A DNA stretch of 64,000 nt from an uncultured Actinomycetes bacterium (GCA_963742735.1 CAVUMN010000004.1:1472001-1536000); one strand, 5' to 3'. Shown: positions 1 to 64,000, numbered from the stretch's first letter. The notes: a model not told the origin generated them from the letters alone. A program made the numbers and translations.

Positions 1-2
1 CC

Positions 3-821
3 AACGTCCTGCTCGACGAGGAGCTGACCAACGCGACCTTCGACGAGGTCAGCGCGGGCAAGGGCAGTCCCTGTGGTTTCTTCACGCCGGGGAACATGAG
101 CATCATCACGGACTGTCCCCTCGGAGACATCGCCCCCGGGGACTCGGTCTCGCTCTTCGTCGAGGCCGCTCCGGACGGGCCGGGCACGATGACCAACACC
201 GCCTCCGTCACCTCCGACACCGCGGACCCGGTCCCGGGGAACAACATCGACACCGCGGTGACGGACGTCGAGGAGGAGATCGACGTCGATCTGACCGGGG
301 CGGCGGCGCGGGACGGCATCCGGGAGGACAAGGAGGACGGCCGCCGGTCGCGCATGGGGATCGCCGGCATCCGCGCGGTCGGCACGCGCTTTGGCGTGCG
401 GGTGACCTGGCAGCAGACGTCGGGCTCCGCGGCGATCGTTCGCTACGCCACCGCGGACTTCCCGACCTCGGTCGACGCCGGCCGGGCCGGCTGCTCCGGC
501 GTGGGAGGCTGCACGATCACCGGTCTCCTTCGGGGGACGACGGTCTACCTGACGGTCTTCGCGCCCGGAGAGCGCTCGGTCACCCCGGTCCGCCGGGTGA
601 ACGCCGCCTCGCTCAAGGTTCGGGTCGAGGCCACCTCGCCCGGAGCCGGCGATCGGAGGACGTCGGGGGCCGGAGGGACGCGCTCGGGCACCGGCGACGA
701 CGCTCCGATCCGGTCCAGGACCGACCGGGATCGCCTCAGGTCCGACGCCCCCCGCGAGCGCACTCGGGACACCTCGGACGGCGGCGGCACGTCCAGATGG
801 AGTGTGAAGCGGGAGCGCTGA
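3..821 (+). CDS. 5'-truncated secreted/surface protein: DUF11 (OmcB-like) Ig domain, small Fn3-like domain and an Arg/Asp/Thr-rich C-terminal tail
   Basis: Frame is open from the window start. DUF11-type motif CPLGDIAPGDSVSLFV...TMTNTASVTSDTADPVPGNN. Ends in the charged tail ...RERTRDTSDGGGTSRWSVKRER. Confidence 0.7.
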   Translation, partial: NVLLDEELTNATFDEVSAGKGSPCGFFTPGNMSIITDCPLGDIAPGDSVSLFVEAAPDGPGTMTNTASVTSDTADPVPGNNIDTAVTDVEEEIDVDLTGAAARDGIREDKEDGRRSRMGIAGIRAVGTRFGVRVTWQQTSGSAAIVRYATADFPTSVDAGRAGCSGVGGCTITGLLRGTTVYLTVFAPGERSVTPVRRVNAASLKVRVEATSPGAGDRRTSGAGGTRSGTGDDAPIRSRTDRDRLRSDAPRERTRDTSDGGGTSRWSVKRER

Positions 822-836
822 GCACAATTGTGTTCA
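819..836. promoter_or_regulatory. 18-bp near-perfect palindrome, putative transcription-factor operator
   Basis: TGAGCACAATTGTGTTCA is self-complementary at 16/18 positions and AT-rich in a GC-rich background. It overlaps the upstream stop codon and lies upstream of the giant surface-protein gene. Confidence 0.5.
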
Positions 837-851
837 AGAGTCCACGCTCAA

Positions 852-867
852 CGTGACAAGGGTCACT
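852..867. promoter_or_regulatory. CRP/GlxR-like cAMP receptor protein binding site
   Basis: CGTGA-CAAGGG-TCACT matches the GTGA-N6-TCAC core of TGTGA-N6-TCACA and lies upstream of the operon containing the adenylate cyclase. Confidence 0.55.
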
Positions 868-970
868 CTGGAAACCTTGTCCCATTCGGCCAGCATCAGG
901 GAGAATAGGGCCGTTCGGGCGCCCCCCAGTCTCGCTGACGGCGCACCGGTACTTCTAGGGAAGCGGGCTG

Positions 971-3900
971 ATGGCGAAGGCTAAGAAGAGTCTGTGGGCC
1001 GTGCTGGTGGCCGTCGTTGCGATCGTCGCGGTCATCGCCGCCTTCCTCGTTTTCGGCGGTACCGAGAAGGCCGCCGCCAAGCAGTTCGCCACGCTGGAGG
1101 TCCTCGATGGCGGCGTCAACGTCAGCAAGGCGGGCGGCGCCTTTCAGGAAGGCGCCGATGGCCAGTCCCTGTCCGCAGGTGACGTCGTCCGAACGAACTC
1201 CGAGGGTCTTGCCGAGCTCGTCTACTTCGACGAGTCACTGACCCGGATCGGCCCCGATACCGAGTTCAAGCTCACCGAGCTCGTGAGCGTCGACAACGCG
1301 ACCGACACGAAGCGGATCAAGGGGTCGCAGGGACGCGGCCGCACCTGGAACCGGGTCACCGAGCTCGCCGACACACAGAGCCGGTTCGAGATCGAGACCC
1401 CGGTCGCCACGGCCGCGGTCAAGGGGACGCTCTTCGCAACCGAGTGCGACTTCTTCGGTGACTGCACCTTCATCGCGATCGAGAACGTCATCGAGGTCTG
1501 TAACGCCCTCGATGAGTGCGTGACGCTCGAGGCGTTCGCGGTCGTGCTCGTGAACGCCGACGGGACATTCGGCGACGTCCAGCCGTTCGACACCCTGGCG
1601 CAGCTGGTTGAGGCCTACCCCTGGATCTCGACAAACGTCTGCGACATCGAGGAGATCCAGGAGTGTGTCGAGCCGCTTCCGCCCGAGGTTGACGTCAACG
1701 AGCCCAACCCGACTCCGCTGCCGCCGCCCGGCAACTCCGGCGAGACTCCCGGCGGCTCGGGCGACACCCCCGGCGGTGAGACGCCCGGCGGCGGCCCCGG
1801 ACCGACGACTCCGCCACCTCCGCCACCCGGACCGCAGCCGAACCACGACCCGATCGCATCCTTCTCCGCCTCGACGTTGACGGGCGGAGCGCCGCTGATC
1901 GTCTCGTTCATCGACACGTCCACCGATCCCGACGGTGACGCGCTCGAGCATTCGTGGTCCTTCGGCGACGGAACGTCCTCGACGCAGACCAACCCGATCC
2001 ACATCTTCAGCCTGGGTACCTGGACCGTGACCGAGACGGTCACCGATCCGTCGGGTGCGTCGGACTCGGCGACGCGGACCGTCACCGCACTCGACCTGAC
2101 GCCTCCCGCCGCGCCGACGATCACCGACGGACCCGATAGTCCGACGAACGAGACCGACGCGACCTTCACCTTCGTCGCCGGCGGCGGGGCCGCCACGACG
2201 GCCGCCGTGTTCACCGCGGTCCTCGCCGCGGCGGACGACACCGTCGGGTTCGAGTGTCGCGTCGCCCCAGCTGCTTTCGGACCATGCGACTCGCCGGCCG
2301 CGTTCGGCGGACTGCCGGCGGGCTCCCGTCTGTTCGAGGTCCGCGCGTTGGACGCCGCGGGGAATCGCTCGGCCCCCACTTCCTTCAACTGGGTGATCGA
2401 CCTGACCGCGCCGACGGCCTCCGTCGACTCCGGTCCCGACGACCCGACGACGTCGCACGATGCGACCTTCGCGGTCTCGTCGAACGACCCCACGGCATCG
2501 CTGACGTGCGTCCTCGATGGCGGCGCGCCCGCGGATTGCTCCGACGGTTCGATCAGCTACTCGGACCTGGACGTCGCCGACCACACCTTCTCCGTCGTCG
2601 CGCAGGACCCAGCGGGCAACACCTCTTCGCCGGCGACCTACAGCTGGACGGTCGTGGCGCCGAATCAGGCGCCGGTCTGTGACAACGACTCCGGCACGAC
2701 CGACGAGGACACTCAGCTGGCCGACTCCGTGTCCTGCTCCGACCCCGACGGCGGCTCGCTGACCTACGCCGAAGGCACCGGGCCTACCAATGGATCCCTG
2801 ACGCTCAACGCCGACGGCACCTTCACCTACGACCCGGACCCGAACTTCAGCGGCTCGGACTCCTTCACGTTCACCGCCTCCGACGGCGCGGCCACCTCGG
2901 GGCCGGCGACCTACTCGATCACCGTTGACCCCGCGAACGACGGGCCCACCTGTGAGAACGACTCCGGCACGACCGCAGAGGACACTCAGCTGGCCGACTC
3001 GGTGGTCTGCACCGACCCCGACGGCGACTCGCTGACCTACGCCGAAGGCACCGGGCCTACCAATGGATCCCTGACGCTCAACGCCGATGGGACCTTCACC
3101 TACGACCCGGACCCGAACTTCAGCGGCTCGGACTCCTTCACGTTCACCGCCTCCGACGGCGAGCTCACCTCTGATGCCGCGACCTACTCGATCACCGTCG
3201 ACTCGGTGAACGACGGGCCCACCTGTGAGAACGACTCCGGCACGACCACGGAGGACACTCAGCTGGCCGACTCGGTGGTCTGCACCGACCCCGACGGCGA
3301 CTCGCTGACCTACGCCGAGGGCACCGGGCCTACCAATGGATCCCTGACGCTCAACGCCGACGGCACCTTCACCTACGACCCGGACCCGAACTTCAGCGGC
3401 TCGGACTCCTTCACGTTCACCGCCTCCGACGGCGCGGCCACCTCGGGGCCGGCGACCTACTCGATCACCGTTGACCCCGCGAACGACGGGCCCACCTGTG
3501 AGAACGACTCCGGCACGACCGCAGAGGACACTCAGCTGGCCGACTCGGTGGTCTGCACCGACCCCGACGGCGACTCGCTGACCTACGCCGAAGGCACCGG
3601 GCCTACCAATGGATCCCTGACGCTCAACGCCGATGGGACCTTCACCTACGACCCGGACCCGAACTTCAGCGGCTCGGACTCCTTCACGTTCACCGCCTCC
3701 GACGGCGAGCTCACCTCTGATGCCGCGACCTACTCGATCACCGTCGACTCGGTGAACGACGGGCCGAGCTGTGAGAACGACTCCGGCACGACCGCAGAGG
3801 ACACCCAGCTGGCCGACTCGGTGGTCTGCACCGACCCCGACGGCGACTCGCTGACCTACGCCGAGGGCACCGGGCCGGCGAACGGATCCCTGACGCTCAA

Positions 3901-6658
3901 CGCCGATGGGACCTTCACCTACGACCCGGACCCGAACTTCAGCGGCTCTGACTCCTTCACGTTCACCGCCTCCGACGGCTCGGCCGCCTCCGACCCGGCT
4001 ACCTACTCGATCACGGTCACCGCCGCGAACGACGGGCCCACCTGTGAGAACGACTCCGGCACGACCGCAGAGGACACTCAGCTGGCCGACTCGGTGGTCT
4101 GCACCGACCCCGACGGCGACTCGCTGACCTACGCCGAAGGCACCGGGCCTACCAATGGATCCCTGACGCTCAACGCCGATGGGACCTTCACCTACGACCC
4201 GGACCCGAACTTCAGCGGCTCGGACTCCTTCACGTTCACCGCCTCCGACGGCGAGCTCACCTCTGATGCCGCGACCTACTCGATCACCGTCGACTCGGTG
4301 AACGACGGGCCCACCTGTGAGAACGACTCCGGCACGACCACGGAGGACACTCAGCTGGCCGACTCGGTGGTCTGCACCGACCCCGACGGCGACTCGCTGA
4401 CCTACGCCGAGGGTACCGGGCCTACCAATGGATCCCTGACGCTCAACGCCGACGGCACCTTCACCTACGACCCGGACCCGAACTTCAGCGGCTCGGACTC
4501 CTTCACGTTCACCGCCAGCGACGGCTCGGCCACCTCCGACCCGGCCACGTACTCGATCACGGTCACCGCCGCGAACGATGGACCCAGCTGCTCGAACGAC
4601 TCAGGCACGACCGACGAGGACACTCAGCTGGCCGACACCGTCGCCTGCTCCGACCCCGACGGCGACTCGCTGACCTACGCCGAGGGCACCGGGCCGGCGA
4701 ACGGGACCCTGGCCTTCAACGCCGACGGCACCTTCACCTACGACCCGGACCCGAACTTCAGCGGCTCGGACTCCTTCACGTTCACCGCCTCCGACGGCGC
4801 GGCCACCTCGGGGCCGGCGACCTACTCGATCACCGTTGACCCCGTGAACGACGCGCCGGTCTGTACGAGCGACTCGGGTTCGACGAATGAGGACACCCAG
4901 CTCACCGACACGGTGGTGTGCACCGACACTGAGGGCGACAGCCTCACGTACGCCGAGGCGAGTGAGGCCTCCAACGGCGAGGTGACCGTCAACGCCGACG
5001 GCACCTTCACCTACGACCCGGACCCGAACTTCAGCGGCTCGGACGCCTTCACGTTCACCGCCTCCGACGGCGCGGCCACGTCGTCCCCGGCCACGTACTC
5101 GATCACGGTCACCGCCGCGAACGATGGACCGAGCTGTGAGAACGACTCCGGCACGACCGGCGAGGACACGCAACTGGCCGACACCGTGGCCTGCACCGAC
5201 CCCGAGGGCGACTCGCTGACCTACGCCGAGGGGACCGGGCCGGCGAACGGATCCCTGACGCTCAACGCCGATGGGACCTTCACCTACGACCCGGACCCGA
5301 ACTTCAGCGGCTCGGACTCCTTCACGTTCACCGCCAGCGACGGCTCGGCCACCTCCGACCCGGCCACGTACTCGATCACGGTCACCGCCGCGAACGATGG
5401 ACCCAGCTGCTCGAACGACTCAGGCACGACCGACGAGGACACTCAGCTGGCCGACACCGTCGCCTGCTCCGACCCCGATGGCGACTCGCTGACCTACGCC
5501 GAGGGCACTGGGCCGGCGAACGGGACCCTGGCCTTCAACTCCGATGGGACCTTCACCTACGACCCGGACCCGAACTTCAGCGGCTCTGACGCCTTCACGT
5601 TCACCGCCTCCGACGGCGAGCTCACCTCTGATGCCGCGACCTACTCGATCACCGTCGACTCGGTGAACGACGGGCCGAGCTGTGAGAACGACTCAGGCAC
5701 GACCGACGAGGACACTCAGCTGGCCGACACCGTCGCCTGCTCCGACCCCGATGGCGACTCGCTGACCTACGCCGAGGGCACCGGGCCGGCGAACGGGACC
5801 CTGGCCTTCAACTCCGATGGGACCTTCACCTACGACCCGGACCCGAACTTCAGCGGCTCTGACTCCTTCACGTTCACCGCCTCCGACGGCTCGGCCGCCT
5901 CCGACCCGGCTACCTACTCGATCACGGTGACGGCCGACGAGGAGGCCACCCTGACGGTGAACAAGAGCGGCACCGGGACCGGCTCGGTCTCCGGTGACGG
6001 GATCACGTGCGGCGGCGACTGCACCGAGACCGCCGAGGTTGGCACCGTCTTCGTGCTGTCCGCCACCGCCGACTCTGGGTCCTCGTTCGACGGCTGGTCG
6101 GGGTGCGACTCCGTCGACGGCAACAGCTGCACGGTGACCCTTGCTTCCGGCGGGACCACGGTGACGGCGAGCTTCCTTGAGGAGACGAACTTCGCGCCGC
6201 AGTGCGAGAACATCGAGGACAGCGTTCGCAACACTCAGCCGAACGTGACGATCCAGGTTGGGAGGGCGTGCTCCGATCCCAACGAGGACGACACGCTTTC
6301 GATCCTGAGCTTCACGGAGCCTGAGAACGGCGATGTCATCGTGCAGGCCGGTGGGAGCATGAACATCAAGTACAACCCGGACGACTGCTTCGTGGGCACG
6401 GACGTGTTCACCGTCACGGTGACCGACGGCGAGCTCTCCACCACGCTGACGGTCTCGATCCAGGTGACGGGCGAGAGTTGTGAAACGGCGAGTACGTCCT
6501 TGGCGATCACGAGCGAGGAGCCCCGACCCCGGCGTTCGTCGGATCCATCGCCCACCCGGAGAGAGCGCACCCGCGAAACGCGGACGACGGACACGACTCG
6601 CGAGCGCGACACGCGCGACCGGACCCGGGAACGCGACGGAACCCACTTCGGGCGGTGA
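971..6658 (+). CDS. Giant membrane-anchored surface protein: N-terminal TM/signal anchor, FecR-like domain, Pro-rich linker, PKD domain, Ig-like domains, 12 tandem cadherin-like/Big_9 (tandem-95) repeats, B-repeat-like domain, charged tail
   Basis: MAKAKK followed by a hydrophobic helix. FecR-type motifs GDVVRT...FDESLTRIGPDTEF...RFEIETPVATAAVKGT. PKD motif DPDGDALEHSWSFGDG. Repeats of EDT...DPDGDSLTY...NGSLTLNADGTFTYDPDPNFSGSDSFTFTASDG. Confidence 0.85.
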   Translation: MAKAKKSLWAVLVAVVAIVAVIAAFLVFGGTEKAAAKQFATLEVLDGGVNVSKAGGAFQEGADGQSLSAGDVVRTNSEGLAELVYFDESLTRIGPDTEFKLTELVSVDNATDTKRIKGSQGRGRTWNRVTELADTQSRFEIETPVATAAVKGTLFATECDFFGDCTFIAIENVIEVCNALDECVTLEAFAVVLVNADGTFGDVQPFDTLAQLVEAYPWISTNVCDIEEIQECVEPLPPEVDVNEPNPTPLPPPGNSGETPGGSGDTPGGETPGGGPGPTTPPPPPPGPQPNHDPIASFSASTLTGGAPLIVSFIDTSTDPDGDALEHSWSFGDGTSSTQTNPIHIFSLGTWTVTETVTDPSGASDSATRTVTALDLTPPAAPTITDGPDSPTNETDATFTFVAGGGAATTAAVFTAVLAAADDTVGFECRVAPAAFGPCDSPAAFGGLPAGSRLFEVRALDAAGNRSAPTSFNWVIDLTAPTASVDSGPDDPTTSHDATFAVSSNDPTASLTCVLDGGAPADCSDGSISYSDLDVADHTFSVVAQDPAGNTSSPATYSWTVVAPNQAPVCDNDSGTTDEDTQLADSVSCSDPDGGSLTYAEGTGPTNGSLTLNADGTFTYDPDPNFSGSDSFTFTASDGAATSGPATYSITVDPANDGPTCENDSGTTAEDTQLADSVVCTDPDGDSLTYAEGTGPTNGSLTLNADGTFTYDPDPNFSGSDSFTFTASDGELTSDAATYSITVDSVNDGPTCENDSGTTTEDTQLADSVVCTDPDGDSLTYAEGTGPTNGSLTLNADGTFTYDPDPNFSGSDSFTFTASDGAATSGPATYSITVDPANDGPTCENDSGTTAEDTQLADSVVCTDPDGDSLTYAEGTGPTNGSLTLNADGTFTYDPDPNFSGSDSFTFTASDGELTSDAATYSITVDSVNDGPSCENDSGTTAEDTQLADSVVCTDPDGDSLTYAEGTGPANGSLTLNADGTFTYDPDPNFSGSDSFTFTASDGSAASDPATYSITVTAANDGPTCENDSGTTAEDTQLADSVVCTDPDGDSLTYAEGTGPTNGSLTLNADGTFTYDPDPNFSGSDSFTFTASDGELTSDAATYSITVDSVNDGPTCENDSGTTTEDTQLADSVVCTDPDGDSLTYAEGTGPTNGSLTLNADGTFTYDPDPNFSGSDSFTFTASDGSATSDPATYSITVTAANDGPSCSNDSGTTDEDTQLADTVACSDPDGDSLTYAEGTGPANGTLAFNADGTFTYDPDPNFSGSDSFTFTASDGAATSGPATYSITVDPVNDAPVCTSDSGSTNEDTQLTDTVVCTDTEGDSLTYAEASEASNGEVTVNADGTFTYDPDPNFSGSDAFTFTASDGAATSSPATYSITVTAANDGPSCENDSGTTGEDTQLADTVACTDPEGDSLTYAEGTGPANGSLTLNADGTFTYDPDPNFSGSDSFTFTASDGSATSDPATYSITVTAANDGPSCSNDSGTTDEDTQLADTVACSDPDGDSLTYAEGTGPANGTLAFNSDGTFTYDPDPNFSGSDAFTFTASDGELTSDAATYSITVDSVNDGPSCENDSGTTDEDTQLADTVACSDPDGDSLTYAEGTGPANGTLAFNSDGTFTYDPDPNFSGSDSFTFTASDGSAASDPATYSITVTADEEATLTVNKSGTGTGSVSGDGITCGGDCTETAEVGTVFVLSATADSGSSFDGWSGCDSVDGNSCTVTLASGGTTVTASFLEETNFAPQCENIEDSVRNTQPNVTIQVGRACSDPNEDDTLSILSFTEPENGDVIVQAGGSMNIKYNPDDCFVGTDVFTVTVTDGELSTTLTVSIQVTGESCETASTSLAITSEEPRPRRSSDPSPTRRERTRETRTTDTTRERDTRDRTRERDGTHFGR
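2663..5938 (+). repeat. 12 intragenic tandem repeats of 273 nt (91 aa)
   Basis: Repeat starts at 2663, 2936, 3209, 3482, 3755, 4028, 4301, 4574, 4847, 5120, 5393 and 5666 (exact 273-nt period). Near-identical DNA, for example cctaccaatggatccctgacgctcaacgcc recurs. Confidence 0.95.
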
Positions 6659-6711
6659 CCCGGGGACTGTGACCCGGCTCGACGCGACGGACCTCGCGTG
6701 AGCACCAGCTC

Positions 6712-8691
6712 ATGAAGCGCTCGCCCCTGTTCCGCATCGCCGTTTCGATCGTGATCGCCGGCCTCGTCACGCTCGGCTCCTGGGCGGGCCTCGACGCCAA
6801 CATCTTCGGCGGCTCGCAGCTGCGCTTCGCGGACGCCCTGTTCCCCGCGACCGACGCCGACACCCGCGTGGTGGTCGTCGGGATCGATGACGCGAGCCAG
6901 ACCGAGCTCGGCCAGTGGCCGTTCCCGCGCCGGGTCCACGCCCGGATCGTCGACAACCTCTCCCGCGCGGGCGCGAACGTCATCGTCTACGACGTCGTGT
7001 TCGACCCGGGCACCCCCAATGACGCCGCGTTCGCGGCCTCGATCAAGGACGCCGGCAACGTCATCCTCGCGGCGGCGGCCGAGTTCCCGCCCGGAAAGCC
7101 CGAGGGCAACCTCCTGGTCGCGGATCAGTTCGTGCCGCCGGTTCCCGAGCTCGCCGAGCCGGCGCTCGCCGTGGCCCACGCCAACGTGACCCCCGACGCC
7201 GACCAGACCGTCCGCGCCATCCCCCTCGTCATCGACGTGGGAGGCGAGCTGGTGCCGTCGCTGTCGCTCCAGGCCCTGATGACCATGGAGGGCCTCGAGG
7301 GGCCCCTGACCCTTCGCAAGGAGGCCCTGCAGGTCGGCGACACGACCATCCCGGTGGGCGAGGGCCAGATCATGGACCTGAACTTCGCCGACGAGCTGAA
7401 GTTCGAGCCGGACCTCTCGGCGGGGCAGGTCTACAACAACGAGTTCGATCCCGAGGCGGTGACCGGCAAGACCATCTTCATCGGGACCACCGACTTCACC
7501 CTGCGCGATACCCGCATCACGCCGATCGGAGAGATCCCCGGGGTGTTCGTCCACGCCAACGCGCTCAACACCATGCTGCGCGGCGCGTTCATCGAGCCGG
7601 CCTCGCTCGGCACGAACCTCCTGGCCGTGTTCGTCCTTGCCTTCGCGATCGCGATCATCGTCCAGTTCCTGCCGATGACCCTGTCGTGGATCGCCGCGGT
7701 GGCCCTGGGCGTCGTCTACATCCTGTTCGTGTTCTCGAGGGCCGACAACGGCACCGTGATGAACTTCGTGTACCCGAACGGCGCCATCGGCTTCGGCTTC
7801 GTCGCGTCCCTCGGCGTGAAGTACTTCACCGAGGTCCGAGAGCGCCGGCGCGTAACCCAGACGTTCGGGCGGTACCTGTCCAAGGACGTGGTCGCGGAGG
7901 TCCTGTCCGCCCCCGAGGGGGCGGTCGCCACGCTGAAGGGAGCCATGCGTCCGCTCTCGGTCCTGTTCGCCGACCTCCGCGGGTTCACGGCCGCCTCCGA
8001 GAACGCCCTGCCGGGGGACGTCGTCACCGCACTCAACATCTACCTGGACGCCATGACCCGTGCCGTGGTCGAGGAGAAGGGGACCATCGACAAGTTCATG
8101 GGTGACTGCGTGATGGCGTTCTGGGGCGCGCCGAAGCCCGACGCCGACTACGTGAACCGCGCGGTCCGCGCCGGCATGCGGATGCTCGACTACATCGACG
8201 AGGCCGTGGCGACGCGCGAGGAGATCCAGCTGCTGAAGGTCAAGGGGTGCGGCGTGGGGATCTCCGCGGGGATGGCCGTGGTCGGCAACATCGGCTCGCA
8301 CGAGCGCCTGGACTACACGGCCATCGGCGACACCGTGAACACCGCCAGCCGGCTGTGCGGAGTGGCCGGCGCCGGCGAGGTCGTGGTGACCGAGGACGCC
8401 GCCGCGTTCCTGGACGAGGCGACCTTCCGGATGGCCGCGCTCCCGCCCCTGCTGGTGAAGGGCAAGGTCGAGCCGCTGCACGTCTTCCAGGTCCTGCGCG
8501 AGGGCCAGGAGGCGAAGGTGTTCGCCGAGGGCGAGACCATCGACACCGCCGAGGAGAAGGGCCATTTCGAGCCGGACCTCAAGGCCGTTCCCGAGCCCCC
8601 GAAGGCCGCCGGCTACGCACCCGTGGAGCCCGCCTCCACGAAGCCGGACGGCGCCGTGATCAGCCCCCAGGAGAAGGAACCGGCCGAGTAA
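6712..8691 (+). CDS. CHASE2-domain class III adenylate cyclase
   Basis: CHASE2 motifs VVVVGIDDAS..ELGQWPFPRRVHA and PGVFVHANAL, then three TM helices. Cyclase motifs VLFADLRGFT, IDKFMGDCVMAFWG (Lys indicates ATP specificity) and YTAIGDTVNTASRL (Thr, class IIIb-like). Confidence 0.93.
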   Translation: MKRSPLFRIAVSIVIAGLVTLGSWAGLDANIFGGSQLRFADALFPATDADTRVVVVGIDDASQTELGQWPFPRRVHARIVDNLSRAGANVIVYDVVFDPGTPNDAAFAASIKDAGNVILAAAAEFPPGKPEGNLLVADQFVPPVPELAEPALAVAHANVTPDADQTVRAIPLVIDVGGELVPSLSLQALMTMEGLEGPLTLRKEALQVGDTTIPVGEGQIMDLNFADELKFEPDLSAGQVYNNEFDPEAVTGKTIFIGTTDFTLRDTRITPIGEIPGVFVHANALNTMLRGAFIEPASLGTNLLAVFVLAFAIAIIVQFLPMTLSWIAAVALGVVYILFVFSRADNGTVMNFVYPNGAIGFGFVASLGVKYFTEVRERRRVTQTFGRYLSKDVVAEVLSAPEGAVATLKGAMRPLSVLFADLRGFTAASENALPGDVVTALNIYLDAMTRAVVEEKGTIDKFMGDCVMAFWGAPKPDADYVNRAVRAGMRMLDYIDEAVATREEIQLLKVKGCGVGISAGMAVVGNIGSHERLDYTAIGDTVNTASRLCGVAGAGEVVVTEDAAAFLDEATFRMAALPPLLVKGKVEPLHVFQVLREGQEAKVFAEGETIDTAEEKGHFEPDLKAVPEPPKAAGYAPVEPASTKPDGAVISPQEKEPAE

Positions 8692-8734
8692 ACTTCCGCG
8701 GTACAGGCCTTCCCCCCGACCAGAGACGAGGCCC

Positions 8735-9598
8735 ATGGCCGAGGCACGCACCATCGACGCGGACAGGGAGGCGCAGGTCGAGCGCCTCAAGGACGTCGCC
8801 CGCGAGCTGCGCGTCACCGACATCGAGATGCTCACCGAGGCCGGCTCGGGCCACCCCGGCGGAACCCTCTCCGCGGCCGACCTGGTCGCGGCCCTCTACT
8901 TCTACAAGCTGCGCCTGCGGCCGGAGGAGCCGGCCTGGCCCGACCGGGACCGGTTCATCCTGTCGAAGGGCCACTGCATCCCGATCGTCTACGCGGCCAT
9001 GGCCAAGCTCGGGTTCTTCGAGGAGAAGCTCCTGATGACCCTGCGCAAGCTGGGCTCGCCTCTGCAGGGCCACCCCGACCGGACCCGCCTGCCGGGGATC
9101 GAGGCCTCGACGGGCTCGCTCGGGCAGGGCCTGTCCGTGGCGGTGGGGATGGCGATCGCGGCCAAGCTCGACAAGGCCAGCTGGCGCGTCTACTGCATGC
9201 TCGGCGACGGCGAGGTCCAGGGCGGCCCGGTGTGGGAGGCGTCGATGCTCGCGGGCTACCGCAAGCTCGACAACCTGTGCGGGATCCTGGACGCCAACCA
9301 GGTCCAGCAGACCGGCAAGGTCACGGATCGGCTGGACATCGAGCCGACCGTCGCCAAGTGGCGCGCGTTCAACTGGCACGTTCGCGAGATCGACGGGCAC
9401 GACATGGCCGAGATCGTCGACGCGCTCGACGAGGCCGAGGTCGTGGCCGACCGGCCGACGATGATCGTGGCCCGGACCGTGAAGGGGAAGGGCGTGTCCT
9501 GGATGGAGCTCAACTCGAGCTGGCACGGCAAGGCCCCGAACCCCGAGGAAGCCAAGAAGGCCATCGCCGAGCTCCGTGGCGAGGCAGGTGAGGCCTGA
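8735..9598 (+). CDS. Transketolase, N-terminal (TPP-binding) subunit
   Basis: Motifs SGHPGG, DRDRFILSKGH, STGSLGQG and GDGE..G.VWEA. Confidence 0.92.
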   Translation: MAEARTIDADREAQVERLKDVARELRVTDIEMLTEAGSGHPGGTLSAADLVAALYFYKLRLRPEEPAWPDRDRFILSKGHCIPIVYAAMAKLGFFEEKLLMTLRKLGSPLQGHPDRTRLPGIEASTGSLGQGLSVAVGMAIAAKLDKASWRVYCMLGDGEVQGGPVWEASMLAGYRKLDNLCGILDANQVQQTGKVTDRLDIEPTVAKWRAFNWHVREIDGHDMAEIVDALDEAEVVADRPTMIVARTVKGKGVSWMELNSSWHGKAPNPEEAKKAIAELRGEAGEA

Positions 9599-10545
9599 TG
9601 GCCGGCGGCGGCAGCGGCGCCACCCGCGACGCGTGGGGCCAGGCCATCGCCCGCGTCGGCGCCGACGAGCGGATGGTCGTGCTGGCGGGCGACCTGCGCG
9701 ACTCCACCAAGGTGGAGGGGTTCATCGAGAAGTATCCCGAGCGCTACGTGGAGTGCGGCATCGCCGAGATGAACATGATCGGGGTCGCCTCGGGCCTGGC
9801 CCTGTCCGGGAAGGTCCCGTGGGCCTGCTCGTTCTCCGCGTTCGTGACCGGACGCATGGAGATCATCCGGGTGAGCGTGTCCTACCAGGAGGCGAACGTC
9901 CGCCTGGTCGGCACCCACTGCGGCGTCGGGGTGGGGGAGGACGGCTACTCGCAGATGGCGCTGCAGGACATCGCCGAGATCCGCTCGCTGCCGAACGTGG
10001 CCATCGTCCAGCCCGCCGACGCCGTCGAGACCGAACGGGCCGTCGAGTACCTGGCCGAGCACCAGGGGCCGGCGTTCCTGCGCCTGACCCGCCAGAAGGT
10101 CGACGACGTCCACGACGACGGCTACACGTTCGCCTTCGGCCGGGCCGACCGGCTCCGCGACGGGGACGACGTGGCGCTGATCGGCACGGGGGCGACCGTC
10201 GGGGAGTGCATGAAGGCCGCCGAGGTCCTGGAGGGCCGGGGCATCTCCGCGCGCGTGGTCAACATCCACACGATCAAGCCGCTCGACGAGGAGGCCATCC
10301 TGGACACGGCCTCGGCGTGCTCGGCGATCGTCACGGTCGAGGACCACGGCATCTGGGGCGGCCTGGGTGGCGCGGTGGCCGAGGTCCTGGCGGCGGCGCC
10401 CGAGAACGGCTCGCGGGCGCGGCTGCACATCATCGGTGTGCGCGGCTTCGGCGAGTCCGGCACGTCCGAGGAGCTCTACGAGCTGCACGGCCTGTCCGGC
10501 GCCCGCGTCGCCGACCAGACCGAGGCGTTCCTGAAGGGCATCTGA
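9598..10545 (+). CDS. Transketolase, C-terminal subunit
   Basis: Motifs GIAEMNMIGVASGLA, GEDGYSQ, IKPLD and VTVEDH..GGLG. Translationally coupled (TGATG). Gln stands where GxDGxSH/TH usually has His. Confidence 0.9.
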   Translation: MAGGGSGATRDAWGQAIARVGADERMVVLAGDLRDSTKVEGFIEKYPERYVECGIAEMNMIGVASGLALSGKVPWACSFSAFVTGRMEIIRVSVSYQEANVRLVGTHCGVGVGEDGYSQMALQDIAEIRSLPNVAIVQPADAVETERAVEYLAEHQGPAFLRLTRQKVDDVHDDGYTFAFGRADRLRDGDDVALIGTGATVGECMKAAEVLEGRGISARVVNIHTIKPLDEEAILDTASACSAIVTVEDHGIWGGLGGAVAEVLAAAPENGSRARLHIIGVRGFGESGTSEELYELHGLSGARVADQTEAFLKGI

Positions 10546-10551
10546 CCGCCT

Positions 10552-10567
10552 TGTGAGGTCGGTCACA
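10552..10567. promoter_or_regulatory. Perfect CRP consensus site upstream of the cNMP-effector operon
   Basis: TGTGA-GGTCGG-TCACA. A candidate -10 CATACT at 10606-10611 puts the site centre about 60 bp upstream of the likely start site, a class I-like activation position. Confidence 0.75.
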
Positions 10568-10621
10568 CTCGGGGCCTGGTCTAGTTTCGGGAGGGTCGAA
10601 GCGCGCATACTTCGCAAGGTG

Positions 10622-12874
10622 ATGCCCCGCGCTCCACGATCCTCCACCCCTCGACGCACGAAGATCTCCGCGATCGTCGAGGTACTCGGTCGCGCCGGGC
10701 CGTTCAAGGACCTCGGCCGGCGTGACCTGGCGGCCCTCGCCGAACGCCTCGAGCCTGTCGGGCTGGCCGCGGGCGAGACGCTGCTGTCCCAGGACGGAGC
10801 CGGGGACGACGTCTTCGTCGTCCTCGCCGGTTCGCTCGCCGTCCTCGCGGCCGACGGGAACGGCACCGCCCGGGTGGCGGAGGTGGGACCCGGTGACGTC
10901 GTCGGGGAGAACGCGGTGCTGACCGGCGAGCGCCGGGCCGCCACCGTCCGCGCGAACGGGCGTGCCCGGGTGGGCAGGCTGTCCCGGGAGGCGTTCGGAG
11001 AGATCCTGTCCGCGCATCCCCGGGTGGCCGAGCGCATGGCCAAGGAGATGGACCGGCGAACCATCGATCGTCTGCTGGCGACCGACCTCGCCCGGCTGTT
11101 CGGTCCCCTGGACCCGGAGGTCCGAGAGCAGCTGCGCTCCCGGCTCGAGTGGCGCCACCTGGCCGCCGGCGACGTCCTGTTCTCCGAGGGCGAGCCGGCC
11201 GACTCGGCGTACTTCGTGGTGCTCGGGCGCCTGCGCGCCCGGGCGAGCCCCTCGGCCAACGGCTCGGCCGAGGCGTGGACGGACGTCCCGGCGGGGGAGC
11301 TGGTTGGGGCAGCCGCCCTGCTCGACGGCGGCGTGCGGGCCCGAACGGTGGCCGCGGTCCGGGACTCCTACCTGGTGAAGCTCCCGGCCGACGTCCTCGC
11401 GCTGCTGTCGAAGGACCACCCCGAGGCGATCCTCGGCGTGGCCCGCAGCCTGGTCCGTCAGATCACCCAGCCGCCCGTCCGCGGCGGCGCGGGCCGGCGG
11501 TGCTCGGTGGTGCTCATCCCGGCCGCGCTCGACGTCGACCTCCGCATGTTCGCCTCGCGGCTGGCCGAGATGCTGTCCGAGGACGGTCCGACCTTCCACC
11601 TGTGGGGCGCGCGGGTCGACAGCGCGCTGGGGACGCCCGGGGTGTCCCAGTCGAAGGCCGGGGACCCGGGCGACGTGCGGGTCAGCCGATGGCTGGACAC
11701 CGTGGAAGAGGCGAATCGGTTCCTGGTGTTCGAGGCCGACGGCGAGGACTCGGCCTGGACCCGGCGGGCCCTGCGCCAGGCCGACCACGTCCTGATCCTG
11801 GCGGACGCCACGGCCGAGCCGGTCGCGCCCGGGGCCGCGGTCGCCGAGCTGATCCAGGCGGGCGGCACGCCGGTCTCCCTGGTGCTGCTCCAGCGCGGCG
11901 GCCCCCACCTGCCCACCGGCACGGACCGGTGGCTGGACGCGATGGGCGTCGACGACGTCATCCACCTCCGGCGGGGCTCACCCCACGACCTGCAGCGGCT
12001 GGGGCGCGTGGTGTCGGGGCGGGCGGTGGCCATGGTCTTCAGCGGAGGGGGCGCGCGAGGGTTCGCCCACCTCGGCGTCATTCGGGCCATGCACGGGCTG
12101 GGGGTTCCCATCGACATCGTGGGGGGGTCCTCGATGGGTGCGGCGGTCGCCACCGGCCTGGGGATGGGCGTCTCCATCGAGGACATGATCCCGATGGTCA
12201 AGAAGCGCTTCGCGCGGCTGCGCGACTACACCCTTCCGGTCGCCTCATTCCTGAAGGGGAAGCGCATCACCCAGGCCATGCAGGCGGAGTTCGGCGAGCA
12301 CCTCATCGAGGACCTGTGGCTGCCGTTCTTCTGCATCACGACGAACATGACGACGTTCGGCGAGGCCGTGCATCGCCGAGGCCCGCTGGTGCAGATCCTG
12401 CGTGCGTCCACGGCCCTGCCCGGCGTCCTGCCTCCCGCGTCGATCGGCGGCGAGGTTCACATCGACGGGGGAGTCATCAACGATTTCCCGATCGACGTGA
12501 TGCGCCGGCTGCATCCGAACTCGATCGTGATCGGCTCCGACGTGACCCCCAAGCGCGGGCCCGGCGCCAAGGACGACTACGGGCTGTGGCTGTCGGGGAT
12601 GCGGGCGATCGGCAAGAGGGTCGGCAGGCACCAGAGGATCCCCGGCATCGGCGACACGCTGATGCGGTCCATGACCGTGAGCGCCATGCGCCAGCGCGAC
12701 CGGGCGATCGAGGAACATCACGCCGACCTGGTGCTGCACCACGACATGCGCGGCGTGAGCCTGCTGGACTTCGACGCCGTCGAGGCCGTGGCCGAGCGCG
12801 GCTACCAGTCCGCCCTCCCGCAGCTGACGGCGTGGTTCGAGCAGCGGGACATCGCGACGAAGGGAGCGAGCTGA
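10622..12874 (+). CDS. NTE-family patatin-like phospholipase with two cyclic-nucleotide-binding domains
   Basis: Two cNMP domains (GDVVGENAVL..RRAATV; GELVGAAALL..RARTV). Patatin motifs SGGGARG, GSSMG and DGG. Start placed at ATG 10622 (GTG 10619 also possible). Confidence 0.88.
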   Translation: MPRAPRSSTPRRTKISAIVEVLGRAGPFKDLGRRDLAALAERLEPVGLAAGETLLSQDGAGDDVFVVLAGSLAVLAADGNGTARVAEVGPGDVVGENAVLTGERRAATVRANGRARVGRLSREAFGEILSAHPRVAERMAKEMDRRTIDRLLATDLARLFGPLDPEVREQLRSRLEWRHLAAGDVLFSEGEPADSAYFVVLGRLRARASPSANGSAEAWTDVPAGELVGAAALLDGGVRARTVAAVRDSYLVKLPADVLALLSKDHPEAILGVARSLVRQITQPPVRGGAGRRCSVVLIPAALDVDLRMFASRLAEMLSEDGPTFHLWGARVDSALGTPGVSQSKAGDPGDVRVSRWLDTVEEANRFLVFEADGEDSAWTRRALRQADHVLILADATAEPVAPGAAVAELIQAGGTPVSLVLLQRGGPHLPTGTDRWLDAMGVDDVIHLRRGSPHDLQRLGRVVSGRAVAMVFSGGGARGFAHLGVIRAMHGLGVPIDIVGGSSMGAAVATGLGMGVSIEDMIPMVKKRFARLRDYTLPVASFLKGKRITQAMQAEFGEHLIEDLWLPFFCITTNMTTFGEAVHRRGPLVQILRASTALPGVLPPASIGGEVHIDGGVINDFPIDVMRRLHPNSIVIGSDVTPKRGPGAKDDYGLWLSGMRAIGKRVGRHQRIPGIGDTLMRSMTVSAMRQRDRAIEEHHADLVLHHDMRGVSLLDFDAVEAVAERGYQSALPQLTAWFEQRDIATKGAS

Positions 12875-13920
12875 TGCTGTTGGTCACCCTGAGGGACCTT
12901 CAGTACCGCAAGGTCCGGTTCCTGCTGGTGACGCTGGGGACCGGGCTGGTGTTCGTGCTGCTGCTGTTGATGAGCGGGCTCACCGCGCAGTTCCGCCGCG
13001 AGCCGCTGGCCACCGTCGAGGCGATCGGGGCCGACGGCTGGGTCCTGCGAGCCGGCGCGACCGGGGCGTTCACCTCTGCGGCCACGCTGGAGCCTGGGAT
13101 CGCCGCGGGGATCCAGGGTGCGACGCGCGCGGATCCCCTGGTCATCGCGCGGCACAGCCTGGACGTGGACGGCGCGCCCATGGACATCGTGGTGATCGGC
13201 TACGTGCCGGGCGGGCTTGGGGTGCCGACGGTGATCGAGGGGCGCCTGCCGGCGTCGAGCGGCGAGGTCACGATCGACGAGTCCTCCGGCGTCGCGGTGG
13301 GTGATCCCGCCAAGGTCGGCTCGCAGACGTTCACCGTGGCGGGGCTGACCACCGACACGACGTTGCTGGGCGGCATGCCCCTGCTGTTCATGGAGCTCGA
13401 GGACGCCCAGGCGCTGGTCTACCGGGGGCGCCCCGCCGCGAGCGCCATCGTCGTGGAGGGCACGCCGACCTCGGTCCCGGAGGGGTACGCGCTGCTGTCG
13501 AACGAGGCGGTCGCCGAGGACGCCACCCGTCCGCTGGATCGCGCCATCTCCTCGGTCAGCCTGGTGCGAAGCCTGCTGTGGGTCGTGTCCGCGATGATCA
13601 TCGGCGGGGTCGTGTACCTCTCGGCGCTGGAGCGCCGGCGGGACTTCGCGGTCATGAAGGCCGTCGGCACGTCGACCGCGGCGCTGCTGTTCGGGCTCGC
13701 GCTCCAGGGGGTGCTCGTGGCGATCCTGGCGGCGATCCTGGCCACGGGCCTGCAGGCGGTCCTGGTCCCCATCTTCCCGCTGAAGGTGACGGTGACGACG
13801 TCGGTGCTCACCCAGCTGCCGGTCGTGGCGGTGTTGATCGCGATCCTTGCCAGCCTCGGCGGAATGCGCCAGGTGGCGCGGACCGATCCCGCGTCGGCGT
13901 TCGGGGGGCCGGCGTCATGA
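12874..13920 (+). CDS. ABC transporter permease (FtsX/MacB-like)
   Basis: MLLVTLRDLQYRKVRF..., one N-terminal TM, an extracytoplasmic domain, ERRRDFAVMKAVG, and three C-terminal TMs. Coupled start. Confidence 0.85.
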   Translation: MLLVTLRDLQYRKVRFLLVTLGTGLVFVLLLLMSGLTAQFRREPLATVEAIGADGWVLRAGATGAFTSAATLEPGIAAGIQGATRADPLVIARHSLDVDGAPMDIVVIGYVPGGLGVPTVIEGRLPASSGEVTIDESSGVAVGDPAKVGSQTFTVAGLTTDTTLLGGMPLLFMELEDAQALVYRGRPAASAIVVEGTPTSVPEGYALLSNEAVAEDATRPLDRAISSVSLVRSLLWVVSAMIIGGVVYLSALERRRDFAVMKAVGTSTAALLFGLALQGVLVAILAAILATGLQAVLVPIFPLKVTVTTSVLTQLPVVAVLIAILASLGGMRQVARTDPASAFGGPAS

Positions 13921-15020
13921 CCCCGACCAAGCTCTCCGTTCGGGACCTGGTCGTCGAGTACCAGACCGAGAACTACAAGGTGCGACCCATCGAGGGTCTG
14001 AGCTTCGAGGCGTCCGAGGGCGAGATCGTCGTTCTGCTCGGTCCCTCGGGCTCCGGGAAGACCACGCTGCTGTCCTGTCTGGCGGGGATCCTGACCCCGA
14101 CGTGGGGGTGGATCGAGGTCGGCGACACGGTGGTCACCGAGCTCGCCGCGGGGAAGATGGCCGAGTACCGGCGGCGGCAGGTCGGGATCATCTTCCAGGC
14201 GTTCAACCTGATCGCCTCGCTGTCCGCCCGGGAGAACGTGGCGATGCCGCTCATGGTGGGCTCGGGGATCTTCAAGAACGAGGTCCCCAAATCCGAGGCC
14301 CTGAAGCGCGCCGACGAGCTCCTGGCGCTGGTGAACCTGGCCGACCGCGCCCATCACCGTCCCGGACAGCTCTCGGGAGGGCAGCAGCAGCGGGTGGCGA
14401 TCGCCCGCGCGCTGATCTACGACCCCCCGATGCTGCTGGCCGACGAGCCGACGGCGAACCTGGACTACATCCAGGCGGAGGGGATCGTTCGCGCCCTCCG
14501 TGACCTGAAGGCGAAGGGCCGGATCATCGTGATCGCCACCCACGACGAGCGCCTGGTGCCGATCGCGGACCGCGTCGTGCAGCTGGTGCCGGACGTGCAC
14601 GGCGAGAGCGGACCTCCCCAGCGCGTGGAGTACGCCGCCGGCGAGACGATCTTCCAGCAGGGCTCGCGGGGCCAGCTGATCTACGTGATCGAGGGGGGCC
14701 GGGTCGATCTGGTTCGCGACCTGGCGGACGGGGGCGAGGAACCGCTGGCGCTGCTCGACGCCGGCCAGTACTTCGGCGAGCTCGGCCCGTTCCTGGGGAT
14801 GCCCAGGGCGGCGACGGCGCGGGCCAAGACCGACGTGGTCCTCACCGCCTACGGCGTGCAGGACTTCCGCCGCAAGCTGGGCGAGCTCAAGGCGGGGCAG
14901 GACGGCAACGGAACCCGGATCAAGAGGAAGCGCCCCGCCAAGAAGACGGCGGCGAAGAGGTCCGCCGGGAAGAAGCCGGCCGCCAAGAAGGCCGCCGCGA
15001 GGGTTCGTTCCCGTTCCTGA
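13917..15020 (+). CDS. ABC transporter ATP-binding protein with C-terminal cNMP-binding domain and Lys/Ala-rich tail
   Basis: Walker A GPSGSGKTT, LSGGQQQR and LLADEPT, then cNMP domain GQYFGELG..PRAATARA. Tail KKTAAKRSAGKKPAAKK. Confidence 0.9.
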   Translation: MTPTKLSVRDLVVEYQTENYKVRPIEGLSFEASEGEIVVLLGPSGSGKTTLLSCLAGILTPTWGWIEVGDTVVTELAAGKMAEYRRRQVGIIFQAFNLIASLSARENVAMPLMVGSGIFKNEVPKSEALKRADELLALVNLADRAHHRPGQLSGGQQQRVAIARALIYDPPMLLADEPTANLDYIQAEGIVRALRDLKAKGRIIVIATHDERLVPIADRVVQLVPDVHGESGPPQRVEYAAGETIFQQGSRGQLIYVIEGGRVDLVRDLADGGEEPLALLDAGQYFGELGPFLGMPRAATARAKTDVVLTAYGVQDFRRKLGELKAGQDGNGTRIKRKRPAKKTAAKRSAGKKPAAKKAAARVRSRS

Positions 15021-15078
15021 GTTCCTCTGCTAGCATCGGGCGACCCACCCACCTACTTCCTGGGGATGAGGCGCGTCC

Positions 15079-15765
15079 ATGATCCGTTGCGACCACGTAA
15101 CCAAGACCTACAAGGATTCCGTTGTTGCCCTCGAGGATGTGTCGCTCGAGGTCGGCAAGGGCGAGTTCGTGTTCCTGGTCGGCCCGTCGGGCTCGGGCAA
15201 GAGCACGTTCCTGCGGCTGTGCCTGAAGGAGGAGGAGCCCAGCAAGGGCGCCATCTTCGTGGCCGGCAAGAACATCCGCACGCTGTCGACCTGGAAGGTG
15301 CCCTACCTGCGGCGAAACATCGGCACCGTGTTCCAGGACTTCAAGCTGCTCCCCGACAAGACGGTCTTCGACAACGTGGCGTTCGCGCTGGAGGTCATCG
15401 GCAAGCCCAAGCACACCATCGACACGCGCGTGCCGGAGATCCTGGAGCTGGTCGGGCTGGGGGACAAGCTGTCGAACTTCCCGGACGAGCTGTCCGGCGG
15501 CGAGCAGCAGCGGGTTTCCATCGCCCGGGCATTCGTGAACCGGCCGCTCATCCTGCTGGCCGACGAGCCGACGGGAAACCTCGACCCCGCCACGTCGGTG
15601 GACATCATGAAGCTGCTCGACCGCATCAACCGCACGGGCACCACCGTGATCATGGCTACGCACGACAACGCGATCGTGGACGCCATGCGCCGCCGGGTGA
15701 TCGAGCTCGAGGGCGGCCACGTCATCCGCGACCAGGCCCGAGGGGTGTACGGCTATGGCGCGTAG
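15079..15765 (+). CDS. ftsE: Cell division ATP-binding protein FtsE
   Basis: Motifs [27 protein letters not shown] and LSGGEQQR. Ends with the typical RGVYGY and lies upstream of ftsX. Confidence 0.95.
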
Positions 15766-16633
15766 GTTCAGCTACTTCTTCCGCGAGACCGCGACCGGGC
15801 TGAAGCGCAACGGGCTCATCGCCTTCGCAGCGGTGTCCTCGGTGTTCGTGTCGCTGTTCCTGCTCGGCGCGGCCCTGCTGGTAGGGCGCCAGGTCGGCAT
15901 CATCGTCGACTACTCGACCGCCAAGGTCGAGGTCTCGGTGTTCCTGAAGGACTCCATCACCGAGCCCCAGCGACTGCACCTGCAGGAGACGCTCGTCGCG
16001 ATCCCCGAGGTCGACACCGTCGAGTACGAGTCGCGCGAGGAGGCCTACGAGCGGTTCAAGGAGATCTTCGCCAACCAGCCCAACCTGGTGCAGAACGTCC
16101 CGCCGGACGCGATGCCCATGTCCTACAGGGTGAAGCTCGCCGACCCCGAGAAGTTCGACGTGATCGCCGCGCGCCTCGCCGGCCAGCCGGGCATCGACAA
16201 GGTCGTGGACCAGCGCGAGATCCTCAAGCGGCTGTTCGCGGTGACGAACGTGCTGCAGGTCGGGGCGTTCGCGGCGGCGGTGATCATGCTGGTGTCGGCG
16301 GCCGCGCTGATCGGCAACACCGTGCGTATGGCGGTGTTCGCTCGGCGCAAGGAGATCGGCATCATGAAGCTCGTCGGCGCGACGAACTGGTTCATCCGCG
16401 TGCCGTTCCTGATCGAGGGCGTGGTCCAGGGTCTGTTCGGCGCGGCGGCGGCCATCGTGTCGCTGTTCGCGATCAAGGCCCTGTTCATCGACCCGCTGCG
16501 CAACAAGATCGGGTTCATGCCGCTGGTCCAGACCCAGGACGTGGTGTTCGCGGTGCCGTTCCTGCTGCTGGCCGGCGTGCTCGTAGCGGTGATCGCCAGC
16601 CTGCTCGCCATGCGCCGCTTCCTCGAGGTCTGA
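15755..16633 (+). CDS. ftsX: Cell division permease FtsX
   Basis: Motif [35 protein letters not shown]. Confidence 0.95.
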
Positions 16634-16640
16634 GTCGCTC

Positions 16641-16713
16641 GGAGGTCACGCGCCGCATCGCTTCCCTCGCTCGCTGCGCTCGCTCAGTCCAGATGATGCG
16701 TCGCATGACCCCC
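16641..16713. repeat. 73-bp intergenic inverted-repeat (REP/MITE-like) element flanked by TCGCTC direct repeats
   Basis: Arms GGAGGTCACGCGCCGCATC (16641-59) and GATGCGTCGCATGACCCCC (16695-713) are complementary at 16/19 positions. TCGCTC occurs at 16635-40 and 16714-19. The loop contains CTCGCTCGCTGCGCTCGCTC. Confidence 0.55.
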
Positions 16714-16731
16714 TCGCTCTGCAGAGGGTGC

Positions 16732-16760
16732 TTGAATCGCCCCCTTTGCGTTCCTAGGCT
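16732..16760 (+). promoter_or_regulatory. Sigma70/SigA-type promoter of the M23 peptidase gene
   Basis: TTGAAT-N17-TAGGCT, ending 9 nt before the ATG at 16770 (near-leaderless). Confidence 0.6.
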
Positions 16761-16769
16761 TGTGTACCC

Positions 16770-17966
16770 ATGAGGCTTCCCCGGCCGCTTGTGGCCCTCA
16801 TCGCCCTGTGCTTGCTCATGTCCCTGGCCGCCCCGGCCACCGCGGACGACGATCAGCGCCTGCGCGAGATCGACCAGGAGATCGCCCAGAAGCGCGCGCA
16901 GATCGAGGCCGCGGAGGACGCCCGGCAGAGCCTGCTGGAGCAGATCGCCGACTCCGACGACAAGCTCCGCGGGATCAACGCGACGCTCGCCGAGCTCCAG
17001 GCGCTGCTGCGGGAGACGCGTGCGAAGTTCGCCCCCGTCCAGGCCGCCTACGTCACCGCCGTGGCCCGCCACCGGAACCTCGTCGTGCGGGTCAACCGCA
17101 CCCAGCAGAGGCTCAACCTGCAGATCCAGGCCCTCGGCGACCGGGCCGCGGGCGCCTACGTCGCCGGCCCCGGCTCGTGGTTCGAGGTCGTCCTCACGTC
17201 GTCGTCCTTCGGCGACCTCATCGCGAAGCAGGAGCTGGCGAACCGCGTGCTGCTCTACGACTCCGACATCGTCGACCAGGTCGCCAACACCAAGGCCCGT
17301 CTGGAGGACATGCGCGAGGAGGCCGGCGAAGCCCGCGCCGAGATCAAGATTCGCCGCGACGAGCTGAAGCGGCAGGTCGACCGGGTGGCGAACCTCACCG
17401 CCAAGCAGGCCGCCGCGCAGGCGGCGCTGGAGCAGGAGCTCGCCACCCGGGAGGACGCCCTGCAGGATGTCGAGGCCGCGAAGTCGACGTACGAGGCGGC
17501 GGTCCGGGCGCTGCAGGCCGAGTCGGACCGCATCCGGGGGATCATCCAGGGGGGCGGCTCCAGCGGGTCTGGAAGCGCGGGCGGAACGTTCTACTGGCCG
17601 ACCGCCGGAACGGTTACCTCCGGGTTCGGTTGGCGGATCCACCCGATCTACGGCACCCGGCGGTTCCACTCGGGCGTCGACATGGGCGGGGCGTGCGGCC
17701 AGCCGATCTACGCGGCCGCGTCGGGAACCGTGCTCGACGTCTACTGGTCGGAGGGCTACGGGCTGTTCACGATCCTGGACCACGGCAACGGCCTGGCCAC
17801 CGCCTACGCGCACCAGTCCGCCACCCTCATCTCCGACGGCGAGCACGTCGGCCGTGGCGAACAGATCGGCCGGGTGGGGACCACCGGATGGTCCACCGGC
17901 TGCCACCTGCATTTCGAGGCCCGGGTCAACGGCAGCCCGGTCGACCCGATGCCGTACCTGACCTAG
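16770..17966 (+). CDS. Coiled-coil M23 peptidoglycan endopeptidase (EnvC/PcsB-like FtsEX partner)
   Basis: Signal peptide, long coiled coil, and M23 motifs HSGVD, YAH and TGCHLHFE. Confidence 0.9.
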   Translation: MRLPRPLVALIALCLLMSLAAPATADDDQRLREIDQEIAQKRAQIEAAEDARQSLLEQIADSDDKLRGINATLAELQALLRETRAKFAPVQAAYVTAVARHRNLVVRVNRTQQRLNLQIQALGDRAAGAYVAGPGSWFEVVLTSSSFGDLIAKQELANRVLLYDSDIVDQVANTKARLEDMREEAGEARAEIKIRRDELKRQVDRVANLTAKQAAAQAALEQELATREDALQDVEAAKSTYEAAVRALQAESDRIRGIIQGGGSSGSGSAGGTFYWPTAGTVTSGFGWRIHPIYGTRRFHSGVDMGGACGQPIYAAASGTVLDVYWSEGYGLFTILDHGNGLATAYAHQSATLISDGEHVGRGEQIGRVGTTGWSTGCHLHFEARVNGSPVDPMPYLT

Positions 17967-18047
17967 CCGGTGCCACCCTCGGGGGAGGACGGGTCGTTCT
18001 TCTGGGCGTCCGGTAGCATCGTGGTCCCCCCCGATCGCGAGGCAGGC

Positions 18048-19196
18048 ATGCGCCGACGTTTCCTGGCACGGATCACGGCGGCGACCCTCGCCGTCATCCT
18101 TCCCCTGGCCACCTTCGTCGCCGGCACGCGCGTTGCCGACCGGAACGAGCCCCCCGGGTTCGACCGGATCGCCGCCGCCGGCCTGCGGCTCCTGCAGGAG
18201 TCAGCCCTCCCGGTCACCGTCGATCAGCTCGTCGAGGCCGCGATCGAGGGGATGCTCGAGTCGATCGACGACCCGTATGCGGCCCTGCTCACGGCCGAGG
18301 AGCAGGCGCAGCTCGAGGACCTGGTCAGCGGCGGCGAGCTCGTCGGGATCGGCGTGTGGCTGCATCCCGCCAAGCACGGCCTCCGCGTGACCGGGGTGAT
18401 CCCCGACACCCCCGCGTCCGAGGCGGGCCTGCGGGCGGGCGACGTGATCGTCAAGGTCGACGGGGTGGCGACGGCGCCGGCCAAGAAGGGGGTCGACCGC
18501 ACCGAGCCGCTGCGGGGCGAGGCCGGGACCGCCGTCGAGCTCGAGATCTTCCGCGAGGGCAAGACGATCACTCGTGAGCTCGTCCGGCGCAGCATTCCGA
18601 TTCCCAACGTCGTTCCCCGCCGGCTGACCAGCGGGGTGGGTTACGTCCGGATGCTTCAGTTCGGCCAGGGCGTCTCGGACGAGCTCCGCGCCGCCGTCGC
18701 CGGCCTCCTCGCCGACGGCGCGTCCGGCATCCTGCTGGACCTGCGGGACAACCCCGGCGGCCTGGCCCACGAGGCGTTCGACTCGGCGAGCGTGTTCATC
18801 GACGAGGGCCTGCTGGGCACGGTCCACGCCCGGGGCGAGGACCCGCAGCAGGTCCACGCCGACGGGACCGCTCTGGAGGGCGACTTCCCTCTGGTCGTGC
18901 TGGTCAACGGGCACAGCGCAAGCGCCTCGGAGATCATGGCGGCGGCCCTCGACGACCGCGGCCGGGCCACGCTGGTCGGCAGCCGCACGTTCGGCAAGGG
19001 CTCGGTCCTCACCGTCGAGCCGGTCACCCCCGACGGCCCGACGATCAGGTACACCACCGCGTTCTTCATCCGCCCCAACGGCGAGCCCATCGAGGGGCTC
19101 GGCGTGAAGCCCCTCTACCCGGTTCCCACGACCGGGAAGGGCGACCGAGCGCTTCGGCTGGGCGAGCGGCTCGTCATCGCTCAGTCCAGGGTGTGA
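18048..19196 (+). CDS. S41 family C-terminal processing peptidase (CtpA-like) with PDZ domain
   Basis: Motifs GIGV (PDZ), LDLRDNPGG, SASASEI and TFGKG. Confidence 0.9.
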   Translation: MRRRFLARITAATLAVILPLATFVAGTRVADRNEPPGFDRIAAAGLRLLQESALPVTVDQLVEAAIEGMLESIDDPYAALLTAEEQAQLEDLVSGGELVGIGVWLHPAKHGLRVTGVIPDTPASEAGLRAGDVIVKVDGVATAPAKKGVDRTEPLRGEAGTAVELEIFREGKTITRELVRRSIPIPNVVPRRLTSGVGYVRMLQFGQGVSDELRAAVAGLLADGASGILLDLRDNPGGLAHEAFDSASVFIDEGLLGTVHARGEDPQQVHADGTALEGDFPLVVLVNGHSASASEIMAAALDDRGRATLVGSRTFGKGSVLTVEPVTPDGPTIRYTTAFFIRPNGEPIEGLGVKPLYPVPTTGKGDRALRLGERLVIAQSRV

Positions 19197-19678
19197 GCGA
19201 GGGCCGCAAGCTCGTCGCGTCGAACCGCCGGGCGCGCTTCGACTTCGCGCTCGAGGACACGTGGGAGGCGGGCATCGTCCTCACCGGCTCGGAGGTCAAG
19301 TCGCTGCGCGGCGGGCGCGCCTCGCTGAACGAGGCGTTCGCCCGCGTCGAGGGCAACGAGGTGTGGCTCGAGAACATGCACATCCCTCCCTACGAGCCGG
19401 CCGGGAAGACCCACGGGTACGACCCGCGGCGGCCGCGGAAACTCCTGATGCACAAGCGGGAGATCCAGCGGCTGATCGGCAAGACGGCCGAGAAAGGCCT
19501 GACTCTCGTCCCGGTGCGCGTGTACTTCAAGAACGGGCTGGCCAAGGTCGAGGTCGGCCTGGGCCGGGGCAAGGCCAAGTACGAGAAGCGGCAGACGCTG
19601 AAGCTCAAGGAGCACCAGCGCGAGATCGAGAAGGGATTCGGCTCGGCCCGCAAACGGACTACGCCGCCGGCGCGCTGA
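19193..19678 (+). CDS. smpB: SsrA-binding protein SmpB
   Basis: Motifs NRRARFDF, EAGIVLTGSEVKSLR and RKLLMHKREI. Confidence 0.97.
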   Translation: MSEGRKLVASNRRARFDFALEDTWEAGIVLTGSEVKSLRGGRASLNEAFARVEGNEVWLENMHIPPYEPAGKTHGYDPRRPRKLLMHKREIQRLIGKTAEKGLTLVPVRVYFKNGLAKVEVGLGRGKAKYEKRQTLKLKEHQREIEKGFGSARKRTTPPAR

Positions 19679-19685
19679 TACTGGC

Positions 19686-21593
19686 TCAGCCCTCCACGTC
19701 GATCGACAGGGCCGCGGCCCCCTTGCGGGCGAGCAGCCGGTCGAGCGCGGCCTCGGCGTAGTCCACCGCCCCGCCCGGGATCTCGCCGCGCTTCGCGGCC
19801 GACAGGTGTGCGCAGGACAGGACCAGCGCCATGTGGCTGAACGCCTGCGGGAAGTTGCCGAGCGCCTCGCCGGTCTCGGGGTCGACCTCCTCGGCGTAGA
19901 GACCCACGTCGTTGGCGAAGCCCAGCAGCCGGTCGAGGAGGGCCTCGGCCTCCTCGAGCCGTCCGGCGTGGGTCAGGCAGTCCAGGAGCCAGAACGAGCA
20001 GAGCAGGAACGCGCCCTCGCCGCCCGCCAGGCCGTCGTCGGCCAGGTAGCGGTACAGCAGACCGGCCCCGTCCCCGCGCCCCAGGTCGGCCCGGACGCGG
20101 TCGATGGTGGCCGCGACGCGTGGGTCGTCCGACGCCACGATGCCGGTGGCCGGGACCAGCAGCGCGGCCGCGTCGGCCACGGAGCTCCCCGCGGCCTGGG
20201 GGAACCAGCCGTCGACGGCGGCCTCGTCGAGCAGGTGGGCGCGCAGGGCGTCGCGCTCCACGGCCCACCGCCCGACCGCCCCCGACCGGCCGCTCGCCGT
20301 CGCGATCTTGACCGCCCGGTCCAGCGCCACCCAGCAGTTGACCTTCGAGTGCACGAAGTGCCGGGGCTCGTCGCGGATCTCCCAGATCCCCTGGTCGGGA
20401 TCGCGCCATCGCTCGCACACCACGTCGGCCAGCCCGGCCAGGAACCGCCAGTTCTCCGTGGACAGAGAGCCTCCGGCCTTCCCGAACAGGTACGCGGCCT
20501 CCAGGATCTGGCCGTACGCGTCGAGCTGCATCTGCTTGACCGCGGCGTTGCCGATCCGGACCGGCCGCGACGCGCGATGGCCGTCCAGGTGGGACAGCTC
20601 CAACTCGGGCAGGGACCGCTCGCCGCCGATGCCGTACATGATCTGGAGGTCCTCGGGGCGGCCGGCGCCGGTCTGCTCCATGAACCGCTTGAACGCCTCG
20701 GCCTCCTCGGTGAACCCCAGGACGAACAGCGAGCCGAGGGTCAGCGTGGCGTCGCGGATCCAGGTATAGCGGTAGTCCCAGTTCCTGCCGCCGGCGACCT
20801 CCTCGGGGAGCGAGGTGGTGGGCGCGGCAACCACGGCGCCGGTGGGGGCATAGGTGAGGGCCTTCAGGGCCAGAGCCGAGCGCCGGACCTGGGCGGCGTG
20901 CTCGCCCTCGTACCAGCACCCGTCGATCCAGGCCCGCCAGAACCGGACGGTGTCGTCCAGCCGCCGGCGCATGTCGGCCAGGTCCTGCAGGGCATTCGTC
21001 GGCTCGCCGGGCGCCTCGGGCGACGGGCACCACGCGGCCTCGACGAAGACCTCCTCGCCCGCGCGCAGCTCGAACCGCCCGACGATCGCCTCCTCGGTGA
21101 CGTCGATCGGCTGGGAGGCCCGGACCATCAGCGCATCCGCCCCGCCCACCGCCTCGGCGCACCAGTCCGAGAGCAGCCGGAACCGGGGGACGAACCCCCC
21201 GTACTCGGGCCGCGGCGTCAGCGACAGCCGCACCGTCACCTCGCCGTCCGTGCAGGAGATGCGGCGCAGGATCGAGCGGTGCGACCCGACGCGGGTCGGC
21301 CGCTTCGGGTCCAGCGGCGCGACCGGCATGCAGTCGGTCAGGCCAACCGTGCCACGCTCGCACTCGAAGGACGTGACCAGGACGTTCGTCTCGTCCAGGT
21401 AGGCGCGGCGAACGTTGCGGACGCCGTCGGGGGTCAGGGCGAACGCCCCGCCCCGCTCGGCGTCAAGGATCTTGCAGAAGATGGCGGGGGAGTCGAACCG
21501 CGGGAAGCACGCCCAGTCCACGGACCCGTCGCGTCCGACCAGGGCCGCCGAGTGACAGTCGCCGAGGAGCGCGTAGTCGGCGATGCGGTTCAT
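19686..21593 (-). CDS. Glycoside hydrolase family 15 (trehalase/glucoamylase-like)
   Basis: Motifs IADYALLGD, AAPTTSLPE, RNWDYRYTWIRD, GIWEIR and LGNFPQAFSH. Confidence 0.93.
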   Translation of the reverse strand: MNRIADYALLGDCHSAALVGRDGSVDWACFPRFDSPAIFCKILDAERGGAFALTPDGVRNVRRAYLDETNVLVTSFECERGTVGLTDCMPVAPLDPKRPTRVGSHRSILRRISCTDGEVTVRLSLTPRPEYGGFVPRFRLLSDWCAEAVGGADALMVRASQPIDVTEEAIVGRFELRAGEEVFVEAAWCPSPEAPGEPTNALQDLADMRRRLDDTVRFWRAWIDGCWYEGEHAAQVRRSALALKALTYAPTGAVVAAPTTSLPEEVAGGRNWDYRYTWIRDATLTLGSLFVLGFTEEAEAFKRFMEQTGAGRPEDLQIMYGIGGERSLPELELSHLDGHRASRPVRIGNAAVKQMQLDAYGQILEAAYLFGKAGGSLSTENWRFLAGLADVVCERWRDPDQGIWEIRDEPRHFVHSKVNCWVALDRAVKIATASGRSGAVGRWAVERDALRAHLLDEAAVDGWFPQAAGSSVADAAALLVPATGIVASDDPRVAATIDRVRADLGRGDGAGLLYRYLADDGLAGGEGAFLLCSFWLLDCLTHAGRLEEAEALLDRLLGFANDVGLYAEEVDPETGEALGNFPQAFSHMALVLSCAHLSAAKRGEIPGGAVDYAEAALDRLLARKGAAALSIDVEG

Positions 21594-21634
21594 CCGGGCA
21601 GGATAGGACAGCACGGTCGTCGAACCATTCGAGT

Positions 21635-23515
21635 ATGCCCAAAGCGTCGCGTTCGTTTCGTGCTGCCGCCGGACTGGTGCTGGCCCTGTTGCTGGCAGCC
21701 GGTCCGGCATCGGCCGCTCCAGGGCCCGCCGGGGGGTCTCGTTCCTCCGCGCCCCTGAGGAACGGGGTCACCCGCCTGCTCGCGACGGGCGCCGGTCTCG
21801 CCGAGACCGTGCGCGGGATCGCGACGTTCGGCCGCGTGCCCGCGGCGGCCGACGTCCGCCCCCTGCGCGCCCTCGGCCTGGCCGTCCAGCCGATGAAGCA
21901 CCTGCCCCTGGCCATCGTCACCGGGAGGGTGGACGCGATGCTCCGGGCGGTTCGCGACGGGCTCGCCGACGACGTCTACCCCGAGGACCCCATCGAGCTG
22001 CACGACCAGGCCTCGGCCGACGCGATCATGGCCGCGAGTGTCCGGGCCCGGGGACTGACCGGCAAGGGCGTGACGGTCGGCATCGTCGACAGCGGCTGCG
22101 ACGCGAGCCACCCCGACCTGGCCGATCACGTGATCCACAACGTGAAGCTCTACAGCGCCGAGTACGTGAACCTGCGGCCGGACTCGAGCAACACCATCGC
22201 CATCGAGGTCGACCAGCTGCCGGCCTACTCGAACAGCGACCTGGGCTCGGGCCACGGGACCCACGTCGCAGGCATCGTCGCCGCGGACGGGACCACCGAT
22301 CCGGCCCACATCGGGGTGGCCCCCGACGCCGAGCTCGTGTGCCTGTCCATCGGCGAGGTCATCGCCACGACCGCGGTGGTGACCGCCTACGACTACCTGC
22401 TCGACCAGCCCGACCTGTGGGGCGTCGACGTCATCAACAACTCCTGGGGGAACTCCTACCGACAGTTCGACCCGCGCGATCCTGTGAACACCGCCACGAA
22501 GGCCGTGGCCGACCTGGGCGTGTTCGTCGTGTTCTCCGCGGGCAACTCGGGCTACGAGAACGGCGAGATGAGCGTCAACCCGTTCTCGATCGCGCCCTGG
22601 GTCAGCTCGACCGCGAACATGAGCGTCGAGTTCCACCGGGCCGACTCGTCCTCGAACGGCCTGACGCACGACAACTCGAGGCCGGTGGCGATCGGCGCCG
22701 GCGGCCACACCACGTTCCTCGGGCACCGGGTCGGGATCTATCACCCCGACCTCACCGCGCCGGGATCGAGCATCTCCTCCTCGTGCGACACGGCAGGGAC
22801 CGCGGTCGGGCCCTGCCCGCCGGGTGAGAACACGAGCGCGTCGGGGACCAGCATGGCCTCGCCCCACGTCGCCGGCGCGGCCACCGTCCTGCTGCAGGCG
22901 AACCCTCGCCTCACGCCCGAGCAGACCCGCCAGGCCATGAACGCCACCGCCCGGCCGGTGATGAACTTCAACGTCGACGAGATCGCGCCGTTCTGGCAGG
23001 CCGGGTACGGCCGGGTCGACCTGGCCCGAGCCGTGGCCCTGGTGAAGCGCAGGGACTGGGCGAAGGCGATCGCCAAGGGGCAGCGGTCGGCCGACGCGCG
23101 GGTCCTCCGGGCCGGACAGGTCGTGCGCCGAGCGGACTTCTGGACCTTCGACGCGCCCCCGGTCGCGCTGATGAGAAGCGACGAGCGGACGTTCGCGGTC
23201 GAGGTTCCGAAGGGAACGACCCACCTGAAGGTCAGCATCGGCCACCCCTCGCTGCAGACGCTGGGTGCGAACCTGATGGAGTGGCCGGTCGAGGTCCGCG
23301 ACGCGTCCGGCCGGGTGCTCGGGACCACCCAGGAGTTCCTGTTCGCGGGCTCGGGGGTCGCCATGTTCGACCTGCGGGCGCTGAAGCCCGCCTTCGGCGA
23401 GTTCACGTTCGTCACGAGCGGCATGCTCGCGGTCTCGGACCCCGACACGATCGACAGCGAATCGATCCTGGGCCGCATGGTCATCCTGCACGTCGCCCAG
23501 ATCGCCGCGAAGTAG
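21635..23515 (+). CDS. Secreted S8 family serine peptidase
   Basis: Signal peptide. Catalytic triad motifs IVDSG, HGTHVAG and SGTSMASPHVAG. Confidence 0.92.
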   Translation: MPKASRSFRAAAGLVLALLLAAGPASAAPGPAGGSRSSAPLRNGVTRLLATGAGLAETVRGIATFGRVPAAADVRPLRALGLAVQPMKHLPLAIVTGRVDAMLRAVRDGLADDVYPEDPIELHDQASADAIMAASVRARGLTGKGVTVGIVDSGCDASHPDLADHVIHNVKLYSAEYVNLRPDSSNTIAIEVDQLPAYSNSDLGSGHGTHVAGIVAADGTTDPAHIGVAPDAELVCLSIGEVIATTAVVTAYDYLLDQPDLWGVDVINNSWGNSYRQFDPRDPVNTATKAVADLGVFVVFSAGNSGYENGEMSVNPFSIAPWVSSTANMSVEFHRADSSSNGLTHDNSRPVAIGAGGHTTFLGHRVGIYHPDLTAPGSSISSSCDTAGTAVGPCPPGENTSASGTSMASPHVAGAATVLLQANPRLTPEQTRQAMNATARPVMNFNVDEIAPFWQAGYGRVDLARAVALVKRRDWAKAIAKGQRSADARVLRAGQVVRRADFWTFDAPPVALMRSDERTFAVEVPKGTTHLKVSIGHPSLQTLGANLMEWPVEVRDASGRVLGTTQEFLFAGSGVAMFDLRALKPAFGEFTFVTSGMLAVSDPDTIDSESILGRMVILHVAQIAAK

Positions 23516-23550
23516 CCCCGCCCTACGGTCGTATACTCGAGGGGCAACAC

Positions 23551-23898
23551 GGGGGTGATCTGGCATCGATTCGGTCGTTCACTTCCCGGGAGAAGCGAGC
23601 CGACGTCGCCGCATGCGTCGTAAAACAGGTGGCAAAACTAGAAGCGCCGATAACTACGCGCTCGCTGCCTAACTAACGGCAGCCGTTCGCCGGGGTCGCG
23701 CCTGCCGCTCCGGATCGAACGTCGCTAGCAGGCTCACCGGGCCGGTTGCGTCTCACGGCCGGACCGGGACATCGAAGTGAGACTGGACCGGTGGTCGGCC
23801 GCCTGCGGCGCTCCACCGGTCGAGATTAAGCGCAGGCTACGCTCGTAGAAGCCTCGGGGAGTCGCCCGAAGACAGGGGTTCGAATCCCCTCACCTCCA
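23551..23898 (+). ncRNA. ssrA: tmRNA
   Basis: 5' GGGGGTG pairs with 3' CACCTCC-A, including the G3:U70 Ala identity pair. T-arm GGGGTTCGAATCCCC. Tag ORF GCC GAT AAC TAC GCG CTC GCT GCC TAA (ADNYALAA) at 23646-23672. -10 TATACT at 23532-37. CCA is not encoded. Confidence 0.96.
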
Positions 23899-23942
23899 CT
23901 GCTCCGGTACGATCCGACGTTCGAACCCGCGGGGGACCCCCC

Positions 23943-24365
23943 ATGAAACTCGAGGTCTCGCAGGTGATCGACCGGCCGCTGGCCGAGGTCTTCCGCTGGT
24001 ATGCCGTCGAGCACGTTCGGAACCATCCGCGATGGGACCCGGACATGGAGCTCGAACAGGTGTCCGACGGTCCGATCGGCGTGGGAACCGTCATCCGCAG
24101 GCGCAACACCCACAGCGGAACTCCCGTCGACGGGACGATGGAGGTCGTGGAGTTCGAGCCCGAGCGGGCGTTCGGGGTCGTCATTCACGATGGACCGGCC
24201 GAGACGCGCGGGCGGGTGACCTTCGCCGCCGAGGGCCAGGACGGCACGAAGATCACGATCAGCGCCGAGATGCTTGGGCTCGCCGAGTCGATGCGGGACC
24301 TGTTGACGAGCCTGATGGAACGAAGCGCCCGAAACATCAAGGAGCTCATCGAGTCCGAGGCGTAA
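23943..24365 (+). CDS. SRPBCC (polyketide cyclase/START-like) family protein
   Basis: Motif pattern IDRPLAEVF...PRWDP...GPIGVGT...VVEFEPER. Confidence 0.8.
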   Translation: MKLEVSQVIDRPLAEVFRWYAVEHVRNHPRWDPDMELEQVSDGPIGVGTVIRRRNTHSGTPVDGTMEVVEFEPERAFGVVIHDGPAETRGRVTFAAEGQDGTKITISAEMLGLAESMRDLLTSLMERSARNIKELIESEA

Positions 24366-24408
24366 CGCTCCCGCCGATTACCTGACATCCAAGGACAAGG
24401 ACACGACC

Positions 24409-25014
24409 ATGCGAGAGCTTCTCGTCGACTTCATCACCTCCCTCGACGGCTACGCGTCGGCTGACGGCTGGCCCGGCTTCTGGGGTCTCCAGGGGCCCGA
24501 GTACCTCGCCTGGCTCGAAGAGCAACCCGATGTCACCTACCTGATGGGAGCCAACACCTACCGACTGATGTCGGGCTTCGCGGCCGGGGAGACCCCGGCG
24601 GGAATCGACGAGTTCAACGCCGACGAGGAGGCCTCCGTCGACGACCTGACGCAAGCGTCGAAGGTGGTGTTCTCCACCTCTCTCGAGGAGCCGCTCACGT
24701 GGGCCAACACCACGCTCGTGCGCGACGAGGCGGTCGAGGTCGTCCGGGCGATGAAGGAGGACGGCTCCGGCATCCTGAGCACGCTCGGCAGCATCAGCCT
24801 GTGCCGATCGCTGCTGCGAGCCGGACTCGTCGATCGCTTCCGAGTCGTCATGTTCCCGGTGATCACCGGCGCCACGGGATCAGAACGCATCTACGACGGC
24901 TACCCGGACGTCGCCCTCGAGATGATCGACAACCGCACCTTCGACGGCCGCATCCAGCTCGTCGAGTACCGGCCCAGCGTGCTCGAGCACCCACCGCTCC
25001 AACCCAACGCATGA
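24409..25014 (+). CDS. Dihydrofolate reductase-like (RibD C-terminal) protein
   Basis: Motifs ITSLDGY, LMGANTY and GSISLCRSLLRAGLVD. Confidence 0.88.
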   Translation: MRELLVDFITSLDGYASADGWPGFWGLQGPEYLAWLEEQPDVTYLMGANTYRLMSGFAAGETPAGIDEFNADEEASVDDLTQASKVVFSTSLEEPLTWANTTLVRDEAVEVVRAMKEDGSGILSTLGSISLCRSLLRAGLVDRFRVVMFPVITGATGSERIYDGYPDVALEMIDNRTFDGRIQLVEYRPSVLEHPPLQPNA

Positions 25015-25098
25015 TTCGAGAAGCCAGCCGGGGGTCGGCAGGGCCGTGCGCTCTGACACCAGCCGGAATCCGCGAGGCCACGTATTAGGCTCCCTTCC

Positions 25099-25623
25099 GT
25101 GAGCGGCGAGCTCGTCGATCCGCTTCGGCACAACTCCTGGGCCACGGCTCGGCTGTTGGAGCTGTGCAAGGGGCTGACGCCGGAGCAGCTGCGGTCGTCG
25201 TCGCCGGGGAACTACGGGACCATCCTCGAGACCCTCCAGCACATCATCGGAGCCGAGGGGAACTACCGGGCTCGCTTGACGGGAACCCCGACGGCCTGGT
25301 CGCGGCCACCCAGGGAGGTCGAGGACATCGACGAGCTCGCGCGGCTGAACGAGGATCTGGCGAGGTTCTGGGAAGAGCTCGCGTCCAGGCCATTCGACCC
25401 CGAGCGGACAATCCGGTTCGCGTACTCCGACCCGGATCCCGAGGACGTGGGCAAGGAGTTCGACGTCAAGGCCGGCATCATGGTCGCCCAGACCATCAAC
25501 CATGGGAACGAGCACCGCGCCCAGATCTTCACGATCCTCACCACGCTCGGCGTCGAGGCCCCCGAGCTGAGCGGCTGGACCTACGCCGAAGCGACGGGCC
25601 GCTTCGGCGAAGCCACCACATAG
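25099..25623 (+). CDS. DinB family protein
   Basis: Motifs HNSWAT..LL, TLQHIIGAE and INHGNEHRAQI (His triad). Confidence 0.88.
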   Translation: MSGELVDPLRHNSWATARLLELCKGLTPEQLRSSSPGNYGTILETLQHIIGAEGNYRARLTGTPTAWSRPPREVEDIDELARLNEDLARFWEELASRPFDPERTIRFAYSDPDPEDVGKEFDVKAGIMVAQTINHGNEHRAQIFTILTTLGVEAPELSGWTYAEATGRFGEATT

Positions 25624-25646
25624 CGCCCACGCAAAGGGGGGACGGC

Positions 25647-26012
25647 ATGCAGTTCAACGGCATCATGATCGGCTCCGAGAACCCAGAACGACTCGCGGAG
25701 TACTACACGAAGCTCTTCGGCAAGCCGGTGTGGGAGGAGGGCGGATTCAACACCTGGCAGATCGGCAGCGGCGCGATCACCGTCATTCCGCACGACCAGG
25801 TGAAGGGGAAGAACGTCCACCCCGGCCGCATCATCCTGAACATCGAGACCGACGACGTTCCGGGTGAGTTCGAGCGGCTCAAGGCCGCCGGAGCGACGGT
25901 CGTCCAGGAGCCCTATCACCCGATGGAGGCGACCGACATGTGGGTGACGACGTTCTCCGATCCCGACGACAACTACTTCCAGCTGGTCAGCCCGATGGAG
26001 GTTCCCGGCTAG
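25647..26012 (+). CDS. VOC (glyoxalase/bleomycin resistance) family protein
   Basis: Motif pattern NPERLAEYY...FSDPDDNYFQL. RBS-like AAAGGGGG upstream of ATG 25647. Confidence 0.85.
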   Translation: MQFNGIMIGSENPERLAEYYTKLFGKPVWEEGGFNTWQIGSGAITVIPHDQVKGKNVHPGRIILNIETDDVPGEFERLKAAGATVVQEPYHPMEATDMWVTTFSDPDDNYFQLVSPMEVPG

Positions 26013-27195
26013 GGCGGGAGATCGCCACCGTGGTCATCGCGGCCAGGGCCATCACCACGAGCCCGTAGCCGTACGTCGTCGGCTTCAGGCCGAACTCGGT
26101 CGTGGCGACGCCCGCGATGATCGCGGGCAGGCTGAAGGACAGGTACGTCGCGATGTAGATCGAGGCGAACAGGGCGTTTCGCTGCTCCGGCGGTGCGAGG
26201 GGCGCCAGGCTCCGGACCACTCCCGAGAACGCCGGCCCGAGGCCGAGGCCGGCCACCCCGCTGCCGAGGTACAGGCCGGCCGTCGAGTCGAACGCCACCG
26301 CGAGCAGGGTCACCCCGACGCCCCCCGCGATGACGACGGAGCCGCGCAGCAGGAGGAGCCGGGGTTCGATCCCGCGCACGGCCGTCGAGGCCACCGCGCC
26401 CGCCCCGGCCAGCACCACGATCACCAACCCGCCGGCGACGCGGTTCTCCGTCGGGATGAGGCTGGCCGCCAGCGAGGGGCCCAGCGACAGGTAGAGCCCG
26501 GCGAGGGCCCACATCGCGATCAGCGACGGCACCGAGGCGACGAAGACCGGTCGAGCCGCCGACGGCACCCCAACCCGTGGCCGGAGCGATCGCAGCCAGC
26601 CCGGCGTGCGCCGGACGACGTCGGGGATGACGAACGTCGCGGCGAGCATGATCGCGTAGGCGGCGGCGAGCACCCAGAACACGAGCCGGATCGGGTTCGG
26701 GCCGTACTCCACCAGCACGCTGGAGACGAGCGCGCCACCGGCCAGCCCAACGAGTGGGGCGATCCCGCCGACAAGGCCGGCGAAGCGCGGGTTCTCGGGC
26801 GGCTGGAGATCGAGCAACCACGCGCTGAGGGCCGCGGTGGCGACGCCGGTCCCCAGGCCCGTCAGGACCCGCCCGGCGTAGAGCATGCCCACGCCGTCCG
26901 CGAGGAGGAACGCGCCCATGCTGGCGATCTGCACCACGAGGGCGCCCATGACCACCGGCCGGCGCCCGAGGTGATCGGAGAGGCGCCCGGTGATGAGCAG
27001 CCCCACCAGCGCGCCGCCTGCGTACACCGCGTAGATCGCCGTGACCGTGAGCGGCGAGAAGTTCCACAGCGCGCCGTAGACCCGGTAGAGCGGAGACGGC
27101 GCGCTCGCGGCGAACAGGAACAGCGAAAGCAGCGACGCGAGGAGCCAGAACCCGGCGGCGCGGGCAAGCTCCGTCCTGGTGCCGGTCTCCGACAC
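25987..27195 (-). CDS. MFS transporter
   Basis: About 12 TM helices. Motif A GRLSDHLGRRP, plus APSPLY. Confidence 0.9.
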   Translation of the reverse strand: MSETGTRTELARAAGFWLLASLLSLFLFAASAPSPLYRVYGALWNFSPLTVTAIYAVYAGGALVGLLITGRLSDHLGRRPVVMGALVVQIASMGAFLLADGVGMLYAGRVLTGLGTGVATAALSAWLLDLQPPENPRFAGLVGGIAPLVGLAGGALVSSVLVEYGPNPIRLVFWVLAAAYAIMLAATFVIPDVVRRTPGWLRSLRPRVGVPSAARPVFVASVPSLIAMWALAGLYLSLGPSLAASLIPTENRVAGGLVIVVLAGAGAVASTAVRGIEPRLLLLRGSVVIAGGVGVTLLAVAFDSTAGLYLGSGVAGLGLGPAFSGVVRSLAPLAPPEQRNALFASIYIATYLSFSLPAIIAGVATTEFGLKPTTYGYGLVVMALAAMTTVAISRPSREPPSG

Positions 27196-27198
27196 GCC

Positions 27199-27987
27199 CT
27201 ATCCCTGAGCGGGGGCGCGGCGGACGGGCATCATCGTGGGGGTGGGGTCGTTCTGGAGGAAGTCCAGGACGAGCCGGGCAACGACGTCGGGTTTCTCCAT
27301 CGGGAGCCCGTGCGAGGATCCGGGGACGACGGCCAGCTGCGCGTTGGGGACCGAGTGGTACAGCTCGATCGTGTGCTCCAGTCGGATGACGTCGTCGTCC
27401 GACGAGATCACCAGGGTGGGTGCGTCGACCTTCGACAGGTCCCCCGGGTCGATGTTCGGACCCGCCAGGATCATCTCCTTGATCTTCTGGAAGGCCACCG
27501 GCCAGTGCTCGGCTCCGTCGGGGGAAAGGGCCTCGTAGTCGGACCGGGGAAAGTCCCACTCGGGGCTGTCGGGCCGCGCGTTCCGCAGTGCTTCTTCGCT
27601 CTCGGGAACGGGGGCGTGCTCGTTGAAGTTGGCCGAGAGCGTCACCACCTTCGTGACCAGGTCCGGACGCTGCATGGCGATGAGGAGCGCGACGTTCCCT
27701 CCGTCGCTCCAGCCGACCAGGGGGGCAGGCCCGCCGACCTGCTGGTCGAGGAACGCGATCGTGTCGTCGGCCATCAGCTGGTAGGTGATCGGGCCCTCGA
27801 CGTCGGGCGTGTGGCCGTGGGCGCGGCGTTCGGGTGCCACGACGCCGTAGTCCTCGGCGAGCAACGGCGCGAGCATGCCCCACGCCGAGTTCGAGGTGAG
27901 GCCGCCGTGCAACAGCACCAGCGGCGGACCTGACCCCCAGGTGTCGAACCAGGTCTTCAGACCCTTCACGTCCGCGTACTCGCCCAT
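27199..27987 (-). CDS. Alpha/beta fold hydrolase
   Basis: Motifs LLHGG and GWSDGG, with a C-terminal catalytic His (PGSSH). Confidence 0.9.
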   Translation of the reverse strand: MGEYADVKGLKTWFDTWGSGPPLVLLHGGLTSNSAWGMLAPLLAEDYGVVAPERRAHGHTPDVEGPITYQLMADDTIAFLDQQVGGPAPLVGWSDGGNVALLIAMQRPDLVTKVVTLSANFNEHAPVPESEEALRNARPDSPEWDFPRSDYEALSPDGAEHWPVAFQKIKEMILAGPNIDPGDLSKVDAPTLVISSDDDVIRLEHTIELYHSVPNAQLAVVPGSSHGLPMEKPDVVARLVLDFLQNDPTPTMMPVRRAPAQG

Positions 27988-28085
27988 CGCCCCTCCCTCG
28001 GTCTGAGGGGCAGCTTAGGGCCGAAGGGCGCGGCGGGGGTGTCCGCCGCTCGGTCACCGGTCTATCTTCTGGCCGGAGGCGCGAC

Positions 28086-29093
28086 GTGACCGAGCACCGG
28101 AGGACGAAACGGCGGATCGTCCTGTGCCTCCTGCTGATGGCCGGGGCCGGCGAGGCGAAGGCCCTCGCGCACGAGTCCGAGGCGGGCGTGTCCCTCCGGT
28201 TCTCCGCGGTGGTACCCGCGGTCGAGGGGCTCGAGGTCGAGGCCCGCGACGGCATCGCGCCCACGCTGACGGTCACCAACGCCACCGGGGAACGTTTCGA
28301 GGTCATCGGCAGGGACGGGGTTGCGTTCCTGCGGATCGGTCCCGAGGTCGTCCAGGCCAACCTGGCGTCCCCGGACTGGTGGGCCTCGGAACGGCCGGAG
28401 GCCGGGGCGCCGCCGCCCGCCACCGCGAGGCCCGGCGCCGAACCCAGATGGGCCCGGATCGCCGAGGCGGCGGAGTGGGCCTGGTTCGAGCACCGGCTCG
28501 ACGGCCCCGCGGCGGTCGCCGGCGCGGACTGGTCGATCCCTGCCCGCCTGGGGGCGCGCTCGATCCGGCTCACCGGCACGTGGGTGGCGGCGCAGGTGTA
28601 CGGCGTCTTCCGGAGCACGCTGACGGGAGTGGAACCCGCGACCGACGGGCTGGAGGTCACCATCCTGCCGGGGTCGGTGCCGGGACTGTTCGTCGAGAAC
28701 GCGACGGGCCTGGCGCTCGAGATCGACGATTCGGAGGGAAGGCCATTCCTGCGGATCGGGCCGGAGGAGGCCTTCCTGGCCGACCCGAACGGCGCCTATC
28801 AACGCGTGGGCGGAACGCCACGGTGGGGGTGGGTGGAGCCCCGCGCCGGGTGGGACGGCGGCGATCCTCCGGCCGCGCTCCGGGACGCGACCGAGCCCGT
28901 AGATGTCGGCGCCTGGTCCGTTCCGGGACGCCTGGGCGGCCGCGAGATCGAGATCCGAGGACGCCTGGAGTGGGTGCCCGTCCGGTCCCACCACGAGGCC
29001 TCGGCTTCCGCGAACCGTCGGTGGCCGGTCTTCCTGGGGATCGCCGCGGCGGCGGTGCTGATCGCGCTCGTGGTCCGGCGTCGCCGTGGCTGA
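28086..29093 (+). CDS. Uncharacterised surface protein: signal peptide, mature N-terminal His, two tandem homologous domains, C-terminal TM plus Arg tail
   Basis: AKALA/HESE cleavage site. Duplicated GLEV...NATG...FLRIGPE...W.W.E.R...WS.P.RLG.R.I...G motif. Ends WPVFLGIAAAAVLIALVVRRRRG. Confidence 0.7.
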   Translation: MTEHRRTKRRIVLCLLLMAGAGEAKALAHESEAGVSLRFSAVVPAVEGLEVEARDGIAPTLTVTNATGERFEVIGRDGVAFLRIGPEVVQANLASPDWWASERPEAGAPPPATARPGAEPRWARIAEAAEWAWFEHRLDGPAAVAGADWSIPARLGARSIRLTGTWVAAQVYGVFRSTLTGVEPATDGLEVTILPGSVPGLFVENATGLALEIDDSEGRPFLRIGPEEAFLADPNGAYQRVGGTPRWGWVEPRAGWDGGDPPAALRDATEPVDVGAWSVPGRLGGREIEIRGRLEWVPVRSHHEASASANRRWPVFLGIAAAAVLIALVVRRRRG

Positions 29094-29146
29094 GAGTGTC
29101 GCGTTCGCCCCGACTTGACCCCCGCCGGATAGGGCGATCGCCCGAC

Positions 29147-29175
29147 TTGCCTGCACTGCTCTTCGAGACTACGTT
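29147..29175 (+). promoter_or_regulatory. SigA-type promoter of the copper-radical oxidase gene with upstream direct repeats
   Basis: TTGCCT-N17-TACGTT. CCCGACTTG direct repeats at 29109-17 and 29141-49. Confidence 0.45.
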
Positions 29176-29254
29176 TGGGGTGTCGCCAAGAGGAAACGTC
29201 CCCGGTGTAGGTACTTCCCTCGTTCCATGCCCCCGTTCGGAAAGGGAGGGGACC

Positions 29255-31396
29255 GTGCTCGCTTCAGGTACTCGCACCCACCGAGCCCACAGCTTCGTCA
29301 TCCTCATCGCCCTGTTCGCCGTCGTGGCCGGCCCGGTCATGACGCCGGCCGGCGCGCAATCGGCCGACCCGTCGGTCCTGGGCGCCTTCTCGAAGCCGAT
29401 CGAGGAAGCCGGCGCCGCCCCCGCGTGCGTCGAGAAGGACGGAACCCAGGTCTGCAAGCCGACCGCCGTGAGCATCGGCGTCCTCAACGACGGCCGCGTC
29501 ATGTACTTCAACGGCATCGAGGCCTCGGAGAACGCCCAGTACTCCATCGCGCCGAGCAACGGCGTGTGGGGCCGCGACGCCAAGTCCCGCACCCTGGACC
29601 TGCGCAACGGCAAGCCCTTCTTCGCCGTGCCCACCCCCGAGAACGGCGGCGGGACGAACCCGAACATCGGCGCGAGCGACGACCCGCTCGTGAACCTGCT
29701 CGGCATGCTGGGTGTGCCCGGCCGTCCCGGTGACGGGCTGGTCGGCAGCACCATCGGCCAGTTCTATCCATCCTCGCCGTGGGCCTCGCCGGACGACCCG
29801 GCGGCCAACGACGTCGACATGTTCTGCTCGGATCTCTCCCACCTGGCCGACGGCCGCATCCTGGTGGCCGGCGGAAGCGACTTCTACGCCGAGCCGAACG
29901 TGCCGTACGACGCCCCGGAGATCGGCGGGTGGGGCCTGGCCGAGCTCGAGGGCATCCGCAACACCCGCATCTTCGATCCGAAGACGAACCGGTTCATGCA
30001 GGCCGGTCACATGAAGTACGGGCGCTGGTACCCGACGCTCGTCACCCGGCCCGACGGCAAGGTGTTCGTGGCCAGCGGCGTCGCCAAGCTCGTGAAGTCC
30101 ACGCAGGGCAGCAACGTCCGGCGCACGGAGACGTTCGACCCGAAGACCCTGAAGTGGACCGACAACTACACGAGCATGGCGTCGGAGAACTCGCTGCCCC
30201 TGTACGCGCGGCTGCACCTGGTGAACGGAAAGGTGTTCTACACCGGCGTCGGACAGGGCAACGGCTTCGGACCGACGGGCTGGGCCCTCGACGAGCCCTT
30301 GTGGGTGATGCAGCAGTTCTTCAACCTCGAGACGAACGAGTGGGAGATCTCGGGGCTGTCGCAGTTCGGCTTCCGCAGCGGCGCGTTCAGCGTGATGCTG
30401 CCGCTGAAGCCTCCGTATCACGAGACCAAGATCCTGATCGGCGGCGGCGTGCTGGGACAGACCCCGAGCACCGTCGCCGCGCTCCCGATCTCCGAGGTCC
30501 TGACCATCGACCACGAGGACAACGTGACGGCCGAGCGCACGTCGGACATGCTGAACTCGCGGTGGTTCACGACCGCGGTCGTGATGCCCGACGGGAAGGT
30601 CGCCGCGTTCAACGGCGCCAACACCGACGAGGTCCTGGTGCCCGGCCCGAACATCCCGGTCCGCCAGGCCGAGCTGTTCGACCCGGCGACGGGGGAGTGG
30701 ACCGCGCTGGCCACGAGCGGGCGTGACCGCACGTACCACAGCAGCGCGGTGCTCCTGCCAGACGCGCGGATCCTGGTGGGCGGCCACTCGCCGATCCCCG
30801 CGGGGAACCTGACCCACCGCGACCTGGGCGCGCCGTTCGCGAACAACGACAAGGACCCGAGCTTCGAGGTGTACAGCCCGCCGTATCTGTACCGCGGAGC
30901 GCGGCCCTCGATCGCGTACGCCCCGTCGGGCGTGAGGTGGGGCTCGACGTTCAACGTGAAGCTGGGCGGGCCGTACGACGGCGGCGACGTGGACTCCGTG
31001 GTGCTGATCCGGCTGCCGGACCAAACCCACACCCTGGACGCCGACCAGCGCAACGTGGAACTGGCCTTCACGGGCAGCGGGAAGACGCTGCGGGTCAAGG
31101 CGCCTCCGAGCGGTGAGATCGCGCCGCCGGGGCCGTACTACCTGTTCGTCAACCGCAAGTCGGCCAAGGGCCCGATCCCCTCGGTCGCGAAGGTCGTGAC
31201 GGTGGGCGGCAAGGCCAGCACGATCGCCGCCCGGACGCCGATGAAGAACTCGCTGATCGCCGTGTCGAAGGGCACGGCGTCGCAGCCGCAGGACTCGAGC
31301 GCGAGCAGCGACCTGCTCGAGCCCCTGGGAGCGGCGTTCGTCCCGCTGGCCGGCTTCGCGTTCCGCCGGCGCCGGAGGAAGGTGCTCGAGACCTAG
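29255..31396 (+). CDS. Secreted copper-radical oxidase (galactose/glyoxal oxidase-like, AA5; kelch propeller plus DUF1929)
   Basis: DMFCS (cofactor Cys), RWYPT (cofactor Tyr), RTYHS (Tyr/His ligands) and QTHT (His). Signal peptide, and a C-terminal hydrophobic segment followed by RRRRRK. GTG start after AAAGGGAGG. Confidence 0.88.
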   Translation: MLASGTRTHRAHSFVILIALFAVVAGPVMTPAGAQSADPSVLGAFSKPIEEAGAAPACVEKDGTQVCKPTAVSIGVLNDGRVMYFNGIEASENAQYSIAPSNGVWGRDAKSRTLDLRNGKPFFAVPTPENGGGTNPNIGASDDPLVNLLGMLGVPGRPGDGLVGSTIGQFYPSSPWASPDDPAANDVDMFCSDLSHLADGRILVAGGSDFYAEPNVPYDAPEIGGWGLAELEGIRNTRIFDPKTNRFMQAGHMKYGRWYPTLVTRPDGKVFVASGVAKLVKSTQGSNVRRTETFDPKTLKWTDNYTSMASENSLPLYARLHLVNGKVFYTGVGQGNGFGPTGWALDEPLWVMQQFFNLETNEWEISGLSQFGFRSGAFSVMLPLKPPYHETKILIGGGVLGQTPSTVAALPISEVLTIDHEDNVTAERTSDMLNSRWFTTAVVMPDGKVAAFNGANTDEVLVPGPNIPVRQAELFDPATGEWTALATSGRDRTYHSSAVLLPDARILVGGHSPIPAGNLTHRDLGAPFANNDKDPSFEVYSPPYLYRGARPSIAYAPSGVRWGSTFNVKLGGPYDGGDVDSVVLIRLPDQTHTLDADQRNVELAFTGSGKTLRVKAPPSGEIAPPGPYYLFVNRKSAKGPIPSVAKVVTVGGKASTIAARTPMKNSLIAVSKGTASQPQDSSASSDLLEPLGAAFVPLAGFAFRRRRRKVLET

Positions 31397-32376
31397 GGCC
31401 GGGTCTCGGGGAGGTCCAGCTGGACGTCGGCGGTGCCCGGAGCCTCGGGGACCTCGCCCGAGGGGCCGACCGCGACGAACTTCTTGCCCTGCATCTCGAC
31501 CGTGTACAGGACGCGGCGGTCGGTCCGGCTCTGGGCGGGCTGGGTGGTGACCACCACCTCGGTGTGCTCCGCGAGGGCTCCGGCGTTGACCTTCGGCACC
31601 ACGTACTCCTCGACCGGAAAGATGCCGGCCGAGTTCGACAGCTCGACCCGGATGAGGATCGGGCGAACCTTGCCCTTCTCGATGGAGACGCGCTCGATCG
31701 AGACCCCTCCGATCGTGTGGATGCTGATCGAGCCCATGTCCAGGGCGTAGCGGGACCGGCCCTTGGTCATGTCGCACGCGTCGGCAACGGCGACCACGGC
31801 CGACTCGACCGTGAGCGGGGGGACCTTGCCGTCGTGGGCACGGATCGAGTGCAGGATGAACGCCCGGAGCTCGTACCGTTGCTCGGGGTCGTCGTAGATC
31901 GGGGTCAGCAGACGGTCGAGGAGCCCGATAGCGATCATGACGCCGTACTGCTCGTGCCCCTCCCGATGGACCTGGTTGCCGATGTCGTGCAGGAGCGACG
32001 ACGTCACCGCCACCATGAACGCGTCGTCCAGGTCACCGGCGCCGGAGGCGACGACGTCGGTCGTGACCTCGGCCTCGACCAGCAGCTGGAGGAGGCTCGC
32101 CGCGCTCGCGCCGACGACCTTGTGGTGGACCTCCCCGTGGTCGTTGTAGCCCATCTTGGTGACCACCAGGTAGTCGGCCATGTCCCAGTCGGCCATGACC
32201 TCCGGGTCGGCCAGCAGGGCCTCGGTCATCGCCGCCGTCCGCGGGTACGGCGCGATCAGCTCGCGAAGCCGGGCAACGGCGTTCTCACCGAGCTCCGCGT
32301 AGTCCCTCGAAAGGCGAACCTCGACCCCGTCGTCGTCCATGACGAGGTCCGGCCGCTCCACCTTGACCCGAGCCAT
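31393..32376 (-). CDS. HD-domain metal-dependent phosphohydrolase
   Basis: Motifs YNDHGEVH, LLHDIGN and VADACDMTKGRSR. Confidence 0.85.
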   Translation of the reverse strand: MARVKVERPDLVMDDDGVEVRLSRDYAELGENAVARLRELIAPYPRTAAMTEALLADPEVMADWDMADYLVVTKMGYNDHGEVHHKVVGASAASLLQLLVEAEVTTDVVASGAGDLDDAFMVAVTSSLLHDIGNQVHREGHEQYGVMIAIGLLDRLLTPIYDDPEQRYELRAFILHSIRAHDGKVPPLTVESAVVAVADACDMTKGRSRYALDMGSISIHTIGGVSIERVSIEKGKVRPILIRVELSNSAGIFPVEEYVVPKVNAGALAEHTEVVVTTQPAQSRTDRRVLYTVEMQGKKFVAVGPSGEVPEAPGTADVQLDLPETRP

Positions 32377-32424
32377 GGTCACCCTCCTCGCGCCGAATGA
32401 GCTGAGGCCGCGACACTACCGGAG

Positions 32425-33996
32425 CTACCAGGCGTCGATCATCGGGCGCTTCTTACCGGTCCTCGGGGCGGGCGGCGGGGCGGCTCGCAAGGTGTTGACG
32501 ATCAGGGCTCGCGAGTCCGCGGGGTCGATGACGTCGTCGATCTCGAAGCCGGTCGCCAGGTTCAGGGCCTTGCCGTGCTCGTACGCGAGCTCGACCATCC
32601 CCGCCATCGCCTTCGCGCGTTCCTCCTCGTCCTGGATCGCCTCCAGCTCCTTGCGGAAACCGAGCTTCACGGCGCCCTCCAGGTTCATGCCGCCGAACTC
32701 GCCGGTCGGCCAGCTCACCGTGAACAGCGGGGCGTGGAAGCTGCCGCCGGCCATCGCCTGCGCGCCCAGCCCGTAGCCCTTGCGCAGGACGATCGTCATG
32801 TAGGGCACCGTCAGGCTCGCCCCCGTCACGAACATCCTCGAGAAGTGACGGACCTGCGCCGTCTTCTCGGCCTCGGGCCCGACCATGAACCCCGGCGTGT
32901 CGCACAGGAACAGGATCGGCAGGTCGTGCGCGTCGCACAGCTGCATGAACCGGCCGGCCTTGTCGGCGCCGTCGCTGTCGATCGCGCCGCCCAGCCGCCG
33001 GGGGTCGTTGGCGATCACGCCCAGCGGCCGGCCTTCCATCCGGATCAGCGCGGTCACGATCGTCCGGCCGAACCCCGGCCGGAGCTCCAGGACCGAGTCC
33101 GTGTCGGCCAGGCCCTCGATCACCCGGCGCGTGTCGTAGGCCCGCCGGCGGTTCTCCGGCACCACGTCGCGGAGCAGTGACTGGTCGGGCGCATCCCACT
33201 CAGCGACCGGGCCCTGGAAGTAGGAGAGGTACCGCTTCGCGACGCCGACGGCCTCGGCCTCGTCCTTGACCGCCACGTCGACCACGCCGTTCGCGGTCTG
33301 GACCGACATCGACCCGACGTCCTCGGGCGCGTGGGTCCCGAGACCGCCGGCCTCGATCATCGCCGGGCCGCCCATCCCGATCGAAGCGTCCTCGGTGGCG
33401 ATGATCGCGTCGCAGCACCCGAGCAGCGCCGCGTTGCCGGCGAACACGAAGCCGGAGGCGATCCCCACCGACGGCACGAGCCCGGACAGCCGGGCGAACA
33501 GCGCGAAGGCCATCACGTCGAGCCCCGAGACCGTGGGGACGTCGGTGTCGCCGGGCCTCCCGCCGCCGCCCTCGGCGAACAGGACCACCGGCAGCCGCAG
33601 CCGCTCGACGATCTCGAACAGCCGGTCCTTCTTCCGGTGATTGACCGCGCCCTGGGTCCCCGCGAGGACCGTGTAGTCGTACGCGACGACGGCGCACCGA
33701 GCGCGGTCGTCGTCGAACCGCTCGCCGTTCACCCGGCCGATCCCGGCCACGAGGCCGTCGGCCGGGGTCCTCTCGATCAGCTCGTCGAGGGTCCGGCGCG
33801 AGCGCTGCGCGGCCAGGGCCAGGGAGCCGAACTCCACGAAGCTGTCCGGGTCCAGGAGGTCCTCGACGTTCTCCCGAGCGGTCCGCCGCCCGGCCTCCCG
33901 CCGCCGCTCCACCGCGCCCGGCCGCGCGTCGTCGCGGGTGGCGGCCTGGCGCCGCCGCACCTCGGACAGCTCCGGCCTGAGGTCGTCGTCCTCCAT
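32425..33996 (-). CDS. Acyl-CoA carboxylase carboxyltransferase subunit
   Basis: Motifs RTAREN, AYDYTVLAGTQG, EGGGGRPGD, DTPGFMVG and RKGYGLG. Confidence 0.9.
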   Translation of the reverse strand: MEDDDLRPELSEVRRRQAATRDDARPGAVERRREAGRRTARENVEDLLDPDSFVEFGSLALAAQRSRRTLDELIERTPADGLVAGIGRVNGERFDDDRARCAVVAYDYTVLAGTQGAVNHRKKDRLFEIVERLRLPVVLFAEGGGGRPGDTDVPTVSGLDVMAFALFARLSGLVPSVGIASGFVFAGNAALLGCCDAIIATEDASIGMGGPAMIEAGGLGTHAPEDVGSMSVQTANGVVDVAVKDEAEAVGVAKRYLSYFQGPVAEWDAPDQSLLRDVVPENRRRAYDTRRVIEGLADTDSVLELRPGFGRTIVTALIRMEGRPLGVIANDPRRLGGAIDSDGADKAGRFMQLCDAHDLPILFLCDTPGFMVGPEAEKTAQVRHFSRMFVTGASLTVPYMTIVLRKGYGLGAQAMAGGSFHAPLFTVSWPTGEFGGMNLEGAVKLGFRKELEAIQDEEERAKAMAGMVELAYEHGKALNLATGFEIDDVIDPADSRALIVNTLRAAPPPAPRTGKKRPMIDAW

Positions 33997-34038
33997 CGGG
34001 GAAACCCTAGCCCAGGCGAGGATGCGTATCCTCGGGAC

Positions 34039-35163
34039 ATGTCGCCGCCATCGCTCACCTGGGCCCAGGTCGCGGCGTGGCGGGCGAGCCGCCATCACCT
34101 GGACAAGCGGGTGCCCGCGTCGAAGGCGCTCGGCGTCGTCTCGCGGCTGGGCGGGCTCCACGCCCAGGTGATGTCCTCGGCCGAGCTCTCCCTGTGGAAT
34201 CGCGTCAACAGCGTGACGCGCGAGACGCTGCCGGGGGCCCTGTGGGAGACGCGGAGCCTGGTCAAGACCTGGGCGATGCGCGGGACGCTCCACCTGTTGC
34301 CGTCCTCGGAGTACCCCGCATGGCAGGCGGCGCTCGACACGTCCTACAAGCACTACCTGCGGCCGGCCTGGCTGAAGTGGATGGAGGTCACCGAGCCGCA
34401 GCTGGTCTCCTTCATCGACGCGGTGGGCGAGGCCCTCGAGGGACGCACCCTGACCCGCGAGCAGCTGTCGGCCGAGGTCGCCGAGCGAACCGGCTCGGAG
34501 AAGCTCGGTGAGCTGGTGCTGGGGTCCTGGGGGTCGGCCCTGAAGCCGGCCTCGTACCGCGGCCGGGTGTGCTTCGCGCCCGGGGAAGGACCGAAGGTCC
34601 AGTTCACGAACCCCTCGACCTGGCTTCCGGCGGCCGGCGCGCTCGACGGCGACCCCATGCAGGAGATCGCGCGGCGGTTTCTGTCCGCCTACGGCCCGGC
34701 CACCACGCAGGACTTCGGGCGATGGTGGGCGGGCGGGATGGGCGCGAAGGCCGGCAAGACGGTGGCCGGCCTCGAGGACGCCGTCGAGGTCGACGTCGAG
34801 GGGACGCCGGCCTGGGCCCTGGAGGCGGACGTGAACGTCATGGCCGCGGCCAAGGGTGCGGGCACGGTCCGTCTGCTCCCCGCGTTCGATCCCTACGTCA
34901 TCGGCGCCAGCGCGCACACGGAATCGCTCATGCCCGGCCCGTTCCGGTCCCGGGTCTTCCGTGCGCAGGGATGGCTGTCGCCGGTGGTCCTGATCGACGG
35001 CCGGATCGAGGGCGTCTGGTCCTCGGAGGTCAAGGGCCGGACGGTCCACGTGAAGGTGGAGCCGTTCGTGAGCCTGCCGGCCCGCCGCAAGCCGAACCTG
35101 CGGGCCGAGGCCGAGAAGCTGGCAGGCTTCCTGGGCGGACGCCTCGAACTCACCCTGGAGTGA
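34039..35163 (+). CDS. AlkZ-like (HTH_42) DNA glycosylase
   Basis: GLHAQ catalytic-type motif, KTWAMRGTLHL, FLSAYGPAT..DF..W and VRLLPAFDPY. Confidence 0.85.
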   Translation: MSPPSLTWAQVAAWRASRHHLDKRVPASKALGVVSRLGGLHAQVMSSAELSLWNRVNSVTRETLPGALWETRSLVKTWAMRGTLHLLPSSEYPAWQAALDTSYKHYLRPAWLKWMEVTEPQLVSFIDAVGEALEGRTLTREQLSAEVAERTGSEKLGELVLGSWGSALKPASYRGRVCFAPGEGPKVQFTNPSTWLPAAGALDGDPMQEIARRFLSAYGPATTQDFGRWWAGGMGAKAGKTVAGLEDAVEVDVEGTPAWALEADVNVMAAAKGAGTVRLLPAFDPYVIGASAHTESLMPGPFRSRVFRAQGWLSPVVLIDGRIEGVWSSEVKGRTVHVKVEPFVSLPARRKPNLRAEAEKLAGFLGGRLELTLE

Positions 35164-35176
35164 CGCCCCGGAACCC

Positions 35177-35218
35177 TTGACTCACGCTCCCTCCGGGTGG
35201 TAAACAAGCGTTCATTCA
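35177..35218 (+). promoter_or_regulatory. Promoter of the long catabolic operon with an overlapping putative TetR operator
   Basis: TTGACT-N18-(TGG)TAAACA. The imperfect palindrome TAAACAAGCGTTCATTCA (35201-18) overlaps the -10 and start region. Confidence 0.45.
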
Positions 35219-35219
35219 C

Positions 35220-36671
35220 ATGGCGAACGTGAGGCCGTCCATGTCCAGCACCGTCCGCGCACGAACTCGCCTGAGGACCGCCGCCCTGCTCCTGGCCGCC
35301 CTGCTGGTCTCCTCCGGGTGCTCCGGCGGCGGGTTCCCCGGCGACGACGCCTCGCCGGTCGCGCTGAGCTCGCCGACGCCGTCGGACAGCACGTCCCCCG
35401 GCACCAAGCCGGGGAAGAAGCCGGGGAAGAAGGGCGGTCCGCAGGCCACGCCGACCACGCCCAGCGGCGACCCCGGCATCGGCATCAAGGACCCGAGCGG
35501 CGACGGCCCGCCGGTCGCCAACCTGTTCACCCCTGCCGAGGACCGCATCGGGATCTCGCCGAGCACGATCACCATGTGCGGCCACGCGGCGCTGACCTAC
35601 GCCGCTGCCTTCGACACCTCGCCCGAGGACCTGAACGTGTACTGGGAGATGGTCAGGGACCAGGGCGGCATCTACGGCCGCAACGTCGACATGACCTACG
35701 AGAACGACAACTACGACCCGACGACCGCGCGCCAGGCGGCGGAGACGTGCTACGCGAGGGACCCGTTCATCCTGGTCGGCGGGATCGGGTTCGACCAGAT
35801 CCCGGCGGTTCGCGCGTTCGCCGAGGAGCACCACATCCTCTACATCCACCACATCGCCCGCCAGGACCTAACGAAGCGGTACAGCTTCAGCGCCCTGCCG
35901 ACGGTGGAGCAGCTCGGCAAGCTCGCCGCCCAGTGGATCGCCACCCAGCACCCCGGCAAGAAGATCGGCGCGTTCTACCGTGACAGCGAGAACTGGGACC
36001 CCGGGTACAAGGCGTTCGTCGCCGAGCTGAAGCGGTTGAAGCAGAACTTCTTCGGCGGTGCCGCCGTCGCGAGCGATCAGCGCAGCTATTCGACGGCGTT
36101 GAACAACTTCCAGCAGAACGACGTCCAGGTCCTGTTCGGCTGGGAGAACGCCCTGAACGGGACCAACATGATCCTGCAGGCCAAGTCCCAGAACTACAGC
36201 CCCCAGTGGGTGATGTTCCCGTTCAACCTCGAGACCGACACGCTCGAGGACGCGGCCCTGTCCCCGCCGGTCGAGGGGATCGCCGCCTGGTCGGCGTACA
36301 CGCCCGGTGACTACTCCGGGCCGTTCGCCGAGTACGCCGACGAGATCCACCGTTTCGAGAACGCCTACGCGCAGCACCGGCCCGGCCTGAAGAAGCTGAC
36401 CGACCTGCACTGGCAGGTCTGGCTCGCGTGGAAGACCATCCATACCCTCCTGGTCCGGTGCGGGGCCGACTGCACGCGCAACAAGATGGTCGGGCTCCTG
36501 CTCGGCAAGAAGTACGGCTACGCCGAGACCAAGCCGGACTGCCCCGTGGACTTCACCCGCAACGGCCACGTGGGCGGGTTCTCCGCGTCGTTCTACCGCG
36601 CGTACGCGGGGCCGCAGGGAGCCGCGTGGCGGCACGTGCCCGGGTTCCACTGCCGAGAGTCGCTCGTCTAG
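35220..36671 (+). CDS. ABC transporter substrate-binding lipoprotein (Liv/PBP type 1-like)
   Basis: Lipobox LLVSSGC, Pro/Lys linker, and GGIYGRNV...ENDNYDP. First gene of an operon containing LivHMGF homologs. Start may be 35241. Confidence 0.8.
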   Translation: MANVRPSMSSTVRARTRLRTAALLLAALLVSSGCSGGGFPGDDASPVALSSPTPSDSTSPGTKPGKKPGKKGGPQATPTTPSGDPGIGIKDPSGDGPPVANLFTPAEDRIGISPSTITMCGHAALTYAAAFDTSPEDLNVYWEMVRDQGGIYGRNVDMTYENDNYDPTTARQAAETCYARDPFILVGGIGFDQIPAVRAFAEEHHILYIHHIARQDLTKRYSFSALPTVEQLGKLAAQWIATQHPGKKIGAFYRDSENWDPGYKAFVAELKRLKQNFFGGAAVASDQRSYSTALNNFQQNDVQVLFGWENALNGTNMILQAKSQNYSPQWVMFPFNLETDTLEDAALSPPVEGIAAWSAYTPGDYSGPFAEYADEIHRFENAYAQHRPGLKKLTDLHWQVWLAWKTIHTLLVRCGADCTRNKMVGLLLGKKYGYAETKPDCPVDFTRNGHVGGFSASFYRAYAGPQGAAWRHVPGFHCRESLV

Positions 36672-36684
36672 AAAGAGGCCGGCC

Positions 36685-38298
36685 ATGGCGATGATGGACA
36701 CGCCGCTGGGGACGTGGCTGCTCTTCGCCAACGTCGAGCGCCACTTCGGGGCGACCGAGGTCGTCACCCGGATGCCGTCCACCGACCTGCACCGATACAC
36801 GTTCGCGGACTTCGCGCGGCGGGCCCAGCAGCTGATGCACGCCCTCGACGCGCTGGGGATCGAGCGGGGGGAGCGGGTGGCGACCCTGGCGTGGAACACC
36901 CACCGCCACCTGGAGGCGTACTTCGCCGTCCCCAACACCGAGCGAGTCCTGCACACCCTGAACCTTCGGCTCTCGCCCGAGGACCTCGCGTACATCATCG
37001 GCCACGCCGACGACCGCGCGATCCTGGTCGACCCGGACCTGGTGCCGATCCTCGAGAAGGTCGGGCCCGAGGCCCTGGCCAAGGTCGAGCACTTCGTGGT
37101 CCTGGGGGACGAGGTCCCGGAGACGACGCTGCCGAACGTCGTGGCCTACGAGGACCTGATCGCCGATCACCCCGAGTCCTACGCGCGCCGCGACATCCCC
37201 GAGAACACCCCGTGCGGCATCTGCTACACGTCCGGTACGACCGGGCGGCCGAAGGGCGCGGTCTACACCCACCGCTCGACGTTCCTGCACTCGCTGGGAG
37301 CGCTGACGTCGTCCGGGCTCGCCTTCGGGCCGAGCGACTGCGTCCTTCCGATCGTGCCGATGTTCCACGCGAACGCGTGGGGGGTGGCGCACGCGGCGGT
37401 CGCCGCCGGGACGAAGCTGGTGTTCACCGGCCCCCACCTGGACCCGGCGAACGTCGTGGACCTGATGGCCCGCGAGCGGGTGACCGTCGCGGCCGGGGTC
37501 CCCACGATCTGGTTGGGGGTTGGCGACGAGCTCGCGTCGAGCGGCGTCCGCCTGCCGCACCTGCGCCACGTGGTGTGCGGCGGCTCGCAGCCGCCCCGCG
37601 CGCTGATCGAGCGGTTCCTCAAGGAGTTCGGCATCCCCATCCTGCAGGCATGGGGGATGACCGAGACGAGCCCGCTGGCCTCGGTCGCCCTGCCCCAGGA
37701 ACGCATGCACGACTGGGAGGACGCGCGGCTCACCGACGCCGTCCGGACCAGGGCCGGGCTGCCCGTCCCGGGCGTCGAGGTGACGATCCGCGACGACGCG
37801 GGGAACGACGTCGCCTTCGACGGCGAGACCATGGGCGAGCTGCTGGTTCGCGGCCCGTGGATCATCGACGAATACCTCTACGGCGAGGGTCAGGACCGGT
37901 TCACCGAGGACGGGTGGTTCCGCACCGGGGACGTGGCCATCGGCTCGCCGGAGGGCTACTTCGTGATCGCCGACCGTTCCAAGGACCTCATCAAGTCGGG
38001 CGGTGAGTGGATCTCGTCGGTCGACATGGAGGCGGCGATCATGGCGATGTCCGGCGTCGCCGAGGCCGCGGTGGTTGCGATCCCCGACCCGAAGTGGCAG
38101 GAGCGCCCCCTGGCCTGCGTCGTGCCCCGCCCCGGCCAGACGGTGAGCCTCGAAGACGTCCGCGCGCACCTGTCGGCGAACGGATTCGCCAAGTGGCAGC
38201 TGCCGGACCGCATCGAGCTGATCGACGCCGTGCCGAAGACGACGGTCGGCAAGTTCGACAAGAAGGTCCTGCGGGCGATGTTCGGCGAGGGCGCGTGA
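36685..38298 (+). CDS. Acyl-CoA synthetase (medium/long-chain fatty acid-CoA ligase, AlkK-like)
   Basis: Motifs YTSGTTGRPKG, PMFHANAWG, WGMTETSP, DRSKDLIKSGGEWISS and VGKFDK. Confidence 0.92.
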   Translation: MAMMDTPLGTWLLFANVERHFGATEVVTRMPSTDLHRYTFADFARRAQQLMHALDALGIERGERVATLAWNTHRHLEAYFAVPNTERVLHTLNLRLSPEDLAYIIGHADDRAILVDPDLVPILEKVGPEALAKVEHFVVLGDEVPETTLPNVVAYEDLIADHPESYARRDIPENTPCGICYTSGTTGRPKGAVYTHRSTFLHSLGALTSSGLAFGPSDCVLPIVPMFHANAWGVAHAAVAAGTKLVFTGPHLDPANVVDLMARERVTVAAGVPTIWLGVGDELASSGVRLPHLRHVVCGGSQPPRALIERFLKEFGIPILQAWGMTETSPLASVALPQERMHDWEDARLTDAVRTRAGLPVPGVEVTIRDDAGNDVAFDGETMGELLVRGPWIIDEYLYGEGQDRFTEDGWFRTGDVAIGSPEGYFVIADRSKDLIKSGGEWISSVDMEAAIMAMSGVAEAAVVAIPDPKWQERPLACVVPRPGQTVSLEDVRAHLSANGFAKWQLPDRIELIDAVPKTTVGKFDKKVLRAMFGEGA

Positions 38299-39302
38299 CT
38301 CGCCGGCTGCTCGCCCTCGGGGCCTCGCTCGCCGTCCTGCTTACCCTGCCTGCGCCGTCCGCCGGCGCCGCCGGGCAGCGGCCCGGAACCACCCGCCGGT
38401 ACACCTTCGAGAACGAGGCCGGCGCTCGCGACTACCTGCTGCACGTGCCGAGCGGCTACCGAGGCCGGCGCGTCCCGCTGCTGGTGTTCCTCCACGGGTG
38501 CACCCAGGACGCCGAGGTGGCGCGGGTGCAGACCCATCTGGACGAGCTCGCCGATTCCCGGACGTTCCTGCTGGCCTACCCCGAGCAGGACCTCGACGAG
38601 AACGGCGGCCGGTGCTGGAACTGGTTCCTGCCGGAGAACTGGGAGCGGGGGACGGGGGAGCCGGCGATCATCGCCGGGCTGACCCGCGACCTGATGCGTC
38701 GGTACCGGGTGGACCCGCGGCGCGTGTTCGTGGCCGGGGTCTCCGCGGGCGGGGCCATGACCGCGGTGATGGGCCTGACCTACCCGGACCTGTACGCGGC
38801 GCTCGCCTCCCACGCGGGCTGCCAGTACCGTGGCGGGCCCTGCATGGGGATCCCCGCCGCCGTGCCTCCCGACCGGACCGGCCCCTGGGCGCACGAGGCG
38901 ATGGGCTCCCGCGCCAGACAGCTGCCGCTGTTCGCGACCGTCGGCAGCGCCGACGCGGTCGCCCCACCCGCGAACACCGACGCGCTGGTGCATCAGTTCC
39001 TGTACGCGGCCGACCTGGCCGACGACGGGGTCGAGAACGGATCCGTAAGCCACCAGCCCGCCCGCTCCCGTCGCGTGACTCCGGCCGGGCGCCGCCCGTA
39101 CGACGTCGACGTCTACACCGACCGCCGAGGGTGCCTGCTCGAGGAGCACTGGGTCATCGATGGGATGAACCACGCGTACTCGGGCGGGGACGGCTCGGTC
39201 ATGTACAGCGACCCGACCGGTCCCGACGTGAACCTGCCGATGTGGCGGTTCCTCATGTCCCACCCGATGCCGACGCGCCTGAGGGGGGTTCTCTGCCGAT
39301 GA
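38295..39302 (+). CDS. Secreted PHB-depolymerase-family esterase (type 1 catalytic domain)
   Basis: Signal peptide. Motifs LHGCTQ, CWNWF, GVSAGG (lipase box) and GMNHAYSGG. Confidence 0.88.
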   Translation: MTRRLLALGASLAVLLTLPAPSAGAAGQRPGTTRRYTFENEAGARDYLLHVPSGYRGRRVPLLVFLHGCTQDAEVARVQTHLDELADSRTFLLAYPEQDLDENGGRCWNWFLPENWERGTGEPAIIAGLTRDLMRRYRVDPRRVFVAGVSAGGAMTAVMGLTYPDLYAALASHAGCQYRGGPCMGIPAAVPPDRTGPWAHEAMGSRARQLPLFATVGSADAVAPPANTDALVHQFLYAADLADDGVENGSVSHQPARSRRVTPAGRRPYDVDVYTDRRGCLLEEHWVIDGMNHAYSGGDGSVMYSDPTGPDVNLPMWRFLMSHPMPTRLRGVLCR

Positions 39303-40210
39303 GTGAGATCGAGATCACCCGCCATGCCCGAGGGTTCGTCCCGGGCGCCGGCATCCGCATGGCCTACGGCTACTGGCCGGGACGGGGCGCGCCGGTCGTG
39401 GCCATCCACGGCCAGACCGCCTCGCACATGAACTTCGGCGGGATCGCCGATCGCCTGGCGGGCCGCCGCCCCGTGTTCGCGATGGACCTGCGGGGCCGGG
39501 GCGACTCCGACACCACCGAGGACGGCTACGACTTCGAGCAGTACGCGGCCGACATCGCCTCGGCCATGCGCGCGTTCGGCCTCGGGCCCTCGATCGTGGC
39601 CGGCCACTCCATGGGGGCGTGGATCGGGGCGGCCCTCGCCGCCCAGGAACCCGATCTGGTCTCGGGCCTGGTGTTGATCGACGGCGGCTACCCGCTCCCG
39701 GCGCCTCCGGGCACGACGTACGAGGAGCTGTTCGAGATCATCCTCGCGCCGTCGCTGGCCCGGCTGGAGCGGACGTGGGAGTCGGCCGACGAGTACCTGG
39801 AGTACTGGCGCAGCCAGCCCACGTTCCGGCCCGAGGACTGGAGCGAGCACTGGGAGGCGTTCCTGCGCTACGACCTGGGCGGCGAGGCACCCCACATGCA
39901 GTGCAAGCCCTACTTCCCGGCCGTGAAGGCCGACTGGTTCAACATGGCCGATCGCGACGCGGCGGGGGCTCGGATCCAGAAGACGTCGGCACCCATCCGG
40001 ATCATCACCGCCGAGTACGGGGTGATGTGGGGTGCCCCGCCGGTGCAGATCGACGAGAACGTCGAGGCCGTGAAGGAGCTCGGCAACGTGGAGTCCGCGC
40101 GCCGGATCGCCGGTACGACCCACTACACCATCGGGTTCTCCGAGCCGGGCATCTCCGCGTGCGCGGACCTCATCGCCGAGTTCGCCGATCAGGTCGAGGG
40201 ATCCGGATGA
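39299..40210 (+). CDS. Alpha/beta fold hydrolase
   Basis: Motifs IHG, DLRGRGDS, GHSMG and GTTHY. Confidence 0.88.
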   Translation: MSEIEITRHARGFVPGAGIRMAYGYWPGRGAPVVAIHGQTASHMNFGGIADRLAGRRPVFAMDLRGRGDSDTTEDGYDFEQYAADIASAMRAFGLGPSIVAGHSMGAWIGAALAAQEPDLVSGLVLIDGGYPLPAPPGTTYEELFEIILAPSLARLERTWESADEYLEYWRSQPTFRPEDWSEHWEAFLRYDLGGEAPHMQCKPYFPAVKADWFNMADRDAAGARIQKTSAPIRIITAEYGVMWGAPPVQIDENVEAVKELGNVESARRIAGTTHYTIGFSEPGISACADLIAEFADQVEGSG

Positions 40211-41088
40211 CGCAGGCCATCGTCGGCGGGATCGCGAACGGGGCGATCTTCGGGCTGGTGGCGCTGGGGATCGTGCTGGTCTACAAGGGCACCAAGGTCC
40301 TGAACTTCGCTCAGGGCGAGCTCGGCACGGTCGCGCTGTTCGTCGCGTGGTGGTTCGTCGAGGAGCAGGGCCTGCCGTACTGGATGGGCGCGGCGGCGGG
40401 GATCGCGATGTCGGTGATCATCGCGCTGACGTTCGAGCGGCTGGTGGTGCGGCGGATGGTGGAGGCCGAGCGACTGTCGATCGCGGTGGCGACCGTCGGG
40501 CTGTTCTTCTTCCTGTTCGCCGCCGAGATCCTGGTGTTCAGCGAGAGCATCCTGCTGCTGCCGCCACCCATCGAGGGCCTGGGGCCGCGGGTGCTCGGGT
40601 TCTACGTGAACCCGGGATTCCAGGTGGCGTTCGCGGCCATGGCCCTCATCGGCGGGGGACTGGCGCTGTTCCTGCGCCGAACCGACTTCGGGCTGGGCGT
40701 CCTGGCCGCGTCGCAGGACCCGGTCGCGGTGCGGCTGGTCGGCATCCGCTACGGCCGCGTCTCGATGTTCACGTGGGGGATGGCGGGGTTCCTGGGAGCG
40801 GTCGCGGCGCTGCTGATCCAGCCGCTGATCGGCGCCTTCGAGCCGGGGTTCATGACTGCGTTCTTCGTGCGCGGGCTGGCCGCGGCGTTGATCGGGGGGA
40901 TGACCAGCCTGCCCGGGGCGTTCGTCGGCGGGATCGCGGTCGGACTCATCGACGCGGTGGTCGGCCAGCTGTTCCTCGGCACCTCGTTCCCCGGCATCCA
41001 GTCGGTGGTCATCTTCCTGGTGATCATCGCCGTGCTGCTCGCCGCGCCGAACGGCGTGCTGGCCCGGGCGAGGGCGCGGTCGTCGTGA
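40207..41088 (+). CDS. Branched-chain amino acid-type ABC transporter permease (LivH-like)
   Basis: Motifs ALGIVLVYKGTKVLNFAQGE and GGMTSLPGAFVGG. Confidence 0.9.
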   Translation: MTQAIVGGIANGAIFGLVALGIVLVYKGTKVLNFAQGELGTVALFVAWWFVEEQGLPYWMGAAAGIAMSVIIALTFERLVVRRMVEAERLSIAVATVGLFFFLFAAEILVFSESILLLPPPIEGLGPRVLGFYVNPGFQVAFAAMALIGGGLALFLRRTDFGLGVLAASQDPVAVRLVGIRYGRVSMFTWGMAGFLGAVAALLIQPLIGAFEPGFMTAFFVRGLAAALIGGMTSLPGAFVGGIAVGLIDAVVGQLFLGTSFPGIQSVVIFLVIIAVLLAAPNGVLARARARSS

Positions 41089-42971
41089 GGACGGTCCTGA
41101 GCCGCCGCTGGTCCCGGTACCTGGTCTTGGCCGGCGTCCTCGCCGTCGCGCCGCCGCTGCTCTCCGCGGTCGCGCCGAACCTGTTCACCGAGCCCCGGGC
41201 GCTGACCCTGGGGATCGGGGTCTGCTACGCGGCGGGGGCCATTGCCCTGAACCTGCTGATGGGCTACGCCGGGCAGATCTCCCTGGGCCACGCGGCGCTG
41301 CTCGGCGTGGGGGCGTTCACGAGCGGCGCGTTGACCTACCGATTCGTGGAGGGGCCGATGCTGTTCGGCGTCCTCGGGGCGGCCCTCCTCGGCGGGCTGG
41401 TCGCGTTCCTGGTGGGGCTGCCGGCGCTGCGGCTGCGGGGCCTGTATCTGGCCGCGGTGACCATCGCGTTCGGGCTGATGATGACCGAGTCGGTGTTCCG
41501 GTGGAAGACGATCACCGGCGGCTCCGCGGGGATGCGAATCCCGCGCCCGTGGATCGGCGAGCACTACTTCCTGAAGAACGCGGAGTACCTGTCGATCGTC
41601 CTGGTGCTGTTCCTGGTGATCTGGGCGATCGACGCGAACGTGGTGCGCACCAAGTTCGGCCGGGCGTTCCGAGCGATCCGGGAGAGCGAGGAGGTCGCCC
41701 AGTCGTTCGGGGTGGGCGTCGCCCGGTACAAGCTGACCGCGTTCGTCATGTCGGGCGCGCTCGCCGGGGTGTCCGGCGCGATGTTCGGACACCTGGTCGG
41801 CTTCGTCGAGGCGCGCTCGTTCACGTACACGCTGTCGCTGACCCTGGTGGTGATGGTGGTGGTCGGCGGGCTCGGGAGCCGCGTCGGCGTGGTCGTCGCC
41901 GCGCTCGGGTTCACGATCCTGCCGCGCATCTTCTCGTTCCTGAACGGGTGGGATCAGCTGATCGGGGCCGCCCTGCTGATCGACGTGATGGCGCGGCACC
42001 CCGGCGGGTTCGCCGAGGTGTTCCGGGAGGCGAAGGAGCGGCGGCTGGCGAAGGCCGGCGAGGCCTCGCCCGAGGCCGAGCAGCCGGCCATCCCCCGGTT
42101 CGCCACGCTCGGGCCGCCCGAGGGGGCGGAGCCCAGCCCCGTCCTGCCCGGCGACCCGCTGCTGCAGGTCCAGGGGGTCAGCGTGCGGTTCGGCGGTCTG
42201 CAGGCCCTCGACGCCGCATCGATCGAGGTCCCGAAGCGGGCCATCGTGGGGCTGATCGGGCCGAACGGCGCCGGCAAGAGCACGCTGTTCAACGCGATCT
42301 CCGGGTTCGTCCGCCCCGAGTCCGGGACGATCCGGCTGCGCGGCCGGGAGATCCAGGACGCGGCCCCCGACGTGCGGGCCCGCATGGGGATCGGCCGGAC
42401 CTTCCAGCTGATCGGCCTGGCCAAGTCGCAGTCGGTCCGCGAGAACCTGCTCCTGGCGCAGCACCAGCTGGCCGTCTACGGGGTTCCCGGCGCGCTGGCC
42501 TACGCGCCCTGGACGGCGTACGACGAGCGCGTGCTCGCCGAGCGGGCGGACCGCAGCATCGAGGCTCTGGGGTTCGAGCGGTACGCGCACACGCCGGTCG
42601 GCAAGCTCTCCCACGGCCAGCAGCGCATCGTGGAGATGGCCTGCGCGCTGGTGACCGACCCGGAGATCCTGCTCCTGGACGAGCCGTCCGCGGGCATGGC
42701 GCCCGGGGCGGTCGAGAACCTGGCGGAGCGGCTGTCCGAGGTCCGCGCCGGCCTGGACAAGACGATCCTGCTCATCGAGCACAACATCCCGCTGGTCCTG
42801 GACGTGTGCGACTACATCTACGTTCTGAACTTCGGCGAGATCCTTGCCGAGGGGACCACCGAGGACATCGCGCGGCGTCCCGACGTCATCGCGGCGTACT
42901 TCGGCGAGGCCGGCTCGGCGCCGGAGGCTTCGCCGGTTCCCCGCCGCCGGGCGAAGGCGGGCGCGCGATGA
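41085..42971 (+). CDS. Fused LivM-like permease / LivG-like ATP-binding protein
   Basis: GYAGQISLGHA and LRLRGLYLA, followed by GPNGAGKST, LSHGQQR and LLLDEP. Confidence 0.9.
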   Translation: MRTVLSRRWSRYLVLAGVLAVAPPLLSAVAPNLFTEPRALTLGIGVCYAAGAIALNLLMGYAGQISLGHAALLGVGAFTSGALTYRFVEGPMLFGVLGAALLGGLVAFLVGLPALRLRGLYLAAVTIAFGLMMTESVFRWKTITGGSAGMRIPRPWIGEHYFLKNAEYLSIVLVLFLVIWAIDANVVRTKFGRAFRAIRESEEVAQSFGVGVARYKLTAFVMSGALAGVSGAMFGHLVGFVEARSFTYTLSLTLVVMVVVGGLGSRVGVVVAALGFTILPRIFSFLNGWDQLIGAALLIDVMARHPGGFAEVFREAKERRLAKAGEASPEAEQPAIPRFATLGPPEGAEPSPVLPGDPLLQVQGVSVRFGGLQALDAASIEVPKRAIVGLIGPNGAGKSTLFNAISGFVRPESGTIRLRGREIQDAAPDVRARMGIGRTFQLIGLAKSQSVRENLLLAQHQLAVYGVPGALAYAPWTAYDERVLAERADRSIEALGFERYAHTPVGKLSHGQQRIVEMACALVTDPEILLLDEPSAGMAPGAVENLAERLSEVRAGLDKTILLIEHNIPLVLDVCDYIYVLNFGEILAEGTTEDIARRPDVIAAYFGEAGSAPEASPVPRRRAKAGAR

Positions 42972-43813
42972 GCGGCGGAAACGGGAAGGAGCCCACCCTG
43001 CTCCTCGACGTCGATGGGATCGTGGCCGGGTTCGGCTCGAACACCGTCCTGCACGGCTGCTCGTACTCCGTCCGCGAGGGGGAGATCGCCGCGGTCCTCG
43101 GGCTGAACGGAGCCGGCAAGAGCGTCTCGGCGAAGGTCGTGGCCGGGATCGTTCCCGCCCGCGGCGGCGCGATCCGGTTCCGGGGCGCCGACGTGACCCG
43201 CATCCCGGCCGAGCTCCGCGTGGCCGCCGGGATGGGCCACGTGCCGCAGGGCCGCCAGGTGTTCCCCGGCATGACCGTCGAGCAGAACCTGCGCCTGGGC
43301 GCGTACGTGCAGCGCCGCCGGGACCGGGCCCGGTATCCGGCGGTCCTGGACTCGGTCCTCGAGCGGTTCCCGGTCCTGGCCTCGCGGCGCGCTCAGGCCG
43401 CGGGCACCATGTCCGGCGGCGAGCAGGCGATGCTCGCGGTGGCCCGCGCCCTGATGTCCGAGCCGGTGCTGCTGATCGTGGACGAGGCGTCGGCGGGGCT
43501 CGCGCCGAAGGCCGTCGAGTCGCTGTTCGAGACGCTGGTCGAGGTCCACCGATCCGGCGTGTCGATCCTGATGATCGAGCAGAACGTGACGTTCACCCTG
43601 CAGGTCGCGGACCGAGTCCACGTCATGCAGACGGGACGGGTGGTGTACGAGGGCGCGGTCGGCGACCTGGACCAGAACCGCGTAGCGGAGGAGCTGGGCG
43701 TCGGCCGGCTGCTGGGCGGCTCGATCGCCAGGGCCGCGGCCGGGCGGAAGACCTCGGCGAACGGGAAGGCCCGTTCGCGTCCGAAGGCCGCCGCGAAGCG
43801 AACGGGGAGCTGA
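42968..43813 (+). CDS. LivF-like ABC ATP-binding protein
   Basis: Motifs GLNGAGKS, HVPQGRQVF, MSGGEQAML and DEASAGLAP. Confidence 0.9.
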   Translation: MSGGNGKEPTLLLDVDGIVAGFGSNTVLHGCSYSVREGEIAAVLGLNGAGKSVSAKVVAGIVPARGGAIRFRGADVTRIPAELRVAAGMGHVPQGRQVFPGMTVEQNLRLGAYVQRRRDRARYPAVLDSVLERFPVLASRRAQAAGTMSGGEQAMLAVARALMSEPVLLIVDEASAGLAPKAVESLFETLVEVHRSGVSILMIEQNVTFTLQVADRVHVMQTGRVVYEGAVGDLDQNRVAEELGVGRLLGGSIARAAAGRKTSANGKARSRPKAAAKRTGS

Positions 43814-43818
43814 GCCGG

Positions 43819-44631
43819 ATGCCCTTCGCGGAGAACGACGGTGTGAAGATCTGGTGGGACGCTCTCGGCGAGGGCGAGCCGGTCTTGCTGATCCAGGGCC
43901 TGGGCTACACGAGCGAGATGTGGCACCGCGTCGCGCCCGCACTCGCCCGCGAGTTTCGCGTGATCGTGTTCGACAACCGTGGCGTGGGCCGGAGCGATGT
44001 CCCACACGGGCCGTACTCCGTGCCGATGATGGCCGGCGACGCCGCCGCGGTGCTCGATGCTGCAGGGGTGGAGCACGCGCACGTCTACGGCACCTCGATG
44101 GGCGGGTCGATCGCCCAGCAGCTCGCGATCCAGTCGCCCGAGCGGGTCCGTTCGCTGGTCCTGGCCGGGACCTACTGCGGCGGGCCGAGCTTCGTCCCGG
44201 TCGACCTGGAGACCTACGAGATGCTGGCGAAGCGCGCGGGGATGGCGCCCGAGGAGGGGATCCGCCTGATGATCCCGTTCATCTACGACCCCGGCACGCC
44301 GGCCGAGCGGATCGAGGAGGACCTGGCGATCCGGCTCCGCACCTACCCGGCGCCCGAGGGCTATCTGGCCCAGCTGGGAGCGAGCCTCTCCGACTGGGAC
44401 GGCTCGGAGGCCATCCGCGAGCTCCGGATCCCGGTCCTGGTGATGCACGGGGAGTCCGACCGGCTGGTCAACCCCGCGAACTCCCCGGTGATCGCGTCGC
44501 GGATCCCCGGCGCGCGGCTGGTGATGCTTCCCAACGCGAGCCACATCTACGCCACCGACCAGCCCGAGGCGGCGAACGACGCGGCCCTGTCCTTCCTGCG
44601 CGAGGTCTCACGCCGGGAGGTGGGCGTGTGA
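43819..44631 (+). CDS. Alpha/beta fold hydrolase (enol-lactonase-like)
   Basis: Motifs DNRGVGRS, GTSMGG, HGESD and NASH. Confidence 0.88.
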   Translation: MPFAENDGVKIWWDALGEGEPVLLIQGLGYTSEMWHRVAPALAREFRVIVFDNRGVGRSDVPHGPYSVPMMAGDAAAVLDAAGVEHAHVYGTSMGGSIAQQLAIQSPERVRSLVLAGTYCGGPSFVPVDLETYEMLAKRAGMAPEEGIRLMIPFIYDPGTPAERIEEDLAIRLRTYPAPEGYLAQLGASLSDWDGSEAIRELRIPVLVMHGESDRLVNPANSPVIASRIPGARLVMLPNASHIYATDQPEAANDAALSFLREVSRREVGV

Positions 44632-45230
44632 GCGATCCGCAAGCGGTGGCCCAGAACCACACGTCGCGGCGGCTGGAGGAGGCGGCCCTCGAGCTGTTCT
44701 TCGAGCGCGGCTACCGGAGCACCACGGTCCGCGAGCTCGCGCTGGCCTGCGGCCTGACCCCGGGCGCCCTGTACAACCACTTCCCCTCGAAGGACCTGTT
44801 GCTGCTCTCGATCCTGCGCGACGTCCACGAGCAGCTCGAGTCGATGATGACCGAAGCCCTCGGCGCGGCGGGCGACGATCCGGCCGAGCGGCTGCGGGCC
44901 CTGGTCCGTGCCCACGCGATCTTCCACACCCGGTTCCGCAAGGAGGCCCGGGTGGCGAACGACGAGGTCCTGGCGCTCGAGGAACCCGGCCGCACCGAGA
45001 TCGTCGAGGTCCGCCGCCGCGGCCGGGGCCGGTTCGAGGACGCGATCACCGACGGGATCCGGGCGGGCGCGTTCGAGGTCTCCGACGTCAAGGTGGCGTC
45101 GATGGCCATCCTGAACATGGGCATCCGGATCGCGGCGTGGTTCCGCCCCGACGGCCCGCTGTCGTCCGAGCAGGTGGCCGATCTGCACGCCGACATGGCG
45201 CTGCGGATGGTCGGCGCACCCCGGGCATGA
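44628..45230 (+). CDS. TetR/AcrR family transcriptional regulator
   Basis: HTH LFFERGYRSTTVRELA...GALYNHFPSK. C-terminal WFRPDGPLS. Confidence 0.92.
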   Translation: MSDPQAVAQNHTSRRLEEAALELFFERGYRSTTVRELALACGLTPGALYNHFPSKDLLLLSILRDVHEQLESMMTEALGAAGDDPAERLRALVRAHAIFHTRFRKEARVANDEVLALEEPGRTEIVEVRRRGRGRFEDAITDGIRAGAFEVSDVKVASMAILNMGIRIAAWFRPDGPLSSEQVADLHADMALRMVGAPRA

Positions 45231-46747
45231 CCTTCGCGTTCGAGAGCCTCGGCCTGTGGCCGGCTCGCCGGGCCGAGCTCACCCCGGACCGCGTGGCCAT
45301 CGACCAGGGCGGCCACCTCCTGACGTACGCGGAGCTCGAGGACAGAGCGGCGCGGTGCGCGGACGCCCTCGGCGCCTCGGGCATCGGGACGGGGGATCGC
45401 GTCGCGGCGCTCCTCGACAACGGGCACGAGTACGCGGAGGTGCTGTTCGCGTGCGCTCGGCTGGGGGCGATCCTGGTGCCGCTCTCCACCCGGCTGGCCG
45501 CGCCGGAGCTGGAGTTCATGTCGAGCGACAGCGGCGCCACCGCGCTGGTCTACAGCGGGGCGTACGCGGACACCGTCGCCGCGTTCCGACCGACCACTGA
45601 CGTGAAGGCCTCGCTGGTGGTCGGGGACGGCGACGACCCGTCCTACGAGGAGGCCCTGGCCGCGGCGTCGCCGTCGCGCCCGCCGCACCCGTGCGGGTGG
45701 GACGACGTGCTGGCGATCTTCTACACGTCGGGGACGACCGGGCGGCCGAAGGGGGCGATGCTCACCCACGGCAACCACTTCTGGACGAACCTGAACATGG
45801 TCCTGGCCCTGGACCTGACCCAGGACGAACGGTCCCTGGTGGTCCTGCCCATGTTCCACGTCGGCGGCTGGAACGTGAACACCCTCGCGGTGTGGTGGAA
45901 GGGGGGCACCGTCGTCCTGGAGTCCGGGTTCGACGCCGGCCGGGCCCTGGAGCGGATCGCCGGCGGCGTGACGAGCGTCATGGGCGTCCCCACGATGTAC
46001 CAGCTGATGTCCGAGCACTCGGGGTTCGCCGACGCCGACCTGTCGTCGCTGCGGGTCGCGGTGTGCGGCGGCGCGCCCCTGCCCGTCCCGCTGATCCGGA
46101 CGTACCAGGACCGCGGGGTGCGCTTCGTCCAGGGCTACGGCCTGACCGAGGCCGCCCCGAACTGTCTGATCCTTCCTCCCGAGGACGCGGAGCGGAAGGC
46201 CGGGGCGGCCGGGCGTCCGTACTTCTTCGCCGACGTCCGGGTGCTCGACGCCGGGGACGCCCCTGTCGACCCCGGCGGGACCGGCGAGGTCGTGGTCCGC
46301 GGGCCCTCGGTGATGCAGGGGTACTGGGGTCGGCCGGACGAGACTGCCGAGGCGCTGCGCGGCGGCTGGCTGCGCACCGGCGACGCCGGGCGGCTGGACG
46401 AGGACGGCTACATCTGGATCGTCGACCGCCTGAAGGACATGTACATCTCGGGCGGCGAGAACGTCTACCCGGCGGAGGTCGAGCACGTCCTGGGGACCCA
46501 CCCCGCGGTGGCCGAGGCCGCGGTGCTCGGCGTCCCCGACGAGCGGTGGGGCGAGTCGGGCCTGGCCGTGATCGTCCTGCGGCCCGAGGCGTCGGCGACC
46601 GAGGACGAGCTCCGGGCGTTCTGTCGCGAGCGGCTGGCGAAGTTCAAGGTCCCGGCGCGGGTCGCGTTCGCCGAGGCCCTTCCCCGCAACCCGACCGGCA
46701 AGCTCCTGAAGCCGGAGATCCGCGAGCGGTGGGGAGGGGCGGCGTGA
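45227..46747 (+). CDS. Acyl-CoA synthetase (FadD/MenE-like AMP-binding enzyme)
   Basis: Motifs YTSGTTGRPKG, GYGLTE, DRLKDMYISGGENVYP and TGKLLK. Confidence 0.92.
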   Translation: MTFAFESLGLWPARRAELTPDRVAIDQGGHLLTYAELEDRAARCADALGASGIGTGDRVAALLDNGHEYAEVLFACARLGAILVPLSTRLAAPELEFMSSDSGATALVYSGAYADTVAAFRPTTDVKASLVVGDGDDPSYEEALAAASPSRPPHPCGWDDVLAIFYTSGTTGRPKGAMLTHGNHFWTNLNMVLALDLTQDERSLVVLPMFHVGGWNVNTLAVWWKGGTVVLESGFDAGRALERIAGGVTSVMGVPTMYQLMSEHSGFADADLSSLRVAVCGGAPLPVPLIRTYQDRGVRFVQGYGLTEAAPNCLILPPEDAERKAGAAGRPYFFADVRVLDAGDAPVDPGGTGEVVVRGPSVMQGYWGRPDETAEALRGGWLRTGDAGRLDEDGYIWIVDRLKDMYISGGENVYPAEVEHVLGTHPAVAEAAVLGVPDERWGESGLAVIVLRPEASATEDELRAFCRERLAKFKVPARVAFAEALPRNPTGKLLKPEIRERWGGAA

Positions 46748-47766
46748 ACCCGTCATACCTGAGCCCGCCGGTTGGACTGGTGGACGTGTCGATCCACGAG
46801 CCGGAGCGGTTCATGACCGCCGACGAGCTCGGGGAGCTCTCGGGCATCCCCGGCGGCGTGATCCGGGAGAAGTTCGGGCTGGAGGGCAAGCGGATCGCGG
46901 GACCCGGCGAGCACGTGAGCGACATGTGCGTCGCCGCCGCCCGTCCGCTGCTCGAGCGCCACGACCCGGAGGAGATCGACGCGGTCGTCTACTTCGGCTC
47001 GCACTGGAAGGACTACTCGGTGTGGCAGGCGGCCCCGAAGGTCCAGCACGCCCTGGGGATCGAGGGGTTCTCGCTCGAGGCGATCAACGTCTCCGCCGGA
47101 GCGCCGGTGGCGATGAAGATCGTCCGCGACCTGCTGTCCGCCGACGAGCACCTCCGCTCGGTGCTCCTGGTCGGCGCGTCGAAGGAGTCCTCGCTCATCG
47201 ACTACACGAACCCGCGGGCCCGGTTCATGTACACGTTCGGCGACGGAGCGGTCGCGGCCCTCCTGCGCCGGGGCCACCCCAAGAACGTCCTGCTCGGCTC
47301 GAGCCTGTTCACCGACGGCGCGTTCTCCGACTTCGTCCGGGTCCCCGGCGGGGGGACCGTGCACCCCGCCAGCCACGCCACGGTCGACGCCGGGCTGCAC
47401 ACGCTCGACGTCTCGGACCCGCAGGCGATGAAGGAGGGGCTCGACCCGGTCACGATCAAGCACTTCCTGACGGTCGCGCGGGAGGCCATGGAGCGCAGCG
47501 GCTTCGGCCCGGACGACATCGACCTGCTCCTGCCGATCCACATGAAGCCCTCGATCCACCAGGCGATCCTGGACGAGCTCGGCGTGGCACCCGAGCGCAG
47601 CGTCTATCTGGACCGCAACGGCCACATGAGCGCGGTGGACCCCCTCTTCTCGCTGGCTCTGGCCCGCGACGCGGGCATGCTCTCCGACGGGGACCGGGTC
47701 ATGCTCCTGGCCGCCGGCACCGGCTACACGTGGGCCGCCTCGGTCCTTCGATGGGGCCCAGCCTGA
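46744..47766 (+). CDS. FabH/KAS III-fold enzyme with Ser at the catalytic Cys position
   Basis: Fold motifs FGDGAVA, IHMKPS, GHMSAVD and AAGTGYTWAA. The active-site loop reads EAINVSAG instead of DxxxxCxG. Confidence 0.8.
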   Translation: MNPSYLSPPVGLVDVSIHEPERFMTADELGELSGIPGGVIREKFGLEGKRIAGPGEHVSDMCVAAARPLLERHDPEEIDAVVYFGSHWKDYSVWQAAPKVQHALGIEGFSLEAINVSAGAPVAMKIVRDLLSADEHLRSVLLVGASKESSLIDYTNPRARFMYTFGDGAVAALLRRGHPKNVLLGSSLFTDGAFSDFVRVPGGGTVHPASHATVDAGLHTLDVSDPQAMKEGLDPVTIKHFLTVAREAMERSGFGPDDIDLLLPIHMKPSIHQAILDELGVAPERSVYLDRNGHMSAVDPLFSLALARDAGMLSDGDRVMLLAAGTGYTWAASVLRWGPA

Positions 47767-47785
47767 GCTTCTAGACTCACGTCCG

Positions 47786-48190
47786 ATGGGCGGCGTCGTG
47801 GGGCTGCAGGAAGTCGTGCTGTGGACTCGTGACCCCTCGGCCAGCATCGCCTTCTACCGCGACACGTTCGGCCTGGAGCCCATCACCCCTCCCGAGGCGC
47901 CGCGGACGTTCCTCCGCGCCGGCGAGGATATCGCCGGAGTTCCCCAGGTCATCGTCCTGATCCCGCACCCGGACCCCGACGGCGCGTTCCCGGCTGGGAA
48001 GGCCGAGCGCCCGCTGCATCACTTCGCGCTGGTCGTCGACCCGGCGAAGTTCGACGAGCTCCGCGCCGAGCTCGAGGCCGCCGGCCACGCCACCCGCGAC
48101 GGCGTCCATCCGGTCCTGAAGGACGTGCGCACCTTCTACCTGGACGACCCCGACGGGAACGAGGTCGAGGTCATCGCCGCGAATGGCTGA
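47786..48190 (+). CDS. VOC family protein
   Basis: Motifs FYRDTFGL, LHHFAL and YLDDPDGNEVE. Confidence 0.85.
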   Translation: MGGVVGLQEVVLWTRDPSASIAFYRDTFGLEPITPPEAPRTFLRAGEDIAGVPQVIVLIPHPDPDGAFPAGKAERPLHHFALVVDPAKFDELRAELEAAGHATRDGVHPVLKDVRTFYLDDPDGNEVEVIAANG

Positions 48191-49588
48191 GGCCCGAGGG
48201 TCGGCGCCGGGACCCCGAGGCCCCGGAGGGGCCCGGGCTCGCCGCGCCGACGTGTGTGTGGTGGGGGCCGGCCTGGCCGGGCTCACCGCGGCCACCCGGC
48301 TGGCGAACGCCGGGATGAAGGCCGTGGTCCTCGAGGCCCGGGACCGAGTTGGCGGCCGGACCTACTCCACCGAGGTGGACGGCTTCCGTTTCGACCTCGG
48401 GGGGCAGTGGATCGGGCCGACCCAGGACCGCATGGCGAAGCTCGTGGCCGATCTCGGGATCGAGACGTTCCCGACCCATGCGCACGGACGCAAGGTCCTG
48501 TTCGTCGGGGACAGGCGTTCCACCTACAAGGGCGAGATCCCGACGATGGCGCCGCACCGCTTGGTCCTGTTGCAGACCGCGATCTCTCGGATCGAGCGCC
48601 TGTGCCGCAAGGTCGGCGCAAACCCCGAGCCGTGGACGCTCCCCGACGCCGCCGAGTGGGACGGCCAGACGCTGGAGTCGTGGGCGCGGCGAAACATCCC
48701 CTCGGCGCCGGTGCGCGGGGTGATGGACGCCGCCGTCCGGACGGTGTTCGGGGCCGAGGCCGGTGAGCTGTCGATGCTGTTCGCGCTCCGGTACCTGGCC
48801 GCGGGCGGAGGGCTCATGCGCGTGGTGGACATCGTGGACGGCGCGCAGGAGACGGCGGTTCGTGAACGGCGCGCAGTCGGTGGCCCTCGGGCTCGCGGCC
48901 GGGCTGGGTAGCCGCGTGGTCCTGGCCGCGCCGGTCCGGACGATCGAGCACGGCGACGGGAAGGTACGGGTACGTACCGACGCCGGCGAGTGGACCGCGT
49001 CGAGGGCGATCGTCGCGGTGCCCCCGGCCCTGGCCGGGCGCATCGCCTACGACCCGCCGCTGCCGGCCATGCGCGACGAGCTCACCCAGCGGTATCCGAT
49101 GGGGGCGACGATCAAGCTGCACGCGCTGTACGACCGCGCGTTCTGGCGGGACGAGGGCTACTCGGGCGAGGCCGTCTACGGCGACGGGCCCATCGCCTTC
49201 GCCGTTCGACAACACGTCGGCCGACGGCGAGCACCCCGCGCTCCTCGCGTTCTCGGTCGGGGCCGCGGCGCGCCGGCTCGGGGCGCATGACGCCGGAGGA
49301 CAGGCGGCGGACGGTGCTCGACCGCCTGGTCCGGGCGTTCGGGCCCCAGGCCGCGGAGCCGGTGGCGTTCGTGGAGAAGGACTGGTCCGCAGACCAGTGG
49401 ACCCGCGGGCTGCCCCACGGGGATCCTGCCGCCGGGAGTCCTGTCGGTGTTCGGCCCCGCCCTGCGCACGCCGGTGGGGCCGATCCACTGGGCGGGCACG
49501 GAGACCGCCGACTGAGTGGACCGGCTACATGGACGGGGCCGTCCAGTCCGGCGAGCGAGCCGCGGCCGAGGTGCTCGCCGAGCGGTAG
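48183..49588 (+). CDS. Flavin monoamine oxidase family protein, interrupted by about 4 single-base insertions (probable sequencing errors)
   Basis: VVGAGLAGL, EARDRVGGR and DLGGQWIG at the start. IHWAGTETA.EWTGYMDGAVQSGERAA is recoverable across frames, with shifts near 48855, 49204, 49408 and 49510. Confidence 0.8.
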
Positions 49589-49612
49589 TAGAGGGGGTAG
49601 CCTTTCCACCCC

Positions 49613-51261
49613 ATGGATCCCTTCCTGCAGGACCCGCCCGTCCCGTCGAACCGGTTCCGGACCGACCGCGCGCTGCGCCAGGGCGCTGGAGCGGCTGCTG
49701 GGGCCCGACGCCTTCGCCGAGGCCTCGCCCGAGCTCGACGAGATGGGCGAGCGCGCGTCCGGCGAGCTCCGCGAGCTGGGCCTGCAGGCCGAGAACAACC
49801 CGCCCCAGCACCTGGCGTTCGACGCCTGGGGGGCCCGCGTCGACTGGCTCGAGGTCGACCCGGCGTGGACCCGGCTGGTGGCGATCGCCCAGGAGACCGG
49901 CCTGGTGGCGATCCCCTACGAGGACGCGCTACGGCCTGGTCTCCCGCGTCGTGCAGGGCGGGCTCACCAACCTGTTCGACCCGGTCACCGCCACGGCGCT
50001 GTGCCCGATCGGCATGACCGACGCCGCGGCGAGCGTCCTGCAGGCGCACGACGAGGCGCTCGCCGCCCGCTACGTGCCGAAGCTCACCGCCCGCGTCGAC
50101 GGCGTGGACGTCGGGCCAGTGGATGACCGAGAAGGAGGGCGGCTCCGACGTGGGTCGGACGCGGGACCGCGGCCCGCGACCTTGGGCGACGGGACGTTCG
50201 CGCTGCGGGGGACGAAGTGGTTCACCTCCGCCACCACCGCCGACATCGCGCTGGCGCTGGCCCGGCCCGAGGGCGAGCAGCCCGGGAGCCGCGGGCTGTC
50301 GCTGTTCCTGGTCGAGCTGCGAACCCCCGAGGGCCAATGGAACGGGATCCGCGTCCGCCGGCTGAAGGACAAGTTCGGGACGAAGGCGCTCCCCACGGCC
50401 GAGCTCGACCTGGACGACGCGATCGCCACGCCGGTCGGCGGCCTGGGCCGGGGCGTCGCGAAGATTTCGGGGATGCTGAACATCACCCGCCTGGGCGCGG
50501 CCGGTTCGTGCGTCGCGCACGTCGGCGAGGCGCTCGGCCTGGCCCGCGACTACGCGCGGCGGCGTGAGGCGTTCGGACGCCTGTTGACCGAGCTCCCCAT
50601 CCACCGCGCGTGGATCGCGCGGATCGCCGCCGAGTACGAGGCGATGCTGGCGCTGTCGTTCCGCGCCGCCGTCCTGGTCGGCGAGCGCGAGCACGGGGTC
50701 GGCGACGCCGCGCTGACCCGGCTGGTGACCCCGCTGACGAAGCTGGCGTGCGGCCGCCAGGGCGTGTGGGCCGTGAGCGAGCTCATCGAGTCGTTCGGTG
50801 GCGCGGGCTACGTGGAGGACACCGGGCTGCCCCGCCTGCTGCGCGACGTCCACGTCCACTGCATCTGGGAGGGCACGACCTCGGTCATGGCCGCCGACGT
50901 CCTGCGGGCCCTGGGACGCGGGGGCGCCGAGTCGTTCCTGGAAGACGTCGAGGCCAAGGCCCGCGCCTACGACCACCCGCTGATCGCGGACGCCTCCCGC
51001 GCGGTGCTCGCCGCGCGCGACGGGCTCCGCGAGCTCCTCGCCGAGCCGACCGAGGCCGAGGCCCGCCGGCTCGCGTGGGGCATGGCCCGGACCTACCAGG
51101 GCGCGCTGCTGTGCGAGGCGGCGGGGTGGGCCCTGGACAAGCACGGCGACCGGCGGACGGCCACAGCCGCCGCGCTGTTCACCTCCGAGCCGATGCTCGA
51201 CGACCGCCCGCCCGTCGACGACGAGGCCGACCTGGCCGCCCTGGCGTTCGACGCGGGATGA
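49613..51261 (+). CDS. Acyl-CoA dehydrogenase (AidB-like), interrupted by several single-base insertions
   Basis: Motifs GQWMTEKEGGSDVG, GTKWFTS, RRLKDKFGT, GGAGYVED and IWEGT. Shifts near 49682, 49927, 50101 and 50160-50190. Confidence 0.8.
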
Positions 51262-51806
51262 CCCGGGGCCGCCTGACCGCCGCCCTGGTCGCCGCGGCGC
51301 TGCTGGCGGCCGGCTGTAGCGGCGAGGAACCCCCGCCGACTCCGTCCAGGAACGAGGACCTCTCGGTCACCAGCTCGGCGTTCCAGGACGGCGGGACCAT
51401 CCCGGTCACGCACACCTGCGACGGCGAGAACCTCCCCCCGCCCCTGGTGTGGGCCGGCGAGCCCGAGGGCACCGCGGCCTTCGCGGTCATCGTCAGCGAC
51501 CCCGACGCGCCAGGCGGGGACTTCATCCACATGGTGGCGTTCGACATCCCGGCGACCGAGCACGCTCTGGACCTGGCCGCGGGCTTCGCGGGAGAGATCA
51601 CGTTCGGGGTCAACTCGTTCGACCGGCCCGACTACGACGGGCCGTGTCCGCCCGAGGGCGCCGATCCGCACCGCTACCGGTTCACGGTGTACGCGCTGTC
51701 GCGCGTCCTCGGGCTGGAGGCCGACGTGTCCTATGAGGACGTCCGCGCTGAGATCGACCAGGCGGCGCTGGCCTCGGGGACCCTGGAGGGGCTGTTCGGC
51801 CACTGA
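51258..51806 (+). CDS. YbhB/YbcL (PEBP/Raf kinase inhibitor-like) lipoprotein
   Basis: Lipobox LLAAGC. Motifs DPDAPGGDFIH and YDGPCPP..PHRY.F. Confidence 0.9.
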   Translation: MTRGRLTAALVAAALLAAGCSGEEPPPTPSRNEDLSVTSSAFQDGGTIPVTHTCDGENLPPPLVWAGEPEGTAAFAVIVSDPDAPGGDFIHMVAFDIPATEHALDLAAGFAGEITFGVNSFDRPDYDGPCPPEGADPHRYRFTVYALSRVLGLEADVSYEDVRAEIDQAALASGTLEGLFGH

Positions 51807-51810
51807 GGCC

Positions 51811-51832
51811 GGCGGGGGGACCGCCCCCCGTC
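51811..51832. terminator. GC-rich hairpin between convergent genes
   Basis: GGCGGGGGG-ACCG-CCCCCCGTC forms a 9-bp stem. Confidence 0.45.
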
Positions 51833-52490
51833 AGTCCTGGAAGCGCTTGGAGATGAACTCGACGGTGCGGTCCCAGGCCAGCTCCGCGGCCTCCTCGTCG
51901 AAGGCCTCGTCGGCCTCTCGGAAGAAGTCGTGCTGCGCGCCCTCGTAGACGTGGACCTCGCCCCCGTGGGCCTCGAGGTGGGCGCGCGCCGCCTCGATCC
52001 CTTCGCCGTACCAGGCGTCCTCGGAGCCGATGTGGACCTGGATCGGCGCCAGCGGCGTCCGGCCCCCGTGGTCGCCGAGCCCGTAGAACAGCACCGCGGC
52101 GCTCAGGCGGTCGTCGCGGTGGGCGAGGTCGAAGGCGAGGTCGCCGCCCAGGCTGAGCCCGACCACCGCGATCTTCTCCACCCCCTGCCGCTGGAGCCAC
52201 GCGATGGTGGCCTGGAGGTCGGCGAATGCCGCGTCGCGGTCGAGGCCGGTCATCAGCTTCTCGGCCTCTTCGGCGTCCTCGGCCAGCCTCCCGCGATACA
52301 GGTCGGGGGCGATCGAGCTGTACTCGTGGCTGCTGGTGAACCGCAGGGCGACGTCCTGGATGTGGCCGTCGAGGCCGAACCACTCGTGCAGGACGATCAC
52401 GGTCGGGTTCGGGAAGTCGAAGGAGCGCGCGAAGAACGCGGGCAGGGGCCCGTTGGGCGTGGTGATCTCGACATCGCGTACGCGGGTCAC
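51831..52490 (-). CDS. Dienelactone hydrolase family protein
   Basis: Motifs LHEWFGL, APDLY, GLSLGG (Ser nucleophile rather than Cys) and YEGAQHDF. Confidence 0.87.
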   Translation of the reverse strand: MTRVRDVEITTPNGPLPAFFARSFDFPNPTVIVLHEWFGLDGHIQDVALRFTSSHEYSSIAPDLYRGRLAEDAEEAEKLMTGLDRDAAFADLQATIAWLQRQGVEKIAVVGLSLGGDLAFDLAHRDDRLSAAVLFYGLGDHGGRTPLAPIQVHIGSEDAWYGEGIEAARAHLEAHGGEVHVYEGAQHDFFREADEAFDEEAAELAWDRTVEFISKRFQD

Positions 52491-52540
52491 GGCGGGGGAG
52501 CCTAGCAGCGGGCCGAAGGGCGCGGCGTATCCTCGCGCAC

Positions 52541-53580
52541 ATGGACGACGTGATCAGGCTCACCCGGTTCAGCCACGGCGCCGGCTGAGCGTGCAAGCTG
52601 GGTCCGAGTGACCTGGCCCAGGTTCTGGGCCGCTTGCCGACATCCGAACATCCACCCGAGGTGGTCGTCTCCGGGGACACCAAGGACGACGCCGCGGTCA
52701 TCCGCCTGCCCCGCGGCGGCCTGCTGGTGCAGACGGTCGACTTCTTCACCCCGATCGTGGACGACGCCTACGACTGGGGCCGGATCGCGGCGGCGAACGC
52801 GTTCTCGGACGTCTACGCGATGGGCGCGACGCCCTCGATCGCGCTGAACCTGGTGGGGTGGCCCGTCGACCGCCTGCCCCTGGAGTTGCTCTCGGAGGTC
52901 CTTCGCGGCGGGGCGGACGTGGCCTCGGCCGCGGGGGTGGCCATCCTGGGCGGCCACACGATCGACGACCCCGAGCCGAAGTACGGGATGGCGGTGACCG
53001 GCTTCGTGGACGAGGACCGGCTGATCCGCAACTCCACGGTGGAGGCCGGCGCGACGCTGGTGCTCACCAAGCCGCTCGGCCTCGGGATCACGACCACGGC
53101 CATCAAGCGAGAGCGGGCCACCGACGCGCAGGTGGCCTCGGCGGTCGAGGTGATGACGACGCTGAACCGCGCCGCCGCCGACGCCATGGCCGAGGCCGGC
53201 GTCGACGCGGCCACCGACGTGACCGGCTTCGGGCTGCTCGGGCACCTCTCGGAGATGCTGGAGGGCAGCGGGCTGGCCGGGACGGTCGCGCTCCAAGCCA
53301 TCCCGTTCCTGGAGGGCGTCCGCGAGCTCGCCGCGGCGGGGGTCGTGCCCGCCGGGACGCGGCGCAACCACGCCTGGCTGGCGGACCGCGTGGACTGGGG
53401 CGGGCTCGACGAGACCGAGCAGCTCATGCTGGCCGATGCTCAGACCTCCGGCGGCCTGCTCATCGCCACCCGCGAGCCGGACCGCCTCACGGCCGCCCTC
53501 GAGGCGCGCGGCGTGCTCGCGGCGACCGTCGGGCACCGCCGGAGCCCGGCGAGCCGGGAAGGATCACCGTCTCGCGGTAG
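52541..53580 (+). CDS. selD: Selenide, water dikinase (selenophosphate synthetase), selenocysteine-containing
   Basis: Starts MDDVIRLTRFSHGAG-U-ACKLGP, with in-frame TGA at 52586-88 in the catalytic UxxK motif. Also DDAAV, QTVDFFTP, GGHT, TDVTGFGL and DAQTSGGLL. The last ~15 codons need a frame correction near 53533-53542. Confidence 0.93.
52598..52621 (+). promoter_or_regulatory. Putative bacterial SECIS hairpin
   Basis: CTGGGTC-CGAGTGACCT-GGCCCAG stem-loop starting 10 nt after the UGA. Confidence 0.6.
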
Positions 53581-53636
53581 AATTTGCACCTGCGAAGTCG
53601 GAATTCGCCGCCGCTCGAGAGGGTTTCCACGAAGAC

Positions 53637-54041
53637 ATGGGCTCCATCACGCTGCCGAAGGACATCGTCGAGGCGATGATCGAGCACGCCCGGACCGAGT
53701 ACCCGAACGAGGCGTGCGGGGTCATCGCGGGCCGCGACGGCGAGGCCGTGCACGTGTTCGCCATGGCCAACGCCGACGCCAGCCCGGTGACCTACCGGCT
53801 GGAGCCCAAGGAGCAGCTGCGCGTGTTCGACGAGCTCGACGAGAAGGGGTGGGACCTGTTCGCGATCTTCCACTCCCACACCCACTCCGAGGCCTATCCG
53901 TCTCCGACGGACCGCCGCCTGGCCTTCTATCCCGAGGCCCGGTACGTGATCCTGTCGCTGCAGGACCGCGAGCAGCCGGACGTCCGGGCGTTCCGGATCG
54001 ACGAGGGCGAGGTCACCGAGGAGGAGGTCGCGGTCGCATGA
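53637..54041 (+). CDS. mec: JAMM/Mov34 metallopeptidase, CysO-cysteine peptidase
   Basis: PNEACG and the JAMM motif HSHTHSEAYPSPTD. Adjacent to cysO and cysM. Confidence 0.88.
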   Translation: MGSITLPKDIVEAMIEHARTEYPNEACGVIAGRDGEAVHVFAMANADASPVTYRLEPKEQLRVFDELDEKGWDLFAIFHSHTHSEAYPSPTDRRLAFYPEARYVILSLQDREQPDVRAFRIDEGEVTEEEVAVA

Positions 54042-54901
54042 CCACCGACTTCAAGTTCACCGAGGACCAGGTGATGCGCTACGCGCGCCACATCATCCTT
54101 CCCGGCATCGGGGGCGAGGGGCAGCGCAAGCTCATCGAGTCGAAGGTCCTGGTCATCGGGGCGGGCGGGCTCGGCTCGCCGGTCGCGCTGTACCTGGCCG
54201 CCGCCGGGGTCGGGACCCTCGGGATCCTGGACTTCGACCGCGTGGACCTGTCGAACCTGCAGCGCCAGATCATCCACGACACCGACGACGTCGGGAAGCC
54301 CAAGGTCCAGTCGGCCAAGGAGCGCATCAACGCGATGAACCCGAACGTCGAGGTCGTCGCCTACGACTCGGTGCTCACCTCCGCGAACGCGTTCGAGGTG
54401 CTCGAGCCGTGGGACATCGTCATCGACGGCACCGACAACTTCCCGGTCCGCTACCTGGTGAACGACGCCACGCAGATGCTCGGCAAGCCCCTCGTCTACG
54501 GCTCGATCTACCAGTTCGAGGGCCAGGCCAGCGTGTTCATGCCCGGGCAGGAGGCGCCGTGCTACCGGTGCCTGTTCCCGCAGCCCCCGCCGCCGGGCAC
54601 CGTCCCGAGCTGCGCCGAGGGCGGCGTGTTCGGGGTGCTCCCCGGCATCGTCGGCTCGATCCAGGCCACCGAGGCGATCAAGCTGATCACCGGGTTCGGG
54701 ACGCCGCTCGTGGGCAAGCTCCTGATCTTCGACGCCACGGGGATGGAGTTCACCACGGTGAAGCTGCGGTGGGACCCGGACTGCCCGGTGTGCGGCAAGC
54801 ACCCCAGCGTGACCGAGCTCATCGACTACGAGGCCTTCTGCGGCCTGGCCCCCGGCCAGGCGCCGCCCGAGGCCGAGCACGCCCCGCCCGCCACCACATA
54901 A
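54038..54901 (+). CDS. moeB: MoeB/ThiF-family sulfur-carrier adenylyltransferase (no rhodanese domain)
   Basis: Motifs RYARH, GAGGLG, SNLQRQ, PCYRC, SCAEGG and CPVCG. The protein stops right after the Zn site. Confidence 0.9.
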   Translation: MTTDFKFTEDQVMRYARHIILPGIGGEGQRKLIESKVLVIGAGGLGSPVALYLAAAGVGTLGILDFDRVDLSNLQRQIIHDTDDVGKPKVQSAKERINAMNPNVEVVAYDSVLTSANAFEVLEPWDIVIDGTDNFPVRYLVNDATQMLGKPLVYGSIYQFEGQASVFMPGQEAPCYRCLFPQPPPPGTVPSCAEGGVFGVLPGIVGSIQATEAIKLITGFGTPLVGKLLIFDATGMEFTTVKLRWDPDCPVCGKHPSVTELIDYEAFCGLAPGQAPPEAEHAPPATT

Positions 54902-54911
54902 AAGGAGACCC

Positions 54912-55187
54912 ATGGCCGTCCAGGTGAAGCTGCCAACCATCATGCGCAAGCACACGGGTGGGGAGGCGCAGGTCGAGGGGACCGGCTCGACCATCCGCGA
55001 GGTCCTCCAGGACCTGGAGTCCAAGTACGAGGGCCTGACCCGCAACGTCGTGACCGAGGACGGCGCGCTGCACCGCTTCGTCAACGTCTACGTGAACGAC
55101 GAGGACATCCGGTACCTGGGCGCCCTGGAGACCGAGGTCAAGGACGGCGACACCGTCGCGATCCTGCCCGCCGTCGCCGGCGGCTGA
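54912..55187 (+). CDS. cysO: Ubiquitin-like sulfur carrier protein (MoaD/ThiS family)
   Basis: LHRFVNVYVNDEDIR and C-terminal ILPAVAGG. Lies between mec/moeB and cysM. Confidence 0.9.
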   Translation: MAVQVKLPTIMRKHTGGEAQVEGTGSTIREVLQDLESKYEGLTRNVVTEDGALHRFVNVYVNDEDIRYLGALETEVKDGDTVAILPAVAGG

Positions 55188-55219
55188 GCCCGCGATCCGC
55201 CTGGGATAATCGCGATCCC

Positions 55220-56152
55220 ATGCGCTTCGACGACATCCTCGACGCGATCGGCAACACGCCCCTGGTGGGCATGCCGACGCTCTCGCCCAAGCCCTCGGTC
55301 CGCGTGTGGGCCAAGCTCGAGGGCAACAACCCCACCGGGTCGCTGAAGGACCGTATCGCCAAGAAGATGGTCGAGTCCGCCGAGGCTTCCGGCGAGCTGA
55401 CCCCGGACAAGACCATCCTGGAGCCCACCTCGGGCAACACGGGGATCGCCCTGGCCATGGTGGCCCGGCGCAAGGGCTACCGGCTCACGGTGGTCATGCC
55501 CGAGAACGCCAGCGCCGAGCGCGTCCAGCTGCTGGAGCTCTACGGCGCGCAGGTCGTGTTCAGCCCGGCCGACAAGGGGACCAACGGCTCGATCGAGGTC
55601 GCCCGGGCCATGGCCGCCGACGAGAAGTTCTACATGCCGTTCCAGTACGGGAACCCGGGGAACCCCGACGCCCACTACGAGGGGACCGGCGAGGAGATCG
55701 TGCGGGACCTGCCGGAGGTCACCCACTTCATCGCCGGGCTCGGCACCGGCGGGACCCTCACCGGCACCGGCCGACGGCTGAAGGAGCACAACCCGGCCGT
55801 GAAGGTGATCGCGGCCGAGCCCGAGCTGGGGGAGCTCGTCTACGGGCTCCGCTCGCTGGAGGACGGGTTCATCCCCCCGATCTTCGACGAGTCGATCCTG
55901 GACCGGAAGTTCCTGGTCGCCTCGAAGGAGGCCCTGCGCGCGACGCGCGCGGTCGTCGAGCAGGAGGGGATCTTCTGCGGCATCTCCTCCGGCGCGGTGG
56001 TCCACGTGGCCCGGCGGATCGCCCTGGAGATCGACGCCGGCGAGATCGTGTGCCTGCTCCCCGACGGGGGCTGGAAGTACCTGTCCACCCAGGCCTGGGC
56101 GCCGGAGATCGAGCGGGCGGACAAGGGCGTCGAGGAGACGCTGTGGTGGTGA
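55220..56152 (+). CDS. cysM: PLP-dependent CysO-thiocarboxylate cysteine synthase (O-phosphoserine sulfhydrylase)
   Basis: Motifs NPTGSLKDR, EPTSGNTG and GTGGT. VYGLRSL carries an Arg consistent with the phosphoserine-binding residue, and the protein ends in LWW. Confidence 0.9.
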   Translation: MRFDDILDAIGNTPLVGMPTLSPKPSVRVWAKLEGNNPTGSLKDRIAKKMVESAEASGELTPDKTILEPTSGNTGIALAMVARRKGYRLTVVMPENASAERVQLLELYGAQVVFSPADKGTNGSIEVARAMAADEKFYMPFQYGNPGNPDAHYEGTGEEIVRDLPEVTHFIAGLGTGGTLTGTGRRLKEHNPAVKVIAAEPELGELVYGLRSLEDGFIPPIFDESILDRKFLVASKEALRATRAVVEQEGIFCGISSGAVVHVARRIALEIDAGEIVCLLPDGGWKYLSTQAWAPEIERADKGVEETLWW

Positions 56153-56156
56153 TCGC

Positions 56157-56981
56157 GTGAGCGACCCTCGGCCCATCGGGGTGTTCGACTCGGGCGTCGG
56201 CGGGCTGACCGTCGTCCGCTCGATCATCGACCAGCTCCCGAACGAGTCGATCGTGTACTTCGGCGACTCGGCCCGCTACCCGTACGGCCCGCGTTCGCTG
56301 GAGGAGATCCGCGGCTTCGCCCGCGAGATCGCGTCGCTGCTGCTGGACCGCGACGTGAAGCAGCTGGTGGTGGCGTGCAACTCGGTCGAGGTCGCCGCGA
56401 TCGAGGACCTGGCCGCGAACGTCGCGGTCCCGGTGCTCGGCGTCATCGAACCGGGGGTGCGCGCCGCGCTGCGGGCCACCCGCACCGGCCGCGTCGGCGT
56501 GATCGGCACCGAGGCCACGATCGCCAGCGGCGAGTACGACCGCGCCGTCGCGGCGACCGGGGCGAGCGTGGAGCTCCACGCCGCGGCGTGTCCGGAGTTC
56601 GTCCCCCACGTCGAGGCCGGGGACACCACGTCGGACGAGCTGCGGGCGCTGGCCGAGGCGTATCTGGCGCCGCTGCGGGCCGCCGAGCGTGGACGCCCTG
56701 ATCCTGGGGTGCACGCACTACCCGCTGCTCGCCGGGCTTCTGCAGGTGGTGATGGGCCCGGACGTTCAGCTCGTGTCCAGCGCGGAGGAGACGGCGAAGG
56801 ACGTGTACGCGGAGCTGCGTCCGGACCGGCCGGCTGGCCGCGGGCCCGGCCGTCTACGAGTTCCTGTGCTCGGGCGACCCCGAGGCCGTTCCGCGCGCTC
56901 GGCGCCCGGTTCCTGGGCCCCGAGGTCTCCGAGGTCCGCTCGACCGTGCTGTCCGCGACCGCGAGGCATCCGTGGAGCTGA
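56157..56981 (+). CDS. murI: Glutamate racemase (frameshifted near 56686 and 56850-56890, probable sequencing errors)
   Basis: [14 protein letters not shown] and VVACNS in frame; [10 protein letters not shown] in an alternate frame. Confidence 0.88.
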
Positions 56982-57718
56982 CCGCCCTCGGCACGAGCGG
57001 GGGATGGCCCGGCGCCGGCCGCGCCTCGAGCGGCTACCTGCTCTCCCACGGCGAGGACGGCCACATCGTCATGGACCTCGGAACCGGGACGCTCTCGCGG
57101 CTGCAGGAGCTGCTCGACCTGAACGACCTGAACGGCATCGTCATCTCCCACGCGCACTACGACCACTTCCTGGACCTCTACCCGCTGTTCATCGCGCGGT
57201 TCTACGAGGAGTGCCCCACCGGCCCGATCCCGATCGTGGCCCCCGAGGGGTTCTTCGAGCACCTCTACAAGCTGACCGACGACGGCGGCGTCGACATGGG
57301 GACGGTGTTCGAGCCCCGCGAGCTCGCGTTCGGCGGGACGACGGAGCTCGGCCCGTTCCGCATCGAGGCCCACGCCATGAAGCACCTGGTGCCGACGATC
57401 GGCGTCCGGGTTTCCGCGGACGGGACCACGCTCGCGTACACCGGCGACACGGGGCCGACCGAGGAGCTGGAACCGCTGGCCCGTGGCGCGAACGCGCTGC
57501 TGTCCGAGGCGGCGCTGCAGGACATGGACGAGCCGCCGTGGTTCCACCTGAGCGCCCGGCAGGCCGGCGAGCACGCCTCGCGCGCCGGCGTCGGGCGGCT
57601 GATCCTCTCCCACTTCTGGCCGACCCACGACCGCGACGTCTCGCGGGAGCAGGCGTCCGAGGCCTTCTCCGGGCAGCTCGAGCTGCTCAGCGAGGGCACC
57701 AGGCTGGAGATCGGATGA
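56972..57718 (+). CDS. MBL-fold metallohydrolase (Rv1339-like cyclic nucleotide phosphodiesterase / RNase Z-like)
   Basis: Motifs SHAHYDH, YTGDT, HLS and LSHFWP. Occupies the conserved position between murI and rph. Confidence 0.85.
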
Positions 57719-58449
57719 GCGAGCGGGCGGACGGCCGGGCCCCCGACGAGATCCGCCCGGTCAGCATGCAGACCGGCTACCTGGAGTGGGCCGAGGGCAG
57801 CGTGCTGTTCGAGATGGGCAAGACGCGGGTGCTCGCCGCGGCCTCGTGGGAGGCCCGCGTCCCGCGGTTCCTGCAGGGGACCGGAAGCGGGTGGGTGACG
57901 GCCGAGTACGCGCTGCTGCCCCGCTCGACGTCGGTTCGAACCGAGCGGGAGTCGGCGAAGGGGAAGCTGTCGGGGCGGACCCAGGAGATCCAGCGGCTCA
58001 TCGGGCGTTCGCTCCGCGGCGTGACCCGGTTGGACAAGATGGGGGAGAACTCGATCCTCATCGATTGCGACGTCCTGCAGGCCGACGGCGGGACGCGGAC
58101 GGCGTCGATCACCGCCGGCTACATCGCCCTGGGGCTGGCGGTGCGGAATCTGACGGACCGTCAGGTCTTCACCAAGGAGGTCCTCCCCGACTCGGTGGCC
58201 GCCGTCTCGGCGGGGATCGTCGACGGCCTCCATCTGCTCGACCTTCCCTACGAGGAGGACTCCAGGGCCGAGGTCGACCTCAACGTGGTCATGACCGGCG
58301 ACGGCCGGCTCATCGAGGTCCAGGGCACCGCGGAGGGCAACCCGTTCGGTCGCGACGACCTGAACGCGCTGCTCGACCTCTCGGCGAAGGGGATCGCCGA
58401 GCTCGCCGAGATCCAGCGCCGGGCCCTAGCCGGCCCGCCCGACGCGTGA
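57715..58449 (+). CDS. rph: Ribonuclease PH
   Basis: Motifs [39 protein letters not shown] and YEEDS.AEVD.N. Confidence 0.96.
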
Positions 58450-59036
58450 CGTTCCCCGACCGGTTGGTCATCGCCTCGCGCAACGCGGGCAAGCTCCGGG
58501 AGATTCGGCGGATCTGCGCGGACTGGCCCGTGGAGTGGGTCGAGGACGCCGACTGGCCCGACGTCGAGGAGACCGAGGACACCTACCTGGGCAACGCCGC
58601 GCTCAAGGCGCGCGCGGTGGCGGCCGCCACGGGGATCCCCGCCCTGGCCGACGACTCGGGGATCGAGGTCGACGCCCTTGGCGGCGCGCCGGGTCCGCGA
58701 TCCGCGCGCTACGCCGGGGAGGGTTCGAGCGACGAGGTCAACCTGAAGGCGCTGCTGGGGGCGATCGCGGGGATCCCGGCGGGGGGTCGCACCGCGCGCT
58801 ATCGGGCCGTGGCGCTGGTCGCCTGGCCCGGGCGAGAGGACGTGGTCTCCGCCGAGGCGACCTGCGAGGGGACGCTGATCACCAAGCCGCGGGGGACCGG
58901 CGGCTTCGGCTACGACCCCGCGTTCCTCCCCGAGGGCTGGGAGAAGACGATGGCCGAGCTCGAGCCGGAGGAGAAGGACCGCATCAGTCACCGCGGACGG
59001 TCGCTCGGCGCCCTCCGCGAGAGACTGGCCGAGTAG
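58446..59036 (+). CDS. rdgB: Non-canonical purine NTP pyrophosphatase (RdgB/HAM1)
   Basis: Motifs SRNAGK, ADDSG, GFGYDP and KDRISHRG. Confidence 0.95.
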
Positions 59037-59044
59037 GTGCCCGA

Positions 59045-59686
59045 TCAGGCGAACGTCAGTACGAGCTGGGGTGGGTTCGCGCCCTCGCGGCTGGAGAACA
59101 CCTGGGCCACCGTCAGGAGCGCGCTCTCGGCGGCGTCCCGGATGACGAAGCCGGTGTTCGTGCCCGTGTACATCGCCTGGGTCTGGGCCGTGACGCTCCA
59201 CTCTCGCCAGCCGGTCCCCGACGTCGTCACCGCCGCCACACCGGTCACCGCCGGCTGGTTGTTCCAGGTCACCGCGGTCTGGGGCGTCCAGGCGGCCGAC
59301 GCGCGGTAGGCCTGAAGCACCCGGCCCGCAGAGGCGGAGGAGGCGTTCAGGCGCAGCGTGGCGCCCGTGAGTGAGCAGTGCGCGGGCACCGAGGGAAGCG
59401 CGAAGTGCACCAGCGAGCGCTCGTTGTCCGGTCCCAGGATGATCACGGTGGAACCGGATTGCACGCGCAGCGTCGTGTTGGTCCCGAAGTTCGAGTTCGC
59501 GCTCGTCTGACGGACGAACGCGTCGGCGTCGGCGGTGACGGTCTGGACTCCGGGCGCGACGCAGAAGTCGGCGGCCGCGGTGAACACGTTGCCGGGGTTA
59601 TGCGCGGCGGCGGAGAACGCGCTGGACGTGGCACCCACCGCGCTTCCGAGCGCGGCGACCACGAGGACCAGCGCGACACGCCGCAT
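59045..59686 (-). CDS. SipW-class secreted protein with DNRLRE/CBM96-like domain (putative fibre tip/minor subunit)
   Basis: Signal ...GATSS/AFSA..NPGNVFTA, followed by ADAFVRQ..NSNFG, RSLVHF, ATLRL, VTWNNQP and FSSREGANPPQLVL. Confidence 0.78.
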   Translation of the reverse strand: MRRVALVLVVAALGSAVGATSSAFSAAAHNPGNVFTAAADFCVAPGVQTVTADADAFVRQTSANSNFGTNTTLRVQSGSTVIILGPDNERSLVHFALPSVPAHCSLTGATLRLNASSASAGRVLQAYRASAAWTPQTAVTWNNQPAVTGVAAVTTSGTGWREWSVTAQTQAMYTGTNTGFVIRDAAESALLTVAQVFSSREGANPPQLVLTFA

Positions 59687-59691
59687 GGCGT

Positions 59692-60219
59692 TCAGCCGGC
59701 CCAGATCCGGCGCAGCGCGGCCGCTCCCAGCAGCAGCGCCGCACCCGAGATGAACGCGAGGCGCACCGCGGGAATCCCGAGCCAGGCGATCGCGTAGCCG
59801 AGCCGGGGAACCCGCGCCACGAAACGACCGAGCGTCCCGGCCGCGGGGATCGTCCAGCGCTCCACACCGGTGTTGGCGTCGCCCCGGGTGACGAACGCGA
59901 AGGTGTCGCCTCTCGGACGAACGCTGACGACGCGGTGGGTCAGCAGCTCGTCGTTCCGCTCCGGGTCCTTGAACGTGACGATGTCACCCGCGGACGCCTC
60001 GGCTGGAGCGATCGCCCGGACGATGACGACGTCGCCGGACGCGATCGCCGGCTGCATGCTGTCGGACCGGTCGACCAGGGGCTGATACCCGAGGGCCTTG
60101 CCGGCCAGGACTCCCGCGAGCAGGGCGGTGGCCACCACGGCGAGAACGAGCGCGGCGGCGTTGGTCCACCGCCGCGCTCGTCCGCGGCCACGCGAGAGGG
60201 AGAGGCCGGTCGTGCTCAC
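59692..60219 (-). CDS. sipW: Signal peptidase I, SipW/ER-type (S26B)
   Basis: SDSMQP (Ser), GDIVTF, THRVV (His) and TRGDAN. Confidence 0.88.
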   Translation of the reverse strand: MSTTGLSLSRGRGRARRWTNAAALVLAVVATALLAGVLAGKALGYQPLVDRSDSMQPAIASGDVVIVRAIAPAEASAGDIVTFKDPERNDELLTHRVVSVRPRGDTFAFVTRGDANTGVERWTIPAAGTLGRFVARVPRLGYAIAWLGIPAVRLAFISGAALLLGAAALRRIWAG

Positions 60220-60843
60220 CTAGATGTTTCGCGCTTCCCAGGTGAAGGCCTGGGTGGCGTTCTTGCCCTGGGCCAGGTCGTCGTCGGCGACCGTGATCGT
60301 GAACTTGTAGGCGTGGGACTCGGGGAGGTTCGTCCACGTCTCCGGCGCTCCGGAGGTCGGGTCGACGAGCCCGGCGTTGTACGTGTCCGGGAAGGCCGCC
60401 AGCGTGCCGCTGTAGATGATCCCGGCGCCGGCGCCCGTGTAGTTGGTCACGTCCCCGACGAAGGCCGCGCAGGTGTCAAAGGCCGGAACGGCGATCGTCC
60501 CGCGCGTCACCGTGACGTTCAGATACGGGTCGAGCCCGGTCCCGGTGGTCGTGCCGTACAGCCGCACCGTCGCCGGCAGCGTCCCGGCGTAGGTGACGTT
60601 GATGCACGAGGTGTCGGTGTCTCCGGGCTTCGCGTTCGTCAGCGAGAGCATCGCGACGTCGAGATCGTCGTCGGTCAGGATGACGCTTCCGGACGTGAAC
60701 GCGTTCCCGGCGTTGGCGGTGGTGGCGGTGAACGCGGACCAGGTGCCCACGCCGGCGACGATGCCGACGAGGCCGAGCACCAGCAGCGTCAGCAGCAGCT
60801 TCTTGCCGGTGCCGCGCCCGCGCTCGTCAGAGTTGTCAGTCAT
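60220..60843 (-). CDS. TasA/CalY-like fibre subunit with SipW-cognate signal peptide
   Basis: KKLLL-hydrophobic-GTWSAFT..NAGNAFTSG, then NAKPGD, CINVTYAGT and QGK.A...FTWEA. RBS AGGAGG. Confidence 0.8.
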   Translation of the reverse strand: MTDNSDERGRGTGKKLLLTLLVLGLVGIVAGVGTWSAFTATTANAGNAFTSGSVILTDDDLDVAMLSLTNAKPGDTDTSCINVTYAGTLPATVRLYGTTTGTGLDPYLNVTVTRGTIAVPAFDTCAAFVGDVTNYTGAGAGIIYSGTLAAFPDTYNAGLVDPTSGAPETWTNLPESHAYKFTITVADDDLAQGKNATQAFTWEARNI

Positions 60844-60889
60844 GCGAATCCTCCTGTATCGGTGCCCCGGTGAGTGAGGCGTCAGTCCT

Positions 60890-60917
60890 TCATCGGCACG
60901 CCGGAGGGGGCCCTGAA
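60890..60917 (-). promoter_or_regulatory. Sigma28/FliA/WhiG-like promoter of the tasA-sipW operon
   Basis: Minus strand reads TTCA-N16-GCCGATGA. Confidence 0.55.
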
Positions 60918-60933
60918 TGGTCACTTTTGACCA
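60918..60933. promoter_or_regulatory. Perfect inverted repeat, putative operator
   Basis: TGGTCA-CTTT-TGACCA directly abutting the -35 element. Confidence 0.5.
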
Positions 60934-60952
60934 GGTTGCATCGAAGGGAAGG

Positions 60953-61036
60953 TGCGAGAGGGGGGACTCGAACCCCCACGCCCTTTCGGGCACCGGCTCC
61001 TAAGGCCGGCGCGTCTACCGGTTCCGCCACTCTCGC
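60953..61036 (-). tRNA. tRNA-Leu (anticodon TAG)
   Basis: GCGAGAG acceptor stem, D-loop GGAACCGGTAGAC, anticodon arm CCGGC-CTTAGGA-GCCGG, long variable arm GCCC-GAAA-GGGC, T-arm GGGGGTTCGAGTCCCCC. CCA is not fully encoded. Confidence 0.96.
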
Positions 61037-61040
61037 CGGG

Positions 61041-63638
61041 CTACGAGGGCGAGTGTAGGAGAGGCTCGAGCGCGCCGGGAAGGTAGACGCGGAACGACGC
61101 CCCGCCGCCGGGGCGGTCCTCGACCCAGGCCCGCCCCCCGTGCAGCTCGGCGAACCGGGCGACCAGGGACAGCCCGATGCCGACGCCGGGGGCGTGGTCG
61201 GGCACCCCCGGACCTTGCTGGAAGGGTTCGAACAGCGCCTCCCGCAGGTCGGGGGACACGCCCTGACCGGCGTCCTCGACGGCGATCAGCACCCCGCGTT
61301 CGAACTCCCCGGCCCGGATCCAGATCGGGGTGCCCGGCGGGGTGTGGCGGGCCGCGTTCGCCAGCAGGTTCTCGATGATCCGTTCGACCTTCGGCCCGTC
61401 CACGGAGATCGTCAGCGAACCGGCATCGACCTGGATGGGCCGGCTCGGGAGCGAGGGCGACTCGCCGGCAACGCGCAGGATCAGCTCGCCGATGTCGACC
61501 GGCCGCCGGACCGGCTCCACGAGCCCCCGCGACAGGCGGTCGACGTCCAGCAGGTCCGACAGGAGCCGGTCGAGCTTGTCGGCGTTGGCCCCGAGGCGGC
61601 CCAGGAACGCGCGCTGCTCGTCCGGGCTGATCCGCTCGCTCTGGTGCTCGAGGGTCTTCGCGAACCCCAGGACCGCGGTCAGCGGCGTGCGGAGCTCGTG
61701 GGAGACCGCGGTCAGGAAGGCGTTCTTCATCGCGTCCAGGGAGCGCAGCTGCTCGGCGGCCTCCCGCTCGCGCTCGTACGCCTGGCGCAGGGCGTCCTCC
61801 GCCCTGGCGCGGTCGGTCACGTCCTGGCCGGTTCCGAACAGACGGGTCGGCTCGCCGTGCTCGTTGACGTCAACCTCGCCCTTGCCGGCCAGGATCCGGA
61901 CCTCGCCGCTCGGCAGGACGATGCGATGGTCGAGCGAGTACGGGCGCCCGCCCAGCAGGGCCTCCCCGATGGTCTCCTCGACGAGCGTCCGGTCCTCGGG
62001 GTGGATGCGCTCGATGAAGGTCTCGTAGGTGGGCCGGCACGTCTCGGGCGCCTCGCCGAAGATCCGGCACATCTCCGCCGACCACGTCAGCGCGCCGGTG
62101 CTCACGTCCCACTCCCAGCTCCCCAGCCCGGCGACGGCCTGGGCCTCGGCCAGCTGCTCCCGGCTGCTCCGCAGGGCGCGCTCCGCCAAGACGCGTTGGG
62201 TGATGTCGCGGATGATCGAGATCACCTGCGACGGCTCGGGCCCGCGGTCGAGCAGCTTCAGGGCGACCTCGACCTCGACCCGTCGCCCGTCCTTCCGGAT
62301 GAGGGCGGTCTCGTAGTGCTCGGGGACCTCGGTGCCGGCCCGGCGGAGGCGGTACCGCTCGATCAGCTCGGCGCGAACGTCCTCGGGCGCGAGCTCCATC
62401 AGCGAGCCGAGCCCGCGCAGCTCCTCGATCGTGTATCCCGTGATCCGCTCGTAGGCCTCGTTCGCGTAGACGAGGCTCAAGCCCTCGGCGACCACGACGC
62501 CCTCGCCGACGTCGCTCACCGTGTCGAGCAGCGTCTCGTACCGGACGGTCTCGGCGCGCAGCGCCTCGGACAGGCGGACCCGCTCCAGGCCGGGGCCGAT
62601 CACCGCGGCGAGCTGGGCCACCCGCGTGACCTCGTCCGAGCCGAACAGCGGCGTGTACGGGCCGGAGATCACGGCCACCACGCCGGCGCCCTCGGACGAC
62701 TCGAGCGATGCGACCACGGCGTGCCGGCCGTCCGCGAGCCGGGTCAGGTACGCCCCGTCCCGCGGCTCGAGGTGGGCCGACAGGCGGGCCACGGAGACCT
62801 CGGACAGGCCGACCGACGCGATGATCGCGCCGTTCCCGTCGCCGATGAACCCCGCGTCGGTCCCGAGGAGCCGCGTCGCCCAGTGCAGCGCGCGGCCGCC
62901 CAGGGCCGGGCGGTCGGCGGCGAAGCGGACCAGGTCGCTCATGGCTCGCATGAGCGCGTCCTCCTCGTGCCGGCGCCAGATCCTGCGGAGCCAACGAGGA
63001 GGCGCAAAGGAGACGTAGATGAGGGGGACCATGGCCAGACCGAGCCCGTACCCGATGATCGTCACGGTCGGACGGCGCGCCGCCGGCGAGAACGCGGTGA
63101 GACCCAGGATGATCGTGACCACCGACGCGTAGCCCACGCTGAGCGCGCGCAGCCGGCTGCGCTGCACCGGCGGCAGCGATCGCGCGGAGACCCAGAAGCC
63201 AACGACGGGCTCGAACATGCACGCACTCCACACGACCAGCAGGCCCAGGAGGGCGGCGGTCTGGCCCGGCGAGTACATCGCGTCCGGCCCGCCGGGCAGC
63301 GCCACGGCGATGGCCACCGTTCCGCTGAGCATCACGGCCGCCGCCGCCGCGCGGTGCCGGCGGCGAGCCAGCGGGACGAACGTGCCCCGGAATCGCAGGA
63401 AGCTGTACCCGCTCACCAGGAGGAGGACGATGGTGGCGTCGGTCAGCAGCTGCGAGCGGAACCCGACCTCCTCGGAGATCCGGCCGAGCCACGACATGGC
63501 CCCGAGGGACCCGAGGGCGATCGCCAGCAAGAGGTGCCGGGATTCCCGGGTTCGCCGCCACGCGGCGACGTTCACCAGGGCGAGCAGCAGGAACGCTGCT
63601 CCACCGGCGACCTCGAGGATCTCCACGGCCTGTCGCAT
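61041..63638 (-). CDS. Multi-TM, PAS-PAS sensor histidine kinase
   Basis: About 7 N-terminal TMs and two PAS domains (YANEAYERITGY; GSWEWD). H-box VSHELRTPL, N-box ENLLANA and G-box GVGIGL. Confidence 0.92.
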   Translation of the reverse strand: MRQAVEILEVAGGAAFLLLALVNVAAWRRTRESRHLLLAIALGSLGAMSWLGRISEEVGFRSQLLTDATIVLLLVSGYSFLRFRGTFVPLARRRHRAAAAAVMLSGTVAIAVALPGGPDAMYSPGQTAALLGLLVVWSACMFEPVVGFWVSARSLPPVQRSRLRALSVGYASVVTIILGLTAFSPAARRPTVTIIGYGLGLAMVPLIYVSFAPPRWLRRIWRRHEEDALMRAMSDLVRFAADRPALGGRALHWATRLLGTDAGFIGDGNGAIIASVGLSEVSVARLSAHLEPRDGAYLTRLADGRHAVVASLESSEGAGVVAVISGPYTPLFGSDEVTRVAQLAAVIGPGLERVRLSEALRAETVRYETLLDTVSDVGEGVVVAEGLSLVYANEAYERITGYTIEELRGLGSLMELAPEDVRAELIERYRLRRAGTEVPEHYETALIRKDGRRVEVEVALKLLDRGPEPSQVISIIRDITQRVLAERALRSSREQLAEAQAVAGLGSWEWDVSTGALTWSAEMCRIFGEAPETCRPTYETFIERIHPEDRTLVEETIGEALLGGRPYSLDHRIVLPSGEVRILAGKGEVDVNEHGEPTRLFGTGQDVTDRARAEDALRQAYEREREAAEQLRSLDAMKNAFLTAVSHELRTPLTAVLGFAKTLEHQSERISPDEQRAFLGRLGANADKLDRLLSDLLDVDRLSRGLVEPVRRPVDIGELILRVAGESPSLPSRPIQVDAGSLTISVDGPKVERIIENLLANAARHTPPGTPIWIRAGEFERGVLIAVEDAGQGVSPDLREALFEPFQQGPGVPDHAPGVGIGLSLVARFAELHGGRAWVEDRPGGGASFRVYLPGALEPLLHSPS

Positions 63639-63755
63639 GGGGTTCGCCTTGGGGTATCGGCACGCGGGGAGGCCTCCAACAGGCTCGGCGGGCCGATGAG
63701 GACTAGCCAGAACGAGTCAATTCCGGTCGTGAGGACGGCGGGTAGCATGGCGGGC

Positions 63756-64000
63756 ATGCGATTCCGGACGAAGGTCCTGCTCTCCGGAAGGACCGCCACC
63801 GGCGTGGAGGTCCCCGCGAAGGTGGTCGAGGGCCTGGGCTCCGGCAAGCGGCCGGCGGTCCGCGTGACGATCAACGGCCACACGTACCGGAGCACCGTGG
63901 CGGTCATGGGCGGCACGTTCATGCTCGGGATCAGCGCGGAGGTGCGGGCGGCCGCCGGGATCGCGGCCGGCGACCGGGTCGACGTGGACCTGGAGCTCGA
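63756..64000 (+). CDS. DUF1905 / YdeI-OmpD-associated family protein (3'-truncated)
   Basis: MRFRTKVLLSGRTATGVEVP..VVEGLGSGKRPAVRVTINGHTYRSTVAVMGG, running off the window end. Confidence 0.85.
   Translation, partial: MRFRTKVLLSGRTATGVEVPAKVVEGLGSGKRPAVRVTINGHTYRSTVAVMGGTFMLGISAEVRAAAGIAAGDRVDVDLEL

Follow-up and report, generated by a model that had tools for sequence, protein, structure and literature searches.

A housekeeping gene cluster of an uncultured soil actinobacterium probably holds two separate modules side by side: a sensory pair of FecR-domain surface proteins and a CHASE2 adenylate cyclase (module A), and a later-acquired cassette of predicted cAMP effectors (module B). Within the window, meaning the whole 64,000-nucleotide stretch that was analysed, the four elements of the original prediction (a FecR protein with a long stalk, a CHASE2 cyclase, an effector operon and CRP-type boxes) were all recovered in place (Table 1). 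The further proposal, that they make up a self-contained circuit from cyclase to effectors, was not borne out, as the two sets of genes are unlinked in relatives and the boxes are mostly not conserved there. The conserved backbone of the cluster, secA-prfB-tktN-tktC-ftsE-ftsX, is present in full at the loci of six relatives and in part at two more, and, judged from sequence, the FecR-cyclase and effector modules are two separate insertions into it. The split transketolase between the cyclase and the effectors, like the two FecR giants further upstream, had gone unnoticed earlier.

Table 1 Features of the locus. Positions are those of the window unless preceded by the contig name L001.
Feature	Position	Strand	Description
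CRP-like box before FecR1	L001:9315-9330		9/10 consensus positions; paralogous to the FecR3 box
FecR1	L001:9447-15095		1882 aa; beyond the window, upstream
FecR2	L001:15177-18821; 3' end at 1..821	+	1214 aa; membrane anchor, FecR domain, 5 DUF11 repeats
CRP-like box cGTGAcaagggTCACt	852..867	.	8/10 consensus positions; 105 nt before the FecR3 start
Putative promoter TTGTCC-N18-GAGAAT	877..906	+	Common to FecR1, FecR2 and FecR3; inferred from the alignment by eye
FecR3	971..6658	+	1895 aa; anchor, FecR, Pro-rich linker, PKD, 13 Big_9/cadherin-type repeats, charged tail
CHASE2 class III adenylate cyclase (predicted)	6712..8691	+	659 aa; CHASE2 and Guanylate_cyc
Split transketolase	8735..10545	+	tktN 8735-9598, tktC 9598-10545; backbone, in neither module
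Inserted effector cassette, including CRP box	10547..15001	+	Missing from the same-genus relative G001
Perfect CRP box TGTGAggtcggTCACA	10552..10567	.	10/10; begins 7 nt past the tktC stop and lies at the insertion's left edge
NTE-like patatin lipase	10622..12874	+	750 aa; two cNMP domains, NTE_Ploop, patatin; GSSMG and DGG motifs
FtsX/MacB-type permease	12874..13920	+	348 aa; start overlaps the patatin stop (ATGA)
ABC ATPase, FtsE/LolD/MacB type	13917..15020	+	C-terminal cNMP domain (FGEL...RAAT), Lys/Ala-rich tail
ftsE and ftsX	15079..16633	+	ftsE 15079-15765, ftsX 15755-16633; backbone; directly after tktC in relatives

The host genome (3.08 Mb, 88.9% complete) encodes three FecR genes, all in tandem upstream of the cyclase in this cluster. 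As originally described, FecR3 is a membrane-anchored protein with a long repeat stalk: its N-terminus is basic and continues into one hydrophobic helix (aa 8-29) that immediately precedes a membrane-proximal FecR domain. The FecR domains of the three paralogues scored 27.9, 40.0 and 39.5 bits against a cut-off of 24, the modest 27.9 bits being that of FecR3. No LPXTG motif was seen at the FecR3 C-terminus, and the FecR partner matched no beta-barrel family, carrying an N-terminal membrane anchor instead; also, a search of the 88.9%-complete host genome turned up no Omp85. Across paralogues, relatives and phylum loci, the constant part consists of the membrane anchor and the FecR head, and it is the stalks that are exchanged, their domains including Big_9/cadherin, DUF11, CarboxypepD_reg, TSP3 and PKD.

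The cyclase follows the FecR3 stop at 6658 after the predicted gap of 53 nt and is the product of the only CHASE2 gene in the host genome. Its CHASE2 domain (aa 25-313; 167.5 bits, cut-off 26.3) is flanked on both sides by hydrophobic helices read in the sequence, and its Guanylate_cyc domain scored 78.4 bits. Residues D421, K461, D465, T536, N543 and R547, which we take to comprise the metal-binding Asp, the substrate Lys and Thr/Asp, and the transition-state Asn and Arg, are invariant among 21 sequences, a residue complement consistent with a class III adenylate cyclase, and the top PDB matches of the protein are adenylate cyclases.

Full-length orthologues of this cyclase, 53-57% identical, were found in 7 of 40 same-order relatives, and in five of these a Pfam-confirmed FecR gene lies directly upstream (G012, G014, G023 with three copies, G027 and G031). 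A sixth, G004, has a contig that ends inside a PKD/Big_13 giant upstream of the cyclase, one more probable FecR adjacency. FecR was present in all seven same-order genomes with the cyclase, which are not independent since five of them come from one family, as opposed to 3 of the 33 without it. Among wider loci with readable upstream ORFs, 19 of 68 carry FecR (2 in Actinomycetota, 9 in Patescibacteria (CPR), 3 in Bacillota and 5 in diderms), with GAF-HD and TPR neighbours at some wider CHASE2 loci. Similarly, FecR lies upstream at 7 of the 20 CHASE2 loci in the phylum sample, in two tandem copies at four of the seven. This synteny and co-occurrence supports FecR and the CHASE2 cyclase as a conserved pair, and its occurrence in lineages without an outer membrane upholds the earlier suggestion that a CHASE2 cyclase could have a FecR-domain partner in a monoderm.

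It could be argued that the FecR giants simply serve in adhesion or in a surface layer, that their position has no bearing on signalling, and that CHASE2 senses alone. Adhesins typically have long arrays of Ig-like repeats, the N-terminal region of FecR3 weakly matches the surface-adhesin Lsa33 family (41 bits against a cut-off of 420), the seventh same-order orthologue, in G019, has no adjoining FecR gene (FecR lies elsewhere in that genome), and no FecR was seen at 11 of the 20 phylum-sample CHASE2 loci. Such an explanation is nevertheless very improbable in our view: the adjacency recurs on the same strand across phyla, FecR accompanies the cyclase in same-order genomes as counted above, and the anchor and FecR head are conserved as stalks are swapped. 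Consistent with a signalling role, a study in Sinorhizobium meliloti reports that signal perception by the cyclase CyaK requires NsrA, an envelope protein encoded beside this CHASE2 cyclase (PMC7529298).

Module B is a coupled three-gene operon, as had been proposed, with ATGA overlaps at both gene junctions and three cNMP-binding domains, two on the patatin and one on the ABC ATPase, whose phosphate-binding motifs are canonical. A GTG at 10553 was considered as the patatin start and is less likely than 10622 because it lies inside the CRP box. The patatin architecture is common, being shared by 200 proteins at E <= 1e-20, and the source annotation of some homologues among the matches listed reads 'NTE family protein/lysophospholipid hydrolase'. 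A related-locus search with the patatin as sole query gave no hits. The view that permease, cNMP-ATPase and cNMP-patatin recur together as a module held up: permease and ABC-cNMP genes adjoin the patatin at 3 of 14 phylum-sample loci, and an FtsX permease is fused to the patatin in 9 of 120 homologues among the matches listed.

The boundaries of this insertion can be read from G001, of the same genus as the host, in which homology to the window ends at 10546 and picks up again at 15002; this genome is 61% complete, and its contig, starting inside tktC, is uninformative on the FecR-cyclase module. We rejected inheritance as a single island, since the modules differ in both insertion site and distribution. 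The genes for the cAMP-sensing lipase and transporter form a separate, recent insertion and are not a proven part of one circuit. The adjacency of the two modules is specific to the host lineage, and nothing marks module A as a dedicated source of cAMP for module B.

This bears on the idea of a dedicated circuit, in which the FecR stalk would sense contact or a ligand and local cAMP would drive the neighbouring operon through the CRP boxes and the three cNMP domains. Several features of the locus are in keeping with such an arrangement: cyclase and patatin share a strand, with 1.9 kb from the stop of the former to the start of the latter, the three terminator-like sites returned by a terminator scan are not above chance, CRP-like boxes precede FecR1, FecR3 and the patatin, that of the patatin being among the three perfect boxes of the genome, and the cNMP motifs are canonical. 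In addition, Clr, the cAMP regulator of S. meliloti, targets a FecR-domain gene (PMC5498481). The comparative data point the other way and make a dedicated circuit unlikely. The effector genes are missing downstream of the cyclase in all four relatives with at least 16 kb read on that side, none of the 40 same-order genomes yielded the patatin, and neither CHASE2 nor FecR lies at any of the 14 phylum-sample patatin loci, so that the predicted synteny of cyclase and effectors fails. Cyclase and patatin are both present in 2 of 400 phylum genomes, where about 0.9 would be expected; in one genome, G158, two short contigs carry the patatin nearest to that of the host (47% identity) and a closely related CHASE2 cyclase. 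Also against the circuit are the separate insertion of the modules and the setting of the host genome, in which profile searches returned 42 cyclase domains over cut-off and 16 cNMP-binding domains. Moreover, 3 of 14 cNMP genes lie within 3 kb of a cyclase, no more than under random placement (random mean 1.08, P = 0.11). Two insertions 1.9 kb apart in one housekeeping cluster are, on the other hand, not expected by chance and, together with the three boxes at promoter positions, leave room for selected co-localisation and co-regulation of the two modules.

We scored CRP-type boxes against the palindrome TGTGA-N6-TCACA over 10 positions. The boxes originally placed before both operons exist, and at 8/10 or better the genome holds 205 boxes, or 0.067 per kb; the intergenic stretches in which those before FecR1, FecR3 and the patatin lie amount to about 358 nt, for which this rate predicts about 0.02. 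The FecR1 and FecR3 boxes derive from one duplicated promoter. A promoter scan with a sigma-70-type consensus returned 0 promoters, and the window from 1 to 20000 had no Rfam match at E up to 0.1, so the leader motif common to FecR1 and FecR3 belongs to no known RNA family. Among sequencing runs, no RNA run is listed with this DNA, and one DNA run from soil contains a small share.

Whether CRP would bind these sites is a separate matter, as these palindromes might have arisen by chance or might serve a different regulator, such as either of the two other paralogues among the host's three Crp/Fnr-type genes. The FecR1 and FecR3 boxes fall short of the consensus (9 and 8 of 10) and share their origin, and their centres lie about 54-56 nt from transcription start sites guessed from promoters read by eye, which is not a classical position. 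Another perfect palindrome sits between a TetR gene and the gene transcribed divergently from it. In relatives, boxes scoring at least 8/10 within 350 nt upstream were seen at one FecR locus, L054, and at two of the 14 patatin loci, and the conservation anticipated for them is thus mostly absent, which also weakens the case for a dedicated circuit. We still regard this alternative as doubtful, given that Markov simulations yield 0 to 0.4 perfect boxes where the 3.08-Mb genome has 3, all of them intergenic, and that the perfect box of this locus precedes an operon with three cNMP domains. Additionally, the genome encodes a close orthologue of actinobacterial CRP (L134:1489-2178, 229 aa), with 195 bits to the CRP/FNR-family PDB chains 4byy, 3d0s and 3i54, which we take to be GlxR and M. 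tuberculosis CRP.

Returning to the reading of two neighbouring modules, we propose the following working model. In module A, three FecR paralogues would hold their FecR domains next to the membrane and extend differing beta-sandwich arrays outward, all serving one CHASE2 cyclase. If NsrA/CyaK of S. meliloti is a guide, the FecR head may contact the CHASE2 ectodomain and the stalk may bind a ligand or surface, and the outcome would set cAMP synthesis, with three inputs converging on one cyclase. Module B, acquired later, would pair a cytoplasmic NTE-like patatin with a type VII (FtsX/MacB-type) ABC transporter with a cNMP domain on its ATPase, and it would have brought its own perfect, predicted CRP site. 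Lipase and permease probably form one cAMP-gated complex that processes or exports a membrane lipid, for which the permease-patatin fusions among homologues argue, and both modules probably read the cAMP/CRP state of the cell. A more ambitious version, in which three FecR antennae act on one CHASE2 cyclase without an outer membrane and have captured a CRP-controlled, cAMP-gated lipase/ABC output, so that contact would act through cAMP on membrane lipid and two sensors would receive feedback, is decidedly unlikely as a whole.

In the literature searched, one case of CHASE2 sensing was found, and it works via a FecR-type envelope partner. The same partnership is seen here in Actinomycetota, Patescibacteria and Bacillota, with the partner placed in the cytoplasmic membrane, the FecR head constant and the stalk exchanged, suggesting that the FecR head could be an adaptor to CHASE2 and that the stalk could determine what is sensed. 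The locus would also be a dated example of a cAMP-gated lipase/type VII ABC cassette inserted with its own predicted CRP site. FecR-CHASE2 sensor pairing is known in many bacteria, and what sets the present case apart is a membrane-anchored partner with variable stalks in three copies; judging by titles and abstract openings, none of the CHASE2 papers listed in literature searches describes a FecR-CHASE2 pair in Actinomycetota or other monoderms.

NsrA carries a FecR domain. In the NsrA/CyaK system of S. meliloti (also CyaD1 and CyaD2), the gene of an envelope partner adjoins that of a CHASE2 adenylate cyclase, as here; NsrA, however, is an outer-membrane beta-barrel of a diderm, whereas the partner here has an N-terminal helix in the cytoplasmic membrane, long stalks and three copies. 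In S. meliloti, cAMP then works through a CRP-family regulator (PMC7529298; PMC13001267). The 'BiofilmReg' operon of Burkholderia likewise sets a FecR extracytoplasmic protein (LysM-FecR) beside a CHASE2 receptor (PMC5192318), but its output is a histidine kinase and its partner is small with LysM, where the present locus has a cyclase. A cAMP cluster of Campylobacterota also groups a CHASE2 adenylate cyclase with a FecR protein (PMC9239204); in contrast to our locus, it belongs to diderms, has an outer-membrane FecR partner, and includes genes for a phosphodiesterase and a TPR protein, neither of which is present here.

For module B, the NTE/PNPLA6 (neuropathy target esterase) family likewise combines cNMP-like, NTE_Ploop and patatin domains in one chain, whereas the patatin here is bacterial, soluble and encoded with an ABC transporter. 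Rv2563-Rv2565 of M. tuberculosis comprise a permease, a cNMP ABC ATPase and a cNMP patatin, a trio that the present one resembles. Rv2564 and Rv2565 are tabulated with cNMP domains in PMC4886424; the gene order here differs, being patatin-permease-ATPase, and the patatin here has two cNMP domains. Finally, in the TesA system an FtsX/MacB-type ABC transporter likewise works with a lipid hydrolase (PMC12646458), but TesA is periplasmic, whereas our patatin lacks a signal peptide and bears cytoplasmic cNMP domains, and both patatin and ATPase carry cyclic-nucleotide sensors.

Pfam searches confirmed every gene of the original prediction (FecR protein, CHASE2 cyclase, patatin, permease and ATPase), and both of its CRP-type boxes, scored on the ten consensus positions of TGTGA-N6-TCACA, are present. 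In the assembly holding the window (G000, with the window at C4:1472001-1536000; 3.08 Mb, ~70% G+C, 88.9% complete), a genome-wide search returned three tandem giants, FecR1, FecR2 and FecR3, as the only FecR genes and the window cyclase as the only CHASE2 gene. ATGA overlaps mark both the patatin/permease and the permease/ATPase junctions.

Features of the FecR–cyclase and effector modules (plain coordinates are window positions; L001 is the locus covering the upstream flank)
Feature	Position	Strand	Description
FecR1	L001:9447-15095	same strand	1882 aa; FecR, PKD, Big_9; upstream of window
FecR2	L001:15177-18821	same strand	1214 aa; FecR and five DUF11 repeats; ends at window 821
Box cGTGAcaagggTCACt	852-867		8/10; before FecR3
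FecR3	971-6658	+	1895 aa; Pfam FecR 27.9 bits (cut-off 24), PKD, 13 Big_9/cadherin-type repeats
Cyclase	6712-8691	+	Pfam CHASE2 and Guanylate_cyc
Split transketolase (tktN, tktC)	8735-10545	+	Pfam; between cyclase and effector genes
Box TGTGAggtcggTCACA	10552-10567		perfect, 10/10; before patatin
Patatin	10553/10622-12874	+	Pfam; two cNMP domains, NTE_Ploop, patatin
FtsX-type permease	12874-13920	+	Pfam
ABC ATPase, C-terminal cNMP domain	13917-15020	+	Pfam

FecR and the CHASE2 cyclase form a conserved pair. Of 40 same-order genomes, 7 carry a full-length cyclase orthologue (53–57% identity), and a Pfam-confirmed, same-strand FecR gene lies directly upstream in G012, G014, G023, G027 and G031 (G014, G027 and G031 being unpublished genomes), with three tandem FecR genes before the cyclase in G023. 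The contig of G004 ends within an upstream PKD/Big_13 giant, and in G019 no FecR gene adjoins the cyclase, FecR being encoded elsewhere in the genome. FecR was found in 7/7 genomes with the cyclase versus 3/33 without it, two of those three matches lying at the cut-off, in a set of related, non-independent genomes where five of the seven cyclase holders come from one family.

A profile built from eight orthologues retrieved 80 loci, the nearest from records titled Actinomycetota MAGs and the others from many phyla. Pfam was run on 117 ORFs lying upstream on the cyclase strand at 68 of these loci; in the remaining 12, usable upstream sequence was lacking or the cyclase ORF had not been called, and some second ORFs that were short or far off were also omitted. 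FecR preceded the cyclase in 19/68 loci (two Actinomycetota, nine Patescibacteria, three Bacillota, three Ignavibacteria/Bacteroidota, one Desulfobacterota-type and one Burkholderiales), and FHA, mostly with PP2C, replaced it in 23/68, mainly in Acidobacteriota and Burkholderiales. CHASE2 exceeded the cut-off in 28 of 400 genomes sampled from the phylum. Twenty loci were fetched, with two unpublished genomes set aside, as were second copies, fragments and matches below threshold; FecR was directly upstream in seven, with two tandem copies in four of these, while one had a convergent FecR-TPR gene, one was too short and 11 had no FecR. All seven FecR-preceded loci were among the CHASE2 proteins nearest to that of the window (at least 37% identity over the CHASE2 part).

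Some loci showed further features. At the FHA-type loci (L069, L073, L079 and 20 more), where a PP2C phosphatase gene is mostly present, a second CHASE2 gene is often near. GAF-HD (phosphodiesterase-like) genes stand directly upstream of FecR or the cyclase at L059, L063, L085, L118, L131 and L132, and at L063 a small cNMP-binding protein gene immediately precedes the cyclase. At L188 (genome G261), a distant CHASE2 cyclase (30% identity over the CHASE2 part) lies divergently, 4.6 kb from tktN-tktC-ftsE-ftsX, and no intervening ORF matched Pfam.

FecR3 has a short basic N-terminus followed by a single hydrophobic helix, with the FecR domain immediately after, which places FecR next to the membrane and the repeats pointing outward; no sortase motif was seen at its C-terminus. 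The anchor and FecR head are well aligned throughout the set (alignment A2), and the distal parts vary among Big_9/cadherin, DUF11, CarboxypepD_reg, TSP3 and PKD. Omp85 was not found in the 88.9% complete G000, consistent with the absence of an outer membrane. The tails of FecR3 (window 6500-6655) and FecR2 (700-818) are strongly charged and rich in Arg, Thr, Asp and Glu, odd for extracellular proteins, and that of FecR1 is a Pro/Thr/Glu repeat.

The effector operon arrived separately and recently, and the self-contained cAMP circuit originally proposed to join it to the cyclase is not supported: the modules were inserted separately, and the patatin had no match at E ≤ 1e-30 in any of the 40 same-order genomes. 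In the phylum sample, the patatin was matched in 13/400 genomes at E ≤ 1e-40, with a top identity of 47%. Permease and cNMP-ATPase adjoined it in 3/14 phylum loci and a cyclase domain lay within ~5 kb in two (one weak). The proposed cyclase–effector synteny did not extend to relatives, with CHASE2 or FecR near patatin in 0/14 loci and effector genes downstream of the cyclase in 0/4 relatives with at least 16 kb read, three other contigs ending early. CHASE2 and patatin occur together in 2/400 genomes (G151 and G158, versus ~0.9 expected), in G151 on different contigs.

The relatives lack effector genes beside the cyclase because the two modules are separate insertions in a shared backbone, secA-prfB-tktN-tktC-ftsE-ftsX, which was seen in the loci of six relatives (G008, G014, G019, G027, G031 and G035) and from tktN onward in the likewise unpublished G039; M23 and/or S41 peptidase genes come next where the contigs extend. 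In G000, the FecR–cyclase block (~17.4 kb) sits between prfB and tktN, and the effector cassette between tktC and ftsE. The same-genus G001 (61% complete) reads tktC-ftsE-ftsX-M23-S41; its nucleotide homology (83%) ends at 10546 and resumes at 15002, with ~725 nt carrying a small minus-strand ORF in place of the cassette. The first element of the inserted segment is thus the perfect CRP box. On the prfB side, the FecR–cyclase block has the same position in G000 and G012, and on the tkt side in G000 and G004, so its insertion is older or recurrent.

The tktC–ftsE spacer is variable: in G001 (L142:938-1745) the minus-strand ORF has a lipoprotein-like N-terminus, and in G031 (L149:7582-9260) the spacer spans ~1.7 kb. 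This site may be prone to insertions. In the window, ftsEX is followed (16770-19196) by genes for an M23 peptidase that has a PcsB-type coiled coil and for an S41/PDZ protease, the usual FtsEX–hydrolase neighbourhood.

With 42 Guanylate_cyc matches over the cut-off alongside 16 cNMP-binding domains, G000 has a cAMP network of unusual density for a genome of 3.08 Mb. A cyclase lies within 3 kb of 3/14 cNMP genes (random-placement mean 1.08, P = 0.11), and in so cyclase-dense a genome this near-random proximity is by itself weak evidence of wiring. Against pure chance stand the spacing of the two insertions, only 1.9 kb apart, and the CRP-like boxes in both modules.

Perfect boxes number only three in G000, versus 0 to 0.4 in Markov simulations, and the other two are also intergenic. 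Boxes scoring at least 8/10 number 205, four of them within the 25-kb cluster: before FecR1 (9/10), before FecR3 (8/10), inside the cyclase gene (8/10) and before patatin (10/10). The regions upstream of FecR1 and FecR3 are duplicates of each other, having in common the box, a promoter-like TTGTCC-N18-GAGAAT pair (read by eye) and a leader motif; upstream of FecR2 the hexamers are present and the box is absent. The boxes proved poorly conserved in relatives, where a box of at least 8/10 within 350 nt upstream was found at one FecR locus (L054) and at 2/14 patatin loci. G000 encodes three Crp/Fnr-type regulators, of which L134:1489-2178 scores 195 bits to PDB CRP-family chains. We consider the 10552 box very probably a genuine site for a CRP-family regulator, and the FecR boxes plausible candidates.

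The leader motif, TCGGGCGCCCCCC...TCGCTGA, is common to FecR1 (L001:9372-9446) and FecR3 (window 907-970) and matched no Rfam family. One perfect palindrome (G000:C4:200563-200578; L141:2063-2078) sits in the 60 nt separating a TetR gene from a divergently oriented methyltransferase-domain gene, and from this position could be the operator of that repressor. The flank also carries a raiA RNA motif (L001:1684-1894, plus strand; Rfam RF03072, 132.9 bits against a gathering score of 101.3), ~17.3 kb before the window start, whose 3' end extends past 1862, the listed start of an ORF for a LuxR-type response regulator.

The predicted catalytic positions of the window cyclase are intact in the alignment. 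Past the catalytic domain, its C-terminal tail (window 8500-8690) carries the motifs EEKGHFE and KAAGYAPVEP, with key positions invariant in 8/8 same-order orthologues. By analogy with NsrA/CyaK (PMC7529298, PMC13001267), the FecR head would contact the CHASE2 ectodomain and the stalk would supply the input, so that three sensors with different stalks may converge on one class III cyclase.

In the effector module, GSSMG and DGG are present in the patatin, whose first cNMP domain contains a phosphate-binding motif of the PKA-like type and whose second is degenerate. In the ATPase, the Walker and signature motifs are intact and the FGEL...RAAT motif is canonical. Among the matches listed, 9 of 120 patatin homologues are fused to an FtsX permease, which argues for lipase and transporter acting as one machine; YbbAP-TesA, in which a lipid hydrolase works together with a type VII ABC transporter, is a precedent (PMC12646458). 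cAMP could affect this module at three points, via CRP and by acting on the lipase and the ATPase. The fusion proteins (P0020, P0021, P0023, P0026, P0031, P0035, P0042, P0046 and P0072) have ~1110 aa and combine the FtsX permease with cNMP, NTE_Ploop and patatin domains. The last ~35 residues of the window ATPase form a basic tail rich in Lys and Ala (14920-15017).

Of the proposed monoderm version of the FecR–CHASE2 system, the conserved pair in a genome with no Omp85 found stands, and the self-contained circuit with the effectors is not supported. FecR partners of CHASE2 receptors are described for diderms (PMC5192318, PMC9239204, PMC7529298), and the literature searched yielded no such pair in Actinomycetota or other monoderms. 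Compared with those diderm partners, the novelty here, as predicted from sequence, is a FecR head anchored in the membrane whose giant stalks are exchangeable, encoded three times over in a cell that lacks an outer membrane.
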